Source of the DNA: Candidatus Lustribacter sp.
GTDB taxonomy: Bacteria > Vulcanimicrobiota > Vulcanimicrobiia > Vulcanimicrobiales > Vulcanimicrobiaceae
Assembly (NCBI GenBank): GCA_965277805.1
Contig: OZ255842.1
Span: forward strand, 2,560,001-2,624,000
Length of the DNA: 64,000 nucleotides
Direction: 5' to 3'
Numbering within the stretch: the stretch's first letter is position 1; each line of letters starts with the position of its first letter. The translations under genes were made by a program, and so were the position numbers. Shown piece after piece: positions 1-64,000 of the stretch. The notes below the pieces were generated by a model. The model was not told the origin of the DNA and did no database searches. It saw only the letters and a list, made by a program, of their open reading frames with translations.

Positions 1-421
1 GATCCCCCCGGCCATGTACAAGAAGGCGCACCGGCACATCGACGGCGCGCACGTGCTCACCCTCAGCGGCAACGGCTATTCGCTGCTCTGGTATCCGGGT
101 GAGAAAGACTTCGAACGCGTCGATTGGGAATACGGCGTCGTCTTTCCGCCGCAAGCCAACCAGTTTCATCAGCATTTCGTCACGAGCAACAACGCGTCGC
201 GCTACATCGCCACCGGCATCGGCGGCATGCGCTACCCGCTCACCGAAGAGCACCGCCGGATCGCGCTCGGCAAGCCGGGTGATAAGCAATCGCTCTCACT
301 CAGCGTGAAGGACGGCGGCGACCAGATCGAGTTCACCGATCAAGACCCGCGCATTCACGAAATCTGGCGCGAAGAGATGCGCAAGAACGGCATCCCGTCG
401 GACTGGGACCCCACGCACTGA
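1..421 (+). CDS. Cupin-domain protein, C-terminal part (5' truncated by window edge); paralog of 25024-26184
   Basis: YKKAHRH...GYSLLW...FHQHF...GGDQIEFTDQDPRI aligns by eye with YHKAHHH...GYSLMW...FHQHF...GGTLIEYEDEDPRI of ORF 25024. Confidence 0.8.
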   Translation, partial: IPPAMYKKAHRHIDGAHVLTLSGNGYSLLWYPGEKDFERVDWEYGVVFPPQANQFHQHFVTSNNASRYIATGIGGMRYPLTEEHRRIALGKPGDKQSLSLSVKDGGDQIEFTDQDPRIHEIWREEMRKNGIPSDWDPTH

Positions 422-423
422 CC

Positions 424-447
424 GTCATCCCGAGCTTGTCGAGGGAC
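424..447 (+). repeat. Palindromic REP-like element, copy 1 (GTCATCCCGAGCTTGTCGAGGGAC)
   Basis: 23 nt identical to 50920-50942; variant at 28850-28893; lies just after a stop codon. Confidence 0.8.
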
Positions 448-508
448 AGCCACGATATTGCCAGTTTGACCCAAGCGCCCTCACAAGCTTCTGCGCGATG
501 ATGCGGGC

Positions 509-829
509 ATGGAAAACGCTACGACCGTCATCTTTCCCGTCGGAGATTTCACCTCCGCGATCATGCGGAAGGTCGCCGATTCCTTGGGCGAAGCCTCGTC
601 GCGCGGACGCACGATCGTGATCTCGCTGCAGTGGACCGCGCGCTGGTCCTGGGATGCGTTGTGCCAGCTCTCGGAATCGCTGCACGACCGTTACCGGAAT
701 GCGCGCGTGTGTTTTACCGGGGTTCCGCCGGCCCGCCGCGCGCTGTTGCGGGAAGTCGGGCTCAGCGGGGCTTGGATCGCCGACGAACCGTTACCCGGTT
801 CGGCGCAACAGGTCCTGATTGCCGCCTGA
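509..829 (+). CDS. Hypothetical protein, possibly STAS/anti-anti-sigma-like
   Basis: 106 aa; alternating beta/alpha pattern and 'VCFTGVPPARRALLREVGL' resemble a STAS C-terminus. Confidence 0.5.
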   Translation: MENATTVIFPVGDFTSAIMRKVADSLGEASSRGRTIVISLQWTARWSWDALCQLSESLHDRYRNARVCFTGVPPARRALLREVGLSGAWIADEPLPGSAQQVLIAA

Positions 830-832
830 GCG

Positions 833-1414
833 CTACGGATGCGCGTGACAGATCAGGTCGGCGTTGTTCGGTAACACGCCGAAGAAGGTGAGTTCGGCCA
901 CGCCGATCGCGGGCAGGTAGATGACCGTGTTCAGTTTCCGGCCGTTGAGGTAATCGGAGAACGCGAAACCGTCGGCCTTCGCTCCGTTGGCGTCGGCCGT
1001 CGCCTTCATACCCTCGAAGCGCTTCTCAATCTGTGCGCCGCTGATGCTGTGGTAGGTGCTGCGCTGCCCCGCGGCCGGCGGAACTGCCGGCAAAAGCAAA
1101 GCCTTGGGAAAGCGTTTGATCACGCCGGGCTGCAGCAAGTAGCCGTACGCGTAGATATTGCCCTGTGCGTCGGCCGCACGATACGCCTGCGTCTTCGTCA
1201 TCGAGGGCCCGATCGCAACGGCCGTCGTGACCAGCATGGCGTTGGGCGCGATCTTCGGATCGCCGGGCGCGACGTCGACGGTAACGTACCCCTGCGTGTT
1301 GCAGTGCAGCAGTTGGTGAAAACCGGCGTTCATCGGCGTCAGCGGGCCGGCGGCACCGGCCGGCGCGCTCGCGAGCAACGTGAGGGCAAGAGTCAGTGCA
1401 ATGCGGACGTTCAT
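833..1414 (-). CDS. Secreted hypothetical protein
   Basis: N-terminal signal peptide (MNVRIALTLALTLLASAPAGAA); start overlaps the stop of the upstream TPP enzyme. Confidence 0.7.
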   Translation of the reverse strand: MNVRIALTLALTLLASAPAGAAGPLTPMNAGFHQLLHCNTQGYVTVDVAPGDPKIAPNAMLVTTAVAIGPSMTKTQAYRAADAQGNIYAYGYLLQPGVIKRFPKALLLPAVPPAAGQRSTYHSISGAQIEKRFEGMKATADANGAKADGFAFSDYLNGRKLNTVIYLPAIGVAELTFFGVLPNNADLICHAHP

Positions 1415-3045
1415 CAGTAGCGTGATGCTTTCGTTTCTTGCGCGGTGATGAACTCCAGCAGCGCGGGTCTCCCGGCGCGCGTCTGTTCGATGCCGCGTTT
1501 GATCGCCGGAACGATCTCTTCGGGTGCGGTGATGCGTTCGCCATAGCCGCCGAAGGCGCGCGCCATAGCGGCGTAGTCGCCGGAGATGTCGGTCGAGCGA
1601 TACTTCTTCGTCGCTTCCGGCATCACGTTGAGTTCGATCGCCATGGCCGAGTTGTTGAGCAAAATCGAGAGGATCGGAATGCGCTCGCGCACCGCCGTCT
1701 CGAAGTCCATGCCGGTGAAGCCGATCGCGGCGTCACCCCAAACGTTGATGCACAGCTTCTCCGGCCGCGCCAGTTTGGCGCCCATGGCGAGCCCGAGCCC
1801 GTAGCCGAGCTGCGTCGTCTTTCCCCAGCCGATGTAGCTGTGCGGCGCGGTCGACTTCCAGAACGGCGTGAGCTGATCGCGCGGGCTGCCGGCGTCGTGC
1901 GTGATGATCGTCTCGGCTTTGTCGACCGTCTGCTGCAGATCCCAGAGCACGCGATAGGGGCTGATCGGCGTCTCGGCCGAGGTCAGCTTCGGCATCCATT
2001 CGGCGAGCCACGGCTCTTCGACCAACGCGATCTCGGCCTGCACCGCGGCCGGGTCGCTGGCGGTGCCTTCGAGCAGTTCGCGACACGCGTCGACGAGCGC
2101 ACGCAGCGCGAGCTGCGCATCGCCGGCCAGGCCCACCACGGAACGCACCGATTTGTTCAAGTCGTTGGGGTCGCTCGTCAAGTGAACGAACGTCTTCCCG
2201 GGCGGCATCTTGATCGCGAACGACGATTCCGAGAAACTGCAGCCCGCGCCGAAGATCACGTCGGCGTTATCGAGGAAGTGCCGCACCGTCTTCGGCATCG
2301 CCGCGCCGCCGGCGCCGAGCGCGAGCGGATGCGTTTCGTCGAACGCGCTCTTGCCCTCGAGGCTCGTGCACACGGGCGCCGCGAGCAACTCGGCCAGCTC
2401 TTTCAGTTCCGCATACGCTCCGGCCCAGTGGATGCCGGCGCCGGCATAAATCGTCAAGCGCTTCGCGCCGACGAGCACTTCGGCCGCGCTTTTGACGTCG
2501 TCGGGATCGGGTCCGCTGCGCGTCGCGTAGACGGGCGCGTAGTCGAGCGGTTCGGGAACCTCGGCGCCGTAGAGATCGTTCGGGATCTCGATCACCACCG
2601 GGCGCAGACGGCCGTTGCGCAGCAGCGAGAACGCGCGCCGCATGATGTTCGGCACTTCCGCGCCCGACGTGATCGGCTCCGCGTGCTTGGACACCGGTTC
2701 GAACACCCGGGTCGAGTTGAAATTATCCGGCACGTGCGCGATGCGCGTTGCGTACCCGCCCGGCAGGATCAGTAACGGAATGGATTCCGAATACGCCTGC
2801 GCAACCGAACCGAACGCGTTCTCGATCCCCGGTCCGTGCTGGCATGCGAACACGCCGATCTTCTTGCCGTGCGAGAGGCGCGCGACGGCGTCGGCCATGT
2901 GCACCGCGATGCGTTCCTGACGCACGATGATCGGACGGATGTCGGCTTCGGCCGCGGCCTCGATCACCGCGTTGCGCGGGTAGGCGAAGAGAATCTCAAC
3001 ACCTTCTCGCTTGAGGATCTCGGCAATGGCGGCGGCAGCCTTCAT
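1414..3045 (-). CDS. Thiamine-pyrophosphate-dependent enzyme (acetolactate synthase-like superfamily)
   Basis: RQE catalytic Glu motif, HGPGIEN, WGDAA...LLNN TPP-binding motif; 543 aa. Confidence 0.9.
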   Translation of the reverse strand: MKAAAAIAEILKREGVEILFAYPRNAVIEAAAEADIRPIIVRQERIAVHMADAVARLSHGKKIGVFACQHGPGIENAFGSVAQAYSESIPLLILPGGYATRIAHVPDNFNSTRVFEPVSKHAEPITSGAEVPNIMRRAFSLLRNGRLRPVVIEIPNDLYGAEVPEPLDYAPVYATRSGPDPDDVKSAAEVLVGAKRLTIYAGAGIHWAGAYAELKELAELLAAPVCTSLEGKSAFDETHPLALGAGGAAMPKTVRHFLDNADVIFGAGCSFSESSFAIKMPPGKTFVHLTSDPNDLNKSVRSVVGLAGDAQLALRALVDACRELLEGTASDPAAVQAEIALVEEPWLAEWMPKLTSAETPISPYRVLWDLQQTVDKAETIITHDAGSPRDQLTPFWKSTAPHSYIGWGKTTQLGYGLGLAMGAKLARPEKLCINVWGDAAIGFTGMDFETAVRERIPILSILLNNSAMAIELNVMPEATKKYRSTDISGDYAAMARAFGGYGERITAPEEIVPAIKRGIEQTRAGRPALLEFITAQETKASRY

Positions 3046-6000
3046 GACGGATCCGCGAACAGAAACTCGAGATCGTCTTTGGTGAGCGACTTCGCGATCG
3101 CGCTGTCGGCCTTGATGACCGAACGCGAGAGCGCGCTCTTGCGCTCGGCAAGCGCGCGAATCTTTTCCTCAACCGATCCGGCCGTGACCATCCGGTACGC
3201 CGTGACCGGGCGCGTTTGTCCGATGCGGTGCGTGCGGTCGATCGCCTGACGCTCGACGGCCGGATTCCACCACGGATCGTAGAGGATTACGTAGTCGGCT
3301 GCGGTCAGCGTCAGCCCGACACCGCCGGCCTTGAGCGAGCAGAGGAACACCGGCGGCCCATCGGCGGACATGAAGCGCTCGACTTCCGCCTGCCGGTCGC
3401 GATCTTTAGTCGAACCATCGAGATAACCCAACACGACGTCGCGCTTTTGCAACGCGGTGCGCATGATCTTCAGCATCGAGGCAAAGGCCGAGAACACCAG
3501 AACTTTGTGTCCGCCGGAGAGCACTTCTTCCACGGTCTCGAGGAAGGCGTCGAACTTGCCGCTCGCCTCGGGCTCATCGATGTACTCGGGCAGAATCAAA
3601 CCGGGATGCGCGCAGACCTGGCGCAACCGCGTCAGCGCGGCCAGGACGTGAACCGTCGCGCCTTCCATCCCGTTCTCGCCGCCGATGTTCGCGATCACGT
3701 CGCGGCGCGCGGCCTCGGCGATGCCGCGATACAACCGGCGCTGCAACGGCGAGAGGTCGCACTCGATGATCTGTTCGGTGCGTTCCGGCAGCTCGCGTGC
3801 CACGTCTTCTTTGGTGCGGCGCAACACGAACGGCTCGAGCCGCGAACGCAGTTGGTGCGCCGCCGTTTCGTCGCCTTCGGCGATCGGGTTCTCGAAGCGC
3901 CGCCGGAACGAAGCTTCCGAGCCGAGCAGGCCCGGTTCGACGAACGCGAAGATCGACCACAGGTCGCGCAGCGAGTTCTCGACCGGCGTACCCGTGAGCG
4001 CCAGCCGGTGATCGGCCCTCAGATTACGCACGACCTTGGCGATCTGAGAACTCGGGTTCTTCGCGTTCTGCGCCTCATCGAGAATCAGCGTGCGGAAGTT
4101 GAAGCGTTCGAGCTGTTCCGCATCGAGCCGCGCCAACGCGTACGAGGTGATGATCACGTCGTAGTTCTCGAGTTCGGCGTAGCGCTGCGCGCGATCGGCC
4201 CCTGATTGCAAACGTAACGTCGTCAACGTGGGCGCGAAGCGGGCGATCTCGTTTTCCCACGTGTGCGTGACCGACGTCGGCGCGATGACCAGACACGGCG
4301 CCGCGCCTTCTATCTCTTTGCGATGTAGTAGGTATGTGATCATCTCTAACGTCTTACCTAATCCCATTTCGTCGGCAAGAATGCCGCCGAACCGGAACGA
4401 CGCGAGATACTGTAAGAAGTCGAGGCCGCGGCGCTGATACCCCCGCAGCGTTTTGGCCAGCGTCGCCGGAGGCTCGATCTCTTCGATGCCGCCGAAATTG
4501 CGCAGACGGGCGCGCAAGATTTCCACTTCTTCGGGCAGCGCAACATCGCCGAAGGCTTCGTGAATTTCGTCGTGCAGCGCAACGAGCGCCGCCATGCCGG
4601 TACGGCGGCGATCGTTCAGCTCGGAGAGGAGCGTGCGGCGCATCCGCAGCGCCTCGACGTCGAAGAGCTTGCCGCGCACTTCCGCGTAACGGCCGCTCGA
4701 TTGCAGCAGGGCCGCGAGTTCTTTCGGCGTCAGCGCCGAGCCGTCGCCGACGAACACGTCGACGTTGAGTTCGAACCAGTCACGCTCGCCGTCCTGATCG
4801 GCCGGACGCGCGGAGATCGACACGTTCATCGCCGATTCGCCCGACGCAACAGCGCTCAGCGAGTCGTCGAGAATGATGTCGACGTCGTCCCACTCGCCCA
4901 CGACCTCGCGCACGAACGTGGCCGCGCGCTCGACGTCGTGCAGCGCGAACGCGTCGCTGCCGCGCGGCACGAAGCCGGCTTCGAGGAACCGGTGCGCGAA
5001 CGCGCGCGCCGTCGCCGGCGCAAACCGCACGAACCGGCCGTTGTTCGCGGCCACCGCGCCGTGAACCGAGAACGTTGCATTGGCTTCGCTCTTGCGATCG
5101 ATGAACTGCAGACGCCCGATCAGCGCGCCGTCGCTCCAGCGCAAACGCGCGAGCGCGGCCGGCGCTTCGGCGTCGACGACGCCGAGTTCGCGCCGGTCGG
5201 TCGCGGACAGAAAGGGCGCGACGCGGGCGATCGTGCCGATCGAAGGATGCTTGCCGTTGGCGCTCGCCGAGCCGTTGAGCGCCGGCGCGGCAGCGGCCGC
5301 CGCGACGACCTTGCGCGCATCGAAGCTGTCGTCGAGCAGGTAGGCGGTGCGGTTGACGACCAGCCACGACGGCGGACCGTCAACGATCAGCGCGCCGCGC
5401 GGCGTGAAACGCTCGCCGTTGCCGCGTTCGAGCGCGGGGACGAACCGGTCGCCTTCGCGCACGGCGCGCAGCTGCAGCCCGCGCACGTCGATGTCGAAGG
5501 GCACGAGTTCGACCGGATGCCGGTTCGCGCTCGGTTCGTCGTCAAAGCGCGTACGCGGATGGCGCGCGAGCCGGAAGAGCGCGCGTGCGAGCGCCCGCTG
5601 TGAGACGCGCGTACCGAACGCTTCCTGCACCGCTTCGTCGCGAATCAGTTCGCGGTCGGCGTTGTCCCAATCGTCGGGCGGCGTCGATTCCATCATTGCG
5701 AGGATCGACTCGGCGTCACGAATGACGCCCCGCAAACGCGGCGTGTCGAGGTAGAGGGCGCCGGTGAGCACCTTGCCGTCGGCCGCGGAGATCACCGGCC
5801 ACACGCTGCGGGCGCGCGCCCGGGGCGCCTCGAGATCGATCGCGGGCAGCCAGGTCAGGTCGATCTCGGCATCGGCCGGATCGGTCGGCACCGGCGCCTC
5901 ATCGGCCCGGCGCACGGTCTCCAACGTGGCCACGACGTGTTCGCAGACGCCGGTCGAGCCGCAGGTACAGACGCTGCGCAGGGCCTGCGGTCCGGTGCCG

Positions 6001-6218
6001 CTGGCCCATTCCACGCCGCACGACACGCCGCCGCGGTCGGCGACGGTCGCCTCGATCTTCACGCCCTCCACCGAACGTAGAGTAACGCGGCCCGCATCAG
6101 CGAGCTCGAGAGCGGCACGGGTCAGGTCGCGTGCAAACCAATTTCCGATCGACGCCGGCAAGCGCGATCGCCACAGGGCAAAGGGAGTCAACCGTGGGGT
6201 ATTCGCCGCTACCGCCAC
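3042..6218 (-). CDS. SWIM zinc-finger SNF2-family helicase/ATPase
   Basis: CTC...CEH SWIM finger; LADEMGLGKT, DEAQ, TGTPVEN, GGVGLTLTAA, WWNPAVERQAIDRTHRIGQ. Confidence 0.95.
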   Translation of the reverse strand: MAVAANTPRLTPFALWRSRLPASIGNWFARDLTRAALELADAGRVTLRSVEGVKIEATVADRGGVSCGVEWASGTGPQALRSVCTCGSTGVCEHVVATLETVRRADEAPVPTDPADAEIDLTWLPAIDLEAPRARARSVWPVISAADGKVLTGALYLDTPRLRGVIRDAESILAMMESTPPDDWDNADRELIRDEAVQEAFGTRVSQRALARALFRLARHPRTRFDDEPSANRHPVELVPFDIDVRGLQLRAVREGDRFVPALERGNGERFTPRGALIVDGPPSWLVVNRTAYLLDDSFDARKVVAAAAAAPALNGSASANGKHPSIGTIARVAPFLSATDRRELGVVDAEAPAALARLRWSDGALIGRLQFIDRKSEANATFSVHGAVAANNGRFVRFAPATARAFAHRFLEAGFVPRGSDAFALHDVERAATFVREVVGEWDDVDIILDDSLSAVASGESAMNVSISARPADQDGERDWFELNVDVFVGDGSALTPKELAALLQSSGRYAEVRGKLFDVEALRMRRTLLSELNDRRRTGMAALVALHDEIHEAFGDVALPEEVEILRARLRNFGGIEEIEPPATLAKTLRGYQRRGLDFLQYLASFRFGGILADEMGLGKTLEMITYLLHRKEIEGAAPCLVIAPTSVTHTWENEIARFAPTLTTLRLQSGADRAQRYAELENYDVIITSYALARLDAEQLERFNFRTLILDEAQNAKNPSSQIAKVVRNLRADHRLALTGTPVENSLRDLWSIFAFVEPGLLGSEASFRRRFENPIAEGDETAAHQLRSRLEPFVLRRTKEDVARELPERTEQIIECDLSPLQRRLYRGIAEAARRDVIANIGGENGMEGATVHVLAALTRLRQVCAHPGLILPEYIDEPEASGKFDAFLETVEEVLSGGHKVLVFSAFASMLKIMRTALQKRDVVLGYLDGSTKDRDRQAEVERFMSADGPPVFLCSLKAGGVGLTLTAADYVILYDPWWNPAVERQAIDRTHRIGQTRPVTAYRMVTAGSVEEKIRALAERKSALSRSVIKADSAIAKSLTKDDLEFLFADPS

Positions 6219-6240
6219 GGTTTACTCGGACTTTGCGGGA

Positions 6241-8742
<2,502 letters not shown>

Positions 8743-8918
8743 AACGGTTCTGAACTCCCCGAGCGATCATGTCGCTCCCTGCATACCCAACACTCCCGAA
8801 TCGCTCCGTGGGTGAGGGTTTCTCCTTTAACGAGTTTCGGGTTGCGGTGGTTGCAAACGTTTAGCCCTTTGGCGGACCGGTCGCCCCGTCCGCTGTACGC
8901 CTAGGGGTCGTTCCGGGG

Positions 8919-9872
8919 ATGACTGTCCGCCCTCCTGTGGAAACGTGCAGCTTTCGTCGCACGCCCCTCGACGCGGAGAAATCCTTGCTGGCGGCTATCA
9001 GCTCGACGCAGTTCCTCGACCAGTTGGTCAACGGCATCAGTTTAGGGATGCTTTACATTCTGGTCGCGCTGGGTCTGAACATCATTCTCGGCCTGATGGG
9101 TGTGATCAACTTCTCCCACGGCTCGTTCTTCATGCTCGGCGCGTACTTTATGTACTCGTTCGTACCGCTCGTCGGGTTCTGGCCCGCCATCGTGATCGCC
9201 GCGGTACTCGTCGGGTTGCTCGGCATGGTGTTCGAAGCGGCGCTCGTGCGCCCGCTCTATCGCCGCTTGCCTGAGTACACCCTGTTGCTCACGTTCGGTA
9301 CCGCACTCATCTTCGCCCAAATCACGCGCGCTCGCTGGGGCGACGACGCGGTGCGCGTCGAGATTCCATCCTACTTCGCGAACACGCTGACGGTCGGCGG
9401 CTACCAGTTGCCGTTCTATCGCGACGTGTTCTTGGTGCTCGTGACGGTCGTCATTCTGATCGGCGTTTGGCTCTTGTTGAACAAGACGAACATCGGGATG
9501 ATCATCCGCGCCGGCACGCGCGATGCCGAAATGGTGAAGATCCTCGGCATCAACATGCCGGTCATGTTCACCCTGGTGTTCGGAATCGGTTCGCTGATGG
9601 CCGGACTCGCCGGCGCACTTGCGGCGCCGCTGTATGCGGTCGCCCCGAACCTCTCCTCGCAATGGATCGTCTTGACGTTCGTGATCGTGATCGTCGGCGG
9701 GATCGGTTCGTTCTGGGGTGCGATCGTCGGCGGCCTCGTGATCGGCGTGCTTTCGAGCCTCATGTCGCTGTTCTGGCCGCCCGCCGTCGACGTCACCGGC
9801 TACGTTCTCATGGGCATCGTCCTTTTGGTGCGCCCGCGCGGCCTCTTCGGCGTCGAGGGTCTGTTCGAGTGA
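8919..9872 (+). CDS. livH: Branched-chain amino acid ABC transporter permease (true start probably slightly downstream)
   Basis: QLVNGISLG...GVINFSHGSFFMLGAY; IVGGIGS. Confidence 0.9.
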   Translation: MTVRPPVETCSFRRTPLDAEKSLLAAISSTQFLDQLVNGISLGMLYILVALGLNIILGLMGVINFSHGSFFMLGAYFMYSFVPLVGFWPAIVIAAVLVGLLGMVFEAALVRPLYRRLPEYTLLLTFGTALIFAQITRARWGDDAVRVEIPSYFANTLTVGGYQLPFYRDVFLVLVTVVILIGVWLLLNKTNIGMIIRAGTRDAEMVKILGINMPVMFTLVFGIGSLMAGLAGALAAPLYAVAPNLSSQWIVLTFVIVIVGGIGSFWGAIVGGLVIGVLSSLMSLFWPPAVDVTGYVLMGIVLLVRPRGLFGVEGLFE

Positions 9873-10972
9873 CGGTCCGGCGAATTCTGATCCATCCGCT
9901 CTTGTGGACGGCGGTCGTGTTCGTCATTCTGCCGCAGGTCGCGGGGGCGAATCCGTTCACGGGAACGAGCGGCTTCGTCGACATCGCGACGACGATGCTG
10001 ATCTTCGGGCTCTTGGCCGGCGGCTTTAACCTGCTGCTCGGGCACGTCGGCGAACTGTCGTTCGGGCATGCGATGTTTTTCGCAATCGGGGCCTACACGA
10101 CGGCGCTCTACATCAAAGGCTTCTCGGTCAACGTCTTCGGGTACACGTGGAACCACGACGCGGCCTCGAATATGTGGATCGCATTGCTGCTCTCGCTGCT
10201 GCTCGTGCTCGTGTGGTCGGTGCTGCTCGCGCGCCTGATCGTGCCGCGTTCGAGCGGCGTCTACTACTCGATGATCACGCTCGCGTTCGCGCAGGTCATT
10301 TACTTCATCGCGTTCACGTGGAGCGATCTCACCCACGGCGAGGACGGCCTGCAGGGCGTACCGCGGCCGGCCTTACCCGGGCTGCCGCCGGGCTATCTCG
10401 GTGACTCGTTCCACTTCTATACTTTCACGGCGATCGTCGCTTTTCTCTGTCTCGTGCTGCTCTACTGGATCACGGTCTCACCGTTCGGCACGGTGCTTCA
10501 CGCAATTCGTGAGAATAAAATACGCGCGCGCTTCCTCGGCTACGACGTGAACAAGTACCGCGTCAACGCGTTCGTGCTCTCGGCGCTCTTCCCGGCCGTC
10601 GCCGGTTGGCTGTGGACCTACTACCAGCAGTCGATCAATCCCGACGCGAGCTCGGTGGCGTATTCCGGCAACCTCGTGATGATGTCGCTGCTCGGCGGCG
10701 TGCAATCGTTCTTCGGGCCGATCCTCGGTTCGATCGTCTACTGGGAACTGCAGAACAACATCTCGCAGGTTACCAAATACTGGGAAGCGTGGATCGGCGT
10801 GGTATTCGTCGTGTTCGTGCTGGCGAGCCCGCGCGGGATCATGGGGCTGCTTGATGACGCGCGGCATTACGGCGTGAGCGGCATCTTCTCGCGCAGCAGG
10901 CGCGATGCGATCGAAGCGAGCCACGAGCTACCGGCCGTCGATGAGGTCGGGGCAGGCGAGATCGTGCCATGA
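9869..10972 (+). CDS. livM: Branched-chain amino acid ABC transporter permease
   Basis: GTG overlapping livH stop (GTGA); GELSFGHAMFFAIGAY, TLAFAQ, AIREN...ARFLG. Confidence 0.9.
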   Translation: MTVRRILIHPLLWTAVVFVILPQVAGANPFTGTSGFVDIATTMLIFGLLAGGFNLLLGHVGELSFGHAMFFAIGAYTTALYIKGFSVNVFGYTWNHDAASNMWIALLLSLLLVLVWSVLLARLIVPRSSGVYYSMITLAFAQVIYFIAFTWSDLTHGEDGLQGVPRPALPGLPPGYLGDSFHFYTFTAIVAFLCLVLLYWITVSPFGTVLHAIRENKIRARFLGYDVNKYRVNAFVLSALFPAVAGWLWTYYQQSINPDASSVAYSGNLVMMSLLGGVQSFFGPILGSIVYWELQNNISQVTKYWEAWIGVVFVVFVLASPRGIMGLLDDARHYGVSGIFSRSRRDAIEASHELPAVDEVGAGEIVP

Positions 10973-11715
10973 GTTACGTCTTCAAGACCGAGGCCCTCAC
11001 CAAACGTTTCTCCGGCTTCACCGCGGTGAACGACGTCTCGATCGAGATTCCGGAAGGCGGCGTGCGCACGATCATCGGCCCGAACGGTGCCGGCAAGACG
11101 ACGTTCTTCAACCTGCTCAGCGGCGCGCTGCCGCCGAGCGACGGCCGGATCTTCTTCCGCGACCAGGACGTCACCACGCTCGAGCCCTACCAGCGCGCGC
11201 GGCTCGGCATCGCGCGCTCGTTCCAGATCACGAACATTTTCGGACGCCTGAGCGTCGCGGAGAACGTACGGCTCGCGGTCCAAGCGGTACGCGACGGCAA
11301 AGCGAATTTCTTTCTGCCGCTCAAGAACGCGCGCGCCATCGGTGCTGCGACCGATCGTATCCTCAACGATATCGGCCTGTGGCCGGCTCGCAACGCGCGC
11401 GCCGAAAATCTCTCGCACGGCGATCAGCGCCGGCTCGAGATCGGCCTCGTGCTCGCGAGCGATCCGCCCGTCTTGCTGCTCGATGAACCGCTGGCCGGCA
11501 TGTCGCCGACCGAAACGCACGAGACCGTCGCGCTCATCCAGCGCATCTCACCCGATCGTACGATCATGCTGGTCGAGCACGACATCGACGTCGTAATGGC
11601 GATCTCGACCACGATCACGGTGTTCCAAACCGGCGCCGTCCTCGCCAGCGGAACGCCGGAAGAGATCCGCGCCGATCAAAACGTCCAGCGCGCCTACCTG
11701 GGAGAGATCGCCTAA
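10969..11715 (+). CDS. livG: Branched-chain amino acid ABC transporter ATP-binding protein
   Basis: GPNGAGKTT, LSHGDQ, DEPLAG, VEHD, C-terminal AYLG. Confidence 0.92.
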   Translation: MSYVFKTEALTKRFSGFTAVNDVSIEIPEGGVRTIIGPNGAGKTTFFNLLSGALPPSDGRIFFRDQDVTTLEPYQRARLGIARSFQITNIFGRLSVAENVRLAVQAVRDGKANFFLPLKNARAIGAATDRILNDIGLWPARNARAENLSHGDQRRLEIGLVLASDPPVLLLDEPLAGMSPTETHETVALIQRISPDRTIMLVEHDIDVVMAISTTITVFQTGAVLASGTPEEIRADQNVQRAYLGEIA

Positions 11716-11716
11716 C

Positions 11717-12415
<699 letters not shown>

Positions 12416-12461
12416 GGGTACGGCGTAACCGCCGGGAGCCGTCCGCGGTTGGAGGAGCGAT

Positions 12462-12773
12462 ATGGTTACACAAGAGATCGTCCGTGAAGCGCTGGCCGAG
12501 GTTCAGGACCCCGAACTCCACATGGGCATTCTCGAGCTCGGCTTGGTCTACGACGTCCTGGTCGAGGGCGACGAGGGCAAGGAGGTCACCGTCGTGATGA
12601 CGCTGACCTCGCCGATGTGCCCGGTGGGCCCGATGTTCACCCAGGCCGTCCAGTCGAAGGTCGAGGGCCTCGACGGCGTCGACCGCTGCAAGGTCGACCT
12701 CACCTTCTCCCCGCCGTGGGACCCCAAGACCATGGCCTCCGACGACGTAAAGAACCAACTCGGCATCTGGTGA
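12462..12773 (+). CDS. Metal-sulfur cluster assembly factor (SufT/PaaD, DUF59)
   Basis: V.DPE...ELGLVY, MTLTSPMCP, FSPPW; GGAG RBS upstream. Confidence 0.9.
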   Translation: MVTQEIVREALAEVQDPELHMGILELGLVYDVLVEGDEGKEVTVVMTLTSPMCPVGPMFTQAVQSKVEGLDGVDRCKVDLTFSPPWDPKTMASDDVKNQLGIW

Positions 12774-13823
12774 TTACGCGAACTTCGGCATGACTTTCTT
12801 CGCGAAGAGCTTCATCGAGCGCTTCGCGTCGGCGTAGTTGATGGTGTTGAAGTTGACTTGGAGTGAGGCGATCTCGAAGTCGCCGACTTGCTCGCAGTAG
12901 TCGGCGATCTGCTCGCGGACTTGCTTCGGCGTGCCGACCCACGCGGTGCCGCTCGCGACGTTGCTCTCGAACGTATCTTGCTTGAGCTTCTCGATCATCG
13001 CGCCGTAGTTGGCATAGTCTTTCGAGCTGGTGCCGGTGGTCCAGTCGCTCGCCGCTTCGACGATCGCCGCTAAGTAGCGGTTGAGCGGGTCGCGCGCGAT
13101 GCGCACCGCTTCTTCGGCATCTTCGTGGCAGAACATATGGAAGGCGATCATCACGCGCCCATTGCCGGGATGTCCGGCCGACTTCCAGGCGTCGCGATAC
13201 ACGCCGATCAGCCGGCGCATCTCCGCATGCAGAATCGGAATCCCCATCACCGCGTGACCGAGCCGCCCGGCGTTCGCGAACGACGATTCGGTGGCGAGCG
13301 CGGCGACCCAGAACGGCGGGCGCGGTTTCTGCGTCGGCCGCGGCAGCGACGTCGTCGTGCCGAAGGCGTGGAACTTGCCGTTGATCGCGACGTTCTCTTC
13401 TTCCAAGAGCCGGCGCACCATCTCGAGCCCTTCATCGAAGCGTTCGCGGCTCTCATCGAGGCTGATCCCGAAGCGCGCGAATTCGTGCGGCAAGAACGCG
13501 CGCGCGAAACCGACTTCGAGCCGCCCGTGCGAGATCGCATCGAGCATGCCGATCTCGCCCGCCATCTTAAGCGGATGGTTGAACACCGGCAACACGGCGC
13601 CCGTGATCAAACGCATCTTCTTCGTGCGCTGCGCGGCAGCGGTCAAGAACAGCAGCGGGTTGGGTGAATAGCCGCCGTAGGGGGTGAAGTAGTGTTCGAC
13701 CATGCGCACGTGCGTGTAGCCGAGGTCCTCGCCCAACTCGCACAAATCGAGCGCATCGTCAAAATACGCTTCCGCCGTGACCTCGTTTCCGACCGACGGG
13801 AAGAACTGCAGACCGAATTCCAT
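12774..13823 (-). CDS. LLM-class (luciferase-like) flavin-dependent oxidoreductase
   Basis: EHYF...YSPNPLLFLTAAAQRT, LDAISHGRLEVG, PRPTQKPRPP. Confidence 0.92.
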   Translation of the reverse strand: MEFGLQFFPSVGNEVTAEAYFDDALDLCELGEDLGYTHVRMVEHYFTPYGGYSPNPLLFLTAAAQRTKKMRLITGAVLPVFNHPLKMAGEIGMLDAISHGRLEVGFARAFLPHEFARFGISLDESRERFDEGLEMVRRLLEEENVAINGKFHAFGTTTSLPRPTQKPRPPFWVAALATESSFANAGRLGHAVMGIPILHAEMRRLIGVYRDAWKSAGHPGNGRVMIAFHMFCHEDAEEAVRIARDPLNRYLAAIVEAASDWTTGTSSKDYANYGAMIEKLKQDTFESNVASGTAWVGTPKQVREQIADYCEQVGDFEIASLQVNFNTINYADAKRSMKLFAKKVMPKFA

Positions 13824-13860
13824 TGCCCCCGGCGTTTGCGCCCTCTGTGCCCGGCCCTCC

Positions 13861-14325
13861 TTAGGCCCCTCGACTCTGCCTCCAGGCGCGCTCCCGCAGT
13901 TCGAGAAACCCGGCTAGCCGATGCCCCAGATCCTGTAAGCTCGCGCGCGCGATCCGTTTGCCGATCACCTCATCGAAGCACCGCCCGAAGACGCCCAAGG
14001 GAGCGTCGTACGTGCCCTCGATGAGGAGGAGCGTACCCATCGCCTCGATGCGAAAGCAAATCGTCCCGCGAAAATTCGGCAACAGCGGCATGCCGCTATG
14101 CCAGCGGAGTTGGATCTCGTCGTGCCGCCGGCCCACTTCGGTAAGATCCGCATGAAGGCCAAAATTCATACGCACGCGGCGCTCGAACGCCGGCAGTGAT
14201 GGAAACCACGGAACCCGTACGAACGACTCCACGCCCCCGGCTTCCGCGTTATGCAGGTACTCCTGCGCATACTCGGTCGCCATCGAGAACGGGCAGTCGG
14301 CGAGGGTCGAAGTCGTGATGGTCAC
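13861..14325 (-). CDS. Hypothetical protein, SRPBCC/START-like fold suspected
   Basis: LPNFRGTI...LLIEGTYDAPLGVFGRCFDEVIGKRIARASL pattern. Confidence 0.6.
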   Translation of the reverse strand: MTITTSTLADCPFSMATEYAQEYLHNAEAGGVESFVRVPWFPSLPAFERRVRMNFGLHADLTEVGRRHDEIQLRWHSGMPLLPNFRGTICFRIEAMGTLLLIEGTYDAPLGVFGRCFDEVIGKRIARASLQDLGHRLAGFLELRERAWRQSRGA

Positions 14326-14375
14326 GCTTCAAGCGTACTCGCGCGCAAGAATATCGTGTGAAGGCGTCTTCCAGA

Positions 14376-15098
14376 TTACGGCAGCTCGGCCAACTTGTAG
14401 CCCGCGCCATAGACCGTCAGCACGTAGCGCGGGTGTTGCGGATCAACCTCGATCTTGGAGCGCAAATTTGCGATATGCCGGTCGAGCGTCCGGTCAAACA
14501 CCTCGCCGCCGTCGATCGAGATCAGCTCGATGAGATGATCGCGCGTAAACACTTGACCCGGGTGGTCAGCGAAGATGCAGAGCAAACGATATTCGGTCGG
14601 CGTCAACTTGAGCGGCGTACCGTCGCGTGCGACCTCGTGTGCGGTGAGGTCGATCGTTATTTCGCCGACGCGGCGCAGATCGTGAACGGCGCGAGGCGGG
14701 GCGCTACTGCCGGCGGCCGGCGATGCGCTGAAGCGACGCAACACCGTCTTCACCCGCGCGACGACCTCACGCGGGCTGTAGGGCTTGCTCACGTAGTCGT
14801 CGGCCCCCAGCTCGAGTCCGACGACGCGATCGACCTCCGTCACGCGGGCCGTGAGCATGATGACGGGCACGTCGAGTTGCGCCCGGATCTCGCGGAACGC
14901 CTCGAGCCCGGATAGCACCGGCAGATTCAGGTCGAGCAGCACTAAGTCGGGGCGCTCGGCCAGTGCGAGGTCGACAGCGGCCCGTCCGTCGGCTGCCCGC
15001 AGCACGCGGAATCCCTCATCCCGAAGATAGACTTCGAGTACGTCGAGCAGCGCCGGTTCATCGTCGACCACGAGCACCGTTGCCGTGCGCGCCGTCAT
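14376..15098 (-). CDS. OmpR-family response regulator
   Basis: VVDDE, LLDLNLP, GADDYVSKPY, winged helix LTVYGAGYK; ATG overlaps kinase stop. Confidence 0.95.
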   Translation of the reverse strand: MTARTATVLVVDDEPALLDVLEVYLRDEGFRVLRAADGRAAVDLALAERPDLVLLDLNLPVLSGLEAFREIRAQLDVPVIMLTARVTEVDRVVGLELGADDYVSKPYSPREVVARVKTVLRRFSASPAAGSSAPPRAVHDLRRVGEITIDLTAHEVARDGTPLKLTPTEYRLLCIFADHPGQVFTRDHLIELISIDGGEVFDRTLDRHIANLRSKIEVDPQHPRYVLTVYGAGYKLAELP

Positions 15099-16810
15099 GT
15101 CCAGCGTTCGATTTTCGCCCGCAAGTCGGCGAGCTTCACCGGTTTGGAGAGGTAATCGTCCATGCCGGCAGCGAGACACGCCGCCCGATCCTCCGCGAAC
15201 GCATTGGCCGTCATCGCCGTGATCGGCAAATGCTGCCCCGTCAACCGTTCTTCATGCCGGATCAACTTCGTGGCATCCAAGCCGTCGAGATTCGGCATCT
15301 GACAATCCATGAACACCATCGCGTAACGTTCGCTGCGTATGGCTTCGAGCGCTTGACGTCCGTCGAAGACGAAGGTCACTGCGACGCCGAGGTCTTCGAA
15401 CTGCTGTTTGAGCAAACGCCGTAGCGGTTCGTTGTCCTCGGCGACCAAAACGGTCCCGTTCGTCGGGGCGACGGTGGCGAGCGATTCAGTTGCCGGAACG
15501 TTCCGCGCGGCCGGCCGTCCGGCGGCGCCCGATGCACGCGCGAAGCGCAGCGCAAACCAAAAGGACGAACCGAGATCGGCGGTGCTCTCAACACCGATCC
15601 GGCCACCCATCATCTCAACTAGCCGCTTTGAGATCGAGAGGCCCAAACCCGTTCCGGCAAATTTGCGTGACGCCGAGCGGTCCGCTTGCGCGAATGGTTC
15701 GAATAACAGCGGCAGCAGGGCCGACGGAATGCCGATGCCGGTGTCCTGCACGTCGAAGCGCACCAGGACCTCATCGGCCGAAAGGTCCTCCGAGACGGCG
15801 CGCACGACGACGCGACCGCTCTCGGTGAACTTCACCGCGTTGCCCACGAGGTTGAACAGAATCTGCCGAACGCGGTCGCGGTCGCCCAGAACGGCCGGGA
15901 TCGACGGATCGACGTAGGCGTTCAGCGTAATGTTCTTTTCGCGCGCGACGTGCGCAAGCACATCGGCAACGCCTTCGAGCAGCGGTTCGATCTCGAATGG
16001 CTCGACCTGCAGCTCCAGCTTGCCGGCTTCGATCTTCGAGAAGTCGAGAACGCTGTTGATCAGCGTTAAGAGCGCCTCGGAGGCTTCAGTCATCGTTTGC
16101 ACGGTGATGTGCGCACGCTCGTCGAGTTTCATTCGGCTCAGCAGCTCCGCGCCGGCGATGATCGAAGCCAGCGGCGTCCGCAACTCGTGGCTCATGGTCG
16201 AGACGAATTCGGTTTTGAAGCGCGACGCGTCGGCCAACTCCAGATTCGCAAGGCGCAGCTCCTCGCTATGCTTGCGCTCGCTGATATCGGTAATCGCGGC
16301 AAGCGTGAACGTTTCGCCGCCGGTCACGATTGGATTCAGGCCGATTTCGATCGGTACCTCACTGGCATCTTTGCGCCGCCCGTAGAGATCGCGCCCGGCG
16401 CCCATTGCACGCGCGCTCGGCGCCGCGGCAAAGTCGTCACGCAGGTCCCGGTGGCCATGACGGAATCGCTCGGGAACGAGTTCATCGATCGACATACCGA
16501 GCAGCTCGTCGCGAGAGTAGCCGAAAAGCGCTTCGGCCTGCCCGTTCACGAGCACGATCCGGCCGCCGCCGTTCACCAGAACCTTGGCGTACGGTGATCC
16601 CTCGATCACGGCGTTGAGCAGATCTTCGTTCGGTGCAGGACGGCGTACGAGCGCCGCATCGAGCGACTCGAGCGAGCTCAAAATATCAGCCAAACGGCCC
16701 GGATTCGGCTCCAGCTTGCCGTCGATGAGCGCATGCACGGTTCCGATGGCGACCGCCAGGTCGTTACGCATGTCGTGCTGCGTCCGATCCATATGGCACC
16801 CTTCGCGCAA
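15095..16810 (-). CDS. Cytoplasmic hybrid sensor kinase (extra H-box segment, PAS, HisKA, HATPase, REC)
   Basis: PAS (AMGAGRDLYGRRKD), SHELRTPL, NAVKFT, DTGIGI, GTGLGL, MDCQMP receiver; no transmembrane segment apparent. Confidence 0.93.
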   Translation of the reverse strand: MREGCHMDRTQHDMRNDLAVAIGTVHALIDGKLEPNPGRLADILSSLESLDAALVRRPAPNEDLLNAVIEGSPYAKVLVNGGGRIVLVNGQAEALFGYSRDELLGMSIDELVPERFRHGHRDLRDDFAAAPSARAMGAGRDLYGRRKDASEVPIEIGLNPIVTGGETFTLAAITDISERKHSEELRLANLELADASRFKTEFVSTMSHELRTPLASIIAGAELLSRMKLDERAHITVQTMTEASEALLTLINSVLDFSKIEAGKLELQVEPFEIEPLLEGVADVLAHVAREKNITLNAYVDPSIPAVLGDRDRVRQILFNLVGNAVKFTESGRVVVRAVSEDLSADEVLVRFDVQDTGIGIPSALLPLLFEPFAQADRSASRKFAGTGLGLSISKRLVEMMGGRIGVESTADLGSSFWFALRFARASGAAGRPAARNVPATESLATVAPTNGTVLVAEDNEPLRRLLKQQFEDLGVAVTFVFDGRQALEAIRSERYAMVFMDCQMPNLDGLDATKLIRHEERLTGQHLPITAMTANAFAEDRAACLAAGMDDYLSKPVKLADLRAKIERWT

Positions 16811-16928
16811 TCTCCGTCAACGCATTTGGGGCCTTCCACGGATCTTCACACCGCCTTCGCTCGCCGGCGATAGCTTCAGGTTGCAAAAACACACCATCAC
16901 AACGCGCTCCGCGCTTGAGGAAATCATC

Positions 16929-17519
16929 ATGCAATCCGCCGCCGTCCGTCACATCGAGGATCCGCCTATAGCGCGCGCGCTGTTCGGAGATACACGCTTC
17001 GCCTGGATCTGGCTGATCCTCCGCGTCTACGTGGGCTGGCAATGGTTCAGCGAAGGTCTCAATAAAGTCCAGACTCCCGCGTGGGCTGGTGCGAAGGCCG
17101 GCACGTTTCTCACGGTCTGGATCGACGGAGCACTCAAGAAGACGCAGGGCGCACACGCGGACGTCCAAGGCTGGTACGGGTTTTTCCTCAGCCACGCCGT
17201 GCTGCCGCATGCCGCCTTCTGGAGCTATACCGTCTCGTACGGCGAGCTTTTCGTCGGCCTCGGTCTCATCTTCGGACTCTTCACCGGGATCGCCGCGTTC
17301 TTCGGCACGACCATGAACGCAAGCTATCTCTTAGCCGGCACGGTCAGCACGAATCCGATCTTGTTCGCCTTCGGCACGCTGCTCGTTCTCGCGTGGAAGA
17401 CCGCCGGTTACTGGGGTGCAGATCGCTTCGTCCTCGCACGTCTCGGCACGCCCTGGACAAGCACGCATACGGATTCTCGGCCCGCGAACATCACGCAGAC
17501 GCCCGCACCGGCGTCATGA
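16929..17519 (+). CDS. DoxX/DoxD-family membrane protein
   Basis: LRVYVGWQW..EG..K, GELFVGLGLIFG, GTVSTNP, AGYWGAD; GAGG RBS. Confidence 0.85.
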   Translation: MQSAAVRHIEDPPIARALFGDTRFAWIWLILRVYVGWQWFSEGLNKVQTPAWAGAKAGTFLTVWIDGALKKTQGAHADVQGWYGFFLSHAVLPHAAFWSYTVSYGELFVGLGLIFGLFTGIAAFFGTTMNASYLLAGTVSTNPILFAFGTLLVLAWKTAGYWGADRFVLARLGTPWTSTHTDSRPANITQTPAPAS

Positions 17520-17764
17520 CGCCGGTCGTGGAGCGCGATCTGATCCTTGCGCCGCTGGCCTCGGCAGACCGCGTTCTCCGCGCCTTCTCCGCATCGCACC
17601 CGGAGTTTGACGGCCAGTTGGTCGTCGAGGCCGATGCCAGATTCAACGGTTTCTGGCTGATCCTCACCGGCGCATTTGCCAGACCCACCGCTCGCGCTCT
17701 CCTGCGAGAAATTCGCGTCGAAATTGAAGCCGACGCCCGCACACAAAACTCGAAAGGTTCCTAA
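17516..17764 (+). CDS. Small hypothetical protein (82 aa)
   Basis: ATGA overlap with doxX stop; ends 2 nt before adhP start. Confidence 0.55.
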   Translation: MTPVVERDLILAPLASADRVLRAFSASHPEFDGQLVVEADARFNGFWLILTGAFARPTARALLREIRVEIEADARTQNSKGS

Positions 17765-17765
17765 C

Positions 17766-18848
17766 ATGTCAACCATCACGATCGAACGCCGCGGCGCGCA
17801 GCCTGCGAATATCGGATACCTTCCGAAAACGATGAAGGCCGCCGTCGTGCGCGCTTTCGGTCAACCGCTCGCAATTGCGGAAGTTCCAACACCCGTTCCC
17901 GGCCCCGGCGAAGTGCTGGTAGAAGTGACGGCCTGCGGGGTTTGCCATACCGACGTTCATGCGGCCGACGGCGATTGGCCGGTTAAACCGCAGCCGCCGT
18001 TCATTCCCGGACACGAGACCGCCGGACGCGTTGTCGCCTTGGGTGTGGGAGTCGACGACTTCAAGCTGGGTGACGCGATCGGCATCGCCTGGCTCCACGA
18101 CGCATGCGGCAAGTGCGAGTTCTGCATCACCGGCTGGGAAACGTTGTGCGCCACGCAGCACGACAGCGGCTACAGCGTCGACGGCGGCTTCGCGCAATAC
18201 GCAATCGCTTCGGCGGCCTATGCCGCGCACTTGAGCGCGGACGTCGATTTCTACCAGATGGCGCCGATCTTATGTGCGGGCGTCACCACCTATAAGGGAC
18301 TCAAACAAACCGAAGCGCGACCGGGGCAGTGGGTCGCGATCTCGGGCCTCGGCGGCTTGGGTCACGTTGCCGTGCAGTACGCCAAGGCGATGGGGCTAAA
18401 CGTCGTCGGCCTCGACGTGACGCCGGAAAAACTTGCGCTGGCGCGCTCGGTGGGCGCCGACGTGACGGTGAACGCGCTCGACGCCGATGCGGCCGCGCAA
18501 GTCCTCGAGGCGACCCACGGCGGCGCGCACGGCGTGCTGGTCACGGCGCCTTCGCCGCCGGCCTTCTCGCAAGCCATCGCGTTCGCGCGCAGCAAGGGAA
18601 CAATTGCGCTGATCGGTCTCCCGCCGGGCGGATTTCAGACGCCGATCTTCGACGTCGTGCTCAAGGGCTTGACGATTCGCGGTTCGATCGTCGGCACGCG
18701 CAAGGATCTCGAGGAAGCGGTGGCCTTCGCGAGCGCCGGAAAAGTCCGGGCCGATATCCACAAAGCGAAACTCGAAGACATCAACCGGATCTTCACCGAC
18801 CTCAAGGCCGGCAAAGTCGAGGGCCGTATGGTCCTCGATCTGGCCTAA
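17766..18848 (+). CDS. adhP: Zinc-dependent alcohol dehydrogenase, propanol-preferring type
   Basis: CGVCHTD, PGHE, CGKCEFC...C, LCAGVTTYK, GLGGLG. Confidence 0.93.
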   Translation: MSTITIERRGAQPANIGYLPKTMKAAVVRAFGQPLAIAEVPTPVPGPGEVLVEVTACGVCHTDVHAADGDWPVKPQPPFIPGHETAGRVVALGVGVDDFKLGDAIGIAWLHDACGKCEFCITGWETLCATQHDSGYSVDGGFAQYAIASAAYAAHLSADVDFYQMAPILCAGVTTYKGLKQTEARPGQWVAISGLGGLGHVAVQYAKAMGLNVVGLDVTPEKLALARSVGADVTVNALDADAAAQVLEATHGGAHGVLVTAPSPPAFSQAIAFARSKGTIALIGLPPGGFQTPIFDVVLKGLTIRGSIVGTRKDLEEAVAFASAGKVRADIHKAKLEDINRIFTDLKAGKVEGRMVLDLA

Positions 18849-20548
18849 GTTTGAATGCCGGCGCGTGCGCTGAGCTTGCGGCCGATGATGGCGACGCCGA
18901 TTGCCATCGCGGCCGAGATCACGCCGACGACCGCACCGTTCTCGATCGAACCGTTGGTCGCGTAATCGAGCACCAAGAGCGAGAGCGGACGCGTCGTCGG
19001 CGTGGCGAGCAAGATCATCGTGCTGATGTCTTTCACGCAGCCGACGAACACGAACAGCGCGACCGTCACCGCGGTCGGTGAGAGCAGCGGCAAGAGCACG
19101 CGCCGGTAGAGTTCCCACCAGCCCGCACCCGAGGTGAACGCCGCTTCTTCGAGCTCGAGCCCGATGCGCGCGATGCCGTTCTTCATCAGGTTCACGCCGC
19201 CGGGCATTTCCTTGAAGAGCATCGCGATGACGAGACCGGCCACCGAACCGTAGAGAACGTTGAGGATCGGGAAGCCGAGGTAGATCCACAAGAGCGAGAG
19301 GCTCAGCAAGATGCCGGGAATCGACCACGGCAGCCACGCCGCGACGTCGAGAACCTGCCGGCCCGCGGCTTTCGTGCGCAAGATGATGTAGGCGATCAGC
19401 GAGAAGCAGATCACGCCCGCGATCGCCGTGAAAATACCCAGCAGCAGCGTCGTCGTGAACGATGAGAGGAACACCGGATCGTGCAGCACGGTGTTCCAGT
19501 GGCTCGTCGTAAAGCCGAAGCCGCCGGCCGCGTTGGTCACGCCGAAGATCTCCATGAACGAGCCGACGACGAGCGTGATCGTCGGAACGAGCACCGCGAG
19601 GCCGGCAAAGCCGCCGCAGAAGAGCGTGGCCGGCCAACGCCAGCGGCCGAGATCGACTGCCGGCGCGGCGGCGAGCTTCCCGGTCAGCGTCGCATAGGAG
19701 CGCCCGCGGACGACACGCTGGTACCACAGCGCCAGCGCGATCAGCAAGATCACGAACGGAACGCTCAGCGCCATCGCCGGCGCGTAGCGCGGCGGCTCGT
19801 ACACGACCAGTTCCTGAATCTTGGTCGAGAACACGCGGATGCCGGCCGGAACGCCGAGGAACAACTCGACCTCGAACCCCTCGAGGCTGCGGATCAGCGC
19901 GATGATGCCGGCCATCGTCAACGCCGGCGCGAGCAGCGGCAACACGACGCGCCGGAACGACTCCATGAGGCTCGCGCCCGACATGCGCGCGCTCTCTTCG
20001 AGCACGGGATTCAGGCCGCGGAATGCCGGTCCCAGCAGCAGCACGATCGCGGGCACCGTCGTCGTCACGAGATGCACCCACGTGATGCCGGTATAGGAGT
20101 AGATGTTGAACGGGCCATGCTGCAGTCCGAACACCGGCTGTAAGATGCGGTTGATCCAGCCCGACTTCGGATCGAGCAACAGCGCCCACGCCATCGCCAT
20201 CGGCAGCGTGGGCAAAAAGAACGCGGTCCAAATCAGGAACTCGATCGAGCGACGCCAGCGCACGTTGGTGCGAATCACGAGCCACGCCAGCACGCTGCCG
20301 AGCAAGAGCGCGATCGGCACGCGCATGAGCACGAGTAAGAACGTATTTGCGATCGCCTGCCACACCGACGCGGTTGAAAACGCGCTCGTCCAGCCGCTGG
20401 TTCCCCAAACGGTCGGATTGCCCGGCAGCGAGGTACGGAAGCTGCCGACCAGCGTGATGATCACGGGCGCGATCGCAAATGCGGTCACGATGATGACGGG
20501 CAGCGTCAACAGCGCGTTCGTGCGCTGCCCTTCGGTGGTTCTTACCAC
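18845..20548 (-). CDS. ABC transporter permease (FbpB/AfuB-type, duplicated domain)
   Basis: Two EAA loops (LEESARMSGA, LEEAAFTSGA); many TM helices; GTG at 20548 overlapping upstream stop. Confidence 0.9.
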   Translation of the reverse strand: MVRTTEGQRTNALLTLPVIIVTAFAIAPVIITLVGSFRTSLPGNPTVWGTSGWTSAFSTASVWQAIANTFLLVLMRVPIALLLGSVLAWLVIRTNVRWRRSIEFLIWTAFFLPTLPMAMAWALLLDPKSGWINRILQPVFGLQHGPFNIYSYTGITWVHLVTTTVPAIVLLLGPAFRGLNPVLEESARMSGASLMESFRRVVLPLLAPALTMAGIIALIRSLEGFEVELFLGVPAGIRVFSTKIQELVVYEPPRYAPAMALSVPFVILLIALALWYQRVVRGRSYATLTGKLAAAPAVDLGRWRWPATLFCGGFAGLAVLVPTITLVVGSFMEIFGVTNAAGGFGFTTSHWNTVLHDPVFLSSFTTTLLLGIFTAIAGVICFSLIAYIILRTKAAGRQVLDVAAWLPWSIPGILLSLSLLWIYLGFPILNVLYGSVAGLVIAMLFKEMPGGVNLMKNGIARIGLELEEAAFTSGAGWWELYRRVLLPLLSPTAVTVALFVFVGCVKDISTMILLATPTTRPLSLLVLDYATNGSIENGAVVGVISAAMAIGVAIIGRKLSARAGIQT

Positions 20549-21741
20549 GTGCCGACGGCGTTCGCGGGGGACTGGTAGCTGAGCCTCAGTTCGCGGCGCT
20601 GGGCCGCCGACTCGAGAATCGCCACGCAAACCTCGAGCGTGGCCCGGCCCCAGGCGGCATCGAGAAACGGCTCGCGCTCACCGGCCAGCGCGTCGGCCAG
20701 TTCCATCAGCTCCGCCGCGCCGCGCAGATAGCCCGCACCGCAGGCGAGTTCGCGCCGGCCGTTGCGGTCGTAAACGTACACGCCGTCGGGCGATTGGCGC
20801 ACGACGCCGCGTTCGCAATGCACGATGGTTAGGCCGAAGAAGGGTGGTTTGCGCAACGAACGTTTGTCTTCGCCGCCGTCACGGCCGCGCCCGTACGGAT
20901 CGCCGGCCTGTTGGAAACGCCACTTCTCCTCGGGCGACATCGGCGCGCGGCGTTCGGCCGGCCGCACCGAGCCCGCGTCGAGCGTGCGGTAACCGCTTTC
21001 ACCGATGCCCCAGGTCAAATCTACGATGTCGAAATACCCCTGCGCGTTGAAGACGAGCGTTGCCGCCGCGCCGTCGTCGAACGTCAGCAGCGCGGTGTAG
21101 TCGGATTCGGTCGCGGGCGAACCCGCCTCGCGCCGCGCCGTCACCGCGCGCACGCTGCTCACCGGGCTGCCGGCGAGGTAACGCACGATATCGATTTGGT
21201 GCGGAGCCTGACGAAACACCGGACCCGTGCCGAGATCGGTGCGTTCTTCAGCCGGAGTGCGCGGCCGGATCAGCCAGTCGTTGAAGTTCCACGTATTGAT
21301 CTGCGTGACGCGGCCGAGCTCGCCGCTCTTGATGACCTCTCGCATGCGCCGCAATACCGAATAGTAGATCTTCGAGTGCCCCTGGACGTACTTCACGCTG
21401 GCGGCCTTAACCGCCGACACGATCGCGTTGCACTCATCAATCGTCGTCGCCATCGGCTTCTCGCACACGACGTGCTTGCCGTGGTTCGCCGCCAGCACCG
21501 CATGCTTCGCGTGAAACTCGTTCGGCGTCGCGATCCAAACAACGTCGACATCGTCGCACGCCGCGAGCGCTTCGACCGAATCGAACAGGTGCACGCCGGG
21601 ATGCCGCGTGCCGAACGCGCGCAGGGCGTCGGCGCGCACGTCGGCGACGGCCGTGAGCCGGACGGTATCGGCGATCGCGCCGATATTCGGCAGCACCTGC
21701 TCTGCCGCGATGCCGATACCGGCGATGCCGAGACGCAGCAC
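20542..21741 (-). CDS. Gfo/Idh/MocA oxidoreductase, cis-dihydrodiol dehydrogenase-like
   Basis: GIAGIG Rossmann motif, ATPNEFH, VCEKPMA, FRQAPHQIDIVR; adjacent to Rieske oxygenase. Confidence 0.85.
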   Translation of the reverse strand: MLRLGIAGIGIAAEQVLPNIGAIADTVRLTAVADVRADALRAFGTRHPGVHLFDSVEALAACDDVDVVWIATPNEFHAKHAVLAANHGKHVVCEKPMATTIDECNAIVSAVKAASVKYVQGHSKIYYSVLRRMREVIKSGELGRVTQINTWNFNDWLIRPRTPAEERTDLGTGPVFRQAPHQIDIVRYLAGSPVSSVRAVTARREAGSPATESDYTALLTFDDGAAATLVFNAQGYFDIVDLTWGIGESGYRTLDAGSVRPAERRAPMSPEEKWRFQQAGDPYGRGRDGGEDKRSLRKPPFFGLTIVHCERGVVRQSPDGVYVYDRNGRRELACGAGYLRGAAELMELADALAGEREPFLDAAWGRATLEVCVAILESAAQRRELRLSYQSPANAVGTW

Positions 21742-21743
21742 CG

Positions 21744-22913
21744 CTACGAGGTCTTTGCTGCGCCGCTACCGACCGCTTCGAGGCGGTTGAGGCTGTGCGT
21801 GGAGAACTCGATGATCTCGTTCTTGGCCGGATCGCGCAGGATAGCCATCGGTTCGCCGCCGGCCTCGACGATGGCGATCTGCTCGTCGAGCAGTTTCCGT
21901 AACATCACGATGCCGACGTCGGTCACGCCGAGATGCTCTTGCGAGCGGTCGTAGATTGCGCCCTGCGTTTCCCACGCCATGCGATCTTGGCTGTTGAAGC
22001 TGTCGAGCGCGTACTCGCCGTCGGGACCTTTGTCGTCGGGCATGTACTGCATCGGCACGACCGCCTGCGGCGGTTCCTCGAGCCCGGTGTCGTTCGGCTG
22101 GAACTGCATCACGATGATCCGCGTGCTGGTGTCGTCGATCGGCACGCGCCAATGCTGGCGCTCGTTGCGGCCTTCGGGAATGCGCAGGATGTTCGGGAAG
22201 ATCAACGGCGGACGGATCTCTTCGCCCGGATGATCGCCGCCGTAGAACAGCGTCTTCGTAATGCCCCACTCGCAGAGTGAGAAGTCGTACTTCACGATCG
22301 GCCGGTAGTAGTACGCGGCCGACTCCCACTTGATCCCCTTCTGCGCCATCGTGTGACCGTGCAGATAGTAGGTGTGGGTCGTGTCGGCGGTGTTCTCTTG
22401 CGCTTGCAGCCAGTTACACGTGAGGTCCGGCCGGATCTCGATCAGGCGCGTGCCGTCCTTGCGCACGAGCGTGTCCCAGCGGGGCAAGAGCGGCGCCGGC
22501 AGCGGACCCATATAGACGAAGAGCAAACCGCCGAGTTCTTGCACCGGATAAGCGCGCTGACGCACGCGGTCCTTGAACGTGCTGTCCTTCGGTTCGAAGG
22601 GCTGCTCGACGCAACGGCCGTCGCGCTCGAACTTCCAGCCGTGGTAGGCGCAGCGGATCGCGCTGCCTTCCAGAAAACCGTAGTACAGCGAGCAGCCGCG
22701 GTGCGTGCAGTGTTCGGTCACGCAACCGAAGTTGCCGTCGTCGCCGCGGTACACGACCAGGTCCTCGCCCATCACCTTGATGCGCTTCTTCGGCCGCTCG
22801 TCGGTGAAGTCGCAGGCCGGCCACAAGGCCTGCCAGTAGCGGCGCAACAGTTGACCGCCGGGCGTATTTGCGCCGGTTTGGGTGAGGCGCGCGTTCTTCT
22901 CCGCTGACAGCAT
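21744..22913 (-). CDS. Rieske non-heme iron oxygenase alpha subunit (phthalate 4,5-dioxygenase/LigX-like)
   Basis: CTH...CAYHGW Rieske motif; EN..D..H....H and QD mononuclear Fe ligands; GGQLLRRYWQ N-terminus. Confidence 0.93.
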   Translation of the reverse strand: MLSAEKNARLTQTGANTPGGQLLRRYWQALWPACDFTDERPKKRIKVMGEDLVVYRGDDGNFGCVTEHCTHRGCSLYYGFLEGSAIRCAYHGWKFERDGRCVEQPFEPKDSTFKDRVRQRAYPVQELGGLLFVYMGPLPAPLLPRWDTLVRKDGTRLIEIRPDLTCNWLQAQENTADTTHTYYLHGHTMAQKGIKWESAAYYYRPIVKYDFSLCEWGITKTLFYGGDHPGEEIRPPLIFPNILRIPEGRNERQHWRVPIDDTSTRIIVMQFQPNDTGLEEPPQAVVPMQYMPDDKGPDGEYALDSFNSQDRMAWETQGAIYDRSQEHLGVTDVGIVMLRKLLDEQIAIVEAGGEPMAILRDPAKNEIIEFSTHSLNRLEAVGSGAAKTS

Positions 22914-22916
22914 CGT

Positions 22917-23792
22917 CTAGACCGGCGCGGTGACGCGCGCCCCGAAGAACGCGAGCGCGATATCGTTGAAGCGATCCGACTCGTCGTTCTGCGCTTGATG
23001 GCCCGAGTTCTCGAGCATCTCGAACGTGACGTTGGGCAACATCTTCTGCAGCGTGTCGGCGAACTCGGGCGGCGCGAAACTGTCCTTGGCGCCCCACACC
23101 ATGTGCATCGGGATCGTGAGCTGCGGCAAACGGTGCTTCAGCTCGAAACGCTGCCATTCGTTGGGATCGGTCTTGAGCGAGTTGCGATACTGCCCTTGCA
23201 GCCTGTGGACTTTGTCGTGGCCCGGCAAGGCGGCCATCTGCACGCGATCGGCGATCAGTTCGTCGGTGATCTTGCTATGATCGTGAACGATGATCTCCAT
23301 GAAGCTGCGCATCGCCTCGGGCGTGCCGTCGTAAGCTTGGAGTTTCTTCATGCCGCCCATCTGGGCGTCGTTGCGCTCGAGCCCCATGGCGAGCGCGATG
23401 CTGCCGCTGCTGATCATGAGCAGCTTCTTGACGCGCTTGGGCTGATCGACGGTCAATTTGGCCGCCATGTACGCACCGCGCGAATTCCCGCAGAGATAGA
23501 CCTTATCCAGACACAATGCGTCGAGAAAGCCCAGCAGGTGATCGACGGAATCTTGATCGCTGCAGCTTTCGGTGGGTTTGTCGGTCAGACCGAATCCCAG
23601 CGTATCGAGCGCGTACACGCGAAAGTGTTTCGCGAGCACCGGGATCGTTTGCCGCCAACCGGCCCAACCGTAGGCACCCGGACCGGCACCGTGCACGAAC
23701 ACGATCGGCTCACCGCTGCCGGCCTCGACGTAATGGGTTTTGATCCCGCGCACATCGACAAACGATGAGAGCACGCCCTCGGGCAACTGCAT
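22917..23792 (-). CDS. Alpha/beta hydrolase, meta-cleavage-product (C-C) hydrolase-like
   Basis: HGAGPG oxyanion loop, GNSRGA nucleophile elbow, WGAKD, SGHQAQ. Confidence 0.85.
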   Translation of the reverse strand: MQLPEGVLSSFVDVRGIKTHYVEAGSGEPIVFVHGAGPGAYGWAGWRQTIPVLAKHFRVYALDTLGFGLTDKPTESCSDQDSVDHLLGFLDALCLDKVYLCGNSRGAYMAAKLTVDQPKRVKKLLMISSGSIALAMGLERNDAQMGGMKKLQAYDGTPEAMRSFMEIIVHDHSKITDELIADRVQMAALPGHDKVHRLQGQYRNSLKTDPNEWQRFELKHRLPQLTIPMHMVWGAKDSFAPPEFADTLQKMLPNVTFEMLENSGHQAQNDESDRFNDIALAFFGARVTAPV

Positions 23793-23905
23793 AGAACTGG
23801 GTCCTTTCGTCGAAGGGGGTCAATTCGGCGCGACGAAACCGGTCCGGTCCGTGATAACCTAAATCGCCTAAGCAGTTTTCGCGGCGGTAGAAAGGCACCC
23901 TCCAA

Positions 23906-25027
23906 ATGTCCGAGCTTCAGTCATTGAACCGTCTGATGAACCGTCGCGCTGCCATCGCGGGCACTGGTGCCGCGCTGCTCGCGGCGGCAGCAAGCCGCCC
24001 CGCGTTTGCTCAAGCCGGCGCGATGACCGCGCTCGTTAACGCTGCGAAAGCTGAAGGCGCCGTCGTGGTCGACGGTCCACCGATCGATGCGACGCGTGAC
24101 GTGCTCGTCAGCGGCTTTCAAAAAGCCTACGGCATCCCGGTGACCTACATCAGCAGCGGAACGTCGGCCAGCGGTGCGCGCGTGCGCTCCGAACGCGCCG
24201 CCGGCAAGTACCTGCTCGACGTGTTCATCAGCGGCAGCGACACACCGGTGCTGACGTTTCTGCCCGGCGGCTGGCTCGATCGCATCGAGCCGATCCTCGT
24301 CTCGCCCGAAGTGATCAACAAGCGCAACTGGAAAGACGGACATCTCTGGTACGCGGATCCGAACAACACGATTTTGCGCGTGCTCTCGAACGTCGTCCCC
24401 GAAATGGCCATCAACACGAAGATGATCAAGCGCGGCGAGATCACCAAATGGAAAGACTTGCTCGAGCCCAAGTGGCAGGGGAAGTATGTGGTGAAGGACC
24501 CGGCCAGTTCCGGCGCCGGTAATTCGCTGACCAGCTACTTCTATATCGAGTTCGGTGCCGACTTCGTGAAGAAGTTCTATCAAGAGCAGAAGCCGGTGTT
24601 TTCGAACAATGCGCGCCAAGCGGCGCAATGGCTCGCGCAAGGCAACTATCCGGTCACCATCGGCACCGACATCGCGGAGCTGATGCGCTTCCAGCAACAG
24701 GGCTACCCGATCGAACCCATCTTCCCGACCGATGCGCCGAGCGTGCTCACCGGCAGCTGGGGTCTCGTCTGCCTCATGAACAAAGCACCGCACTCCAACG
24801 CCGCCAAATTGTTCATCAACTGGCTCGCCGGCACGAGCGCGCAAGCCGCCTTCGCCCCATCGACGCAATCGCTCAGCCTGCGCACCGACGTGCAGTACGA
24901 GAAAGACTTGCCGCCGTTCATCTTTCCGCAAAAGGGGACCAAGTACTTGGACACCTACGACTACAAATACATCACCGAGCAGCGTAACAGCGCCAGTGAC
25001 AAAGTCCGCGAGCTGCTCGGCGAATGA
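23906..25027 (+). CDS. ABC substrate-binding protein (FbpA/AfuA-like), paralog 1
   Basis: RRAAIAG Tat-like signal; APHSNAAKLFINWL motif. Confidence 0.88.
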   Translation: MSELQSLNRLMNRRAAIAGTGAALLAAAASRPAFAQAGAMTALVNAAKAEGAVVVDGPPIDATRDVLVSGFQKAYGIPVTYISSGTSASGARVRSERAAGKYLLDVFISGSDTPVLTFLPGGWLDRIEPILVSPEVINKRNWKDGHLWYADPNNTILRVLSNVVPEMAINTKMIKRGEITKWKDLLEPKWQGKYVVKDPASSGAGNSLTSYFYIEFGADFVKKFYQEQKPVFSNNARQAAQWLAQGNYPVTIGTDIAELMRFQQQGYPIEPIFPTDAPSVLTGSWGLVCLMNKAPHSNAAKLFINWLAGTSAQAAFAPSTQSLSLRTDVQYEKDLPPFIFPQKGTKYLDTYDYKYITEQRNSASDKVRELLGE

Positions 25028-26184
25028 CGCAGCAAGCAACGAAACCCGCGCGGAAGATCAACCAGCCGGCGTATCAAAAGTGGATGGACGCGCAAGAGAT
25101 TCCGATTCACCGCGGTTACGGCATGCACGACGTGCGCGTGCTCGAGCGTAAGCCATGGAAGCTCACCGGCACTCCCGGCGCGTTCATCGATCTCGTCGGC
25201 ATGGAGGGCTTCTCCGGCATGCACGTGGTGGAGATTCCGCCCGGCGGCGCCATCACGAAGCAGCGTCACCTCTATCAGCAGCTGATCTGCATCCTCGAGG
25301 GCCACGGTACGGCCGAAGTCTGGCTCGATGAAGCTCCCGACAAAAAGCTCACGTTTGAGTGGGGACCGTGGAGCCTCTTCTCGCCGCCGGCCAACTCATC
25401 GTACCGGCTCTACAACGTCGGCAATACGCCGGTGATCTATCTCGGCGTCAACGATGCGCCGATGATGATCGACCTCTTTCACAACCTCGACTTCATCTTC
25501 AACAACCCCTACGTGTTCCGCGATCGCTTCAACGGTGCCGACGCCGAATATTTCACCCGGGAAGAACGGATTCTCGAAGGCTCCGGCGTGATGTGGCAGA
25601 CGAACTTCATCGACAACGTGAGCGAGGCGCTGGTCGACGCGCAAGAAGCGAAGGGCGCAGGCGTCAAGATCACCGTGTTCGACATGGCGCAGAACTCGTT
25701 CGCCGGTCATCTCACCGAGTGGCCCGTCGGCCGCTATCACAAGGCGCATCACCATCAGGGCGGCGCGATCTTGCTGATCGCGCGCTCGGAGGGCTACAGC
25801 TTGATGTGGCCTCAGGAATTGGGCGTCCGGCCGTACGAAAACCATTTCGAAGATCAGATCGTGCGGCTCGACTGGGGCTTGTACTCCGTGTTCTGCCCGC
25901 CGACGAAGTGGTTCCACCAGCACTTCAACACCGGCAACGAAACGGCGCGGCAGTTGGCCTTCCGTCCCGGCGGCAGCTCGAACAATCCGACGGGCTTCCG
26001 CCGTTCGGGCACGCGCGTCGTGAACGGCAAGCTCGGTGTGTACGTCAGCTACCGCGAGGGCGGCACGCTGATCGAGTATGAAGACGAGGATCCGCGGATC
26101 AAAACCGACTACGAGAAGATCCTCGGCGACGCCGGCATCGAGTCGAAGATGCCCGCCTTCAACTACAACACCGACGTGCGATGA
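25024..26184 (+). CDS. Bicupin protein of unknown activity
   Basis: Cupin 1: EIPPGG...RHLYQQLICILEGHG; cupin 2: KAHHH...WFHQHFNTG. Confidence 0.85.
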   Translation: MTQQATKPARKINQPAYQKWMDAQEIPIHRGYGMHDVRVLERKPWKLTGTPGAFIDLVGMEGFSGMHVVEIPPGGAITKQRHLYQQLICILEGHGTAEVWLDEAPDKKLTFEWGPWSLFSPPANSSYRLYNVGNTPVIYLGVNDAPMMIDLFHNLDFIFNNPYVFRDRFNGADAEYFTREERILEGSGVMWQTNFIDNVSEALVDAQEAKGAGVKITVFDMAQNSFAGHLTEWPVGRYHKAHHHQGGAILLIARSEGYSLMWPQELGVRPYENHFEDQIVRLDWGLYSVFCPPTKWFHQHFNTGNETARQLAFRPGGSSNNPTGFRRSGTRVVNGKLGVYVSYREGGTLIEYEDEDPRIKTDYEKILGDAGIESKMPAFNYNTDVR

Positions 26185-27269
26185 TCTCGATCCACGGTCT
26201 CGTTAAACGCTACGCGGGCCGTGATATCACCCGCAACGCCGTCAACGGCATCTCGTTCGAGGTGCCCGACGGCCAGCTGTTCACGTTGCTCGGACCGAGC
26301 GGCTGCGGCAAGACGACGACGCTGCGGATGATCGCTGGCCTCGAGCGGCCCGATGCGGGCGAGATCAGCATCGCCGGCAAGCACGTTTACGACGCGAAGC
26401 AGAACATCGCGGTACCGGCCAACAAACGGCCGATCGGCATGGTTTTCCAATCTTATGCGGTGTGGCCGCACATGACGGTGTTCGAGAACGTCTCGTTCCC
26501 GCTGACCGTCGGCAAGAACAAACCGGCCAAAGACGTCGTGCGCGAAAAAACCGAACGCGCGCTCGAACTCGTGGGCTTGGCGGAGTACGCGTCGCGCTCG
26601 GCAACCGCGCTCTCCGGCGGCCAGCAGCAACGCGTCGCTTTGGCGCGCGCGCTCGTGCGCGAACCGGAGATCCTGCTGCTCGACGAACCGCTCAGCAACC
26701 TCGATGCGCAGTTGCGCGAACGGATGCGCGAAGAGATCCGCGAGGTCCAGCAAAAACTCGGCATCACGGCCGTCTACGTTACCCACGATCAAAACGAGGC
26801 GCTGGCCATCTCCGACTGCATCATGCTGATGGAGCAGGGCGAGATCGTCGAACTCGGCGAGCCGCAGCAGATCTACCGTTCGCCGCGTTCGGCCTTCACC
26901 GCCACGTTCGTCGGCGTGGCCAACGAGCTCGCCGGAACCGTCGAGCGCACCAGCGGCGCGACGAACATCGTGACCTCGCACGGCAGCGTCAGCGGCGTTG
27001 CGGGTAACGACCTCACTCACGGACAGAGCGTGCAGCTCTTTCTGCGCCCGGAAGACTTCGTGCTGCACCGCGACCGCCCGGCTAAGGACGTGTGGACCGG
27101 AACGGTGTCGTTCTGCATCTATCAAGGTGACTGCTGGGACTATCACGTTGAGTCGGCCGGTACGCTGCTGCGCGTGCGCGTGCACAAAGAGAAGGCGGGC
27201 CTCAAGCGCGGCGACGTCGTGTTCCTCGAACCCGATCCGAACGCCGCCGTCGTCATGCTCGCGCCCTAA
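26181..27269 (+). CDS. ABC transporter ATP-binding protein (PotA/FbpC type, TOBE domain)
   Basis: GPSGCGKTT, LSGGQQQRVALARAL, DEPLSNLDA, YVTHDQ. Confidence 0.95.
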   Translation: MISIHGLVKRYAGRDITRNAVNGISFEVPDGQLFTLLGPSGCGKTTTLRMIAGLERPDAGEISIAGKHVYDAKQNIAVPANKRPIGMVFQSYAVWPHMTVFENVSFPLTVGKNKPAKDVVREKTERALELVGLAEYASRSATALSGGQQQRVALARALVREPEILLLDEPLSNLDAQLRERMREEIREVQQKLGITAVYVTHDQNEALAISDCIMLMEQGEIVELGEPQQIYRSPRSAFTATFVGVANELAGTVERTSGATNIVTSHGSVSGVAGNDLTHGQSVQLFLRPEDFVLHRDRPAKDVWTGTVSFCIYQGDCWDYHVESAGTLLRVRVHKEKAGLKRGDVVFLEPDPNAAVVMLAP

Positions 27270-27277
27270 CGGCGCCG

Positions 27278-28819
27278 ATGTATCCATACACCTGGACGCC
27301 GCCGGCAACGCTACGGCCGCCGATGTGGCGGCTGCACGAAGATGCGATGCCGCACGAACACCTCAGCGACGAGGAAAAGGCCACGCTGACCGATGCGGTC
27401 TGGCGCCTCGACAACGTCGAGTTCACCACGGTCGGCATCGATGTCGGCAGCTCGACCTCACACCTGATGTTCTCCCGCGTGCACCTGCAGCGCCAAGCGC
27501 ACCAGCTCTCGAGCCGCTTCGTCGTCATCGAACGCAGCACGCTCTGGTCGTCGCCGATCCGGCTCACGCCGTTCCTCGATGACGACACGATCGACGCCGC
27601 GCAACTCGCAACGTTCATCGACGACGCCTATCGCAGCGCGGGCCTCTCCCGCGACGCCGTCGACACCGGCGCCGTCATCCTTACCGGCGAAGCCGTCAAG
27701 CGCAAAAATGCCGCGGCCATCGCGGCGCTGTTCGCAAGCGACGCCGGCAAGTTCGTCTGCGCGTCGGCCGGGCACCATATGGAGTGCGTGCTGGCCGCGC
27801 ACGGTTCGAGCGCGGCCGCGCTCTCGCAAAGCACCGGCAAGACCGTGCTCAACTGCGATATCGGCGGCGGAACGACGAAGCTCGGACTCTGCAGCGGCGG
27901 CCACGTGATCGCAACGTGCGCGTTCGCCGTCGGCGGGCGGCTGATCGCGTTCGACGAGACCCGCGCGGTCGCGCGGCTCGACGATCCGGCCGCGACGGCA
28001 GCACGCGCGTGCAACGTCGCGCTCGCCGTCGGCAAAGTTCCCGCGCCGGAAGACATCGCGGCGATCGTCGACGCGATGGCCCGCACGGTCGCCGGTTACA
28101 TCCGGCGCGACCCGCCGTCCGGGCTCGCAGGCGAACTGCTGCTCACGCAGCCGCTCACCGGATCGCTGCCCGAACTGCTAACGTTCTCGGGCGGGGTGTC
28201 GGAGTACATCTACGGCCGCGAATCGCGCACGTTCGGCGACGTCGCGCTGCCGCTGGCGCGCGCCGTGCGCACCGCCTGCGCGGAACTCCCGCTCGAACTC
28301 GTCGATCCGGGCGCGGGCATTCGCGCCACCGCCATCGGCGTCTCGCAATTCACGGTGCAGGTCAGCGGACGCACGATTTTCCTCGGCACCGTCGCGCTGC
28401 CGCTGCGCAACTTGCCGGTCGTCGCACCGCACCTGCACACCGGCGGTGACATTCATCCGGACATCGTTGCCAAGGCGATCGAGCTGGCGCGCGAACGGCT
28501 CGACGTCGAGCGCGGCGCCGCGCATGCGATCGCGGTGAGCTTTCGCGGCACGCCGAACTACGAACGGCTCACGGCGCTCGCCACCGGCATCGCCAAGAGC
28601 GTCCGCGATTCGGGCGGGGAACCGCTCGTGCTCATCATCGACGGCGACATCGGCCAGTCGCTGGGCCGGCTACTGCAACACGAACTGCACGTCGAACGCC
28701 CGCTGCTCTGCATCGATGCGCTCGAACTCGGCGAATTCGATTTCGTCGACATCGGCAAACCAGTCGAACTCGCACGCGGCGTCCCCGTGGTAGTAAAATC
28801 GCTGCTCTTCGGCCGTTAG
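27278..28819 (+). CDS. eutA: EutA-like reactivating factor (ASKHA ATPase)
   Basis: VGIDVGSSTSHLMFS, TGAVILTGEA, FVCASAG...E..LAAHGS, DIGGGTTK, FSGGV, IRATAIG, DFVDIG...VPVVVKSLLF. Confidence 0.88.
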   Translation: MYPYTWTPPATLRPPMWRLHEDAMPHEHLSDEEKATLTDAVWRLDNVEFTTVGIDVGSSTSHLMFSRVHLQRQAHQLSSRFVVIERSTLWSSPIRLTPFLDDDTIDAAQLATFIDDAYRSAGLSRDAVDTGAVILTGEAVKRKNAAAIAALFASDAGKFVCASAGHHMECVLAAHGSSAAALSQSTGKTVLNCDIGGGTTKLGLCSGGHVIATCAFAVGGRLIAFDETRAVARLDDPAATAARACNVALAVGKVPAPEDIAAIVDAMARTVAGYIRRDPPSGLAGELLLTQPLTGSLPELLTFSGGVSEYIYGRESRTFGDVALPLARAVRTACAELPLELVDPGAGIRATAIGVSQFTVQVSGRTIFLGTVALPLRNLPVVAPHLHTGGDIHPDIVAKAIELARERLDVERGAAHAIAVSFRGTPNYERLTALATGIAKSVRDSGGEPLVLIIDGDIGQSLGRLLQHELHVERPLLCIDALELGEFDFVDIGKPVELARGVPVVVKSLLFGR

Positions 28820-28849
28820 CGGCGTTGAGAGACAACGGCCCCCCTCGCT

Positions 28850-28893
28850 GTCATCCCGAGCGAAGCGCCGCATGGCGCGAAGTCGAGGGACAG
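28850..28893 (+). repeat. Palindromic REP-like element, copy 2, with inserted hairpin
   Basis: GTCATCCCGAGC-GAAGCGCCGCATGGCGCGAA-GTCGAGGGACAG; same ends as copy 1. Confidence 0.75.
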
Positions 28894-28920
28894 AGATAAC
28901 CAAGGGCCAACGCCAGGGCA

Positions 28921-30036
28921 ATGCCCCTCCATCGGCCCACGCAGCCAATGACCCGTCGCGCCGCAATCGCCGGCGCAAGCGCCGCACTTACCGCCGCTGC
29001 AATCCGGACGGCAGACGCGCAATCAGCAGCAATGACATCCCTGATCGCCGCGGCCAAGGCCGAAGGCAGCGTCGTGGTCGACGGTCCTCCGCTCGACTCA
29101 GTGCGCGAAGTGATCGGACCCGGCTTCCAACGCGCCTACGGCATCCCGGTGACGTACATCAGCGGCGGCGGCTCGGCCACGGCGGCTCGCGTGCGCGCCG
29201 AACGCGCCTCGGGCAAATATCTGCTCGACGTGTTCATCAGCGGCCCCGACACGCCCACGATCACGTTTCTGCCCAGCGGCTGGCTCGATAAGATCGAACC
29301 GGTGCTCGTCGCGCGCGACGTCGTCGACAAACGCAATTGGAAAGACGGGCACCTCTGGTATGAAGACGAGGGCCACACGATCTTGCGCGTGCTGCAGTAC
29401 GTGGTGCCCGAGCTCGCCGTCAACACGAAGTTCGTCCAGCCGAAACAGGTCGCGACGTGGAAGTCGCTGCTCGAACCGAAGTGGCAAGGCAAAATGGTGG
29501 CCAAGGATCCGGCGAGTTCGGGCGGTTCGGGCGCATCGCTGACCAGTTACTTCTATCTCGTCTTCGGCCCGGACTTCGTCAAGAAGCTCTACGTCGAGCA
29601 GAAGCCGATGCTCTCGCGCGACGCGCGTCAGGCGGCGCAGTGGCTGGCTGACGGATCGTATCCGATCCTGATCGGCCCCGACACGACCGCGATGGATCAA
29701 TTCGTCAAACTCGGCTATCCGCTGCAGCCGGTGTTCCCGACCGACGGGCCGAGCGTGCTGACCGGCGGCTGGGGGCTCATCGGCCTGCTCAACAAAGCGC
29801 AGCATCCGAATGCCGCGAAGCTGTTCATCAATTGGCTCGCGGGGCGTGAAGCGCAAACCGCGTATGCCAAAGCCACGCAATCGCTCAGCCTGCGCACCGA
29901 CATCCACTACGTCGACATGCCCGGCTACTTGTTTCCGCAGAAGGGGACGAAGTATATGGATACCTACGACTTCAAGTTCGTCACCGAACAGCGCGACCCG
30001 GCACTGGCCAAAGCGCGCGAGCTGCTCGGCGAGTGA
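28921..30036 (+). CDS. ABC substrate-binding protein, paralog 2
   Basis: Long identical blocks with 23906 ORF (GKYLLDVFISG, NWKDGHLWY, QSLSLRTD). Confidence 0.88.
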   Translation: MPLHRPTQPMTRRAAIAGASAALTAAAIRTADAQSAAMTSLIAAAKAEGSVVVDGPPLDSVREVIGPGFQRAYGIPVTYISGGGSATAARVRAERASGKYLLDVFISGPDTPTITFLPSGWLDKIEPVLVARDVVDKRNWKDGHLWYEDEGHTILRVLQYVVPELAVNTKFVQPKQVATWKSLLEPKWQGKMVAKDPASSGGSGASLTSYFYLVFGPDFVKKLYVEQKPMLSRDARQAAQWLADGSYPILIGPDTTAMDQFVKLGYPLQPVFPTDGPSVLTGGWGLIGLLNKAQHPNAAKLFINWLAGREAQTAYAKATQSLSLRTDIHYVDMPGYLFPQKGTKYMDTYDFKFVTEQRDPALAKARELLGE

Positions 30037-31118
30037 AGCGCCGCGCGGCGATCGCGGGCGCGAGTGCGGCGCTGGTTGCAACAGCCGCAACGCCGGCGCA
30101 CGCACAATCGGCAGCGCTCGCTACGCTCGTGAGCGCGGCGCAAGCCGAAGGCAGCGTGGTCGTGGATGGGCCGCCGAACGACATCGCGCGCCAAGGGCTC
30201 TTGAGCGGCTTCCAGCGCGCATACGGCATTCCGATTTCGTACGTTACGAGCGGGTCTTCATCGTCCAGCGCGCGCATTCGCGCGGAGCGCGTCGCCGGCA
30301 AGTACGTGCTCGACGTCTTCTTGAGCGGCGCCGATGCCGCGTGCCTGACGTTTCTCCCCAGCGGCTGGCTCGATCGCATCGAACCGGTCCTCGTAGCGCC
30401 CGACGTACTGGACACTCGCAAGTGGCGCGACGGCCACCTTTGGTACCAAGACGACGCACACACCATTTTGCACGTGCTCTCAACCGTCGCGCCGGGGCTG
30501 GCCGTCAACACCAAGCTTCTGCGACGCGGCGAAGCCACGACGTGGAAGTCGCTGCTCGATCCGAAATGGCAAGGCAAAATCATCGCCAAGGATCCGCTGA
30601 CGTTGGGCGCCGGCTCGCAAATGCCGAGCTACTTCTTCCTGACGTTCGGGCCGGATTACGTGAAGACGCTCTACCAGACGCAGCAACCCGTGCTCTCACG
30701 CAACGCACGCCAGGCGATGCAGTGGTTAGCCGAAGGCAGCTACCCGATTCTGATCGGTCCGGACACATCCGAACTGATGGCGTTCAAGAAACTCGGCTAT
30801 CCCGTGGAGCCCGTGCTGCCCACGGACGGACCCAGCATCATCAACGCCGGTTGGGGACTCGTCTGCCTCATGAACAAAGCGCCCCATCCGAATGCGGCCA
30901 AGCTGTTCGTCAACTGGGTAGCCGGCCGCGCAGGCCAAACAATCTATGCTAACGCAACCCAATCGGCGAGTTTGCGGACCGACGTGACATACGACGGGCT
31001 GCCGGCGTATCTGTTCCCCCGGCGAGGCGCCAACTACATGGATACCTCCACGTTGAAATTCGTCACGGAACAGCATGAAGCGGCGATGAACAAAGTGCAA
31101 GAACTACTCGGAAAATAA
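30033..31118 (+). CDS. ABC substrate-binding protein, paralog 3
   Basis: RRAAIAG signal; DGHLWY, APHPNAAKLF; GTGA overlap with paralog 2. Confidence 0.88.
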   Translation: MKRRAAIAGASAALVATAATPAHAQSAALATLVSAAQAEGSVVVDGPPNDIARQGLLSGFQRAYGIPISYVTSGSSSSSARIRAERVAGKYVLDVFLSGADAACLTFLPSGWLDRIEPVLVAPDVLDTRKWRDGHLWYQDDAHTILHVLSTVAPGLAVNTKLLRRGEATTWKSLLDPKWQGKIIAKDPLTLGAGSQMPSYFFLTFGPDYVKTLYQTQQPVLSRNARQAMQWLAEGSYPILIGPDTSELMAFKKLGYPVEPVLPTDGPSIINAGWGLVCLMNKAPHPNAAKLFVNWVAGRAGQTIYANATQSASLRTDVTYDGLPAYLFPRRGANYMDTSTLKFVTEQHEAAMNKVQELLGK

Positions 31119-31131
31119 AGGTACGGTAAAC

Positions 31132-31908
31132 GTGAGTCTTCTGGACGGCAAAACGATCCTCGTCACCGGCGTCGCCAATCGCTGGTCGATCGCCAGCGGC
31201 ATCGCGCGACGGTTGCACGCACACGGTGCACGCCTGATCCTGACCTATCAGGGCGAGCGGGTCGAGGATTCAGTCCGCAAGACCGCAGCCGAACTTGGCG
31301 GCGGTCCCGTGTTCGAAGCGGACGTCACCAACGACGCCTCGCTCGATGCGCTCGCAGCCTCGATCGGAAAGATCGACGGTATCGTGCATTCGATCGCTTT
31401 CGTGAAGAAAGAAGACCTCAGCGGCAAGGTGTACGACACCTCGCGCGATGGGTTCGCCATGGCGATGGACATCAGCTCGTACTCGCTGATCGCACTGGTC
31501 GGCCATCTCAAGGATAACCTCAACGACGGCGGCTCCATCATGGCGCTGACCTATCTCGGCGGTACGCAGATCGTGCCGAACTACAACGTCGCCGGCATCG
31601 CGAAGGCCGCGCTCGAATCGATCGTGCGCTACCTCGCCTTCGATCTCGGCGAACGCGGCATCCGCGTCAACGCGATCTCGGCCGGCCCGATTTCGACCGC
31701 GTCATCGCGTCAAGTCGCCGGCTTCTCGGCCATGCCCGCCAAGGTCGCGGCCGCCGCGCCGCTCAAGCGCACGATCACGGCCGACGACGTCGGCAACTGC
31801 GCGGTCTATCTTGCCAGCGATCTTTCGAGCCAGGTCACGGCCGACGTCCACTTCGTCGACGCCGGCTACCACGCGATGGGCATGTATCCGGAGGCACCGA
31901 AAGCCTGA
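31132..31908 (+). CDS. fabI: Enoyl-ACP reductase FabI
   Basis: GVANRWSIA, HSIAF, YNVAGIAKAALE, VNAISAGP. Confidence 0.95.
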   Translation: MSLLDGKTILVTGVANRWSIASGIARRLHAHGARLILTYQGERVEDSVRKTAAELGGGPVFEADVTNDASLDALAASIGKIDGIVHSIAFVKKEDLSGKVYDTSRDGFAMAMDISSYSLIALVGHLKDNLNDGGSIMALTYLGGTQIVPNYNVAGIAKAALESIVRYLAFDLGERGIRVNAISAGPISTASSRQVAGFSAMPAKVAAAAPLKRTITADDVGNCAVYLASDLSSQVTADVHFVDAGYHAMGMYPEAPKA

Positions 31909-31917
31909 GGCCTTCCC

Positions 31918-32943
31918 TCAGAAGCTTTCGTCGAACCGGACGTCACCCTCAACGCCGACGCGGTATGCGGATGAACGGCGCTCGAAGAAGTTCGTCAGTT
32001 CCTGGACGTCTTGCAGCGCCATGAAGTCGAACGGGTTTTTCGAGCCGTAGACCGGGCTGAAGCCCAGCGTCTTGAGCCGGCAATCGGCGATGTACTGCAG
32101 GTAGTCTTTCATGTCGGCAACCGACAAGCCGGCAACGCCCTCGCTCAAGACGTCTTTCGCAAAGGCGAGTTCGCACTCGACAGCGTCGGCGAGCATTTGC
32201 CGCACCGAGCCTTCGAGCGCGGGATCGAACAGTTCCGGGTGCTCGTAGCGGATCGTGTCGATCACGGTGAATGCGAAGTTCATGTGCATGCTCTCGTCGC
32301 GGAACACCCAGTTGGTTCCCGCGGCGAGGCCGTTGAGCACGCCGCGCGAGCGTAGGAAATACACGTAGGCGAAGGCCGCGAAAAAGAACAGGCCTTCGAT
32401 CGCCGCTGCAAACGTAATGAGGTTGAGCAGGAAGGCGCGGCGGCCGGCACTGGTCTCGATGCGCTCGAGCCCGTCGATCGAGCCGATCCATTTGAAGCAA
32501 AACTCGGCCTTCGTCTTGATCGACGGGATGTTGTCGATCGCCGCGAACGCCAGCCTGCGTTCGCGGTCGTCGGGCACGTACGCATCGAGCAGCGTGAGGT
32601 AGAATTGGATGTGCTGCGCTTCTTCGAAGAGCTGGCGCGAGAGATACATCCGCGCCTCGGGCGCGTTGATGTGCTTGTAGAGGTTGAGCACGAGGTTGTT
32701 GGCTACGATCGTGTCGCCCGTCGCGAAGAACGCGACGAGGCGGCGGATCAGGTGCCGCTCGGCCGGGCTCAACCGCTCGCGCAGGTCGTGGAGATCGGTG
32801 CTGAATTCGATCTCCTCGACGCTCCACGTATTCGCGATCGCATCCTTGTACATGTCGTAGAACTGGGGATAGCGCATCGGCCGGAGCGTGAGCTCGAAGC
32901 CCGGATCGAGGATCGACGACGGCGCCGGCTCGCGTTCGATCAT
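31918..32943 (-). CDS. nrdB: Ribonucleotide reductase class Ia beta subunit
   Basis: FFATGD, EEAQH.QFY (radical Tyr present), EGLFF, RDESMH, NFFERR..AY; ATG at 32943 overlaps nrdA stop. Confidence 0.95.
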   Translation of the reverse strand: MIEREPAPSSILDPGFELTLRPMRYPQFYDMYKDAIANTWSVEEIEFSTDLHDLRERLSPAERHLIRRLVAFFATGDTIVANNLVLNLYKHINAPEARMYLSRQLFEEAQHIQFYLTLLDAYVPDDRERRLAFAAIDNIPSIKTKAEFCFKWIGSIDGLERIETSAGRRAFLLNLITFAAAIEGLFFFAAFAYVYFLRSRGVLNGLAAGTNWVFRDESMHMNFAFTVIDTIRYEHPELFDPALEGSVRQMLADAVECELAFAKDVLSEGVAGLSVADMKDYLQYIADCRLKTLGFSPVYGSKNPFDFMALQDVQELTNFFERRSSAYRVGVEGDVRFDESF

Positions 32944-35267
32944 TGGCAGGCCTCGCAGCTTTCCGGATTTTCGAGCGAGCACGCGACGGCTTCCGCCGGG
33001 CGCAGCGTGGTCTTGGCGATGCGCGTCGCCGGGCGCGAACGCAGGTAGTACGTCGTCTTCAGGCCCTTCTTCCACGCATAGAGATACATGGATGAGAGCT
33101 TGCCGATGTTCGGGCTCTCGGCGAAGAGGTTGAGCGACTGGCTCTGATCGACGTAGGCGCCACGCGCGGCGGCGAGATCGATCAGTGCCTTCTGCGGCAG
33201 TTCCCACGTGGTGCGATAGCGCTCCCGCAGCGCCGCCGGAATCTCCTCGATGTCGGCGATCGAGCCCTCGGCGTGGGTGATGCGCTCGCGGATGTCTTCC
33301 GTCCAGAGACCGAGCTTCTTGAGATCGTTGACGAGGTAGGAGTTGATCTGCAAGAACTCGCCCGAGAGGGTCTCGCGCTTGAAGAGGTTGGAGATCTGCG
33401 GCTCGATGCACTCATAGCAGCCGCTGATCGAGGCGATCGTCGACGTCGGCGCAATTGCGATCAGGAGCGAATTGCGCAGGCCCTGGGCCTTGATGCGCGC
33501 GCGCAGCGACTCCCAACGCTCCGGGTCGGCCGGCGTTACGCCCCAAGCGTCGAACTGCAGCTCGCCGCGCGCGGCACGGCTCTCCGCGAAGGCCGGGTGC
33601 GGCCCCTGTTCCTCAGCGAGTTGGCAGCTCGTGAGCAGCGCGTGGAAGTAGATCTCTTCTTGAATGCGCGTCGAGACCTTCAGCGCTTCCTCGCTGTCAA
33701 AGGGCAGGCCGAGGACGAAAAAGACGTCTTGCAAGCCCATGATGCCGAGCGCCACCGGACGCCACTCGTTGTTCGAGGCTTCGGCCGATTCGATCGGATA
33801 GAACGTCTTGTCGATCACGGCGTTGAGCTGACGCACGGCGAGGCGCACGGTGTGCGCGAGCTTCGCGTAGTCGAAGCCGTTTTCGGTCACGTGCTGCTTG
33901 AGGTTGATCGAGCCGAGGTTGCACACGGCGGTGCGGCCCGCGCGCGTGACCTCGATGATTTCGGTGCACAGGTTCGAGAGATGAACGACGTTCTCGCCTT
34001 CGGCGGTCTGGTTGCTCTTGATGTTGGAGGCGTCTTTGAACGTCATCCAGCCCTGGCCGGTTTGCGCGAGCGTCCGCATCATCTTGCCGTAGATGTCGCG
34101 CGCCGGCACCTCGCGCACGGCGAGACCGGCGGCCTCCGCAGCGCAGTACGCCGAGGCGAACGCCTCACCAAACAGATCGGTGAACTGGGGCACGTCTTGC
34201 GGATCGAAAAGCGACCACGGCAGATCTTGCTCCACTCGCTGCATGAAGAGGTCGGGAATCCAGTTGGCAAGATTGATGTTGTGCGTGCGGCGGGCGTCGT
34301 CGCCCGTGTTGTCGCGCAGTTCGAGGAACTCTTCGATGTCGGCGTGCCACGGCTCGAGGTAGACGCACGCAGCGCCTTTGCGCTTGCCGCCTTGGTTCAC
34401 GGCCGCCACCGACGCATCGAGCGTCTTGAGGAACGGCACGATGCCCATCGACTTTCCGTTCGTCCCGCGGATCAGCGAGCCGCGGCTGCGCACGCGCGTG
34501 TAGCCCACGCCGATGCCGCCCGAGAACTTCGAAAGCAGCGCGATGTCGCGGTAGCCGTCGTAGATCGCTTCGAGATCGTCTTTGGGTGAATCGAGCAGAA
34601 AGCACGATGAGAGCTGCGGGTGCGCTGTGCCCGAATTGAACAGCGTGGGCGAGCTCGGCATGTAGTCGAGCGAGGAGAACAGCTCGTAGAACGCGATCGC
34701 TTCTTGCGCCGACGCCGCGACGCCGCAGGCAACGCGCAGGAAGAACTGCTGCGGCGTCTCGATCACCGTGCGCTTCTTCGGATCGCGCAGCAGATAGCGG
34801 TCGTAGAGCGTGCGCAGGCCGAAGTATTCGAAGAGGACGCTGCGCGAATCGTCGATCGCGTCGTTGAGCTTGCGGCTGTTCGCCATGACGAAGCCGGCGA
34901 GATCTTCGGCAATCAGGCCCACGCGGTAGCCCGCGGCCACGGATTGCGAAAACGAATGGATCTCTTGACCGCCGACTTCTTTATCGATGTAGGTCGAGAG
35001 CAGGCGCGCGGCAAGCTGCGAGTAGGCCGGCTCCTCTGTGGTCAGCATGGCCGCGGTCTGGATAGAGAGCTGGTCGAGCTCTTGCGTCGTGGCGCCGTTA
35101 TACAGACCGCTGATGGTCTTGGTCGCGACGCGCAGTGGGTCGACGCCCGCGAGACCTTCACAGCAGCGCGAGACGGCGCGGACGATCTTGTTGACGTCAG
35201 CGGGCTCGAGTGAGCCGTTGCGCTTACGGACCTGCATCGCACCGGCGACCGAAGTTGAGATTTCCAT
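32940..35267 (-). CDS. nrdA: Ribonucleotide reductase class Ia alpha subunit with ATP cone
   Basis: VRKRNG ATP cone, SPTLFN, SSCFL, SNLCTEI, KTTYYLR, C-terminal CEACQ. Confidence 0.97.
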   Translation of the reverse strand: MEISTSVAGAMQVRKRNGSLEPADVNKIVRAVSRCCEGLAGVDPLRVATKTISGLYNGATTQELDQLSIQTAAMLTTEEPAYSQLAARLLSTYIDKEVGGQEIHSFSQSVAAGYRVGLIAEDLAGFVMANSRKLNDAIDDSRSVLFEYFGLRTLYDRYLLRDPKKRTVIETPQQFFLRVACGVAASAQEAIAFYELFSSLDYMPSSPTLFNSGTAHPQLSSCFLLDSPKDDLEAIYDGYRDIALLSKFSGGIGVGYTRVRSRGSLIRGTNGKSMGIVPFLKTLDASVAAVNQGGKRKGAACVYLEPWHADIEEFLELRDNTGDDARRTHNINLANWIPDLFMQRVEQDLPWSLFDPQDVPQFTDLFGEAFASAYCAAEAAGLAVREVPARDIYGKMMRTLAQTGQGWMTFKDASNIKSNQTAEGENVVHLSNLCTEIIEVTRAGRTAVCNLGSINLKQHVTENGFDYAKLAHTVRLAVRQLNAVIDKTFYPIESAEASNNEWRPVALGIMGLQDVFFVLGLPFDSEEALKVSTRIQEEIYFHALLTSCQLAEEQGPHPAFAESRAARGELQFDAWGVTPADPERWESLRARIKAQGLRNSLLIAIAPTSTIASISGCYECIEPQISNLFKRETLSGEFLQINSYLVNDLKKLGLWTEDIRERITHAEGSIADIEEIPAALRERYRTTWELPQKALIDLAAARGAYVDQSQSLNLFAESPNIGKLSSMYLYAWKKGLKTTYYLRSRPATRIAKTTLRPAEAVACSLENPESCEACQ

Positions 35268-35383
35268 GCCGTTCCCCTCGAGAAGTGAACGCTCGGGGAG
35301 AAGCTGCTGCCGCCGCCGGGGGATCGGCCGATCCCGGTGCGCTCAAACAACGTTCGCTTTCTCCGAGCGAAGTGTCCATCTCG

Positions 35384-35545
35384 TTGGGCAGGTCTTCGGA
35401 CTCGAGGGCCCAGCTTGCGCTGCCTACTTGCCACCCTTCCCAGCCGCGAGGCCAGTGGTCTGTGGCGTTCGTTCCCTCTTACCGCTGCGGGACAGTCCCG
35501 GATTTGCACCGGGTTCCCTTTTGAGACGCCTGCGCGTCACCCACC
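35384..35545 (-). ncRNA. Cobalamin (AdoCbl) riboswitch in the nrdAB leader
   Basis: Minus strand reads AAAAGGGAACCCGGTGCAAATCCGGGACTGTCCCGCAGCGGTAA...CCACTGG...GGGAAGG...GAGTCCGAAGACCTGCC, matching the canonical B12 element and B12 box. Confidence 0.95.
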
Positions 35546-35550
35546 GAGAA

Positions 35551-35598
35551 GCACTATATATAGTGCTGGGAGGCCTATACGGCGACTAGATGTTGTGG
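35551..35598. promoter_or_regulatory. Tandem NrdR boxes
   Basis: Perfect palindrome GCACTATATATAGTGC (35551-35566) and CGACTAGATGTTGTGG (35583-35598), 32 bp apart, upstream of nrdA. Confidence 0.88.
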
Positions 35599-35613
35599 TC
35601 CTTGGTGCCCATG

Positions 35614-37038
35614 TCAGGGTGACACAAACAAGTCGACGTACTCGTTGACGGGGGTGACCTCGAGCACGCTCCGGTCGAGGCTGGCCTTGAGGATCCGCTC
35701 TGATTGCTCGGCTGCGAACCGGCGGCCGAGGTTCGTGACGAACTTTTTCTCGAGCAGCGGGATGCCCTCAGCGCGGCGGCGCTTATGGCCGAGCGGGTAC
35801 TCGACGACGGCCTCGGGCAGCTTCGTGCCGTCCGTGAATTCCACGGTGATGCCGTTGGCGATCGAACGCTTCTCCGGATCGTGGTAGTCCCGCGTGAACG
35901 CCGGGTCTTCGATGCAGATCATTTTGGCGCGGAGCGCATCGATGCGCGGATCACCCGCGCGCGCGTCTTCGTAATCTTCCGCCGTAAGCTGGCCGAAGAG
36001 CAGCGGGACGGCGACCATGTACTGGATGCAGTGGTCGCGGTCGGCCGGGTTGTTGAGCGGGCCGCTCTTGTCGATGATGCGGATCGCCGCCTCATGCGTG
36101 CGAATCGTGATCTTCGCGATGTCTGCGATGCGATGCTCGACCTGCGGGTGCAAGGCCATCGCGGCCTCGACCGCCGTCTGCGCGTGAAATTCCGCCGGAA
36201 ACGCGACCTTGAAGAGCACGTTTTCCATTACGTAGGACCCGTACGGGCGCTGGAACGTAAACGGCTTGCCGCGGAACGAGACGTCATAGAAGCCCCACGT
36301 CTTGGCCGTGAGCACCGACGGATAGCCCATTTCGCCGGTCTTTGCCATCAGCGCGAGACGCACGGCGCGGCTGGTCGCATCGCCGGCGGCCCAGCTCTTG
36401 CGCGAGCCGGTGTTCGGGGCGTGGCGGTACGTCCGCAGGCTCTGGCCGTCGACCCACGCGAGCGAGAGCGCGTTGAGCAGTTGATCGCGCGTGAGGCCGA
36501 GCATGCGCGAGACGACCGCCGTCGAGGCGACCTTCACCAGCACAACGTGATCGAGCCCGACCGCGTTGAACGAATTCTCGAGCGCGATGCAGCCTTGAAT
36601 CTCGTGCGCTTTGATCATTGCTTCGAGTACCGCGCGCATCGTCAACGGTTTACCGCCGCCGGCAATGGCCGTACGCGAGAGCCAATCGGCGGTCGCGAGA
36701 ATGCCGCCGAGATTGTCGGAGGGATGGCCCCACTCCGCCGCGAGCCACGTATCGTTGAAGTCGAGCCAGCGAATCATCGCGCCGATGTTGAACGCTGCTT
36801 GAACCGGGTCGAGTTGATACGACGTCCCCGGCACCTTCGCGCCGTTGGGAACGACCGTTCCCGCGACGATCGGGCCGAGCAGCTTCGTGCAGGCCGGGTA
36901 CTCGAGCGCTTCGAGGCCGCACCCGAGCGTGTCGATCAGGCAGTTGCGCGCCGTCTCGAACGCGAGCTCGCTCGTTACTTCGTAGTTAAGGACGTAGTCG
37001 GCGATGTCGAGCAGAACCTGATCGAACGGTTGCGCCAC
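35614..37038 (-). CDS. prpD: 2-methylcitrate dehydratase
   Basis: [50 protein letters not shown] at 37038. Confidence 0.96.
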
Positions 37039-38186
37039 TATTTGCGGCTCGCGATCGGGACGTAGGCAAGATCGTCGGGGCCGATGTAGTTGGCGCCCGG
37101 ACGGACGATCGTCCCCTGCGAGCGCTGTTCGATGATGTGCGCCGCCCAGCCGCAGGTCCGCGCGATCACGAACAGCGGGGTGAACATCTCGGTCGGGACG
37201 TCCATGAGGCTGTAGCTCACGGCCGAGAACCAGTCGAGGTTGGGAAACATTTTCTTGGCATCCCACATGACCGACTCGATGCGTTCCGCTACCGAATAGA
37301 GCGTCATCGTATCGCGGGCCTGGGCGAGTTCGCGTGCAACGCCTTTGATGATCACGTTGCGCGGATCCACACTCGTGTACACCGGATGGCCGAAGCCGAT
37401 GATCACCTCTTTGTTCTCGACGCGCTTGCGGATGTCGGCCTCCGCCGCATCGGGGTCGTCGTAGCGGCTCTGCACGATGAACGCGGCTTCGTTGGCACCG
37501 CCGTGCTTGGGGCCTTTCAGCGCGCCGATCGCACCGCCGATTGCCGAGTAGATGTCGGACCCGGTGCTCGCGATGACGCGTGACGTGAAGGTTGACGCGT
37601 TGAACTCATGCTCGGCGTAGAGCACGAGCGAGATGTGCATGTCGCGCGCCCACTCTTTGGACGGCGCCTTCCCGTGCAGCAAGTGCAGAAAATGTTCGCC
37701 GATCGAGTCGTCGTCGGTCTCGACCTCGATCCGCCGCCCCGACCGTGCGAAGTGATACCAGTACAACAGCATCGACCCGAACGACGCCAGCAGCCGGTCG
37801 GCGCAATCCCGCGCGCCGACGTCGTTATGATCGAGCGGCTCCGGCAGCGCGGTCGAGAGCGCCGCGACGCCCGCGTGCAAAACGTCCATCGGGTGCGCCG
37901 CGGCCGGGATCTGTTCGAGCACGTTGCGCACGACGAGCGGCAGGCCGCGCAGCGATTTCAACTTCGACTTATAGTTAGCAAGCTCGGCGCGCGTCGGCAG
38001 TTTCCCGTACAGCACGAGGTAGGCGACCTCTTCGAACTCGGCGTGGGCCGCCAAGTCGCGCACGTCGTAGCCGCGGTAGCGCAGATCGTCGCCGTGTCCG
38101 ACGGTGCTGATTGCGGTGTTCCCGGCAATGACGCCGGAGAGCGCGACCGAGCGCTTCGTTTTGGGGGTATTGGTGGTGGTGGTCAT
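37038..38186 (-). CDS. prpC: 2-methylcitrate synthase
   Basis: [48 protein letters not shown]. Confidence 0.95.
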
Positions 38187-39067
38187 CAGCTCTTGTCCTC
38201 TTTGAACAACTCGTCGAGCTTCTGCTCGTAAGCGTAGTAGTCGAGAAATTCGTACATGTCGTTGCGCGTCTGCATGAACGGGATCGCCTCGCGCTGGGTT
38301 CCGGTGCTGCGGATCGTCTCGTAGACGTTCAGCGCCGCCAAGTTCATCGCGCGATACGCGGAACAGCAGTATAAGACGATGTCGACGTCCGCGCTCGCGA
38401 GCTCGTCCTTGGTGAAGATCGGCGTTACGCCGAACTCGGTGATGTTCGCGAGGATGGGAACGCCGACGGCAGCTTTGAAGCGGCGATACGAGTCGAGATC
38501 GGCGACCGCTTCGGCGAAGATCATATCCGCGCCGGCGGCCACGTAGGCGCGCGCGCGCGCGATGCCCGCCTCGAGGCCTTCGGAGGCGACGGCATCGGTA
38601 CGCGCCATGATAACGAACTGATCGTCGGTCCGCGCGTCGACCGCCGCAACGATGCGATCGCACATCTCATCGCTCGAGACGATTTCCTTGCCCGGACGAT
38701 GACCGCAGCGTTTCTCCGAAACCTGGTCCTCGAGATGGATGCCGGCCGCGCCGGCCTTGATCATCGAGCGCACGGTTCGCGCGATGTTGAATGCACCACC
38801 CCAGCCGGTGTCGGCGTCCACGAGCAACGGCAGCTCGGTGATGTCGGTAATGCGCCGGACGTCGGTGAGCACGTCGTCGAGCGTGCTGATGCCGAGGTCG
38901 GGCAAGCCCAGCGAATTCACCGCGACGCCGCCGCCGGATAAGTACAGCGCGCGAAAGCCGGTCCGCTCGGCCATCCGCGCGGCGAAGGCGTTGATCGCGC
39001 CGACGACTTGCAGCGGCTTCTCTGCGGCGACGGCGGCGCGAAAGCGCCCGCCCGCGGAGAGGCTCAT
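38186..39067 (-). CDS. prpB: 2-methylisocitrate lyase
   Basis: [29 protein letters not shown]. Confidence 0.96.
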
Positions 39068-39432
39068 ACGCGCGGTGCCGGCCGGCCGTCGTGATCGACG
39101 ACCACCATGACGAAGCGCGACACGCTGCACAGGCGCCGCTCGCCGGTGAGGAGGTTCTCGGAAAACAATTCGGTCTCCACGGTCAACGAGCTCGTGCCGC
39201 GATCCACGACGCGCGCGAGCACCTCGGCCAAGTCGCCTTGCCGGATCGGCTCGTGAAAGCTTGTGCGATCGAGCGATGCCATCACGACGTGTTTGCGTGC
39301 GTCGCGCGACGCCGCAATGAAGGCGGCCGTGCCCATGAGTTTGAGCGCTTCCCCGCCGAACAGCGTCCCGTAGTGGTTCGTTTGGTTCGGAAATACCATC
39401 TCCGACACAACCGTGACATCTTCACCGGCCAT
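39064..39432 (-). CDS. Acyl-CoA thioesterase (hotdog fold)
   Basis: [22 protein letters not shown]; first gene of the prp operon. Confidence 0.9.
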
Positions 39433-39485
39433 CCGGCGGTCTTCGGACTTGGGGGTGGGCAGTCCCGGATACGGGGTGCGCCGCC

Positions 39486-39872
39486 ATGCCGGCCGAAGCA
39501 GCTGGTGTGCTCCGCATCGCCCTAGCCGCCGGCTTCTGCATCGACTTCTTCGTCGGCCTCTTATGCGTCTTCGCTCAGCCGCTGCTGCAGCCGTTGCTGG
39601 ACATCCCGGTGAAGGACCCCGCCGTCACCACCATCGCGGGCGGCGAATTGCTGGTCGCCGCCGGCATCTACGCGTTCGTGTTTCGCGATCCGCAACGCTG
39701 GCGGCCGCTGCTCTGGCTCTGCGCGCTGGATCAGGCATTCGGCGTCCTGCTGCCGGCGATCGAAATCGCGCGCGGTCACGCACCGGCAACGCTAAAAACG
39801 CTTGGGCCGATGCCGCTGCAGTTGCTCCTGATGGTGATCTATATTGTAAGCGCAAGACGCGTGGCGCGATGA
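39486..39872 (+). CDS. Hypothetical membrane protein (about 4 TM)
   Basis: Hydrophobic segments; stop overlaps mce start (ATGA). Confidence 0.65.
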   Translation: MPAEAAGVLRIALAAGFCIDFFVGLLCVFAQPLLQPLLDIPVKDPAVTTIAGGELLVAAGIYAFVFRDPQRWRPLLWLCALDQAFGVLLPAIEIARGHAPATLKTLGPMPLQLLLMVIYIVSARRVAR

Positions 39873-40279
39873 TCGACGCGCCGATCGATCACGTCGGGAT
39901 CGTCGTCGGCGACCTCGACGAAGCGGTTGCGTTGTATACGCAGACGCTCGGGTTTACCGAAACGCATCGCGAGATCATTGCGGATCAGGGCATCGAACTG
40001 ATCGGGCTGCGCGCGGGCGATGCGACGATCGAGCTGTTGCGCCCCCTCGATGAGAACTCGCCGATCGCGAAATTCCGCGGCACTGCTGCGACGAAGCTCC
40101 ATCATATGGCGTATCGAGTCACCGACATCGCGGTCGAGCTTGCGCGGCTCAAAGCGCAAGGTGTGCGGCTAATCGACGAGCGGCCGCGGCTTGGCGCTAA
40201 CGGCAACACTATCGCGTTTTTGCACCCGAGCTCGACCGGCGGCGTGTTGATCGAACTCTGCGAACACCGTGGGGACTAG
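39869..40279 (+). CDS. mce: Methylmalonyl-CoA epimerase
   Basis: IDHVGIVV, IELLRP, LHHMAYRV, IAFLHPSSTGGVLIEL. Confidence 0.9.
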   Translation: MIDAPIDHVGIVVGDLDEAVALYTQTLGFTETHREIIADQGIELIGLRAGDATIELLRPLDENSPIAKFRGTAATKLHHMAYRVTDIAVELARLKAQGVRLIDERPRLGANGNTIAFLHPSSTGGVLIELCEHRGD

Positions 40280-41805
40280 TGGGGGGCGAGGCGGATGTTG
40301 AGTTCGGTTTCGAAGGTGCGGTCCCAGGGGAGCGTGATCGTTAGGCCCATGTCTTGGTAGAGCGGGTAAATCGACGCTAGCAGTTTGAGGGCTTGCGGCC
40401 AGAGAGCGGCGCGGTTTTGCGAGGCGGCGTAACTGGCGGCATCGGGCAAGAGGTAGGTGTGGTCGTCGATGCCGCGCTTGCTCAGATCGCCGTTCACCGC
40501 GCCGCGCACGAAGTCGTGGAACGCGTAGTCGTCGGCGTAACGATCGAGCATGAATTGCGCGTGCGCGACCGCATCGTAGCTTTGCGTTACCTGCCCGGCG
40601 AGCGTTGCAATCGCCACCGGTACCGCGGTGCCGATCGTGTTGGCGGTCGTGTTCCACGAGGCGAAGGCATCGATCTTGCCGGCGATGCCACGCGCGATCA
40701 TCGCTTCCACCAGCGCGCGCTGTTCGTCCATGTTGTCGGCGTCGAGAAAGGTCAGGTCGGCGACCGCCGGCCGCGGCGTCTTCGCGCCGTCAACCGTTTC
40801 GGCCGCAATCGCATCGACGAACGTGCTCTCATCGACATCACTCGTGCCGGGAACGCGGACAAAGAGATCGATGTCCGCGTTCGCATCGCCGCCGGGAACG
40901 CGCGTGCCGCCGCAGGCGCGGATGATGTCGCCGATCGTCGTGTCGATCGGCGCGAATTCGAGCGGGTCTTGCACGCTGCCGCCGTCGGCGCGCGAATAGC
41001 GCACGCGAATGTGCGGCGAGAGATGCGCGGCGCGCGCGATCTCGGCACCGGTGAGGATCATGCCCAGCTCATCCGCGCCCGGTTCGATCGACGCGCGATC
41101 GCGAGGCAGCCAGCGTTGCGCGAACGATCGCAGCGCGGCGAGATCGCGCAAGTGCAGCCCCACCGGGCCGGCGTCGTCTTGACCGATGACGATGCGGTCG
41201 AACGATCCTTCGGCCGTGAGCTGCAGCGCGAACAGGTCGACGTCGCGATCGCGCGCGCGCGTCGCTAAATACGCCGGCAGATCGCCGCCCAGCTGACCGG
41301 CAAGTTTTGCGGCCAAGGCCTTCTGCTCCGCGGTCTGCGGCGGATCGGGCAAGTTGGCGTACTGCGTGAGCCAATCGACCGGCGGACCGGCGGCGAAGAA
41401 CTGCGCGGCGCCGCCGATCGCGGGCACACCGGTCGGCGCGAGCCGCATCACCGTGCCGAAGAGCGCAAACCGCGCCTCCGGCCGCTGCGCGCGAAACGCG
41501 GCGAGGTCGCGCAAGCGCGTCTGCGCGACGTACGCCGGCGTTCCCGGCGCGCGCGAAGCCACGAGCCCGCCGAAGTCGAGCATGTCGGTGGAGAGGATGA
41601 ACGCCGACGCGTCGCGCGGCGCTTCATCGCGCAGCCAGCGCGCCAGCGCCTGCGGATCGCCCGGGGTAAGGTAGTTGCCGAGCAGCGGCCGCGGCGGCGT
41701 TGCGACCCGCACGCCGGCGATCGCACCGAGCATCTTCGGGAGCTGCAGCGTCACGGGGCGATCGTCCAGCGGAACCAGGACGAACGTCGCCGCAAGCGCC
41801 AGCAG
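40276..41805 (-). CDS. DUF4127-family protein (start uncertain)
   Basis: VPLDDRP upstream of the annotated GTG, GGLVASR, IGQDDA, PGADE, ASWNTTANTIG. Confidence 0.8.
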   Translation of the reverse strand: MLALAATFVLVPLDDRPVTLQLPKMLGAIAGVRVATPPRPLLGNYLTPGDPQALARWLRDEAPRDASAFILSTDMLDFGGLVASRAPGTPAYVAQTRLRDLAAFRAQRPEARFALFGTVMRLAPTGVPAIGGAAQFFAAGPPVDWLTQYANLPDPPQTAEQKALAAKLAGQLGGDLPAYLATRARDRDVDLFALQLTAEGSFDRIVIGQDDAGPVGLHLRDLAALRSFAQRWLPRDRASIEPGADELGMILTGAEIARAAHLSPHIRVRYSRADGGSVQDPLEFAPIDTTIGDIIRACGGTRVPGGDANADIDLFVRVPGTSDVDESTFVDAIAAETVDGAKTPRPAVADLTFLDADNMDEQRALVEAMIARGIAGKIDAFASWNTTANTIGTAVPVAIATLAGQVTQSYDAVAHAQFMLDRYADDYAFHDFVRGAVNGDLSKRGIDDHTYLLPDAASYAASQNRAALWPQALKLLASIYPLYQDMGLTITLPWDRTFETELNIRLAPH

Positions 41806-41806
41806 G

Positions 41807-42199
41807 CTAACTACGGAAACCGTAGAGTCCGTGTCCGTTCGGATCGGCGACGAAGATCTTATAGGCCTTCTTCACGCCGAGCGACTGCGTGTAGAAAACG
41901 TGCACCGGCGTGTCGGGCTGCAGGTGCGTCGTCTGCACGCTCTTGCCGTCGCGGAGATTCGTGTAGCGCGGAAGGTAGAGAAACGACTGATCGGAAGCGT
42001 TGCCGTCGATGCAGTGCACCCGCATGTTCAAGTCCGAGACGTGGCGCACGTAGCCGTGGCACTCCTTGAACTTCCCACCGGGCGGCAGCGTGCCGTTGTC
42101 GTCAGGCGGCGGCGTCTGTGCCAGCGCCGGTGCGGCGACTAATGTCGCGAGCGCCGCTGCGGCAAGCAACCGGCGAAGCAGCGCGAAGAGGGACGTCAT
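41807..42199 (-). CDS. Secreted hypothetical protein
   Basis: AAAGGA RBS; signal peptide LLAAAALATLVAAPALA. Confidence 0.65.
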   Translation of the reverse strand: MTSLFALLRRLLAAAALATLVAAPALAQTPPPDDNGTLPPGGKFKECHGYVRHVSDLNMRVHCIDGNASDQSFLYLPRYTNLRDGKSVQTTHLQPDTPVHVFYTQSLGVKKAYKIFVADPNGHGLYGFRS

Positions 42200-42211
42200 G
42201 GTGATCCTTTC

Positions 42212-42631
42212 ATGATCGAGTGCCGCACGATGGCGAGCGCCGAACGCTACGATGCGTTTGCGTTGATGGAGCGTTTCCGCACCGATACGGCGGCGCTCGG
42301 CGAAGCGCTTTCGCTCTTCATCGACCGCCCCGATTTCGGATTTGTTTGGCTGGCCTACCTCGACGATCATGCTGCGGCGTGCGCTTCGGCCTCGCTCGGC
42401 ATCGATACGGAGACCGGCGGTCTGCTCGCGACGGTACGCGATCTCTTCGTACTGCCGGACCAGCGCCGGCACGGCATCGGCTCGGCGCTGCTGATCACCC
42501 TGCAAGGCCGGCTCAAGGCGCTCGACGTGACCCGCATCGAGGCCGTGTGCGGCGCCGATCCCTCGCTGCTCGGTTTCTTCGAAGCGCGCGGGTACCGGCT
42601 CAACAGCGCGTCGTTCACGATTCGTCCATGA
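42212..42631 (+). CDS. GNAT-family acetyltransferase
   Basis: LFVLPDQRRHGIGSALL acetyl-CoA motif; FFEARGY. Confidence 0.85.
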   Translation: MIECRTMASAERYDAFALMERFRTDTAALGEALSLFIDRPDFGFVWLAYLDDHAAACASASLGIDTETGGLLATVRDLFVLPDQRRHGIGSALLITLQGRLKALDVTRIEAVCGADPSLLGFFEARGYRLNSASFTIRP

Positions 42632-43499
42632 GCTGGGCGAGGCGCCCGCCCGCTTCGTCGAGCAATCGTTCGGCCGTCTCCCGGCCGACGTTACGGCGCG
42701 CCATGACAACGGCCGTCTTCACGTGCCCGCCGGACGCATCGAGCAGCGACGCCGCATCGACGTTACCGGCTAGGTCCGTCACCAAGCGCAACGCGCGCGC
42801 GCGCAGCTTGGCGTTCGAGGCAACGACGTCGACCATGCGGTTGCGGTAGGTTTTTCCGAGCGCGATCATCGCGGCCGTGGAGATCGTGTTGAGCACGATC
42901 TTCTGCGCCGTTCCGGCGCGCATGCGCGTGGAACCGGCGATCGGTTCGGCCGCCGTTACGGCTTCGATCGCGAGATCCGCTTCGCGCGCCAGCGGCGTAT
43001 CGCTCGCGTTGACGAGCGCGATCGTCAGCGCGCCGTTGGCCCGCGCCGCAACCAGCGCACCGCGCACGAACGCAGCCGAACCGCTCGCCGACAACCCGAT
43101 CACGACGTCGTGGGGTCCGGCATCCGCAACCATCGCCGCACCAGCACCGATGTCGTCTTCGGCCCCTTCGATCGAACGCCGCAGTGCGCCGTCACCGCCG
43201 GCGATCCGGCCCTCGTAGCGGTCGGGCGGAAAACCGAACGTCGGCCGCAGTTCGGAGCAATCGAGGACGGCCAGCCGTCCGCTCGTGCCCGCGCCGAGTA
43301 CGATCACCCGGCCGCCCGCGCGCAGCGCTGCGGCGACGGCGTCGGCGGCTTGCGCGATCGCATCCGCCGCGGCCAGCGCCGCGTCGACCGCACCGTGTTG
43401 CGATTCGATCAACAGCCGAACGCGCGCGGCGGTGTCGACGCGATCGATGTCGACCGTGTTTCCGTCGACGCCCTCGGTCGACGGGAGCCGCTCGGTCAT
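42615..43499 (-). CDS. murQ: N-acetylmuramic acid 6-phosphate etherase
   Basis: GAGTSGRLAVLD, EGAED, GSTRMRAGTAQKIVLN, NRMVDV. Confidence 0.95.
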   Translation of the reverse strand: MTERLPSTEGVDGNTVDIDRVDTAARVRLLIESQHGAVDAALAAADAIAQAADAVAAALRAGGRVIVLGAGTSGRLAVLDCSELRPTFGFPPDRYEGRIAGGDGALRRSIEGAEDDIGAGAAMVADAGPHDVVIGLSASGSAAFVRGALVAARANGALTIALVNASDTPLAREADLAIEAVTAAEPIAGSTRMRAGTAQKIVLNTISTAAMIALGKTYRNRMVDVVASNAKLRARALRLVTDLAGNVDAASLLDASGGHVKTAVVMARRNVGRETAERLLDEAGGRLAQLMDES

Positions 43500-44410
43500 T
43501 GCGCCGCGAGCAGCTCGGCGAGGCGCAGCGCGCCGATCGCCGCCCCGTCGCCGCCGCGCAAAATCGACGCGCCGGGCAGTTCGTTGATGATGCGCAGCTC
43601 GAGCAAGTACGAGAGCAAGCTGTTCTCGCCGAACAAACCGCCGGCGAGCGCCACCGACGGCGACGCTTCCTTCAGGTCGCTTGCGCGCGCAACATCGCGA
43701 ATCAGATCGCCGAGATCCGACGCCGTCGTCTGCACCAGTTTCGTCGCCACGCGATTGCCCTTACCCGCAAACGCGATGATGGCCGGCGCGAGCGCGGCGA
43801 TCGTGGCAGGCACGAGCGGAGCATCGTAGAGCGCGCGCAAGTACGCATCGCGATCCGGCGCATCGAGCGCGCGCGCGACCAGATCGGTCGTTTCGTCGGC
43901 CTTCGCGCGCCCGTCGAGCACGCGCCCGTACAACTTCACCGCCGCCATGCCGAGCGCGAAGGCCGACCCTTCGTCGCCGGCGAGATAGCCGAGCCCGCCG
44001 ACGCGCACCCGGCGCTCGCCGTTCTCCGCGTAGGCGATCGAACCGGTGCCCGCGATCAAGACGATCCCGGGGCCTTCGGGAATCGCTGCACGCAGCGCGA
44101 TCGCCGCGTCGTCTCCCGCCGACACACGGCAATCGGAAAAGGCGCTGCCGATCAGTTCTTCCAGCGCGCCGGCCACGGATGCCCGGCCTGCGCCGGCGGC
44201 GCCGATGACGATGGCGGCCGGTTTGCGGTGGTCGAGCGCCTTGCGCACCACCTGAACGATCGCATCGGCCGCGTCGTCGACCCCGAGCGTCGTGGCGTTG
44301 GCGCCCGGACCCTCAGCCGAACCGGCCGGCGTGCCGTTTTCCGACACGGCGGCCCGGGTCGTCGTTCCACCGGCGTCGACGCCGACCGCGATCAAATCAC
44401 TCATCTTCAC
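43496..44410 (-). CDS. BadF/BadG-family GlcNAc/MurNAc kinase (MurK-like)
   Basis: GVDAGGTTT, IAGTGS, GGLGYLAGDEGS. Confidence 0.88.
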   Translation of the reverse strand: MKMSDLIAVGVDAGGTTTRAAVSENGTPAGSAEGPGANATTLGVDDAADAIVQVVRKALDHRKPAAIVIGAAGAGRASVAGALEELIGSAFSDCRVSAGDDAAIALRAAIPEGPGIVLIAGTGSIAYAENGERRVRVGGLGYLAGDEGSAFALGMAAVKLYGRVLDGRAKADETTDLVARALDAPDRDAYLRALYDAPLVPATIAALAPAIIAFAGKGNRVATKLVQTTASDLGDLIRDVARASDLKEASPSVALAGGLFGENSLLSYLLELRIINELPGASILRGGDGAAIGALRLAELLAAQ

Positions 44411-45554
44411 TCATCGTGGGCTTCTTCCGCACGGACCCTCGCGATCAATGCTGCGAGCCCCGCCGGCGCGATCGACCCCAGCACCCGCGGTCCCCGCGCG
44501 CCGGTGACGTGCGGCAATCCCGCCGCCCGTTCGCGCAGCGTCTCGTACCCGAGCAGCGCGAACGCGATCGCTTCCTTGGCGTCGGGATCGATGCCGTGGG
44601 CGGCCGATGACTCCACCGCGCCGGGCAGCGCCGCCCGCAAGCCGTCGAGGATCGCGCCGTTGTGCACGCCGCCGCCGCTGACGATCGTGCGCGCCGTCGC
44701 GGGCGCAACGCCCGCCATCGCCGCAGCGACGGTACGGATCGTCAACTCCGTCAGCGTGCGCACGGCATCGGCGAGTGACAGCGCATCGAGCGCCGCGCGA
44801 TGGCGGGCGACGAACGGCGCACCGAACTGCTCGCGGCCGGTCGACTTCGGCGGCCGGCGCGCGAAGTACGGATCGGCCAGCATCAGCGCGAGCAACGCTT
44901 CGTCGGCCGTGCCGGCGCGCGCCAACGTTCCGTCACGATCGAAGCGCGCCGCGCCGTCCGTGCGCAGCTCGACGTAGGTGTCGGCCGGCAAGTTTGCCGG
45001 ACCGCAGTCGAATGCGAGCACGTCGCCGGGCGCGGCGCCGGGGCGCAGCACGGTGAGGTTCGCAATGCCGCCGAGGTTCAGCGCGACGCGCGCTTCGCGT
45101 GCGTGCGCGAGCAACAGCGCATCGACGTAGGGCACGAGCGGCGCACCGGTCCCGCCGGCCGCTGTATCGGCGCTGCGAAAGTCGGCGATCACGGTTTTCC
45201 CGGTCGCCTCGCGAATGCGGAACGGATCGCCGATTTGCAGCGTATGGTGCGCGTCGCCGTCGTGCGCGAGCGTCAGCCCGTGCGACGCGACGAAGTCCAC
45301 GTCCTGAGCGCCGGCGGCGAGTGCGGCAACTCCGAATGCCTCGCCGACCTCGTCATGGAGTGCCGAAAACGCGAGCGCCGGCAGCGCCGCCGGCGGATAG
45401 GCGGCGAGATTCGCCCGCGCAACGCGGCCTCGAACGGGACCGTCGTGAACGCGAGCGTTTCCACCGCATAGCCGTGCGCGCGCGGATGGATCGCCACGCG
45501 CACGGCGTCGATTCCGTCGAGCGAGGTTCCGCACATCAAACCGATCGCGATCAC
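44407..45554 (-). pseudogene. anmK: Anhydro-N-acetylmuramic acid kinase with apparent 1-nt frameshift near 45408
   Basis: IGLMCGTSLDGID is in one frame; SHG, DFRSAD..AGGTGAPL, NLGGIAN, PKSTGRE, KEAIAFA are in another. Confidence 0.85.
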
Positions 45555-46537
45555 GGCGCGAACTCCGCCACGGCGGCATCGCACAGCGCGGCGCGGACGT
45601 CGCGCAGATCGTGGCGCCCGAAGTGCACGGCGTTGGTCAAGATGACGACGTTGAGATCGCGTTGCGGATCGGCCCAGATGCACGTTCCGGTGAAGCCCGT
45701 ATGGCCGAACGTCTCCATCGACATGCGCGCGCCGCACGAGTTCTCGTCGCTCGTCTTCAGCGCCCAGCCCAATCCGCGCCGCAGCACCGCATCCGGCGCC
45801 GCTTCGGTCGTCGCCTCGAGCGCGAGCGCCGCCGGCAACGGCGACGGACGGCCGAAACGGGGCGCGAGATACCACTCTCCCAGCCGCGCCACGTCGAGCG
45901 CGTGTGCGAACAGGCCGGCATGACCGGCAACGCCGCCCGCCAGCGCCGCCTTCTCATCGTGCACGCGGCCCTGGACGAGGCCGCGCCACGCATCGCGTTC
46001 GGTCGCCGGCACGTCCTCGCGGCGCGCGTTCCGCGCAAACGTCACGCGCTCGCTGCCGAGCGCGCGCAACTCGCCTTCGATCAGCGGCTCGAGTGCGGTG
46101 GACGTGCGCGCGGCCAGCGCCGCGCCCAGCGCGAGAAAACCCAAGTCGCTGTACACGACGCGTTCGCCCGGCGCGGCAACGAGTGGTTCACGCAGCGCGA
46201 ACGTTTCGATGTGCTCGTCCAAGAGCGTGCGGTAGTCGGCCCCGCTGCGAAAACCGCCGGTGTGGGCGAGGATCATGCGCAGCGTGCTCGCACCCACCAG
46301 CGGCTCGTCGAGAGTGAGGACGCCGCGCGCAACGAGCGCCAGCGCGACCGTGGCGACGAACACCTTCGTGATCGACGCGATATCGAAACGCGTATCGACA
46401 TACGCGCTGCCGCCGCCGTCGTCGCGCAACGTTCCGACGGCCCGTTCGTACACGGCGCGCCCGCCGCGTTCGATCCGTACGACGGCCGCACTGTAGCGCG
46501 TGCCGACATGCGCCGCCAGCAGAGCGTCGACGATCAG
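45551..46537 (-). CDS. Beta-lactamase-family serine hydrolase (AmiE/NamA-like amidase candidate)
   Basis: FDIASITK (SxxK), YSDLG, VHDEKA, GHAGLF, FGHTGFTGT. Confidence 0.88.
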   Translation of the reverse strand: MIVDALLAAHVGTRYSAAVVRIERGGRAVYERAVGTLRDDGGGSAYVDTRFDIASITKVFVATVALALVARGVLTLDEPLVGASTLRMILAHTGGFRSGADYRTLLDEHIETFALREPLVAAPGERVVYSDLGFLALGAALAARTSTALEPLIEGELRALGSERVTFARNARREDVPATERDAWRGLVQGRVHDEKAALAGGVAGHAGLFAHALDVARLGEWYLAPRFGRPSPLPAALALEATTEAAPDAVLRRGLGWALKTSDENSCGARMSMETFGHTGFTGTCIWADPQRDLNVVILTNAVHFGRHDLRDVRAALCDAAVAEFAP

Positions 46538-48051
46538 ATCGTCACCGGCAGGCGGCCCAACGCGTTCGCCCGTCCCGAGAGCACGTCGGCGCATCCCGCA
46601 AACGCCACCGCATCGTCGCCGTAGATGCACGCGACCGTGCGCGCGGCCGGCCAGAGCTGCGCGTCGTAGGGTTCGGCGCACGACACGATCGCCGCATCCG
46701 GGATCACGCCGAGGATCCGTTCGACGGCGCGCGTCTGCAGCGGGTGCAGGTGCGCGCGCCGCGTGGTGATGACGAAGTTGCGATCGCCGAGCGACGGCAG
46801 GTAGCCGAGCAGCAAGTCCACATCGTCGTCATCCGGATCGAGCGCGACGCGCATGACCTCGCTCTTCCAGCGCCGCGCGCGCAGCGCCGTGCTGAGCGAG
46901 GGCCGTTCGATGCGCACTCCGCCGGCGCCGTCGAACGTCTCGCCCTCGAACGAAATCACGGTCACCGCGCGTTCGTCGCGCAAACGCAAATCGCCGCGCA
47001 GCACCGTCACCGCGCGCTGCGCAGCGGTCAGCGGCAGATCGGGGCCGAATTCGCCGCCGTACGGCCGCGGCGTTGCATACCGTTCGCGCAACGCCCGCAC
47101 GCGATCCGCCGCCTCGCGCAACCGCTCGAGCGAGAGCGTTCCCGCCTTCACGGCCGCGACGATCGCATCCGCCGCTTCGTTCGCCAGCGCGAGCGAATGA
47201 CTCACCAGCAGCAGATCGGCGCCGGCCACCAGCGCCGCGACGGCCGCGGCGACCGTACCCGGTGCGCGCGCGATCGCGTCCATCTGCAGACAATCGGTGC
47301 ACGCCACGCCCTCGAAGCCGAGTTCGTCGCGCAACAGCCCGGTGAGGATGCGCGGCGACAGCGACGCCGGCAGTAACGGGTCGAGCGCGTCGACGACGAC
47401 GTGCGCTGCCATCACGATCTCCGCGGCCCCGCCCGAGATGCACGCCGCGAACGGCTGCAGATCGCGCGCGCGCAACGTCGCCTCGTCGAGTTCGACGTGC
47501 GGCAGTGCGAGGTGCGAGTCGACGGTGGTCGAGCCGTGGCCCGGAAAATGTTTGAGCGCCGCCGCGACGCCGCCCGTCTCGAGCCCGCGCGCGAACGCGC
47601 CCGCGAAACGCCCGACCATCAGCGGATCGCTGCCGTAGGCGCGCGTACCGATCACGGTATTGGCCGGCTCGACCGCGCAGTCCGCAACCGGCGCGAAATC
47701 GACGCTGATCCCAAGCCGCGCGAGATCGCGCCCGAGCAACATGCCCAGCCGTTCGCAGGCCGCGACATCGCCCGCCGCGCCGACCGCCATCGCTGCCGGC
47801 AACTGCGCGACAGCATCGCCGATGCGCGCGACCCGGCCGCCTTCTTGATCGACCGCGATCAACGGCGGCAGCGGCGTCAGCGCGCGCAACTCCGCGACGA
47901 GCGCGCGCAGCGCGTCGGCCGGACCGGTATTCCGCCCAAATAAGATCACGGCGCCCGGCGCGAACGCGCGCAGCTCGGCGAGCGGCGCGTCTTCGACGCG
48001 ATTGCCGTCGAAGCCGACGGCGATGACGCTCCGGGCGAGGTCGAGCGTCAG
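46534..48051 (-). CDS. nagZ: GH3 beta-N-acetylhexosaminidase
   Basis: AVDQEGGRV, KHFPGHG...DSH, TDCLQMDAI. Confidence 0.93.
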   Translation of the reverse strand: MTLDLARSVIAVGFDGNRVEDAPLAELRAFAPGAVILFGRNTGPADALRALVAELRALTPLPPLIAVDQEGGRVARIGDAVAQLPAAMAVGAAGDVAACERLGMLLGRDLARLGISVDFAPVADCAVEPANTVIGTRAYGSDPLMVGRFAGAFARGLETGGVAAALKHFPGHGSTTVDSHLALPHVELDEATLRARDLQPFAACISGGAAEIVMAAHVVVDALDPLLPASLSPRILTGLLRDELGFEGVACTDCLQMDAIARAPGTVAAAVAALVAGADLLLVSHSLALANEAADAIVAAVKAGTLSLERLREAADRVRALRERYATPRPYGGEFGPDLPLTAAQRAVTVLRGDLRLRDERAVTVISFEGETFDGAGGVRIERPSLSTALRARRWKSEVMRVALDPDDDDVDLLLGYLPSLGDRNFVITTRRAHLHPLQTRAVERILGVIPDAAIVSCAEPYDAQLWPAARTVACIYGDDAVAFAGCADVLSGRANALGRLPVTI

Positions 48052-48386
48052 CGCATCCTGATGATCTGCGCGACGTAGCTCCCGCCCGCAATGCTGCACA
48101 GGATCTGCACGCGCTGACCGGGCTTGAGATCGGTGAACGCATGGTAGCCCGCGTCTTTGCCTTGAATGCTGGTCGACGGCATCACGCTCACGACGATGTG
48201 GCCGCGGCCCTGCGCGTCGACGCCGAGCATGCTCCGCTGATAATCGATCGTGGTCACGCGCCCGTTGATCGTGCCGCCGTTGTGCACTTGATCGGTACCG
48301 CCGGCCGGCGCCGCCGTGGGATCGGCCAGCGCCGTGAGCGGAAGCATGACGAGTCCCAGCGCGAGTATGAATCGTCGAAGCATCAC
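48048..48386 (-). CDS. Secreted hypothetical protein (DUF5666/OB-fold-like)
   Basis: Signal peptide; GRVTTID...DLKPGQRV...A.IIR pattern. Confidence 0.6.
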   Translation of the reverse strand: MMLRRFILALGLVMLPLTALADPTAAPAGGTDQVHNGGTINGRVTTIDYQRSMLGVDAQGRGHIVVSVMPSTSIQGKDAGYHAFTDLKPGQRVQILCSIAGGSYVAQIIRMR

Positions 48387-48409
48387 ACCGTATAGAACGC
48401 AGGTACCCT

Positions 48410-48637
48410 TCAAGCCGTTTCCACCGCCGCGAGATAGGCCGCCCGCGCCTCGGGATCGCCGTTGCGGGCGGCGGTCAGAAGTCCCCGCAGCCGCAGCACG
48501 CCCTCGTCGTCGACCGCCTCGCCGATCAGGGCCAAGCGCAAAGCGATCAGCGCCTCGTCCGCCACCCGCGGACCGAGCAGCTCGAGGGCGCGGTAAAACG
48601 CCTGGGCGCGGGGCGCCGGTTGCCGGTCGGCCAGCAC
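48410..48637 (-). CDS. Small helical hypothetical protein
   Basis: 75 aa with protein-like composition and host codon usage. Confidence 0.5.
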   Translation of the reverse strand: MLADRQPAPRAQAFYRALELLGPRVADEALIALRLALIGEAVDDEGVLRLRGLLTAARNGDPEARAAYLAAVETA

Positions 48638-48704
48638 CGCCGCAACGGCCTGGTCTTTCGAAGGCCGGCCGTCGAGCAGATACCCGTCAATGGGGTGAAG
48701 GGCC

Positions 48705-48971
48705 TTAATCGAGGTCCGCTTCGAGGGCTTCGGCCGTACGCTGCATGACGCGCGCGAGCAAGGCGATTGCGCCGGCGCGATTCGTGTTCAGCAGCATGTA
48801 CTGCATCCGATCGTTGGGATGCAGAACGACGAAAATACCTTTGCTCCCCGTCGTGATCGACTTCAAGATTCGATCGACGAAGGCGCGGTCTTCAGCATCA
48901 AGCTGGACCGTCGCCTCTTCTTCGGCGAGCATATCCTTGAGAAAGGTATCGAGATTGCTGGGGACTTCCAT
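48705..48971 (-). CDS. Hypothetical protein
   Basis: 88 aa, protein-like composition; GAGGG upstream of ATG. Confidence 0.65.
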   Translation of the reverse strand: MEVPSNLDTFLKDMLAEEEATVQLDAEDRAFVDRILKSITTGSKGIFVVLHPNDRMQYMLLNTNRAGAIALLARVMQRTAEALEADLD

Positions 48972-49062
48972 GTGCGAAATGCAACCCTCACAAAGGGACG
49001 TACTGAGAATATCATCGGCGTGTCGAGTCCGGCACTTAAGCCCGGCTCATAGGGCGCTCGCT

Positions 49063-49071
49063 TGCTACAAT
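49063..49071 (+). promoter_or_regulatory. Extended -10 promoter element for the BON gene
   Basis: TGCTACAAT about 55 nt upstream of ATG 49125. Confidence 0.5.
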
Positions 49072-49124
49072 TTCGGGCCGATTGCGCACGGGACCCGGCC
49101 CGCCGCGACGGGTAAAAGACGGCT

Positions 49125-49688
49125 ATGAAGCGCGCTCTTCTCCCCCTCGTAGCTGCCGTGGCTCTCGCGGGAGCCGGCTGCAGCAGCTCGACCCAGAACG
49201 CCCCCGGCCCTTCGGTGACACAGGTCGAGGGGATCGCCAACGACGCCTTGCTCGCGACCGAGGTCAAGGCCAAGCTGATCACGGTCGATGTCAATTCCAC
49301 GGCCTCGCTAGGCGTCCACGTCTCGGGCGGTGTCGCGACCCTCACCGGGGCGGTTCGAACGCCCGCAGCGCGGGCCAAGACCGTAGCTGCCGCGCGTTCG
49401 GTCAAGGGCATCACCGAGGTGGTCGATCAGCTGCGGGTCGATCCCAACGTGCCCGACGTCGGGCAACGGCTGGGCGAGGCCGGTCAGCAGCTGAGCGACG
49501 CCGCGTTGGCCGGGCGGATCGCCGGGGCGATCTTCACCCAGACCGGCAAGGGCGTCAAGGTCGACGTCCACGACGGCGCCGTGACCCTGCGCGGCAACAT
49601 CGTCGATCCGAAGGTGCGCACGGCAGCGGTGGACACCGCTCGCAATACGAGCGGTGTCCGTTCCGTGACCGACGACATGGGCACCTAA
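49125..49688 (+). CDS. Dual-BON-domain lipoprotein (OsmY-like)
   Basis: Lipobox LAGAGC; two BON repeats (DALLATEVKAKL...GVATLTG; DAALAGRI...GAVTLRG). Confidence 0.9.
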   Translation: MKRALLPLVAAVALAGAGCSSSTQNAPGPSVTQVEGIANDALLATEVKAKLITVDVNSTASLGVHVSGGVATLTGAVRTPAARAKTVAAARSVKGITEVVDQLRVDPNVPDVGQRLGEAGQQLSDAALAGRIAGAIFTQTGKGVKVDVHDGAVTLRGNIVDPKVRTAAVDTARNTSGVRSVTDDMGT

Positions 49689-49695
49689 TGCCGGG

Positions 49696-50909
<1,214 letters not shown>

Positions 50910-50913
<4 letters not shown>

Positions 50914-51641
50914 GATATTGTCATCCCGAGCTTGTCGAGGGAAAGCGGCGTCGCGGGCGCGGCCGTATCCGAGAGGATGTGGCCGTCGCGGAACGTGACG
51001 GTACGTTTGGCGAAGGCGGCGACGTCCGGCTCGTGCGTGACGAGCATGATCGTGATGCCGCGTTCGTCGTTGAGTTTGCGGAAGAGCTGCATGATGTCGT
51101 TGGTCGAGCGCACGTCGAGCGCACCCGTCGGCTCATCCGCGAGAATGAGCTTCGGGCTGTTCACGAGCGAGCGCGCGATCGCGACACGCTGCTGCTGTCC
51201 GCCGGAAAGTTGGTTGGGATGATGCTGCGCGTATTTAAGCAGACCGACTTCATCGAGCGCGGAGAGCGCCGCAGCGCGGCGTTCTTTCTCGCCGATGCCC
51301 GCGTAGAGCATCGGCAGTTCGACGTTTTCGACCGCGCTCGTCCGCGGCAGCAAGTTGTAGGCTTGGAAGACGAAGCCCATCTCGCGGCTGCGGATATCGG
51401 CGAGGCTGTCTTCCGGCAGTTCGGTTACATCATGCCCGTTGAAGGCATAGTAGCCCGAGGTCGGCCGGTCGAGAAATCCGACGATGTGCATGAAGGTCGA
51501 CTTGCCCGAACCCGACGGTCCCATGACGGCGACGAACTCCCCGGGATCGATCGTGAGATCGACCCCGGCCAGCGCGATCACCGGCTCTTCGAGGAGCGGG
51601 TAGACGCGGCGCAAGTTGCGGACTTCGACAACGCTGTCCAT
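50910..51641 (-). CDS. MacB/LolD-type ABC ATP-binding protein
   Basis: GPSGSGKST, LSGGQQQRVAIAR, ADEPTGALD, VTHE. Confidence 0.95.
50920..50942 (+). repeat. Palindromic REP-like element, copy 3, inside the ATPase coding end
   Basis: GTCATCCCGAGCTTGTCGAGGGA identical to 424-446; encodes SLDKLGMT on the minus strand. Confidence 0.8.
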
Positions 51642-53353
51642 TAGTGGATCCCCCGCATCGCGCCGCCACCGCCGCCGGAACCGCCGGCAAGCGGATTGGC
51701 TGCAGCTTGGGTGCGCGGTGCGCGAGCCGGCGCGGTCGCGCCGCCGCCGGTGACCACTTGGTCACCAGCGGCGAGCGTCGCGTCGCCTGCGGGAGCGACC
51801 GCGGCTTGCGTGCCCGAGACCAGCGTGATGCTGACGGGGACACGAACCAGTTTGCCGTCGCGCTGGACGAACACGTGGCCTTGCGAACCCGCGACGATCG
51901 CGGTGGACGCGGAGCCCGTGGTGTTGCCCCACGGCGCGGCATTGGCCGGTGCAGCGCTGCCCGCTTTGGCCGCGGGACGCGTGCCCGTTGCTCCGGCAGC
52001 GCGTTTGTGCGTGCCGTTGAACGAGGGCTGGAACGAGAGCGCACTGAGCGGCACCACGAGCGCGTTGGACGCTTTCTGGACGTCGATCGTCGCGTTGGCG
52101 GTCATGCCGGGAAGCAGCGCTTGATCGTTGTTGTCGACGAGCACGACGGTGGTGTAGGTAACGACGTTCGAGGTGATGACCGGGTTCTTGCGCACTTGCG
52201 AGACCACGCCGTGGAACGTGCGGTTCGGGAACGCGAGCACCGTGAAGTCCACGTTCTCACCGTTTTTCACCGAACCGATGTCCGGTTCACCGACGGCGAG
52301 ATCGACTTCCATCTTGCTCAGATCTTGCGCGATCGCGAAGAGCGTCGGCGTTTGGAGGCTTGCGGCAACCGTCGTACCGACCGACACGTCACGCGCGATC
52401 ACGGTGCCGTCGACGGGCGACTTGATCACGCTGTTGGCGAGATTCGTCTCCGCCGTTTGCACGTTGGCTTCTTGAATGCCGATGGCCGCGCTGCTGGCTT
52501 GCGCCGTATCCGCACTGCCGGCTGCGGCAACGTGCGCCGCTGCGATCGCATCGGTTTGCGACGTCGTTTGAGCGATGCTCGCCTGCGCTTGAGCCGAACT
52601 CGCCGCGGCTTGGCTGCGCGCTTGCTGCGCGGCCGTTTGGGCGGCTTGAACGGCGCTCTGCGCCGCGACCAGGTTGGACTTGTCGTTGTCGACCGTGGCT
52701 TGCGCGACGTAGCCTTGCGCGAGCAAGCCGTTGTCGCGGGTCACGGTCAACTGCGCGACTTGCAGCGCGCTCTGCGCTTTGGTCACGCCGGAATCGGCAC
52801 TCGCGATCGCTTGCTGGCTCGAGAGCGCCGTGGCTTGCGCGGCCTTCGCGGTGGCGGCCGCAACTTGCGCCGCGGCGTTTGCGCTATCGATGCCGATGTT
52901 CGCGCCGGTCGCGCTGTTTTGCGCGGCGGCGGCTTGGGCTTCGGATTGCGCGAGTTGGGCCTTAGCGGAATTGAGCTGTGCCTGTAGCGCGGTCGGATCG
53001 AGACGCGCCAAGACTTGGCCCTTTTTTACTTTAGAGTTGTAGTCGACGTCGACTTCGCTCACGGTACCTGAAACTTGCGTACCGACGTTGATCGTGTTTT
53101 GCGGGTTCACGGTACCCGTTGCCGAGACAGTCTGCACGAGATCCTGTTGGGCGACGGGGGTCGTGACGTACGCAACCGAGCCCGAAGTACGGGCCCGGAA
53201 CACGAGCACGCCGGTGACGACGAGGGCGACGACGAGCACAACCGCGGCGATCGCTCGCCACGGCCGCTTCGACCAGCGCTTGGGGTCCAGAAGAATGGTC
53301 TCAACGCGGCTGCTGGTTTGCCCGTTGGATGATGGACGGTCGAGGATTTTCAT
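51641..53353 (-). CDS. MacA-like efflux periplasmic adaptor with long Ala/Gln hairpin
   Basis: ATGTVNP...VGTQVSG, SPVDGTVI, LQTPTLF, LLPGMTA. Confidence 0.92.
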   Translation of the reverse strand: MKILDRPSSNGQTSSRVETILLDPKRWSKRPWRAIAAVVLVVALVVTGVLVFRARTSGSVAYVTTPVAQQDLVQTVSATGTVNPQNTINVGTQVSGTVSEVDVDYNSKVKKGQVLARLDPTALQAQLNSAKAQLAQSEAQAAAAQNSATGANIGIDSANAAAQVAAATAKAAQATALSSQQAIASADSGVTKAQSALQVAQLTVTRDNGLLAQGYVAQATVDNDKSNLVAAQSAVQAAQTAAQQARSQAAASSAQAQASIAQTTSQTDAIAAAHVAAAGSADTAQASSAAIGIQEANVQTAETNLANSVIKSPVDGTVIARDVSVGTTVAASLQTPTLFAIAQDLSKMEVDLAVGEPDIGSVKNGENVDFTVLAFPNRTFHGVVSQVRKNPVITSNVVTYTTVVLVDNNDQALLPGMTANATIDVQKASNALVVPLSALSFQPSFNGTHKRAAGATGTRPAAKAGSAAPANAAPWGNTTGSASTAIVAGSQGHVFVQRDGKLVRVPVSITLVSGTQAAVAPAGDATLAAGDQVVTGGGATAPARAPRTQAAANPLAGGSGGGGGAMRGIH

Positions 53354-53460
53354 GATGGGTTGCCCGCAGAAAGTATTCTGAAGGGTCAACGCCCGCACGC
53401 TCGCCTACGTGCTTAAGCCAGGATGAGGGTCTACCGTCAAGACCCTGGCAATTCGGTAAG

Positions 53461-53483
53461 GCCCGCCGTTACAAACGGCGGGC
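53461..53483 (-). terminator. Hairpin downstream of the RND gene (probable terminator)
   Basis: GCCCGCCGTT-ACA-AACGGCGGGC, perfect 10-bp stem 10 nt after the stop; U-tract weak. Confidence 0.6.
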
Positions 53484-53493
53484 GCTTACTTGC

Positions 53494-56400
53494 CTACGCG
53501 TGCGCCGGCTGGCTGGCGCCGGGCCGGCCGTGGCCGTTGGTTCCGGCATGACCGTTGCTGCCGCCCGTACCGGCCGGATCGTGAGCGTCGTCGGCGGCGT
53601 GGAATTTCTCCGGCGCCAGCAAGACGTACATCACCGGGACCAGGACCAGTGTCAGGATAAGCGAGCTCGTGATGCCGCCGATGACGACGATGCCCAGCGG
53701 CGCGCGGCTCTGCGAGCCCGGTTCGAGCGCGAGAGCGAGCGGTATGTTGCCCGCAATGACCGAGATGCTGGTCATGATGATCGGCCGGAAGCGCGTGAAC
53801 GCGCTGCCGCAGATGGCGGCGACTTTATTCTCACCGCGTTCGCGCAGCGTGTTCGCGTAATCGACCAAGAGAATGCCGTTCTTGGTCACGATACCGACCA
53901 GCAAGATCGTGCCGATCAGCGAGTACAGGTTCAGGGTCGAGTGGGTCATCCAGAGCGCCCCGAGCGCACCGACGGCTGCCACCGGTACCGAGAACATGAT
54001 GATGAACGGCGAGCGGTAGCTATTGTAGAGCGCGACCATCAGCAAGAAGACCAGCATGATCGAGAGCACGAGGCTCGTGCCCAAGCCGACGAGCGTCTGC
54101 GCCATGAAGTCTTGCTGACCGAGCGGCCGGGGACGCACAACGATGTTCTTCGGCAGCGGCGGATTCATCGCACGAACGCGGTTGAGGAACTCGTTCTGCA
54201 CGTTCGAGAGCGATGCGTCCGAGGTGATGTTCGCGCTGAGATGGATGACCGTGTTGCGGTCGGTACGGGTGATCAGCGGTGAGACCGGATCCGACTGGAA
54301 GTGCGAGAAGTCGCTGAGCCGTACGAGTTGCCCCGTTGCCGATCGAACCGGCACGTTCCCGAGCTCGGCCAAATTCGTCTTGAGCTGGTTCGGATAGATG
54401 ACCTGAACTTGTTCGAGGCCATCGGGCGTTTCGAACTGCGTTGCCACGGCGCCGCCGAAGGCCGCACGGGCGGCGGTGGCCGCCGTGCCGATGCTCACGT
54501 TGAGCGCCTGCGCTTTGGCGCGATCGAAAATCACGTCCATTTGCGGTTCGAGCGCTTGCGAGGAACTGATCACGTTGCGCGCGCCGGGCGTGGCTTCGAG
54601 AATCTTTTGGATCTTGATGGCCGCGTCGGTCGGATCGCCGCCGGCGACGTCGGTGACGAGTTCGTCGAGCGGTTGCGTGTTACCGCCGGCCACGCCGGTC
54701 GACGGTACGACGATCGGGTCGATGTTCGGAACGACTTCCTTTGCCTCGCGCCTGAATTCGGCGACCCAATAGTCGGTCGACTTCACGCGGTCGGGTTTGA
54801 GCCAGATGTGGATCTGGCCGGAGTTCCCCTGAATGACGACGCCGCCGAACGGCGCCGCGTAAGCGCCCGCAACGGCCGTATCGTCATCGATGTCCGGGCT
54901 GGAGCGAACGCGCCGCTCGACCGCCAACACCGATTGCCGGGTGTACGCGATCGGGGTTCCGACCGGGAAGTTCAACTGAATGAAGAGCTCGCCGCGATCG
55001 ACCGGCGGGATGAATTCCTCACCGACGATGCCCAGCGGCACGAGCGCCAGTGCGCCGACGAACGACACGACGCAAACGCCGATGACGAGAACTTTGTGCC
55101 GTAAGCCCCACGGCAGAACGCGGTTCGCGTACCAATCGCGGACGTTGTCGAAGCCGACGCTAAACTTCTTGATGATCCACCAGGGTTTCCAGGTGGAGCG
55201 CAGCGCCCAGTTGCCGGCCAGCGACGGCGTGATCGTGAAGCACACGAACAGCGACGTGAGCGTCGCGATGACGACGACGATCGCGAACTCCGCGAGTTGA
55301 TGACCGATCTGGCTCTGGATGAACGAGATCGGCAAGAAGACGACGACGTCCACGAGCGTGATGACGATGGCTGCGACGCCGATTTCCGTACGGCCGGTGA
55401 TGGCGGCCTTCATGGGCGGTTCGCCCATCTCGTTATGCCGCCCGATATTCTCCAAAACGACGGTCGAGTCGTCGACGAGAATGCCGACGACGATCGTCAT
55501 GCCGAGCAGCGAGATCGTATCGAGCGTCAGGCCCAGCATCTTCATGACGAAGAGCGCCACACCGAGCGAGGCCGGGATCGCGATCAGCACGACGATGGCG
55601 TTGCGCCACGAGTGCAGGAAGAACAGCATCACGATGCCGGTAAGCACGACGCCTTCGAGCAGCGTGCGCATCACGCTGTCGAGTTGCTGTTCGGTGTACT
55701 TCGACTGGACGTTGATGACGTTGAAATTGATGTCGGGGAACTGCGTACGCACGCGCGGCAAGGCAGCCAGCACGTTGTCCGATGCATCGACTTCCGAAGC
55801 GTCGGAGGTCTTCTGAATCTGGAGGAACATACCGTTGATGCCGTTGACCGAACCATACTGGCGGCGCGGCTCGTAGCTCGCCGACACCGTTGCGACATCG
55901 GAGAGGCGCAGCACGGCACTGGCCGACGTCCAAGGATTGGGAGCGCCGACGGTGCCGTTGATCGGGCCGACGATGCCGGTGGTGGTCGGGGTGCCGCTCG
56001 ACGGGACCGAAATCGGCAAGCCGAGGATCGACGAGGGATCCATGATGTCGCCGCGGATGTCGACGTTCGTCTCGCGGTCTTCGGCTGAGACGATGCCACC
56101 CGGCGCGCGCACGTTGCTGGCGCTGACCGTGTTGACGACGTCGGTCAGCGTGAGGTGGTAGGCCTCGAGCCGGCGCGGATCGACGGTGACTTCATAGGCG
56201 GCCGTGACGCTGCCGTTCGGGGTGACGAACGAAACGCCCGGAATTTGCTGGAAGAACGGTTCGACGCGGCCGACTGCTTTGAGGCCGAGTTCGCTCGCCG
56301 TCAGCGACGACGACGTGAGCGAGAGCGTGACGACGATCGACTCACTGGGGTCGCGCACGTTGATCGACGGCGCCGTGAGATCGCTCGGTAGCGCTTTGCT

Positions 56401-56745
56401 GGCCTGCTGAATCGCCTTCTGGATGTTGACCAGGTCGGTGTTGACGTTCGAATTGATCGTGAAGATCGATGAGACCGTGGCCTGGCCGCCCTGAATCGTC
56501 GAGTTGAGCGTCTGCAGGTTGGGCGCACCGGCGATTTGATCTTCGATCGGCCGCACGATCGAGTCGCGCATGACCGTCGGGGATGCGCCGTTATAGTTGA
56601 CGGTGACGGTGACGGTGGGCTGCGAGACGTTCGGCGAGTACTGGCGGACGAGCGTTGACCACGCGATCGAGCCCGCCACCGCGATGAGTGCCAGCAGCAC
56701 GAAGACCAGCGTCGGACGCCGGACGAAGAGGCCCGTCAACCACAT
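53494..56745 (-). CDS. RND-family efflux permease (AcrB/HAE1-like)
   Basis: GILVDDSTVVLENI, GIVTKNGILLVDY, RFRPIIMT; 1083 aa. Confidence 0.95.
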   Translation of the reverse strand: MWLTGLFVRRPTLVFVLLALIAVAGSIAWSTLVRQYSPNVSQPTVTVTVNYNGASPTVMRDSIVRPIEDQIAGAPNLQTLNSTIQGGQATVSSIFTINSNVNTDLVNIQKAIQQASKALPSDLTAPSINVRDPSESIVVTLSLTSSSLTASELGLKAVGRVEPFFQQIPGVSFVTPNGSVTAAYEVTVDPRRLEAYHLTLTDVVNTVSASNVRAPGGIVSAEDRETNVDIRGDIMDPSSILGLPISVPSSGTPTTTGIVGPINGTVGAPNPWTSASAVLRLSDVATVSASYEPRRQYGSVNGINGMFLQIQKTSDASEVDASDNVLAALPRVRTQFPDINFNVINVQSKYTEQQLDSVMRTLLEGVVLTGIVMLFFLHSWRNAIVVLIAIPASLGVALFVMKMLGLTLDTISLLGMTIVVGILVDDSTVVLENIGRHNEMGEPPMKAAITGRTEIGVAAIVITLVDVVVFLPISFIQSQIGHQLAEFAIVVVIATLTSLFVCFTITPSLAGNWALRSTWKPWWIIKKFSVGFDNVRDWYANRVLPWGLRHKVLVIGVCVVSFVGALALVPLGIVGEEFIPPVDRGELFIQLNFPVGTPIAYTRQSVLAVERRVRSSPDIDDDTAVAGAYAAPFGGVVIQGNSGQIHIWLKPDRVKSTDYWVAEFRREAKEVVPNIDPIVVPSTGVAGGNTQPLDELVTDVAGGDPTDAAIKIQKILEATPGARNVISSSQALEPQMDVIFDRAKAQALNVSIGTAATAARAAFGGAVATQFETPDGLEQVQVIYPNQLKTNLAELGNVPVRSATGQLVRLSDFSHFQSDPVSPLITRTDRNTVIHLSANITSDASLSNVQNEFLNRVRAMNPPLPKNIVVRPRPLGQQDFMAQTLVGLGTSLVLSIMLVFLLMVALYNSYRSPFIIMFSVPVAAVGALGALWMTHSTLNLYSLIGTILLVGIVTKNGILLVDYANTLRERGENKVAAICGSAFTRFRPIIMTSISVIAGNIPLALALEPGSQSRAPLGIVVIGGITSSLILTLVLVPVMYVLLAPEKFHAADDAHDPAGTGGSNGHAGTNGHGRPGASQPAHA

Positions 56746-56748
56746 ATG

Positions 56749-58098
56749 TTAGCGCTCCGCTACGGTGCGGCGCCTGCGTCCGCCGCCGGGAGTGGCCGGC
56801 TCGGCAGGCTGACCATCACTCAGCCCGAGTTGGCCGTTGATCACGATTTGTTCGCCAGGATGCACACCCTGGACGATCGCATTCTTGTTGTCTTCCGCGA
56901 CCATCGTGACGGGGATCGTCTTGATCACGCCGAGCGGCGGGCCGCCCTGCGGGTCGGGCCGCTTCACGATCGTCTGCACGGTCGTCTGCGTGTCGTCGGT
57001 AAAAGACGTGCGCGGAATGCTGATGCCGCTCGTCATCGGCTGCTGAACTTGTCCGGTGACGACCATGCCGGAGTGAAACTGATTGCCGGGATTCGGCAGC
57101 ACGGCCTTGATGACGAAATTGGTCGAGCCCGGCGTGAGCTGATCGAGCACGGCGGAAACGCGGGCCGTGCCGTGCAGCGTCGCGTGATCGCTCGAGACCA
57201 CCTTGACCGGCGAACCGGTTTGCACGCCGACGATCTGACCGCCGGAACCGTTGAGCACCGCGTACACCTTGTCGGTTTCTTGCAGCGTGAAGATCTGGCG
57301 CGTGCCGGGATACTCGCCCGGGTTGATGTTGCGGTTCACGACCACGCCGTCGATCGGCGAAACGATTGCGGCTTTCGCAATCTGCACGCGCAACTGGTTG
57401 GCGGCGCCCATCGCGGTCTGTTCGGCCGCCCGCACGGATTCGATCGTCTCACCTTGTAACCCGGACGACGTCGTGCCGTTGGCCTGAACTTGCTGGATCG
57501 TGTTCTGCAGGTTGACCTGGGCCGAACGCACGGCTTGCGTGTCGTTCATGACCACCGTGTTCTGCTGATCGTAGGTCGACTGCGCGACGTAGCCGGACTT
57601 TAGCAATTGCGCGTCGCGGCTCAACGTAATCTTGTCGTTGGTCAGCGTCTGCTGCGCCTGACGGACGGTAGCTTGCGCCGAATTGATCGAGTTGTTGTTT
57701 TGTACGATCGTGAGACCCGACTGCATGTACGTCTGCTTCGTCTTAGCCTGATCGCTCTGCACGGTACCGAGCGCCGACTGCAATTGGGCGGCGAGATCCT
57801 GGGTGTCGAGTTGTGCGAGCAACTGACCCTTGGAGACGTGCTGCCCCTCTTGGACCAGCACGGTGTCGGCCGGTTCAACGAGGGTCGAGGTGATTTGTAC
57901 GTTTTGGAACGGCACGATCAGACCGCCGAGTGTGCTCTTCGGGACCACCGATCCGGGGACCGCAGCCACAACCGGGATCTGCGCCGTCGCGACTCTCCGG
58001 GGCTGCTGCGCATGACTGCACCCTGCGAAAAACAGGGCGGCGGCCAGCGCTACAACGACCGTCCTTAAAGGGCGGCTATTATCGCACATATCCAGCAT
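56749..58098 (-). CDS. RND periplasmic adaptor subunit (lipoprotein)
   Basis: FFAGC lipobox; VQEGQHVSKGQLLAQLD; SPIDGVV. Confidence 0.9.
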   Translation of the reverse strand: MLDMCDNSRPLRTVVVALAAALFFAGCSHAQQPRRVATAQIPVVAAVPGSVVPKSTLGGLIVPFQNVQITSTLVEPADTVLVQEGQHVSKGQLLAQLDTQDLAAQLQSALGTVQSDQAKTKQTYMQSGLTIVQNNNSINSAQATVRQAQQTLTNDKITLSRDAQLLKSGYVAQSTYDQQNTVVMNDTQAVRSAQVNLQNTIQQVQANGTTSSGLQGETIESVRAAEQTAMGAANQLRVQIAKAAIVSPIDGVVVNRNINPGEYPGTRQIFTLQETDKVYAVLNGSGGQIVGVQTGSPVKVVSSDHATLHGTARVSAVLDQLTPGSTNFVIKAVLPNPGNQFHSGMVVTGQVQQPMTSGISIPRTSFTDDTQTTVQTIVKRPDPQGGPPLGVIKTIPVTMVAEDNKNAIVQGVHPGEQIVINGQLGLSDGQPAEPATPGGGRRRRTVAER

Positions 58099-58337
58099 TG
58101 TACGCGTATTCCTATCGAGCGCTATCGCCAATTTCCCAGGAAAGTTCCCGCGGCGTCCCGCCCCCACTACGCCCTCCTGTTAAAATGTCCCGTTCAGTGG
58201 GATCGGCCTTGCAAAAAACTTACAGGCGGAGCCGGCATCGCCTAGGCCCCGCTTGCTATCCTTAATAGAAGCCGAATACGACCCGAGCAACAGGGGCAGG
58301 ACGGTCTCGCGGGTCGTTGAACCGATGCGGGTCGTGG

Positions 58338-58413
58338 TCCCGAATAGCTCAGTTGGTAGAGCAGCTGACTGTTAATCAGCGGGTCGTTGGTTCGAGTCCA
58401 ACTTCGGGAGCCA
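58338..58413 (+). tRNA. tRNA-Asn(GTT)
   Basis: TCCCGAA/TTCGGGA acceptor stem, TAGCTCAGTTGGTAGAGC D-arm, CTGTTAA anticodon loop, GTTCGAGTC T-arm, encoded CCA; 76 nt. Confidence 0.98.
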
Positions 58414-58420
58414 GTTCGAC

Positions 58421-58458
58421 GAGGGGGTCCGGCAAAAGCTGGGTCCCCTCTCTCTTTT
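58421..58458 (+). terminator. Intrinsic terminator after the tRNA
   Basis: GAGGGGGTCCGGC-AAAA-GCTGGGTCCCCTC stem with G-U pairs, followed by TCTCTTTT. Confidence 0.7.
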
Positions 58459-58537
58459 CCGGCATCCGAACGCTCGCAGCAAGGGCGCTCGGGTTTATGC
58501 TGTGGGAGTTAGCGAATCGTTTGGGGGAGCTGCTGCA

Positions 58538-58729
58538 ATGTTAAAGGCCGGCGATCATGTCTATATTGACGGGACCCGCGAAGAGGGCACGGTCAAAGAA
58601 GTTCATCCGCACGAGGTCGTCGTGCGCGTCAAGGCCGACGGCGGCGGGCACCAAGACAAGAAGTTTGCGCACGAAGATCTTCGCCTCGACCCGACGATGA
58701 ACGAGGCGAGCAAGTTCGTCGACCACTAG
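58538..58729 (+). CDS. Small hypothetical protein, SH3/KOW-like
   Basis: GGGGAG RBS; MLKAGDHVYI...EGTVKEV...VVVRV. Confidence 0.65.
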   Translation: MLKAGDHVYIDGTREEGTVKEVHPHEVVVRVKADGGGHQDKKFAHEDLRLDPTMNEASKFVDH

Positions 58730-60125
58730 TCAGAGCGACATGATCACGGATTTTACTTCCGTGTAGAGATCGAGCACTTCTTTGCCCTTTTCGCGGCCCC
58801 AGCCGGACTGCTTGAACCCGCCGAACGGCAGTGCCGGATCGACGCCGCCGTGCGTATTTACGCCGACCGTCCCCGAGCGAATGCGCCGCACCATCTTGTG
58901 TGCGGTGCTCAGGTCGCGCGTCCACACGCTGCCGGAGAGACCGTAGATCGTGTCGTTGGCTTCATCGGCGATGCGATCGAGATCGTCGTCGTTGAAGCTC
59001 ATCGCGCACAACACCGGCCCGAAGATCTCTTCACGAAACACCGACATATCGGTCTTGACGCCGGTGAGCACCGTCGGCGCAACGAAGTAGCCCTCATCGC
59101 CGACGCGTCGGCCGCCGGTGACGACCGTGACGCCGTCGGCGCGGCCTTGGTCGAGATAGCCCGTCACGCGATCGAACTGGTCTTGCGAAACGAGCGGGCC
59201 CATCTGCGAGCCTTCGGTCAGCCCGTGACCGACTTGAATCTTGCCGGCTTCGGCTGCGATGCCCTCGACGATGCGATCGAAGATTTTCTCGTGCGCGAAC
59301 AAGCGCGAACCCGCGGCGCATACTTGACCCGCGTTGTTGAAGATCGCGCGGGCCGCACCCGGGACGGCGACCGAGAGATCGGCATCGGGGAACACGATCA
59401 CGGGCGACTTGCCGCCGAGTTCGAGCGAGACTTTCTTGAAGTTGCCCGCGGCGGCTTGGATGATCAGCCGGCCGGTTTCGCCCGATCCGGTGAACGCGAC
59501 CTTATCGACGCCGCGATGCGCTGCGAGCGCGGCGCCGGCCGTTTCACCGAACCCGGGAACGATGTTGACGACGCCGTCGGGGATGCCGGCTTCGGCGAGT
59601 AACTCACCGAGCCGCAACGCGGTCAACGGCGTTTGCTCCGCCGGTTTCAAGACGACCGTGCAACCGGTGGCGAGCGCAGGCGCGAGTTTCCAAGCGCACA
59701 TCATGAGCGGCGCGTTCCACGGGATGATCTGTCCGACGACGCCGATCGGTTCGCGCACGGTGAACGCGTGAAACGTGCCCGGCGACGAGAGCGTGATCGT
59801 CTCGCCAGTGATTTTCGTCGCCCAGCCCGCGGTGTAGCGCAGGACGTCGGCGCTCGACTTTACCTCGAGCCGCGCCGAGGCAACGGGTTTCCCGTTGTTG
59901 AGCGATTCGAGTTGCGCGAGTTCTTCGGAGTGCTGCTCCAAGAGATCGGCGAGCTTCCAAATCATCTTGGTGCGATCGGCGGGCGTGACGCGGCTGATCG
60001 TATGTCTGAAACGTCTTACCGGACTGCGCGTCGACCCATTTGCCGTCGATGAGCAGCTGGTGCTTGCGCTGCAGAAAAGCCGTTGCGGCCGCGCCTACGC
60101 GCGGATCCAAGGTAATCGTCGTCAT
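58730..60125 (-). pseudogene. Aldehyde dehydrogenase with internal deletion and frameshift near 59995
   Basis: N-terminus (LLIDGKWVDAQSGKTF) is out of frame with the body (IIPWN, LELGGKSP, GQVCAAG, EEIFGPV, PFGGFKQSG). Confidence 0.85.
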
Positions 60126-60298
60126 GCGCGTTTTTTTCCTCAGGCTCTTATCAAATGAGTACGGTGGGGCTCTTCCGAAAGCATGTACTCAGCCTCCTCC
60201 AGCGACGAAGCGAAACGTCCGCTCGCTTTTCTCCGCGCTCAGACCCCACTTAGCTTCGCGGATTACGGTGTATCTAGTTTGCCCGGCTTTTACGGAGC

Positions 60299-61381
60299 GT
60301 GGTCATTTTGCGTTCGTCTTTTCCCAGCCCATCACCGCAGCTGCTGGCGCTGACAACCGCGCTTCCCAGTAACGTTATCGAGCAGAGCAAAGCGGCTGAG
60401 ATGGCGCGCGCATTCTTCGGCGATCGCATGCCCCGCTACGACGCGCTCTCGCGGGTGTTCGCATCGACCGGCATCGAGCGCCGGTACTCCGTCATGCCGC
60501 TGGCTTGGTTCGGCCAGAGTCACGATTGGCCGGACCGCACCGCCTGCTACATCGACGGCGCGAGCCGGCTCTTCGAAGACGTCGTTCGCAAGGCGCTCGA
60601 TGCCGCGCAGCTCGATGCAAGCGAAATCGATGCGGTACTGACGGTCTCATCGACCGGCGTCGCAACACCGAGCCTCGAGGCGCGCGTACTGCCGGGCCTC
60701 GGCTTCCGGTCCGACGTTCGCCGGATTCCCATCTTCGGTTTGGGCTGCGCCGGCGGCGTGGCGGGGTTTGCCAATGCATCGCGCATTGCGGCGAGCGAAC
60801 CCGGCACCACCGTGTTGCTCGTGACGATCGAACTCTGCACGCTGGCGTTTCGCCTCGACCGGGCGGAAAAGGCGGATATCGTTTCCGCAGCTCTGTTCGG
60901 CGATGGCGCGGCCGCAGCAATCTTTCGCAGCGGCGACGGCCCGGCCATCGGACGCGTCGGCGGCGCGACCGAGCATCTGTGGGAAAATACGCTCGACATC
61001 ATGGGCTGGTCCACCGACCCGGCCGGGCTCGGCGTGATTCTCTCGCGCTCGTTGCCCGATTTCGTCGCGCAGAACTATCGGCTCGAGTACGATCGCGGCA
61101 TGCACCGCCTCGACCTCGCGCCGGCCGATATCGCGCGCGTCGTTTGTCACCCCGGCGGAACGAAGGTGCTCGAAGCGATCGAATCCTCGCTCGATCTCCC
61201 GGCGGGAACGTTCGATCTCGAGCGCTCCGTGATGCGGGACTTCGGCAACATGTCGTCACCGACCGTGCTCTTCGTGCTCGAACGCCTGCTGACGGAGGGA
61301 TTCGAAGGAACGGCCGTGCTGGCGGCCCTCGGCCCCGGTTTCACTGCATCGTTCGCGACACTGAACGTCGGCGATGTCTAA
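60299..61381 (+). CDS. Type III polyketide synthase
   Basis: Catalytic triad motifs GLGCAGG, HPGG, GNMSS; ALFGDGAAA; GPGF. Confidence 0.95.
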   Translation: MVILRSSFPSPSPQLLALTTALPSNVIEQSKAAEMARAFFGDRMPRYDALSRVFASTGIERRYSVMPLAWFGQSHDWPDRTACYIDGASRLFEDVVRKALDAAQLDASEIDAVLTVSSTGVATPSLEARVLPGLGFRSDVRRIPIFGLGCAGGVAGFANASRIAASEPGTTVLLVTIELCTLAFRLDRAEKADIVSAALFGDGAAAAIFRSGDGPAIGRVGGATEHLWENTLDIMGWSTDPAGLGVILSRSLPDFVAQNYRLEYDRGMHRLDLAPADIARVVCHPGGTKVLEAIESSLDLPAGTFDLERSVMRDFGNMSSPTVLFVLERLLTEGFEGTAVLAALGPGFTASFATLNVGDV

Positions 61382-61895
61382 CGGCCTGCTGCTTCTCGTT
61401 TACGTAACGCTCCAGCGCCTCGTCGAACTCGTGATAGCGCAGCGCAACACGCGCAGACTGCTCGCGAGCGGCGCCTACGAAGCCGGCGCCGGACACTACC
61501 CCATCATGATCGCGCTCCACGCGACGTGGCTGCTGACCCTGTGGATCTTCGGCTGGAACCGGACGCTGGTGCCGGTATTCGTCGCGTTCTTCATCGTCTT
61601 GCAATTCGGCCGATATTGGGTGCTGCGAACGCTCGGCGCGCGCTGGACGACGCGCATCATCATCACGCCCTGGGCCGCACCCGTGACGTCAGGCCCGTTT
61701 CGCTTCGTGCGGCACCCGAATTATCTCGTCGTCGCGTTCGAGCTGCCGTGCGTCTCGCTGGCGCTCGGTCTCGTTTGGCACGCGCTGGTTTTCGGCGTGC
61801 TCAACCTCATGATGATCGCATGGCGCATCCGGTCCGAGAACGCTGCGTTCGACGTGCTCGGGACAAAAGCCGACGCCGAACACGCGCGCCAGTAG
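61374..61895 (+). CDS. Isoprenylcysteine carboxyl methyltransferase family (BpsB/SrsB-like)
   Basis: QRLVEL..A.RN, LG.RWTTRII, GPFRFVRHPNY, RIRSE. Confidence 0.92.
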   Translation: MSNGLLLLVYVTLQRLVELVIAQRNTRRLLASGAYEAGAGHYPIMIALHATWLLTLWIFGWNRTLVPVFVAFFIVLQFGRYWVLRTLGARWTTRIIITPWAAPVTSGPFRFVRHPNYLVVAFELPCVSLALGLVWHALVFGVLNLMMIAWRIRSENAAFDVLGTKADAEHARQ

Positions 61896-63056
61896 CAACG
61901 GAAAGACCGGGATCGCGGCCAGCACGCGAACGAGCCAGTGCGCGTCGGAGAACGTTCCCTCAGCCGCCAGGACGCGATCGAAGATCAACCGCTGCAGCAT
62001 CGCCTGCATGCCTTGCGTCAAGCGCGCCGGACGCTCGCGCCGGGCTTGCACGCCCGCGAGATCCCGCTCCGAAACAACGCCACGACGTAGCGGCTTCGCT
62101 AGACGGTTGGCGGTGGCAACCGCATCCTGAATCGCAAGATTGACACCGACCCCGCCGACCGGCGAGGTCGCATGCGCCGCATCCCCGATGCACAGCAATC
62201 CGGGACGGTGCCACCGGCGCAGACGGTCGACCTTGACCGCAAGCACTTTGATGTCGTCCCAGCTCTGCAGTTCGCCGGCCCGGTCCGCGAACACCGGCAT
62301 CAATGCCGACACCCGTTCGCGCAGCAGCGCGAGGCCGGCCGCGCGAACCGCATCGTAGGTTCCTTTCCGGATGATGTAGCCGCACTGGTAGTACGTGCCG
62401 CAGTTGATCGCGACGAGGATGCGCCCGGCGTCAACGTAGCCGAGCAGAACCGCCGGATCGGCCGGATTGCGCGAGATGCGAAACCACAGGACATCGAGCG
62501 GCGCGCCCAATTCGACCGGCTGCAATTCCGAACGGCTGCGCATCGCCGAATGGCGCCCGTCGGCCGCAACGACCAGATCGGCGCCGATCGTCAGCGAGCC
62601 GTGCGGCGTCTGCGCACGAACTCCGGTCACGCGCGTTCCCGTCTCGACCAGGTCCGTCGCTTCGGCATTCATCTCGAGCCGAAACGCCGGCAGCGCGCGA
62701 GCGCGCTCCGCGAGAAAATTTAGGAAGTCCCATTGCGGCATGATGGCGATGAACTTGCACCGGCCCGGCACGTTGCGGAAATCGGCCGCGCGCATGAGCC
62801 GCGGTCCGACCATGCCGTGAAACGCGCGCAACTCCGCGTGCGGAAGCTGTAAGAAGTCGTCGAGGAGGCCGAGTTCGTCAAGCACCTGTAACGTCGACGG
62901 GTGCACCGTGTCGCCGCGAAAGTCGCGATGGAAATCCGCGTGCTTCTCGAGCACGACGACGTCAACGCCGGCACGGGCCAGCAGATAACCGAGCATGAGC
63001 CCGGCGGGGCCGCCGCCGACGATGCAACAGTCCGTCTCTCTACGCGCAGAACTCAT
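61689..63056 (-). CDS. FAD-dependent monooxygenase/oxidoreductase
   Basis: GGGPAG, RDFRGDTVHP, AADGRHS, IGDAAHATSPVGGVGVNLAIQDA. Confidence 0.92.
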   Translation of the reverse strand: MSSARRETDCCIVGGGPAGLMLGYLLARAGVDVVVLEKHADFHRDFRGDTVHPSTLQVLDELGLLDDFLQLPHAELRAFHGMVGPRLMRAADFRNVPGRCKFIAIMPQWDFLNFLAERARALPAFRLEMNAEATDLVETGTRVTGVRAQTPHGSLTIGADLVVAADGRHSAMRSRSELQPVELGAPLDVLWFRISRNPADPAVLLGYVDAGRILVAINCGTYYQCGYIIRKGTYDAVRAAGLALLRERVSALMPVFADRAGELQSWDDIKVLAVKVDRLRRWHRPGLLCIGDAAHATSPVGGVGVNLAIQDAVATANRLAKPLRRGVVSERDLAGVQARRERPARLTQGMQAMLQRLIFDRVLAAEGTFSDAHWLVRVLAAIPVFPLLLARVFGVGFCPEHVERSVLGPDAPCDHHEVEHAENQRVPNETERQRDARQLERDDEIIRVPHEAKRA

Positions 63057-63094
63057 GACGCAGCGGCCGGTCTCCTCGCGCTAGTATCGCTGGC

Positions 63095-63313
63095 TTACTG
63101 CATCGGCGGAATATCGGGCGTCGCTTGCGGCGTGCACTGGGGATGACCGCACTCGCACGCAACGTGCCGGTCTAGGCGAGCCAACTCCTCGCACCGCTTG
63201 CTGCAATATTCGGCGTTGGGATCGATCGGGCGCGTGCCCGCAGCAAGAACCTTTGAAGAGTATGGTCGTGTACAGAGACACGCGAGATATCCGCACGGTG
63301 CCGAATCACTCAT
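63095..63313 (-). CDS. Small Cys/His-rich metallothionein-like protein
   Basis: C-x4-C-x-C ... YCS-x2-C ... C-x-CGH-x2-C. Confidence 0.6.
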   Translation of the reverse strand: MSDSAPCGYLACLCTRPYSSKVLAAGTRPIDPNAEYCSKRCEELARLDRHVACECGHPQCTPQATPDIPPMQ

Positions 63314-63386
63314 TATAGCGTGTTTCTTGCCCACATTTGGAGCCAGGCAATACTTGGCTCGCTAGCGTACACGAAGTCGCCGGCGC

Positions 63387-64000
63387 CTAGGTGACGATCG
63401 TCCGGCCCGCAATCGCACCCGCCGGACCGTCCCTAAGTACGATGTGGAGCGCGAGAGCGGTTCCGGCGTGCAGTACGTCGTCGCTATCGAGGGCGATCGA
63501 CGGTGCATCTTCGACGTCCATGCCGATGCCGTGCCCGAGTCCGTAACCGCTCGCAAAGGCCAGCAAGGCGTCGTCGTTTAGCGCTGTTTGCGCCGCGGCG
63601 GCGATCGTGCTGCCGCGCGCGCCGGCGATGGCCGCAGCTTCCATCGCATCGACCGCCGCGCGGGCGCGCGACGCAAGGTGCTCGGCCCGGGCGTTCGGCG
63701 TGCCGATTGCGAACGTTTGCGCGGCTTCGCTCCAATAGCGCTGAATTTCGACGCCCAAAAACAACATAACCGTGTCGCCGTCTTCAAGCCGGCGCTCGAG
63801 CGGCGGCGCGAGCTCGTTGTGGCCGGGGCCGCCCGAAGTGAGCATCCGCACGTCTTCCGCGCCGGCCAGCCGGATCGCGCGCTCGATCTGCGCAAAGGCT
63901 TCGCTCGTTGACGCGCCGGGGCGCAACAGCGTCGCGGCCAGGGCAAACGCGGCGTCGAGAACGCGCGAGGCCTTATGCGCGACGGAGAAGTCAGCCGCGT
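63387..64000 (-). CDS. M24 (Xaa-Pro peptidase/creatinase) fold protein, 5' truncated by window edge
   Basis: RPGASTSE, RRLEDGD, YGLGHGIGMDVEDAP. Confidence 0.75.
   Translation of the reverse strand, partial: AADFSVAHKASRVLDAAFALAATLLRPGASTSEAFAQIERAIRLAGAEDVRMLTSGGPGHNELAPPLERRLEDGDTVMLFLGVEIQRYWSEAAQTFAIGTPNARAEHLASRARAAVDAMEAAAIAGARGSTIAAAAQTALNDDALLAFASGYGLGHGIGMDVEDAPSIALDSDDVLHAGTALALHIVLRDGPAGAIAGRTIVT

Follow-up and report, generated by a model that had tools for sequence, protein, structure and literature searches.

What does the ten-gene cluster of this peat-soil bacterium do, and is it a single conserved system? An earlier note on this DNA had read the genes as one aromatic-catabolism system in which a bicupin fills the ring-cleavage step and an EutA-like ATPase serves the same pathway. 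The window is the whole stretch of DNA that was analysed, 64,000 nucleotides long. Open reading frames and Pfam/NCBIfam scans confirmed two divergent, tightly packed arms, with the ten genes placed as the earlier note had them (Table 1). The intergenic gaps of the leftward arm are 3 and 2 nt, and the rightward genes are spaced by 4-nt overlaps, one 8-nt gap and one 101-nt gap ahead of SBP2. From its listed TTG start, the permease gene overlaps the dehydrogenase gene by 88 nt, and translation therefore probably starts farther downstream. The transporter is indeed split over both arms, with the permease on the left and the ATPase and solute-binding proteins (SBPs) on the right. Both flanking genes look like housekeeping genes, so the cluster limits first given were right. 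As had also been claimed, no reductase, regulator or classical extradiol dioxygenase is encoded inside the cluster; the first gene of the cluster is preceded on the chromosome, at a distance of approximately 72 kb, by one phthalate-dioxygenase-reductase-like gene. A scan of the 113-bp spacer for sigma-70-like promoters gave 0 matches against 0.0 expected, the phylum's own promoter type being outside the scan. The NCBIfam matches of all ten proteins fall below the curated cut-offs.

Table 1. Features of the divergent gene cluster and its surroundings in the window.
Feature	Positions	Strand	Placement
Two-component pair	14376-16810		outside cluster
AdhP-like flanking gene	17676-18848		next outward of cluster
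Fused two-domain ABC permease	18845-20629	-	leftward arm
Gfo/Idh/MocA dehydrogenase	20542-21741	-	leftward arm
Rieske oxygenase	21744-22913	-	leftward arm
Alpha/beta hydrolase	22917-23792	-	leftward arm
Divergent spacer between arms, 113 bp	23793-23905	.	
SBP1	23906-25027	+	rightward arm
Bicupin (P0001)	25024-26184	+	rightward arm
ABC ATPase with TOBE domain	26181-27269	+	rightward arm
EutA-family protein (P0002)	27278-28819	+	rightward arm
SBP2	28921-30036	+	rightward arm
SBP3	30033-31118	+	rightward arm
FabI-like flanking gene	31132-31908		next outward of cluster

The oxygenase and dehydrogenase point to the phthalate family, consistent with the resemblance to phthalate dioxygenase and dihydrodiol dehydrogenase proposed earlier. 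The Rieske protein (PF00355 and LigXa_C in Pfam) is, by its sequence, an alpha-only (phthalate-family) Rieske non-haem-iron oxygenase. Its nearest solved relatives are phthalate 4,5-dioxygenase (7fhr, 1e-46; 7fjl, 1.5e-41) and, over the full length, isophthalate dioxygenase (9ina, 1e-41), and the Cys/His and D-x2-H-x4-H motifs are present in the alignments. Equivalents of the isophthalate dioxygenase carboxylate anchors R234 and H257 are retained, whereas F249 of that enzyme is replaced by Glu, and Ala occupies the place of R207 of phthalate dioxygenase. The Gfo/Idh/MocA protein is an NAD(P) dehydrogenase and a putative cis-dihydrodiol dehydrogenase: its best full-length solved match is 4,5-dihydroxyphthalate dehydrogenase (7wzd, 233 bits, 5e-68), far above the approximately 75 bits obtained with sugar dehydrogenases, and it also matches 3moi. 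The genome encodes at least 13 further Rieske paralogues (39-70% identity) and twelve further dehydrogenase paralogues (35-49%). The known phthalate and isophthalate pathways (pht/oph/iph) likewise combine an alpha-only Rieske enzyme with a Gfo/Idh dehydrogenase, and they supply the best matches of both; compared with them, the window lacks a PhtC-type decarboxylase, has its reductase far away and adds a hydrolase, a bicupin and an EutA-like gene.

Judged by its closest relatives, the hydrolase, a serine enzyme with an alpha/beta fold, belongs with the meta-cleavage-product (C-C) hydrolases. It matches the C-C hydrolases CumD, HsaD, BphD and MhpC at 1e-37 to 1e-28 (CumD, 1.2e-37; HsaD, 4e-35), shares their GNSxG elbow as GNSRG and keeps the Asp, the His and a conserved Arg. 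Scores against the NCBIfam models are far below cut-off (HsaD, 159.8 bits against a cut-off of 400; BphD, 113.9 bits), and phthalate-monoester hydrolases are relatives too (MEHP hydrolase, 4e-24). The suggested likeness to BphD/MhpC held at the level of nearest relatives but not in the pocket, where two of four residues that we take to be typical of meta-cleavage-product hydrolases are missing: Gly stands for Asn, and Gln for the Trp that follows the catalytic His, of the aligned CumD and HsaD.

The transport genes resemble importers of the Fbp/Afu/PhnS type, with which they share a fused double permease, a TOBE ATPase and cluster-D-type binding proteins; they differ in having three tandem SBPs and in being interleaved with enzyme genes over two arms. 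The permease, in which PF00528 is found in two stretches, is by its domain make-up a fused two-domain protein of the Fbp/Afu/PhnU/ThiP type; its best NCBIfam model is PhnU2 (115 bits, far below cut-off), and a 38% orthologue is present in two Streptomyces loci (L078/L079). The ATPase (PF00005 and PF08402) scores 295-320 bits with PotA/PhnT2/ferric-type models, all below cut-offs. SBP1 is of the SBP_bac_1/8/6/11 type in Pfam; SBP2 and SBP3, also solute-binding proteins by Pfam, are its paralogues at 60-67% identity, and the genome holds six such close paralogues (57-70%). The SBPs are nearest to Fe3+ or phosphate-ester binders rather than to known aromatic-acid binders, an unusual affinity if the ligand is an aromatic acid. 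Among solved proteins, SBP1 comes closest to 4r72, a 'Fe3+-type' SBP (2e-10), and to the pyridoxal-phosphate-binding protein 6wce (5.5e-8), and further Fe3+-annotated relatives are 8x1a and the 7f6e series.

Metagenome-assembled genomes (MAGs) of related Eremiobacterota contain the full arrangement as well. Two MAG loci (L002 and L004) have an identical gene order at 71-99% identity, which places the arrangement beyond chance, and the number of tandem SBP genes varies in L001/L002. The complete set is common to Lustribacter-like MAGs only, so the idea that all ten genes form one conserved system did not survive; the ten-gene set is lineage-specific, and the conserved core is the bicupin with the EutA-like ATPase. 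Partial versions are found elsewhere. An alphaproteobacterial locus (L010) unites Rieske, Gfo/Idh, reductase, bicupin and EutA-like genes, and the two Streptomyces loci unite a Rieske gene (49%), the same ABC type, a bicupin and an EutA-like gene with a PhtC-like dihydroxyphthalate decarboxylase (189.7 bits, cut-off 200), an IclR regulator, a FAD monooxygenase and a gentisate 1,2-dioxygenase (GDO)-like gene. Because a GDO-like gene and a decarboxylase are already present there, the bicupin step in Streptomyces is not simply a missing ring cleavage.

Linkage of the core pair was assessed in the 61 of 80 loci that were judgeable, having at least 1.5 kb on each side of the EutA-like gene. A bicupin gene lies within 500 bp of it in 49 of the 61 and within 2 kb in 54, with two more within 2.5 kb, and these loci span four phyla. 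In an order sample of 201 genomes, the two families were found in the same three, adjacent in each, one of the three being the chosen centre; across a further 150 genomes from the window's phylum, the score of both families was 0. A Rieske gene is present in 8 of the 80 loci, and many bicupin-EutA-like loci have none. The EutA-like protein thus goes with the bicupin, rather than serving this particular pathway as had been proposed.

The bicupin belongs to a large unnamed family (1692 representatives). Pfam gives it only borderline support as a cupin, with a single domain at 27.1 bits where the cut-off is 27.2, yet its AlphaFold2 model has a clear two-barrel fold (pLDDT 96.3). VIA-align matched the model to GDO (3bu7, Z 21.5), salicylate 1,2-dioxygenase (2phd, Z 20.8) and E. 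coli GDO (2d40, Z 20.3), with rmsd 3.2-3.5 over 246-265 residues; the lead of this class over other bicupin folds is small, with oxalate decarboxylase at Z 19.1 and ureidoglycine aminohydrolase at Z 17.2. The fold is shared with these dioxygenases and the H-x-H ... H-x-H-x-N motif aligns, but identity is only 11-17% and there is no match to the GDO family model. Residues H242, H244, H298 and H300 show no variation in A1 and at least 90% conservation in A2, and they align with AHRH...WHDH in the catalytic barrel of a GDO-like enzyme (hhalign, 89% probability). The C-terminal barrel carries a full 3-His site resembling that of GDO, and the N-terminal barrel retains one His. Weak matches to 5-aminosalicylate 1,2-dioxygenase were found for 39 of 83 family members, and the genome contains a paralogous operon of hydrolase and Rieske genes whose third gene encodes a LigB-type ring-opening dioxygenase. 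The bicupin is plausibly a ring-cleaving dioxygenase; of the earlier claim, that much stands, from the GDO-like fold, the 3-His site and the LigB-type gene. We know of no ATPase partner reported for GDO-class enzymes.

The EutA-like protein matches PF06277 over its full length (375 bits), below all four NCBIfam EutA cut-offs, and its relatives carry the name EutA in public sources. E. coli EutA (K-12 b2451), of the same family and length class, is 34% identical over residues 44-511 and also has both ASKHA nucleotide-binding motifs, which are kept and invariant in the EutA-like family. It lacks the extra 43-residue N-terminal segment with its disordered His motif (H20...H26-x-H28), which is invariant in 37 of 37 sequences and turns into a His-rich run in Streptomyces; residues 1-27 are modelled with pLDDT below 50. 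Foldseek returned generic ASKHA matches only, the nearest being exopolyphosphatases and 2-hydroxyacyl-CoA dehydratase activators. Dedicated helper proteins include DdrAB, which reactivates diol dehydratase, the ferredoxin XylT, which re-reduces catechol 2,3-dioxygenase, and His-rich nickel chaperones. These are functional analogies to the EutA-like protein, in that a helper gene sits beside the enzyme served or the helper has a flexible His-rich segment; to our knowledge, no EutA-family ATPase with a cupin enzyme as its client is among them.

Structure prediction points to a direct contact. The complex model has an ipSAE of 0.73 (median of three runs; best of three controls, 0.00) and passes a calibration mark that 116 of 157 solved complexes attain, as do 2 of 215 mismatched pairs; the runs share at least 48% of their contacts, and partner pLDDT is at least 85. 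The modelled interface is on the bicupin N-terminal barrel (residues 73-134 and 178), off the C-terminal metal site, with the His tail excluded. It was not more conserved than random, since 2122 and 2249 of 10000 random residue sets were equally conserved. The EutA-like ATPase is a predicted partner of the bicupin.

We consider it about an even call that the cluster breaks down an anionic aromatic compound resembling phthalate or isophthalate and supplied by its own importer, with the bicupin as ring-cleaving enzyme and the EutA-like protein as the factor that loads or repairs the bicupin's metal centre. Gene content, homologies, motif conservation, linkage across phyla, the lack of EutBC and the passing complex model are observed; what kind of substrate is used, the ring-cleaving role of the bicupin, the hydrolase step and the way the helper works are what we infer. 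The Fbp/Afu-type importer (fused permease, ATPase and three paralogous SBPs) would take up the substrate or substrates, and the Rieske oxygenase would dihydroxylate the ring with electrons from the genome's single distant reductase. The Gfo/Idh dehydrogenase would restore aromaticity, turning the cis-diol into a catecholic or hydroxy acid, the bicupin would open the ring in a GDO-like manner through the 3-His metal centre of its C-terminal barrel, and the C-C-type hydrolase would cut the ring-fission product. The EutA-like protein would be an ATP-driven helper bound to the bicupin, not an ethanolamine-lyase reactivase, and would most likely load, exchange or repair the bicupin metal centre through its flexible His motif. 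Several observations count against this reading: the place and ordinary conservation of the modelled interface, the altered hydrolase pocket, NCBIfam scores below cut-off throughout, the affinities of the SBPs, the gene content of the Streptomyces cluster and the small structural lead of the GDO class. In addition, seven of the genome's eight bicupin paralogues have no adjoining EutA-like gene, so the helper may not be needed.

The pair could instead be an obligate two-subunit enzyme that hydrolyses ATP at each turnover, for example in the (de)carboxylation, phosphorylation or isomerisation of a hydroxy-aromatic acid. Tight linkage, the passing complex model and the invariant ATPase motifs would suit such an enzyme, and the ASKHA fold includes kinases as well as ATP-coupled activators. 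We nevertheless regard it as unlikely. The helper-to-enzyme ratio in the genome is 2 to 8, a Gemmatimonas MAG has 30 bicupin copies, and its locus L009 has five bicupin genes in a row followed by one EutA-like gene; one ATPase gene per many bicupin genes is more in keeping with a shared helper than with a fixed subunit. The bicupin also retains a complete dioxygenase-type site, the Streptomyces cluster has its own decarboxylase, and EutA, the only homologue known to be characterised, is annotated as a reactivase (of ethanolamine ammonia-lyase). That the EutA-like protein genuinely reactivates some cobalamin-dependent enzyme from another locus, and lies beside the bicupin only incidentally, is hardly credible despite its family match, its identity to E. 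coli EutA and the names of its relatives: the one-contig genome (95% complete) has no EutB family match, tblastn of the genome and of all 80 loci found neither EutB nor EutC, the scores miss the four EutA cut-offs, and the fixed neighbour across four phyla is a bicupin.

Two further readings concern the substrate. If the SBPs bound a metal or chelate, the importer and the EutA-like protein could together take up iron or nickel and insert it into the bicupin, with the aromatic entering otherwise. We think this improbable, even though the Fe3+ annotations around SBP1, the Fbp/Afu-type permease and ATPase, and the interleaving of bicupin and ATPase genes with transporter genes here and in Streptomyces are in its favour, because the six paralogues and variable tandem number look as if the SBPs had diversified to bind organic ligands, a pyridoxal-phosphate binder belongs to the same SBP group, 4r72 is a binder of sugar phosphates rather than iron, and such a transporter is absent from most of the 80 loci. 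A non-aromatic substrate of inositol, sugar or amine type, with the bicupin acting as isomerase, hydrolase or decarboxylase, is more doubtful still. In NCBIfam the dehydrogenase scores best, though below cut-off, with the models for inositol 2-dehydrogenase and levoglucosan dehydrogenase, transporter parts match polyamine and aminoethylphosphonate models, and many bicupins, such as oxalate decarboxylase and ureidoglycine aminohydrolase, are not oxygenases; against this stand the much higher score with 4,5-dihydroxyphthalate dehydrogenase, the phthalate and isophthalate dioxygenases nearest to the Rieske protein, and orthologous clusters with GDO-like, FAD aromatic hydroxylase, PhtC-like and IclR genes.

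Literature searches turned up no paper describing the ten-gene set or the bicupin-EutA-like pair, in agreement with the earlier note, which likewise knew of no such characterised pathway. The bicupin and the EutA-like ATPase emerge from this analysis as a widespread pair.

In our reading, the cluster serves to break down an anionic aromatic compound of the phthalate or isophthalate type. Homology supports its dioxygenation and dehydrogenation steps well; the bicupin would cleave the ring and the hydrolase would carry out C–C hydrolysis. All ten genes named in an earlier note were recovered by ORF listing with Pfam and NCBIfam scans. Adjacent genes are separated by gaps of 2–8 nt or overlap by 4 nt, except for 101 nt ahead of SBP2, and a 113-bp spacer separates the leftward and rightward arms. 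A sigma-70 scan of this spacer gave 0 sites against 0.0 expected and is hence uninformative.

Genes of the cluster and their positions in the window (SBP, solute-binding protein)
Feature	Position	Direction	Source
Fused two-domain ABC permease	ends 18845	leftward (-)	ORF listing, Pfam/NCBIfam
Gfo/Idh/MocA dehydrogenase	20542-21741	leftward (-)	ORF listing, Pfam/NCBIfam
Rieske oxygenase	21744-22913	leftward (-)	ORF listing, Pfam/NCBIfam
Alpha/beta hydrolase	22917-23792	leftward (-)	ORF listing, Pfam/NCBIfam
SBP1	23906-25027	rightward (+)	ORF listing, Pfam/NCBIfam
Cupin protein (bicupin), 386 aa	25024-26184	rightward (+)	ORF listing, Pfam/NCBIfam
ABC ATPase with TOBE domain	26181-27269	rightward (+)	ORF listing, Pfam/NCBIfam
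EutA-family protein, 513 aa	27278-28819	rightward (+)	ORF listing, Pfam/NCBIfam
SBP2	28921-30036	rightward (+)	ORF listing, Pfam/NCBIfam
SBP3	30033-31118	rightward (+)	ORF listing, Pfam/NCBIfam

The cluster is flanked by an AdhP-like gene (352.8 bits; cut-off 344) and a FabI-like gene, beyond which lie a two-component pair and a ribonucleotide reductase; the limits set by the note are therefore right. Neither the SDR that follows SBP3 nor the ADH ahead of the permease was accepted as part of the pathway, because they are FabI-like and AdhP-like and because FabI is better conserved than the cluster genes in two related loci (L002 and L003). Judged by their EutA-like proteins, 84–93% identical to that of the window, the closest public relatives are Candidatus Lustribacter/Eremiobacterota MAGs (loci L001–L004). 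The order of the cluster genes is kept in L002 and L004 at 71–99% identity, and L001 and L002 have one tandem SBP more than the window. Of the sequencing runs listed as containing window positions 22900–28900, four are DNA-type runs of one study, probably made from the source sample, and none is an RNA run.

The window has a G+C content of ~64%, and its source genome is a single contig of 5.53 Mb. A more G+C-rich stretch (0.69–0.72) at 42615–46681 (-) holds a cell-wall recycling gene set comprising a SIS-domain (MurQ-like) protein, a BadF/BadG-type kinase, AnmK and a beta-lactamase-fold protein. Next to methylcitrate-cycle genes lies a complete DUF4127 protein (272.7 bits; 40276–41754, -), and at 60299–63056 a type III polyketide synthase gene is convergent with a gene for an FAD-dependent aromatic hydroxylase.

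Among solved structures, the Rieske protein is nearest to the phthalate 4,5-dioxygenases 7fhr (1.2e-46) and 7fjl (1.5e-41) over its N-terminal 190–215 residues. Its best whole-length match is 9ina (1.2e-41), identified in a 2025 paper as the isophthalate dioxygenase of Comamonas testosteroni KF1 (J Bacteriol 2025, PMC12445078). The Rieske and mononuclear-iron motifs are intact, with CTHRG...CAYHGW and NWLQAQENTADTTHTYYLHG aligning with the phthalate and isophthalate dioxygenases. Substrate-site positions were mapped by low-identity pairwise alignment with a 9ina chain offset of 23, inferred from four residues named in PMC12445078; on this mapping R234, I246 and H257 of isophthalate dioxygenase have counterparts in the window protein, the carboxylate anchors R234 and H257 falling on its R234 and H254, while Thr stands at V178, Ala at L198 and Glu at F249. 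Phthalate dioxygenase has R207 at the L198 position, whereas the window protein has Ala by the same kind of low-identity mapping. These residues tentatively point to an anionic substrate held by two anchors. The dehydrogenase matches the 4,5-dihydroxyphthalate dehydrogenase 7wzd over its full length (233.3 bits; residues 2–387 on chain positions 7–390), compared with ~75 bits or less for sugar and inositol dehydrogenases of solved structure. The likeness of the two enzymes to a phthalate-type dioxygenase and dehydrogenase, proposed earlier from the sequence, is thus borne out by their best matches. The cluster has no local reductase. The sole phthalate-dioxygenase-reductase-like gene of the genome lies outside the window (genome positions 2507336–2508232) and is 41% identical to the reductase of a Streptomyces cluster; at least 14 Rieske copies, the window's own included, would depend on it. 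For the Gfo/Idh family, 13 copies at ≥35% identity, again including the window's own, were among the tblastn matches listed. Paralogue expansion in this genome spans these at least 14 Rieske and at least 13 Gfo/Idh genes (≥35% identity), eight bicupins and six close SBPs beside the single reductase, and the genome measures 5.5 Mb against 2.3–4.4 Mb for the listed genomes of the same family.

The hydrolase matches the meta-cleavage-product hydrolases CumD, HsaD, BphD and MhpC among solved structures (1e-37 to 1e-28), with phthalate-monoester hydrolases as weaker relatives (4e-24). Its GNSRG, WGAKD, SGH and adRvq segments align with CumD and HsaD, so that the Ser-His-Asp triad, the GNSxG elbow and the conserved Arg are kept. 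We take the pocket residues of this class to include an Asn (BphD Asn51) and a Trp after the catalytic His (BphD Trp266); both are missing from the window hydrolase, which has Gly and Gln at the positions aligned with CumD and HsaD. The suggested likeness to BphD/MhpC C–C hydrolases therefore holds for the best matches, the triad and the Arg but not for these two pocket positions.

A paralogous operon at ~3.756 Mb of the genome (L087:8776–11950), divergent from a MarR gene, runs from a hydrolase (41% identity) through a Rieske gene (53%) to a LigB-family ring-opening dioxygenase; genes for a UbiD-like decarboxylase and an FAD hydroxylase lie on the opposite side. A ring-cleavage enzyme thus follows the hydrolase and Rieske gene types there, and by analogy ring cleavage is the role proposed for the window bicupin. 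In a further region (L085:3578–10187, ~0.164–0.170 Mb), one strand encodes a bicupin paralogue together with an SBP, and the opposite strand encodes a single-domain cupin, a Rieske oxygenase and a Gfo/Idh dehydrogenase.

Pfam support for a cupin in the bicupin is marginal, and the protein matched none of the NCBIfam families, including the models of the gentisate 1,2-dioxygenase (GDO) class, TIGR02272 and NF049978. Among 83 relatives, 39 weakly matched NF049978, the 5-aminosalicylate 1,2-dioxygenase model (best 4.8e-9), and five matched TIGR02272. The family is large, with 2753 of 4729 candidates at E ≤ 0.001 in one search and 1692 representatives at 50% identity in another, and its members bear generic names only. 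An AlphaFold2 model from an 83-row alignment has a bicupin fold (pLDDT 96.3, pTM 0.92). Foldseek against the PDB returned generic bicupins only, at TM ~0.45; in an all-against-representatives structural search the top match was the GDO 3bu7 (Z 21.5, rmsd 3.5, 265 aligned residues), followed by salicylate 1,2-dioxygenase 2phd (Z 20.8) and E. coli GDO 2d40 (Z 20.3), with oxalate decarboxylase ranking behind the GDO class (Z 19.1). The C-terminal barrel keeps Y238, K240, H242, H244, H298, H300 and N302 in both family alignments, the four histidines being invariant in one (A1) and at least 90% conserved in the other (A2), and the N-terminal barrel keeps a single His in both. Following the cupin motif, three of these, H242, H244 and H298, are presumed to be metal ligands. 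hhalign (probability 89%, E 2e-6) matches the C-terminal barrel to the N-terminal, catalytic barrel of a GDO-like enzyme, whose AHRH/WHDH motifs line up with the His motifs. A second bicupin paralogue (32% identity) occupies window positions 1–412 (+), extending upstream to genome position 2559345, and has no EutA-like gene beside it. The Gemmatimonas MAG that contains locus L009 has 30 bicupin copies in a 3.9-Mb genome, several of them in tandem arrays.

The EutA-like protein matches the EutA family PF06277 with 375.1 bits, residues 49–511 covering model positions 3–474 of 475, but lies under all four NCBIfam EutA cut-offs (301.7, 247.5, 214.5 and 205.5 bits against 598, 769, 952 and 799). 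E. coli EutA is 34% identical to it and begins at the position of residue 44, whereas the window protein has an extra N-terminal segment with the motif H20...H26-x-H28, which is kept by every one of the 37 aligned relatives and enlarged to a His-rich run in those from Streptomyces. Its model has a pLDDT of 81.4, with residues 1–27 below 50. Foldseek against the PDB gave generic ASKHA matches only, and a match resembling the diol dehydratase reactivase was not listed, which does not show that the folds differ. The genome holds a second EutA-like gene with the His motif (46% identity; L084:9000–11865, ~4.021–4.024 Mb), which has no adjacent bicupin and is convergent with a Creatinase_N/Peptidase_M24 gene, weakly ectoine-hydrolase-like; MarR, SBP, dienelactone hydrolase and MFS genes are nearby. 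Here a helper of this kind may serve another client. In an alphaproteobacterial MAG (G151), a third EutA-like gene, on contig C24 at 147858–149381, has no bicupin match nearby.

Gene neighbourhoods were compared at the 80 loci that a scan with the EutA-like protein retrieved; these belong to Eremiobacterota, Alpha- and Betaproteobacteria, Gemmatimonas and Streptomyces. At the 61 judgeable loci, where the EutA-like gene is flanked by 1.5 kb or more in each direction, a bicupin gene lay within 500 bp in 49 and within 2 kb in 54; two more had a bicupin within 2.5 kb in the same operon, and five had none. An adjacent bicupin was also present at 11 of the 19 remaining loci. When neighbours were clustered across all 80 loci, no family other than the bicupin occurred in more than 35. 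In a 201-genome order sample around locus L012, bicupin and EutA-like genes were confined to exactly the same three genomes and were adjacent there, two of these being independent since the third was the chosen centre. Neither gene was found in 150 other genomes of the window's phylum, compared with eight bicupin and two EutA-like genes in the source genome; this patchy distribution is the only hint of horizontal transfer, the cluster showing no GC signal (0.61–0.66, similar to its surroundings).

A model of the bicupin–EutA-like complex gave a median ipSAE of 0.73 over three runs, a passing score, compared with 0.00 for the best of three controls; no less than 48% of contacts recur between runs, and the partner has a pLDDT of 85 or more. 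In calibration, 116 of the 157 solved complexes and 2 of the 215 mismatched pairs reached the mark, counts that are only approximate here because our own alignments were used. In the model, the C-terminal alpha/beta domain of the ATPase (365–366, 424–431, 456–465 and 469) sits on the N-terminal barrel of the bicupin, and a conservation test found the interface residues no more conserved than random sets.

A Rieske gene stands beside the pair in 8 of the 80 loci. Locus L010 has a Gfo/Idh gene and a reductase divergent from Rieske, bicupin and EutA-like genes, and in the Burkholderiales loci L005 and L008 the set also includes an MFS transporter, a small cupin and an FAD monooxygenase. The order in Streptomyces (L078/L079) is reductase, the same type of ABC transporter, bicupin, Rieske (49%), a PhtC-like 3,4-dihydroxyphthalate decarboxylase (189.7 bits; cut-off 200) and EutA-like, with an IclR regulator, an FAD monooxygenase and a GDO-like gene beyond and a LigK-like aldolase upstream. 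The neighbours in Xanthobacteraceae include CMD-family, weakly PhtC-like class II aldolase, NMT1-type SBP, PrpD-like and PaaZ-like genes; they look like lineage synteny and yielded no hint of the substrate.

The likeliest role of the EutA-like protein is that of an ATP-driven helper which binds the bicupin and acts on its metal centre. Its homology to a reactivase and its His tail support this, as do the linkage of the two genes, the complex model and gene ratios of many bicupins to one EutA-like gene; at the Gemmatimonas locus L009, five bicupin genes in a row precede one EutA-like gene. The modelled interface lies away from the bicupin metal site and is no better conserved than random residue sets, both of which count against such a helper, and a rival reading makes the two proteins subunits of one ATP-coupled enzyme. 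That the protein is a true B12 reactivase is nearly excluded. EutB (PF06751) had 0 matches in the one-contig, 95% complete genome, with a positive control matched in E. coli, and tblastn with E. coli EutB and EutC found no match in this genome or in any of the 80 loci.

Another rival assigns the transporter and the EutA-like ATPase to metal uptake and insertion. The cluster SBPs are nearest to 'Fe3+-type' binding proteins and a pyridoxal-phosphate binder, which keeps a metal-import reading of the transporter open. A non-aromatic substrate for the whole cluster is a further rival, to be set against the phthalate-type matches of its oxygenase and dehydrogenase.

Literature searches, with subscription journals outside their coverage, found no published description of the bicupin/EutA-like pair. 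The Rieske, dehydrogenase and hydrolase genes encode further members of already known enzyme kinds, and the helper–bicupin pair is a new version of the known idea of enzyme-specific activases. More broadly, and with more doubt than conviction, we propose that His-tailed EutA-family ATPases could form a new activase or metallochaperone class that binds cupin ring-cleaving dioxygenases and loads, swaps or repairs their metal centre, with a single helper serving entire families of bicupin paralogues. If true, the EutA family would gain its first client outside B12 enzymes, a second and mechanistically different one, and a large, unnamed dioxygenase family in soil aromatic-compound turnover would turn out to have a hidden requirement for its expression. 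If bicupins need a EutA-type ATPase to become or remain active, heterologous expression and pathway reconstitution, for instance with phthalate or acids derived from lignin, would not succeed unless the helper were present, and thousands of 'EutA' annotations would be wrong. The bicupin family, with its 1692 representatives at 50% identity, can expand strongly within single genomes, to eight copies here and 30 in the Gemmatimonas MAG, and in uncultured bacteria of peat and soil it sits in clusters for aromatic-acid catabolism. The cluster itself suggests how a phthalate-like compound might be processed in Eremiobacterota, a route open to testing in a phylum from which few members have been cultured.
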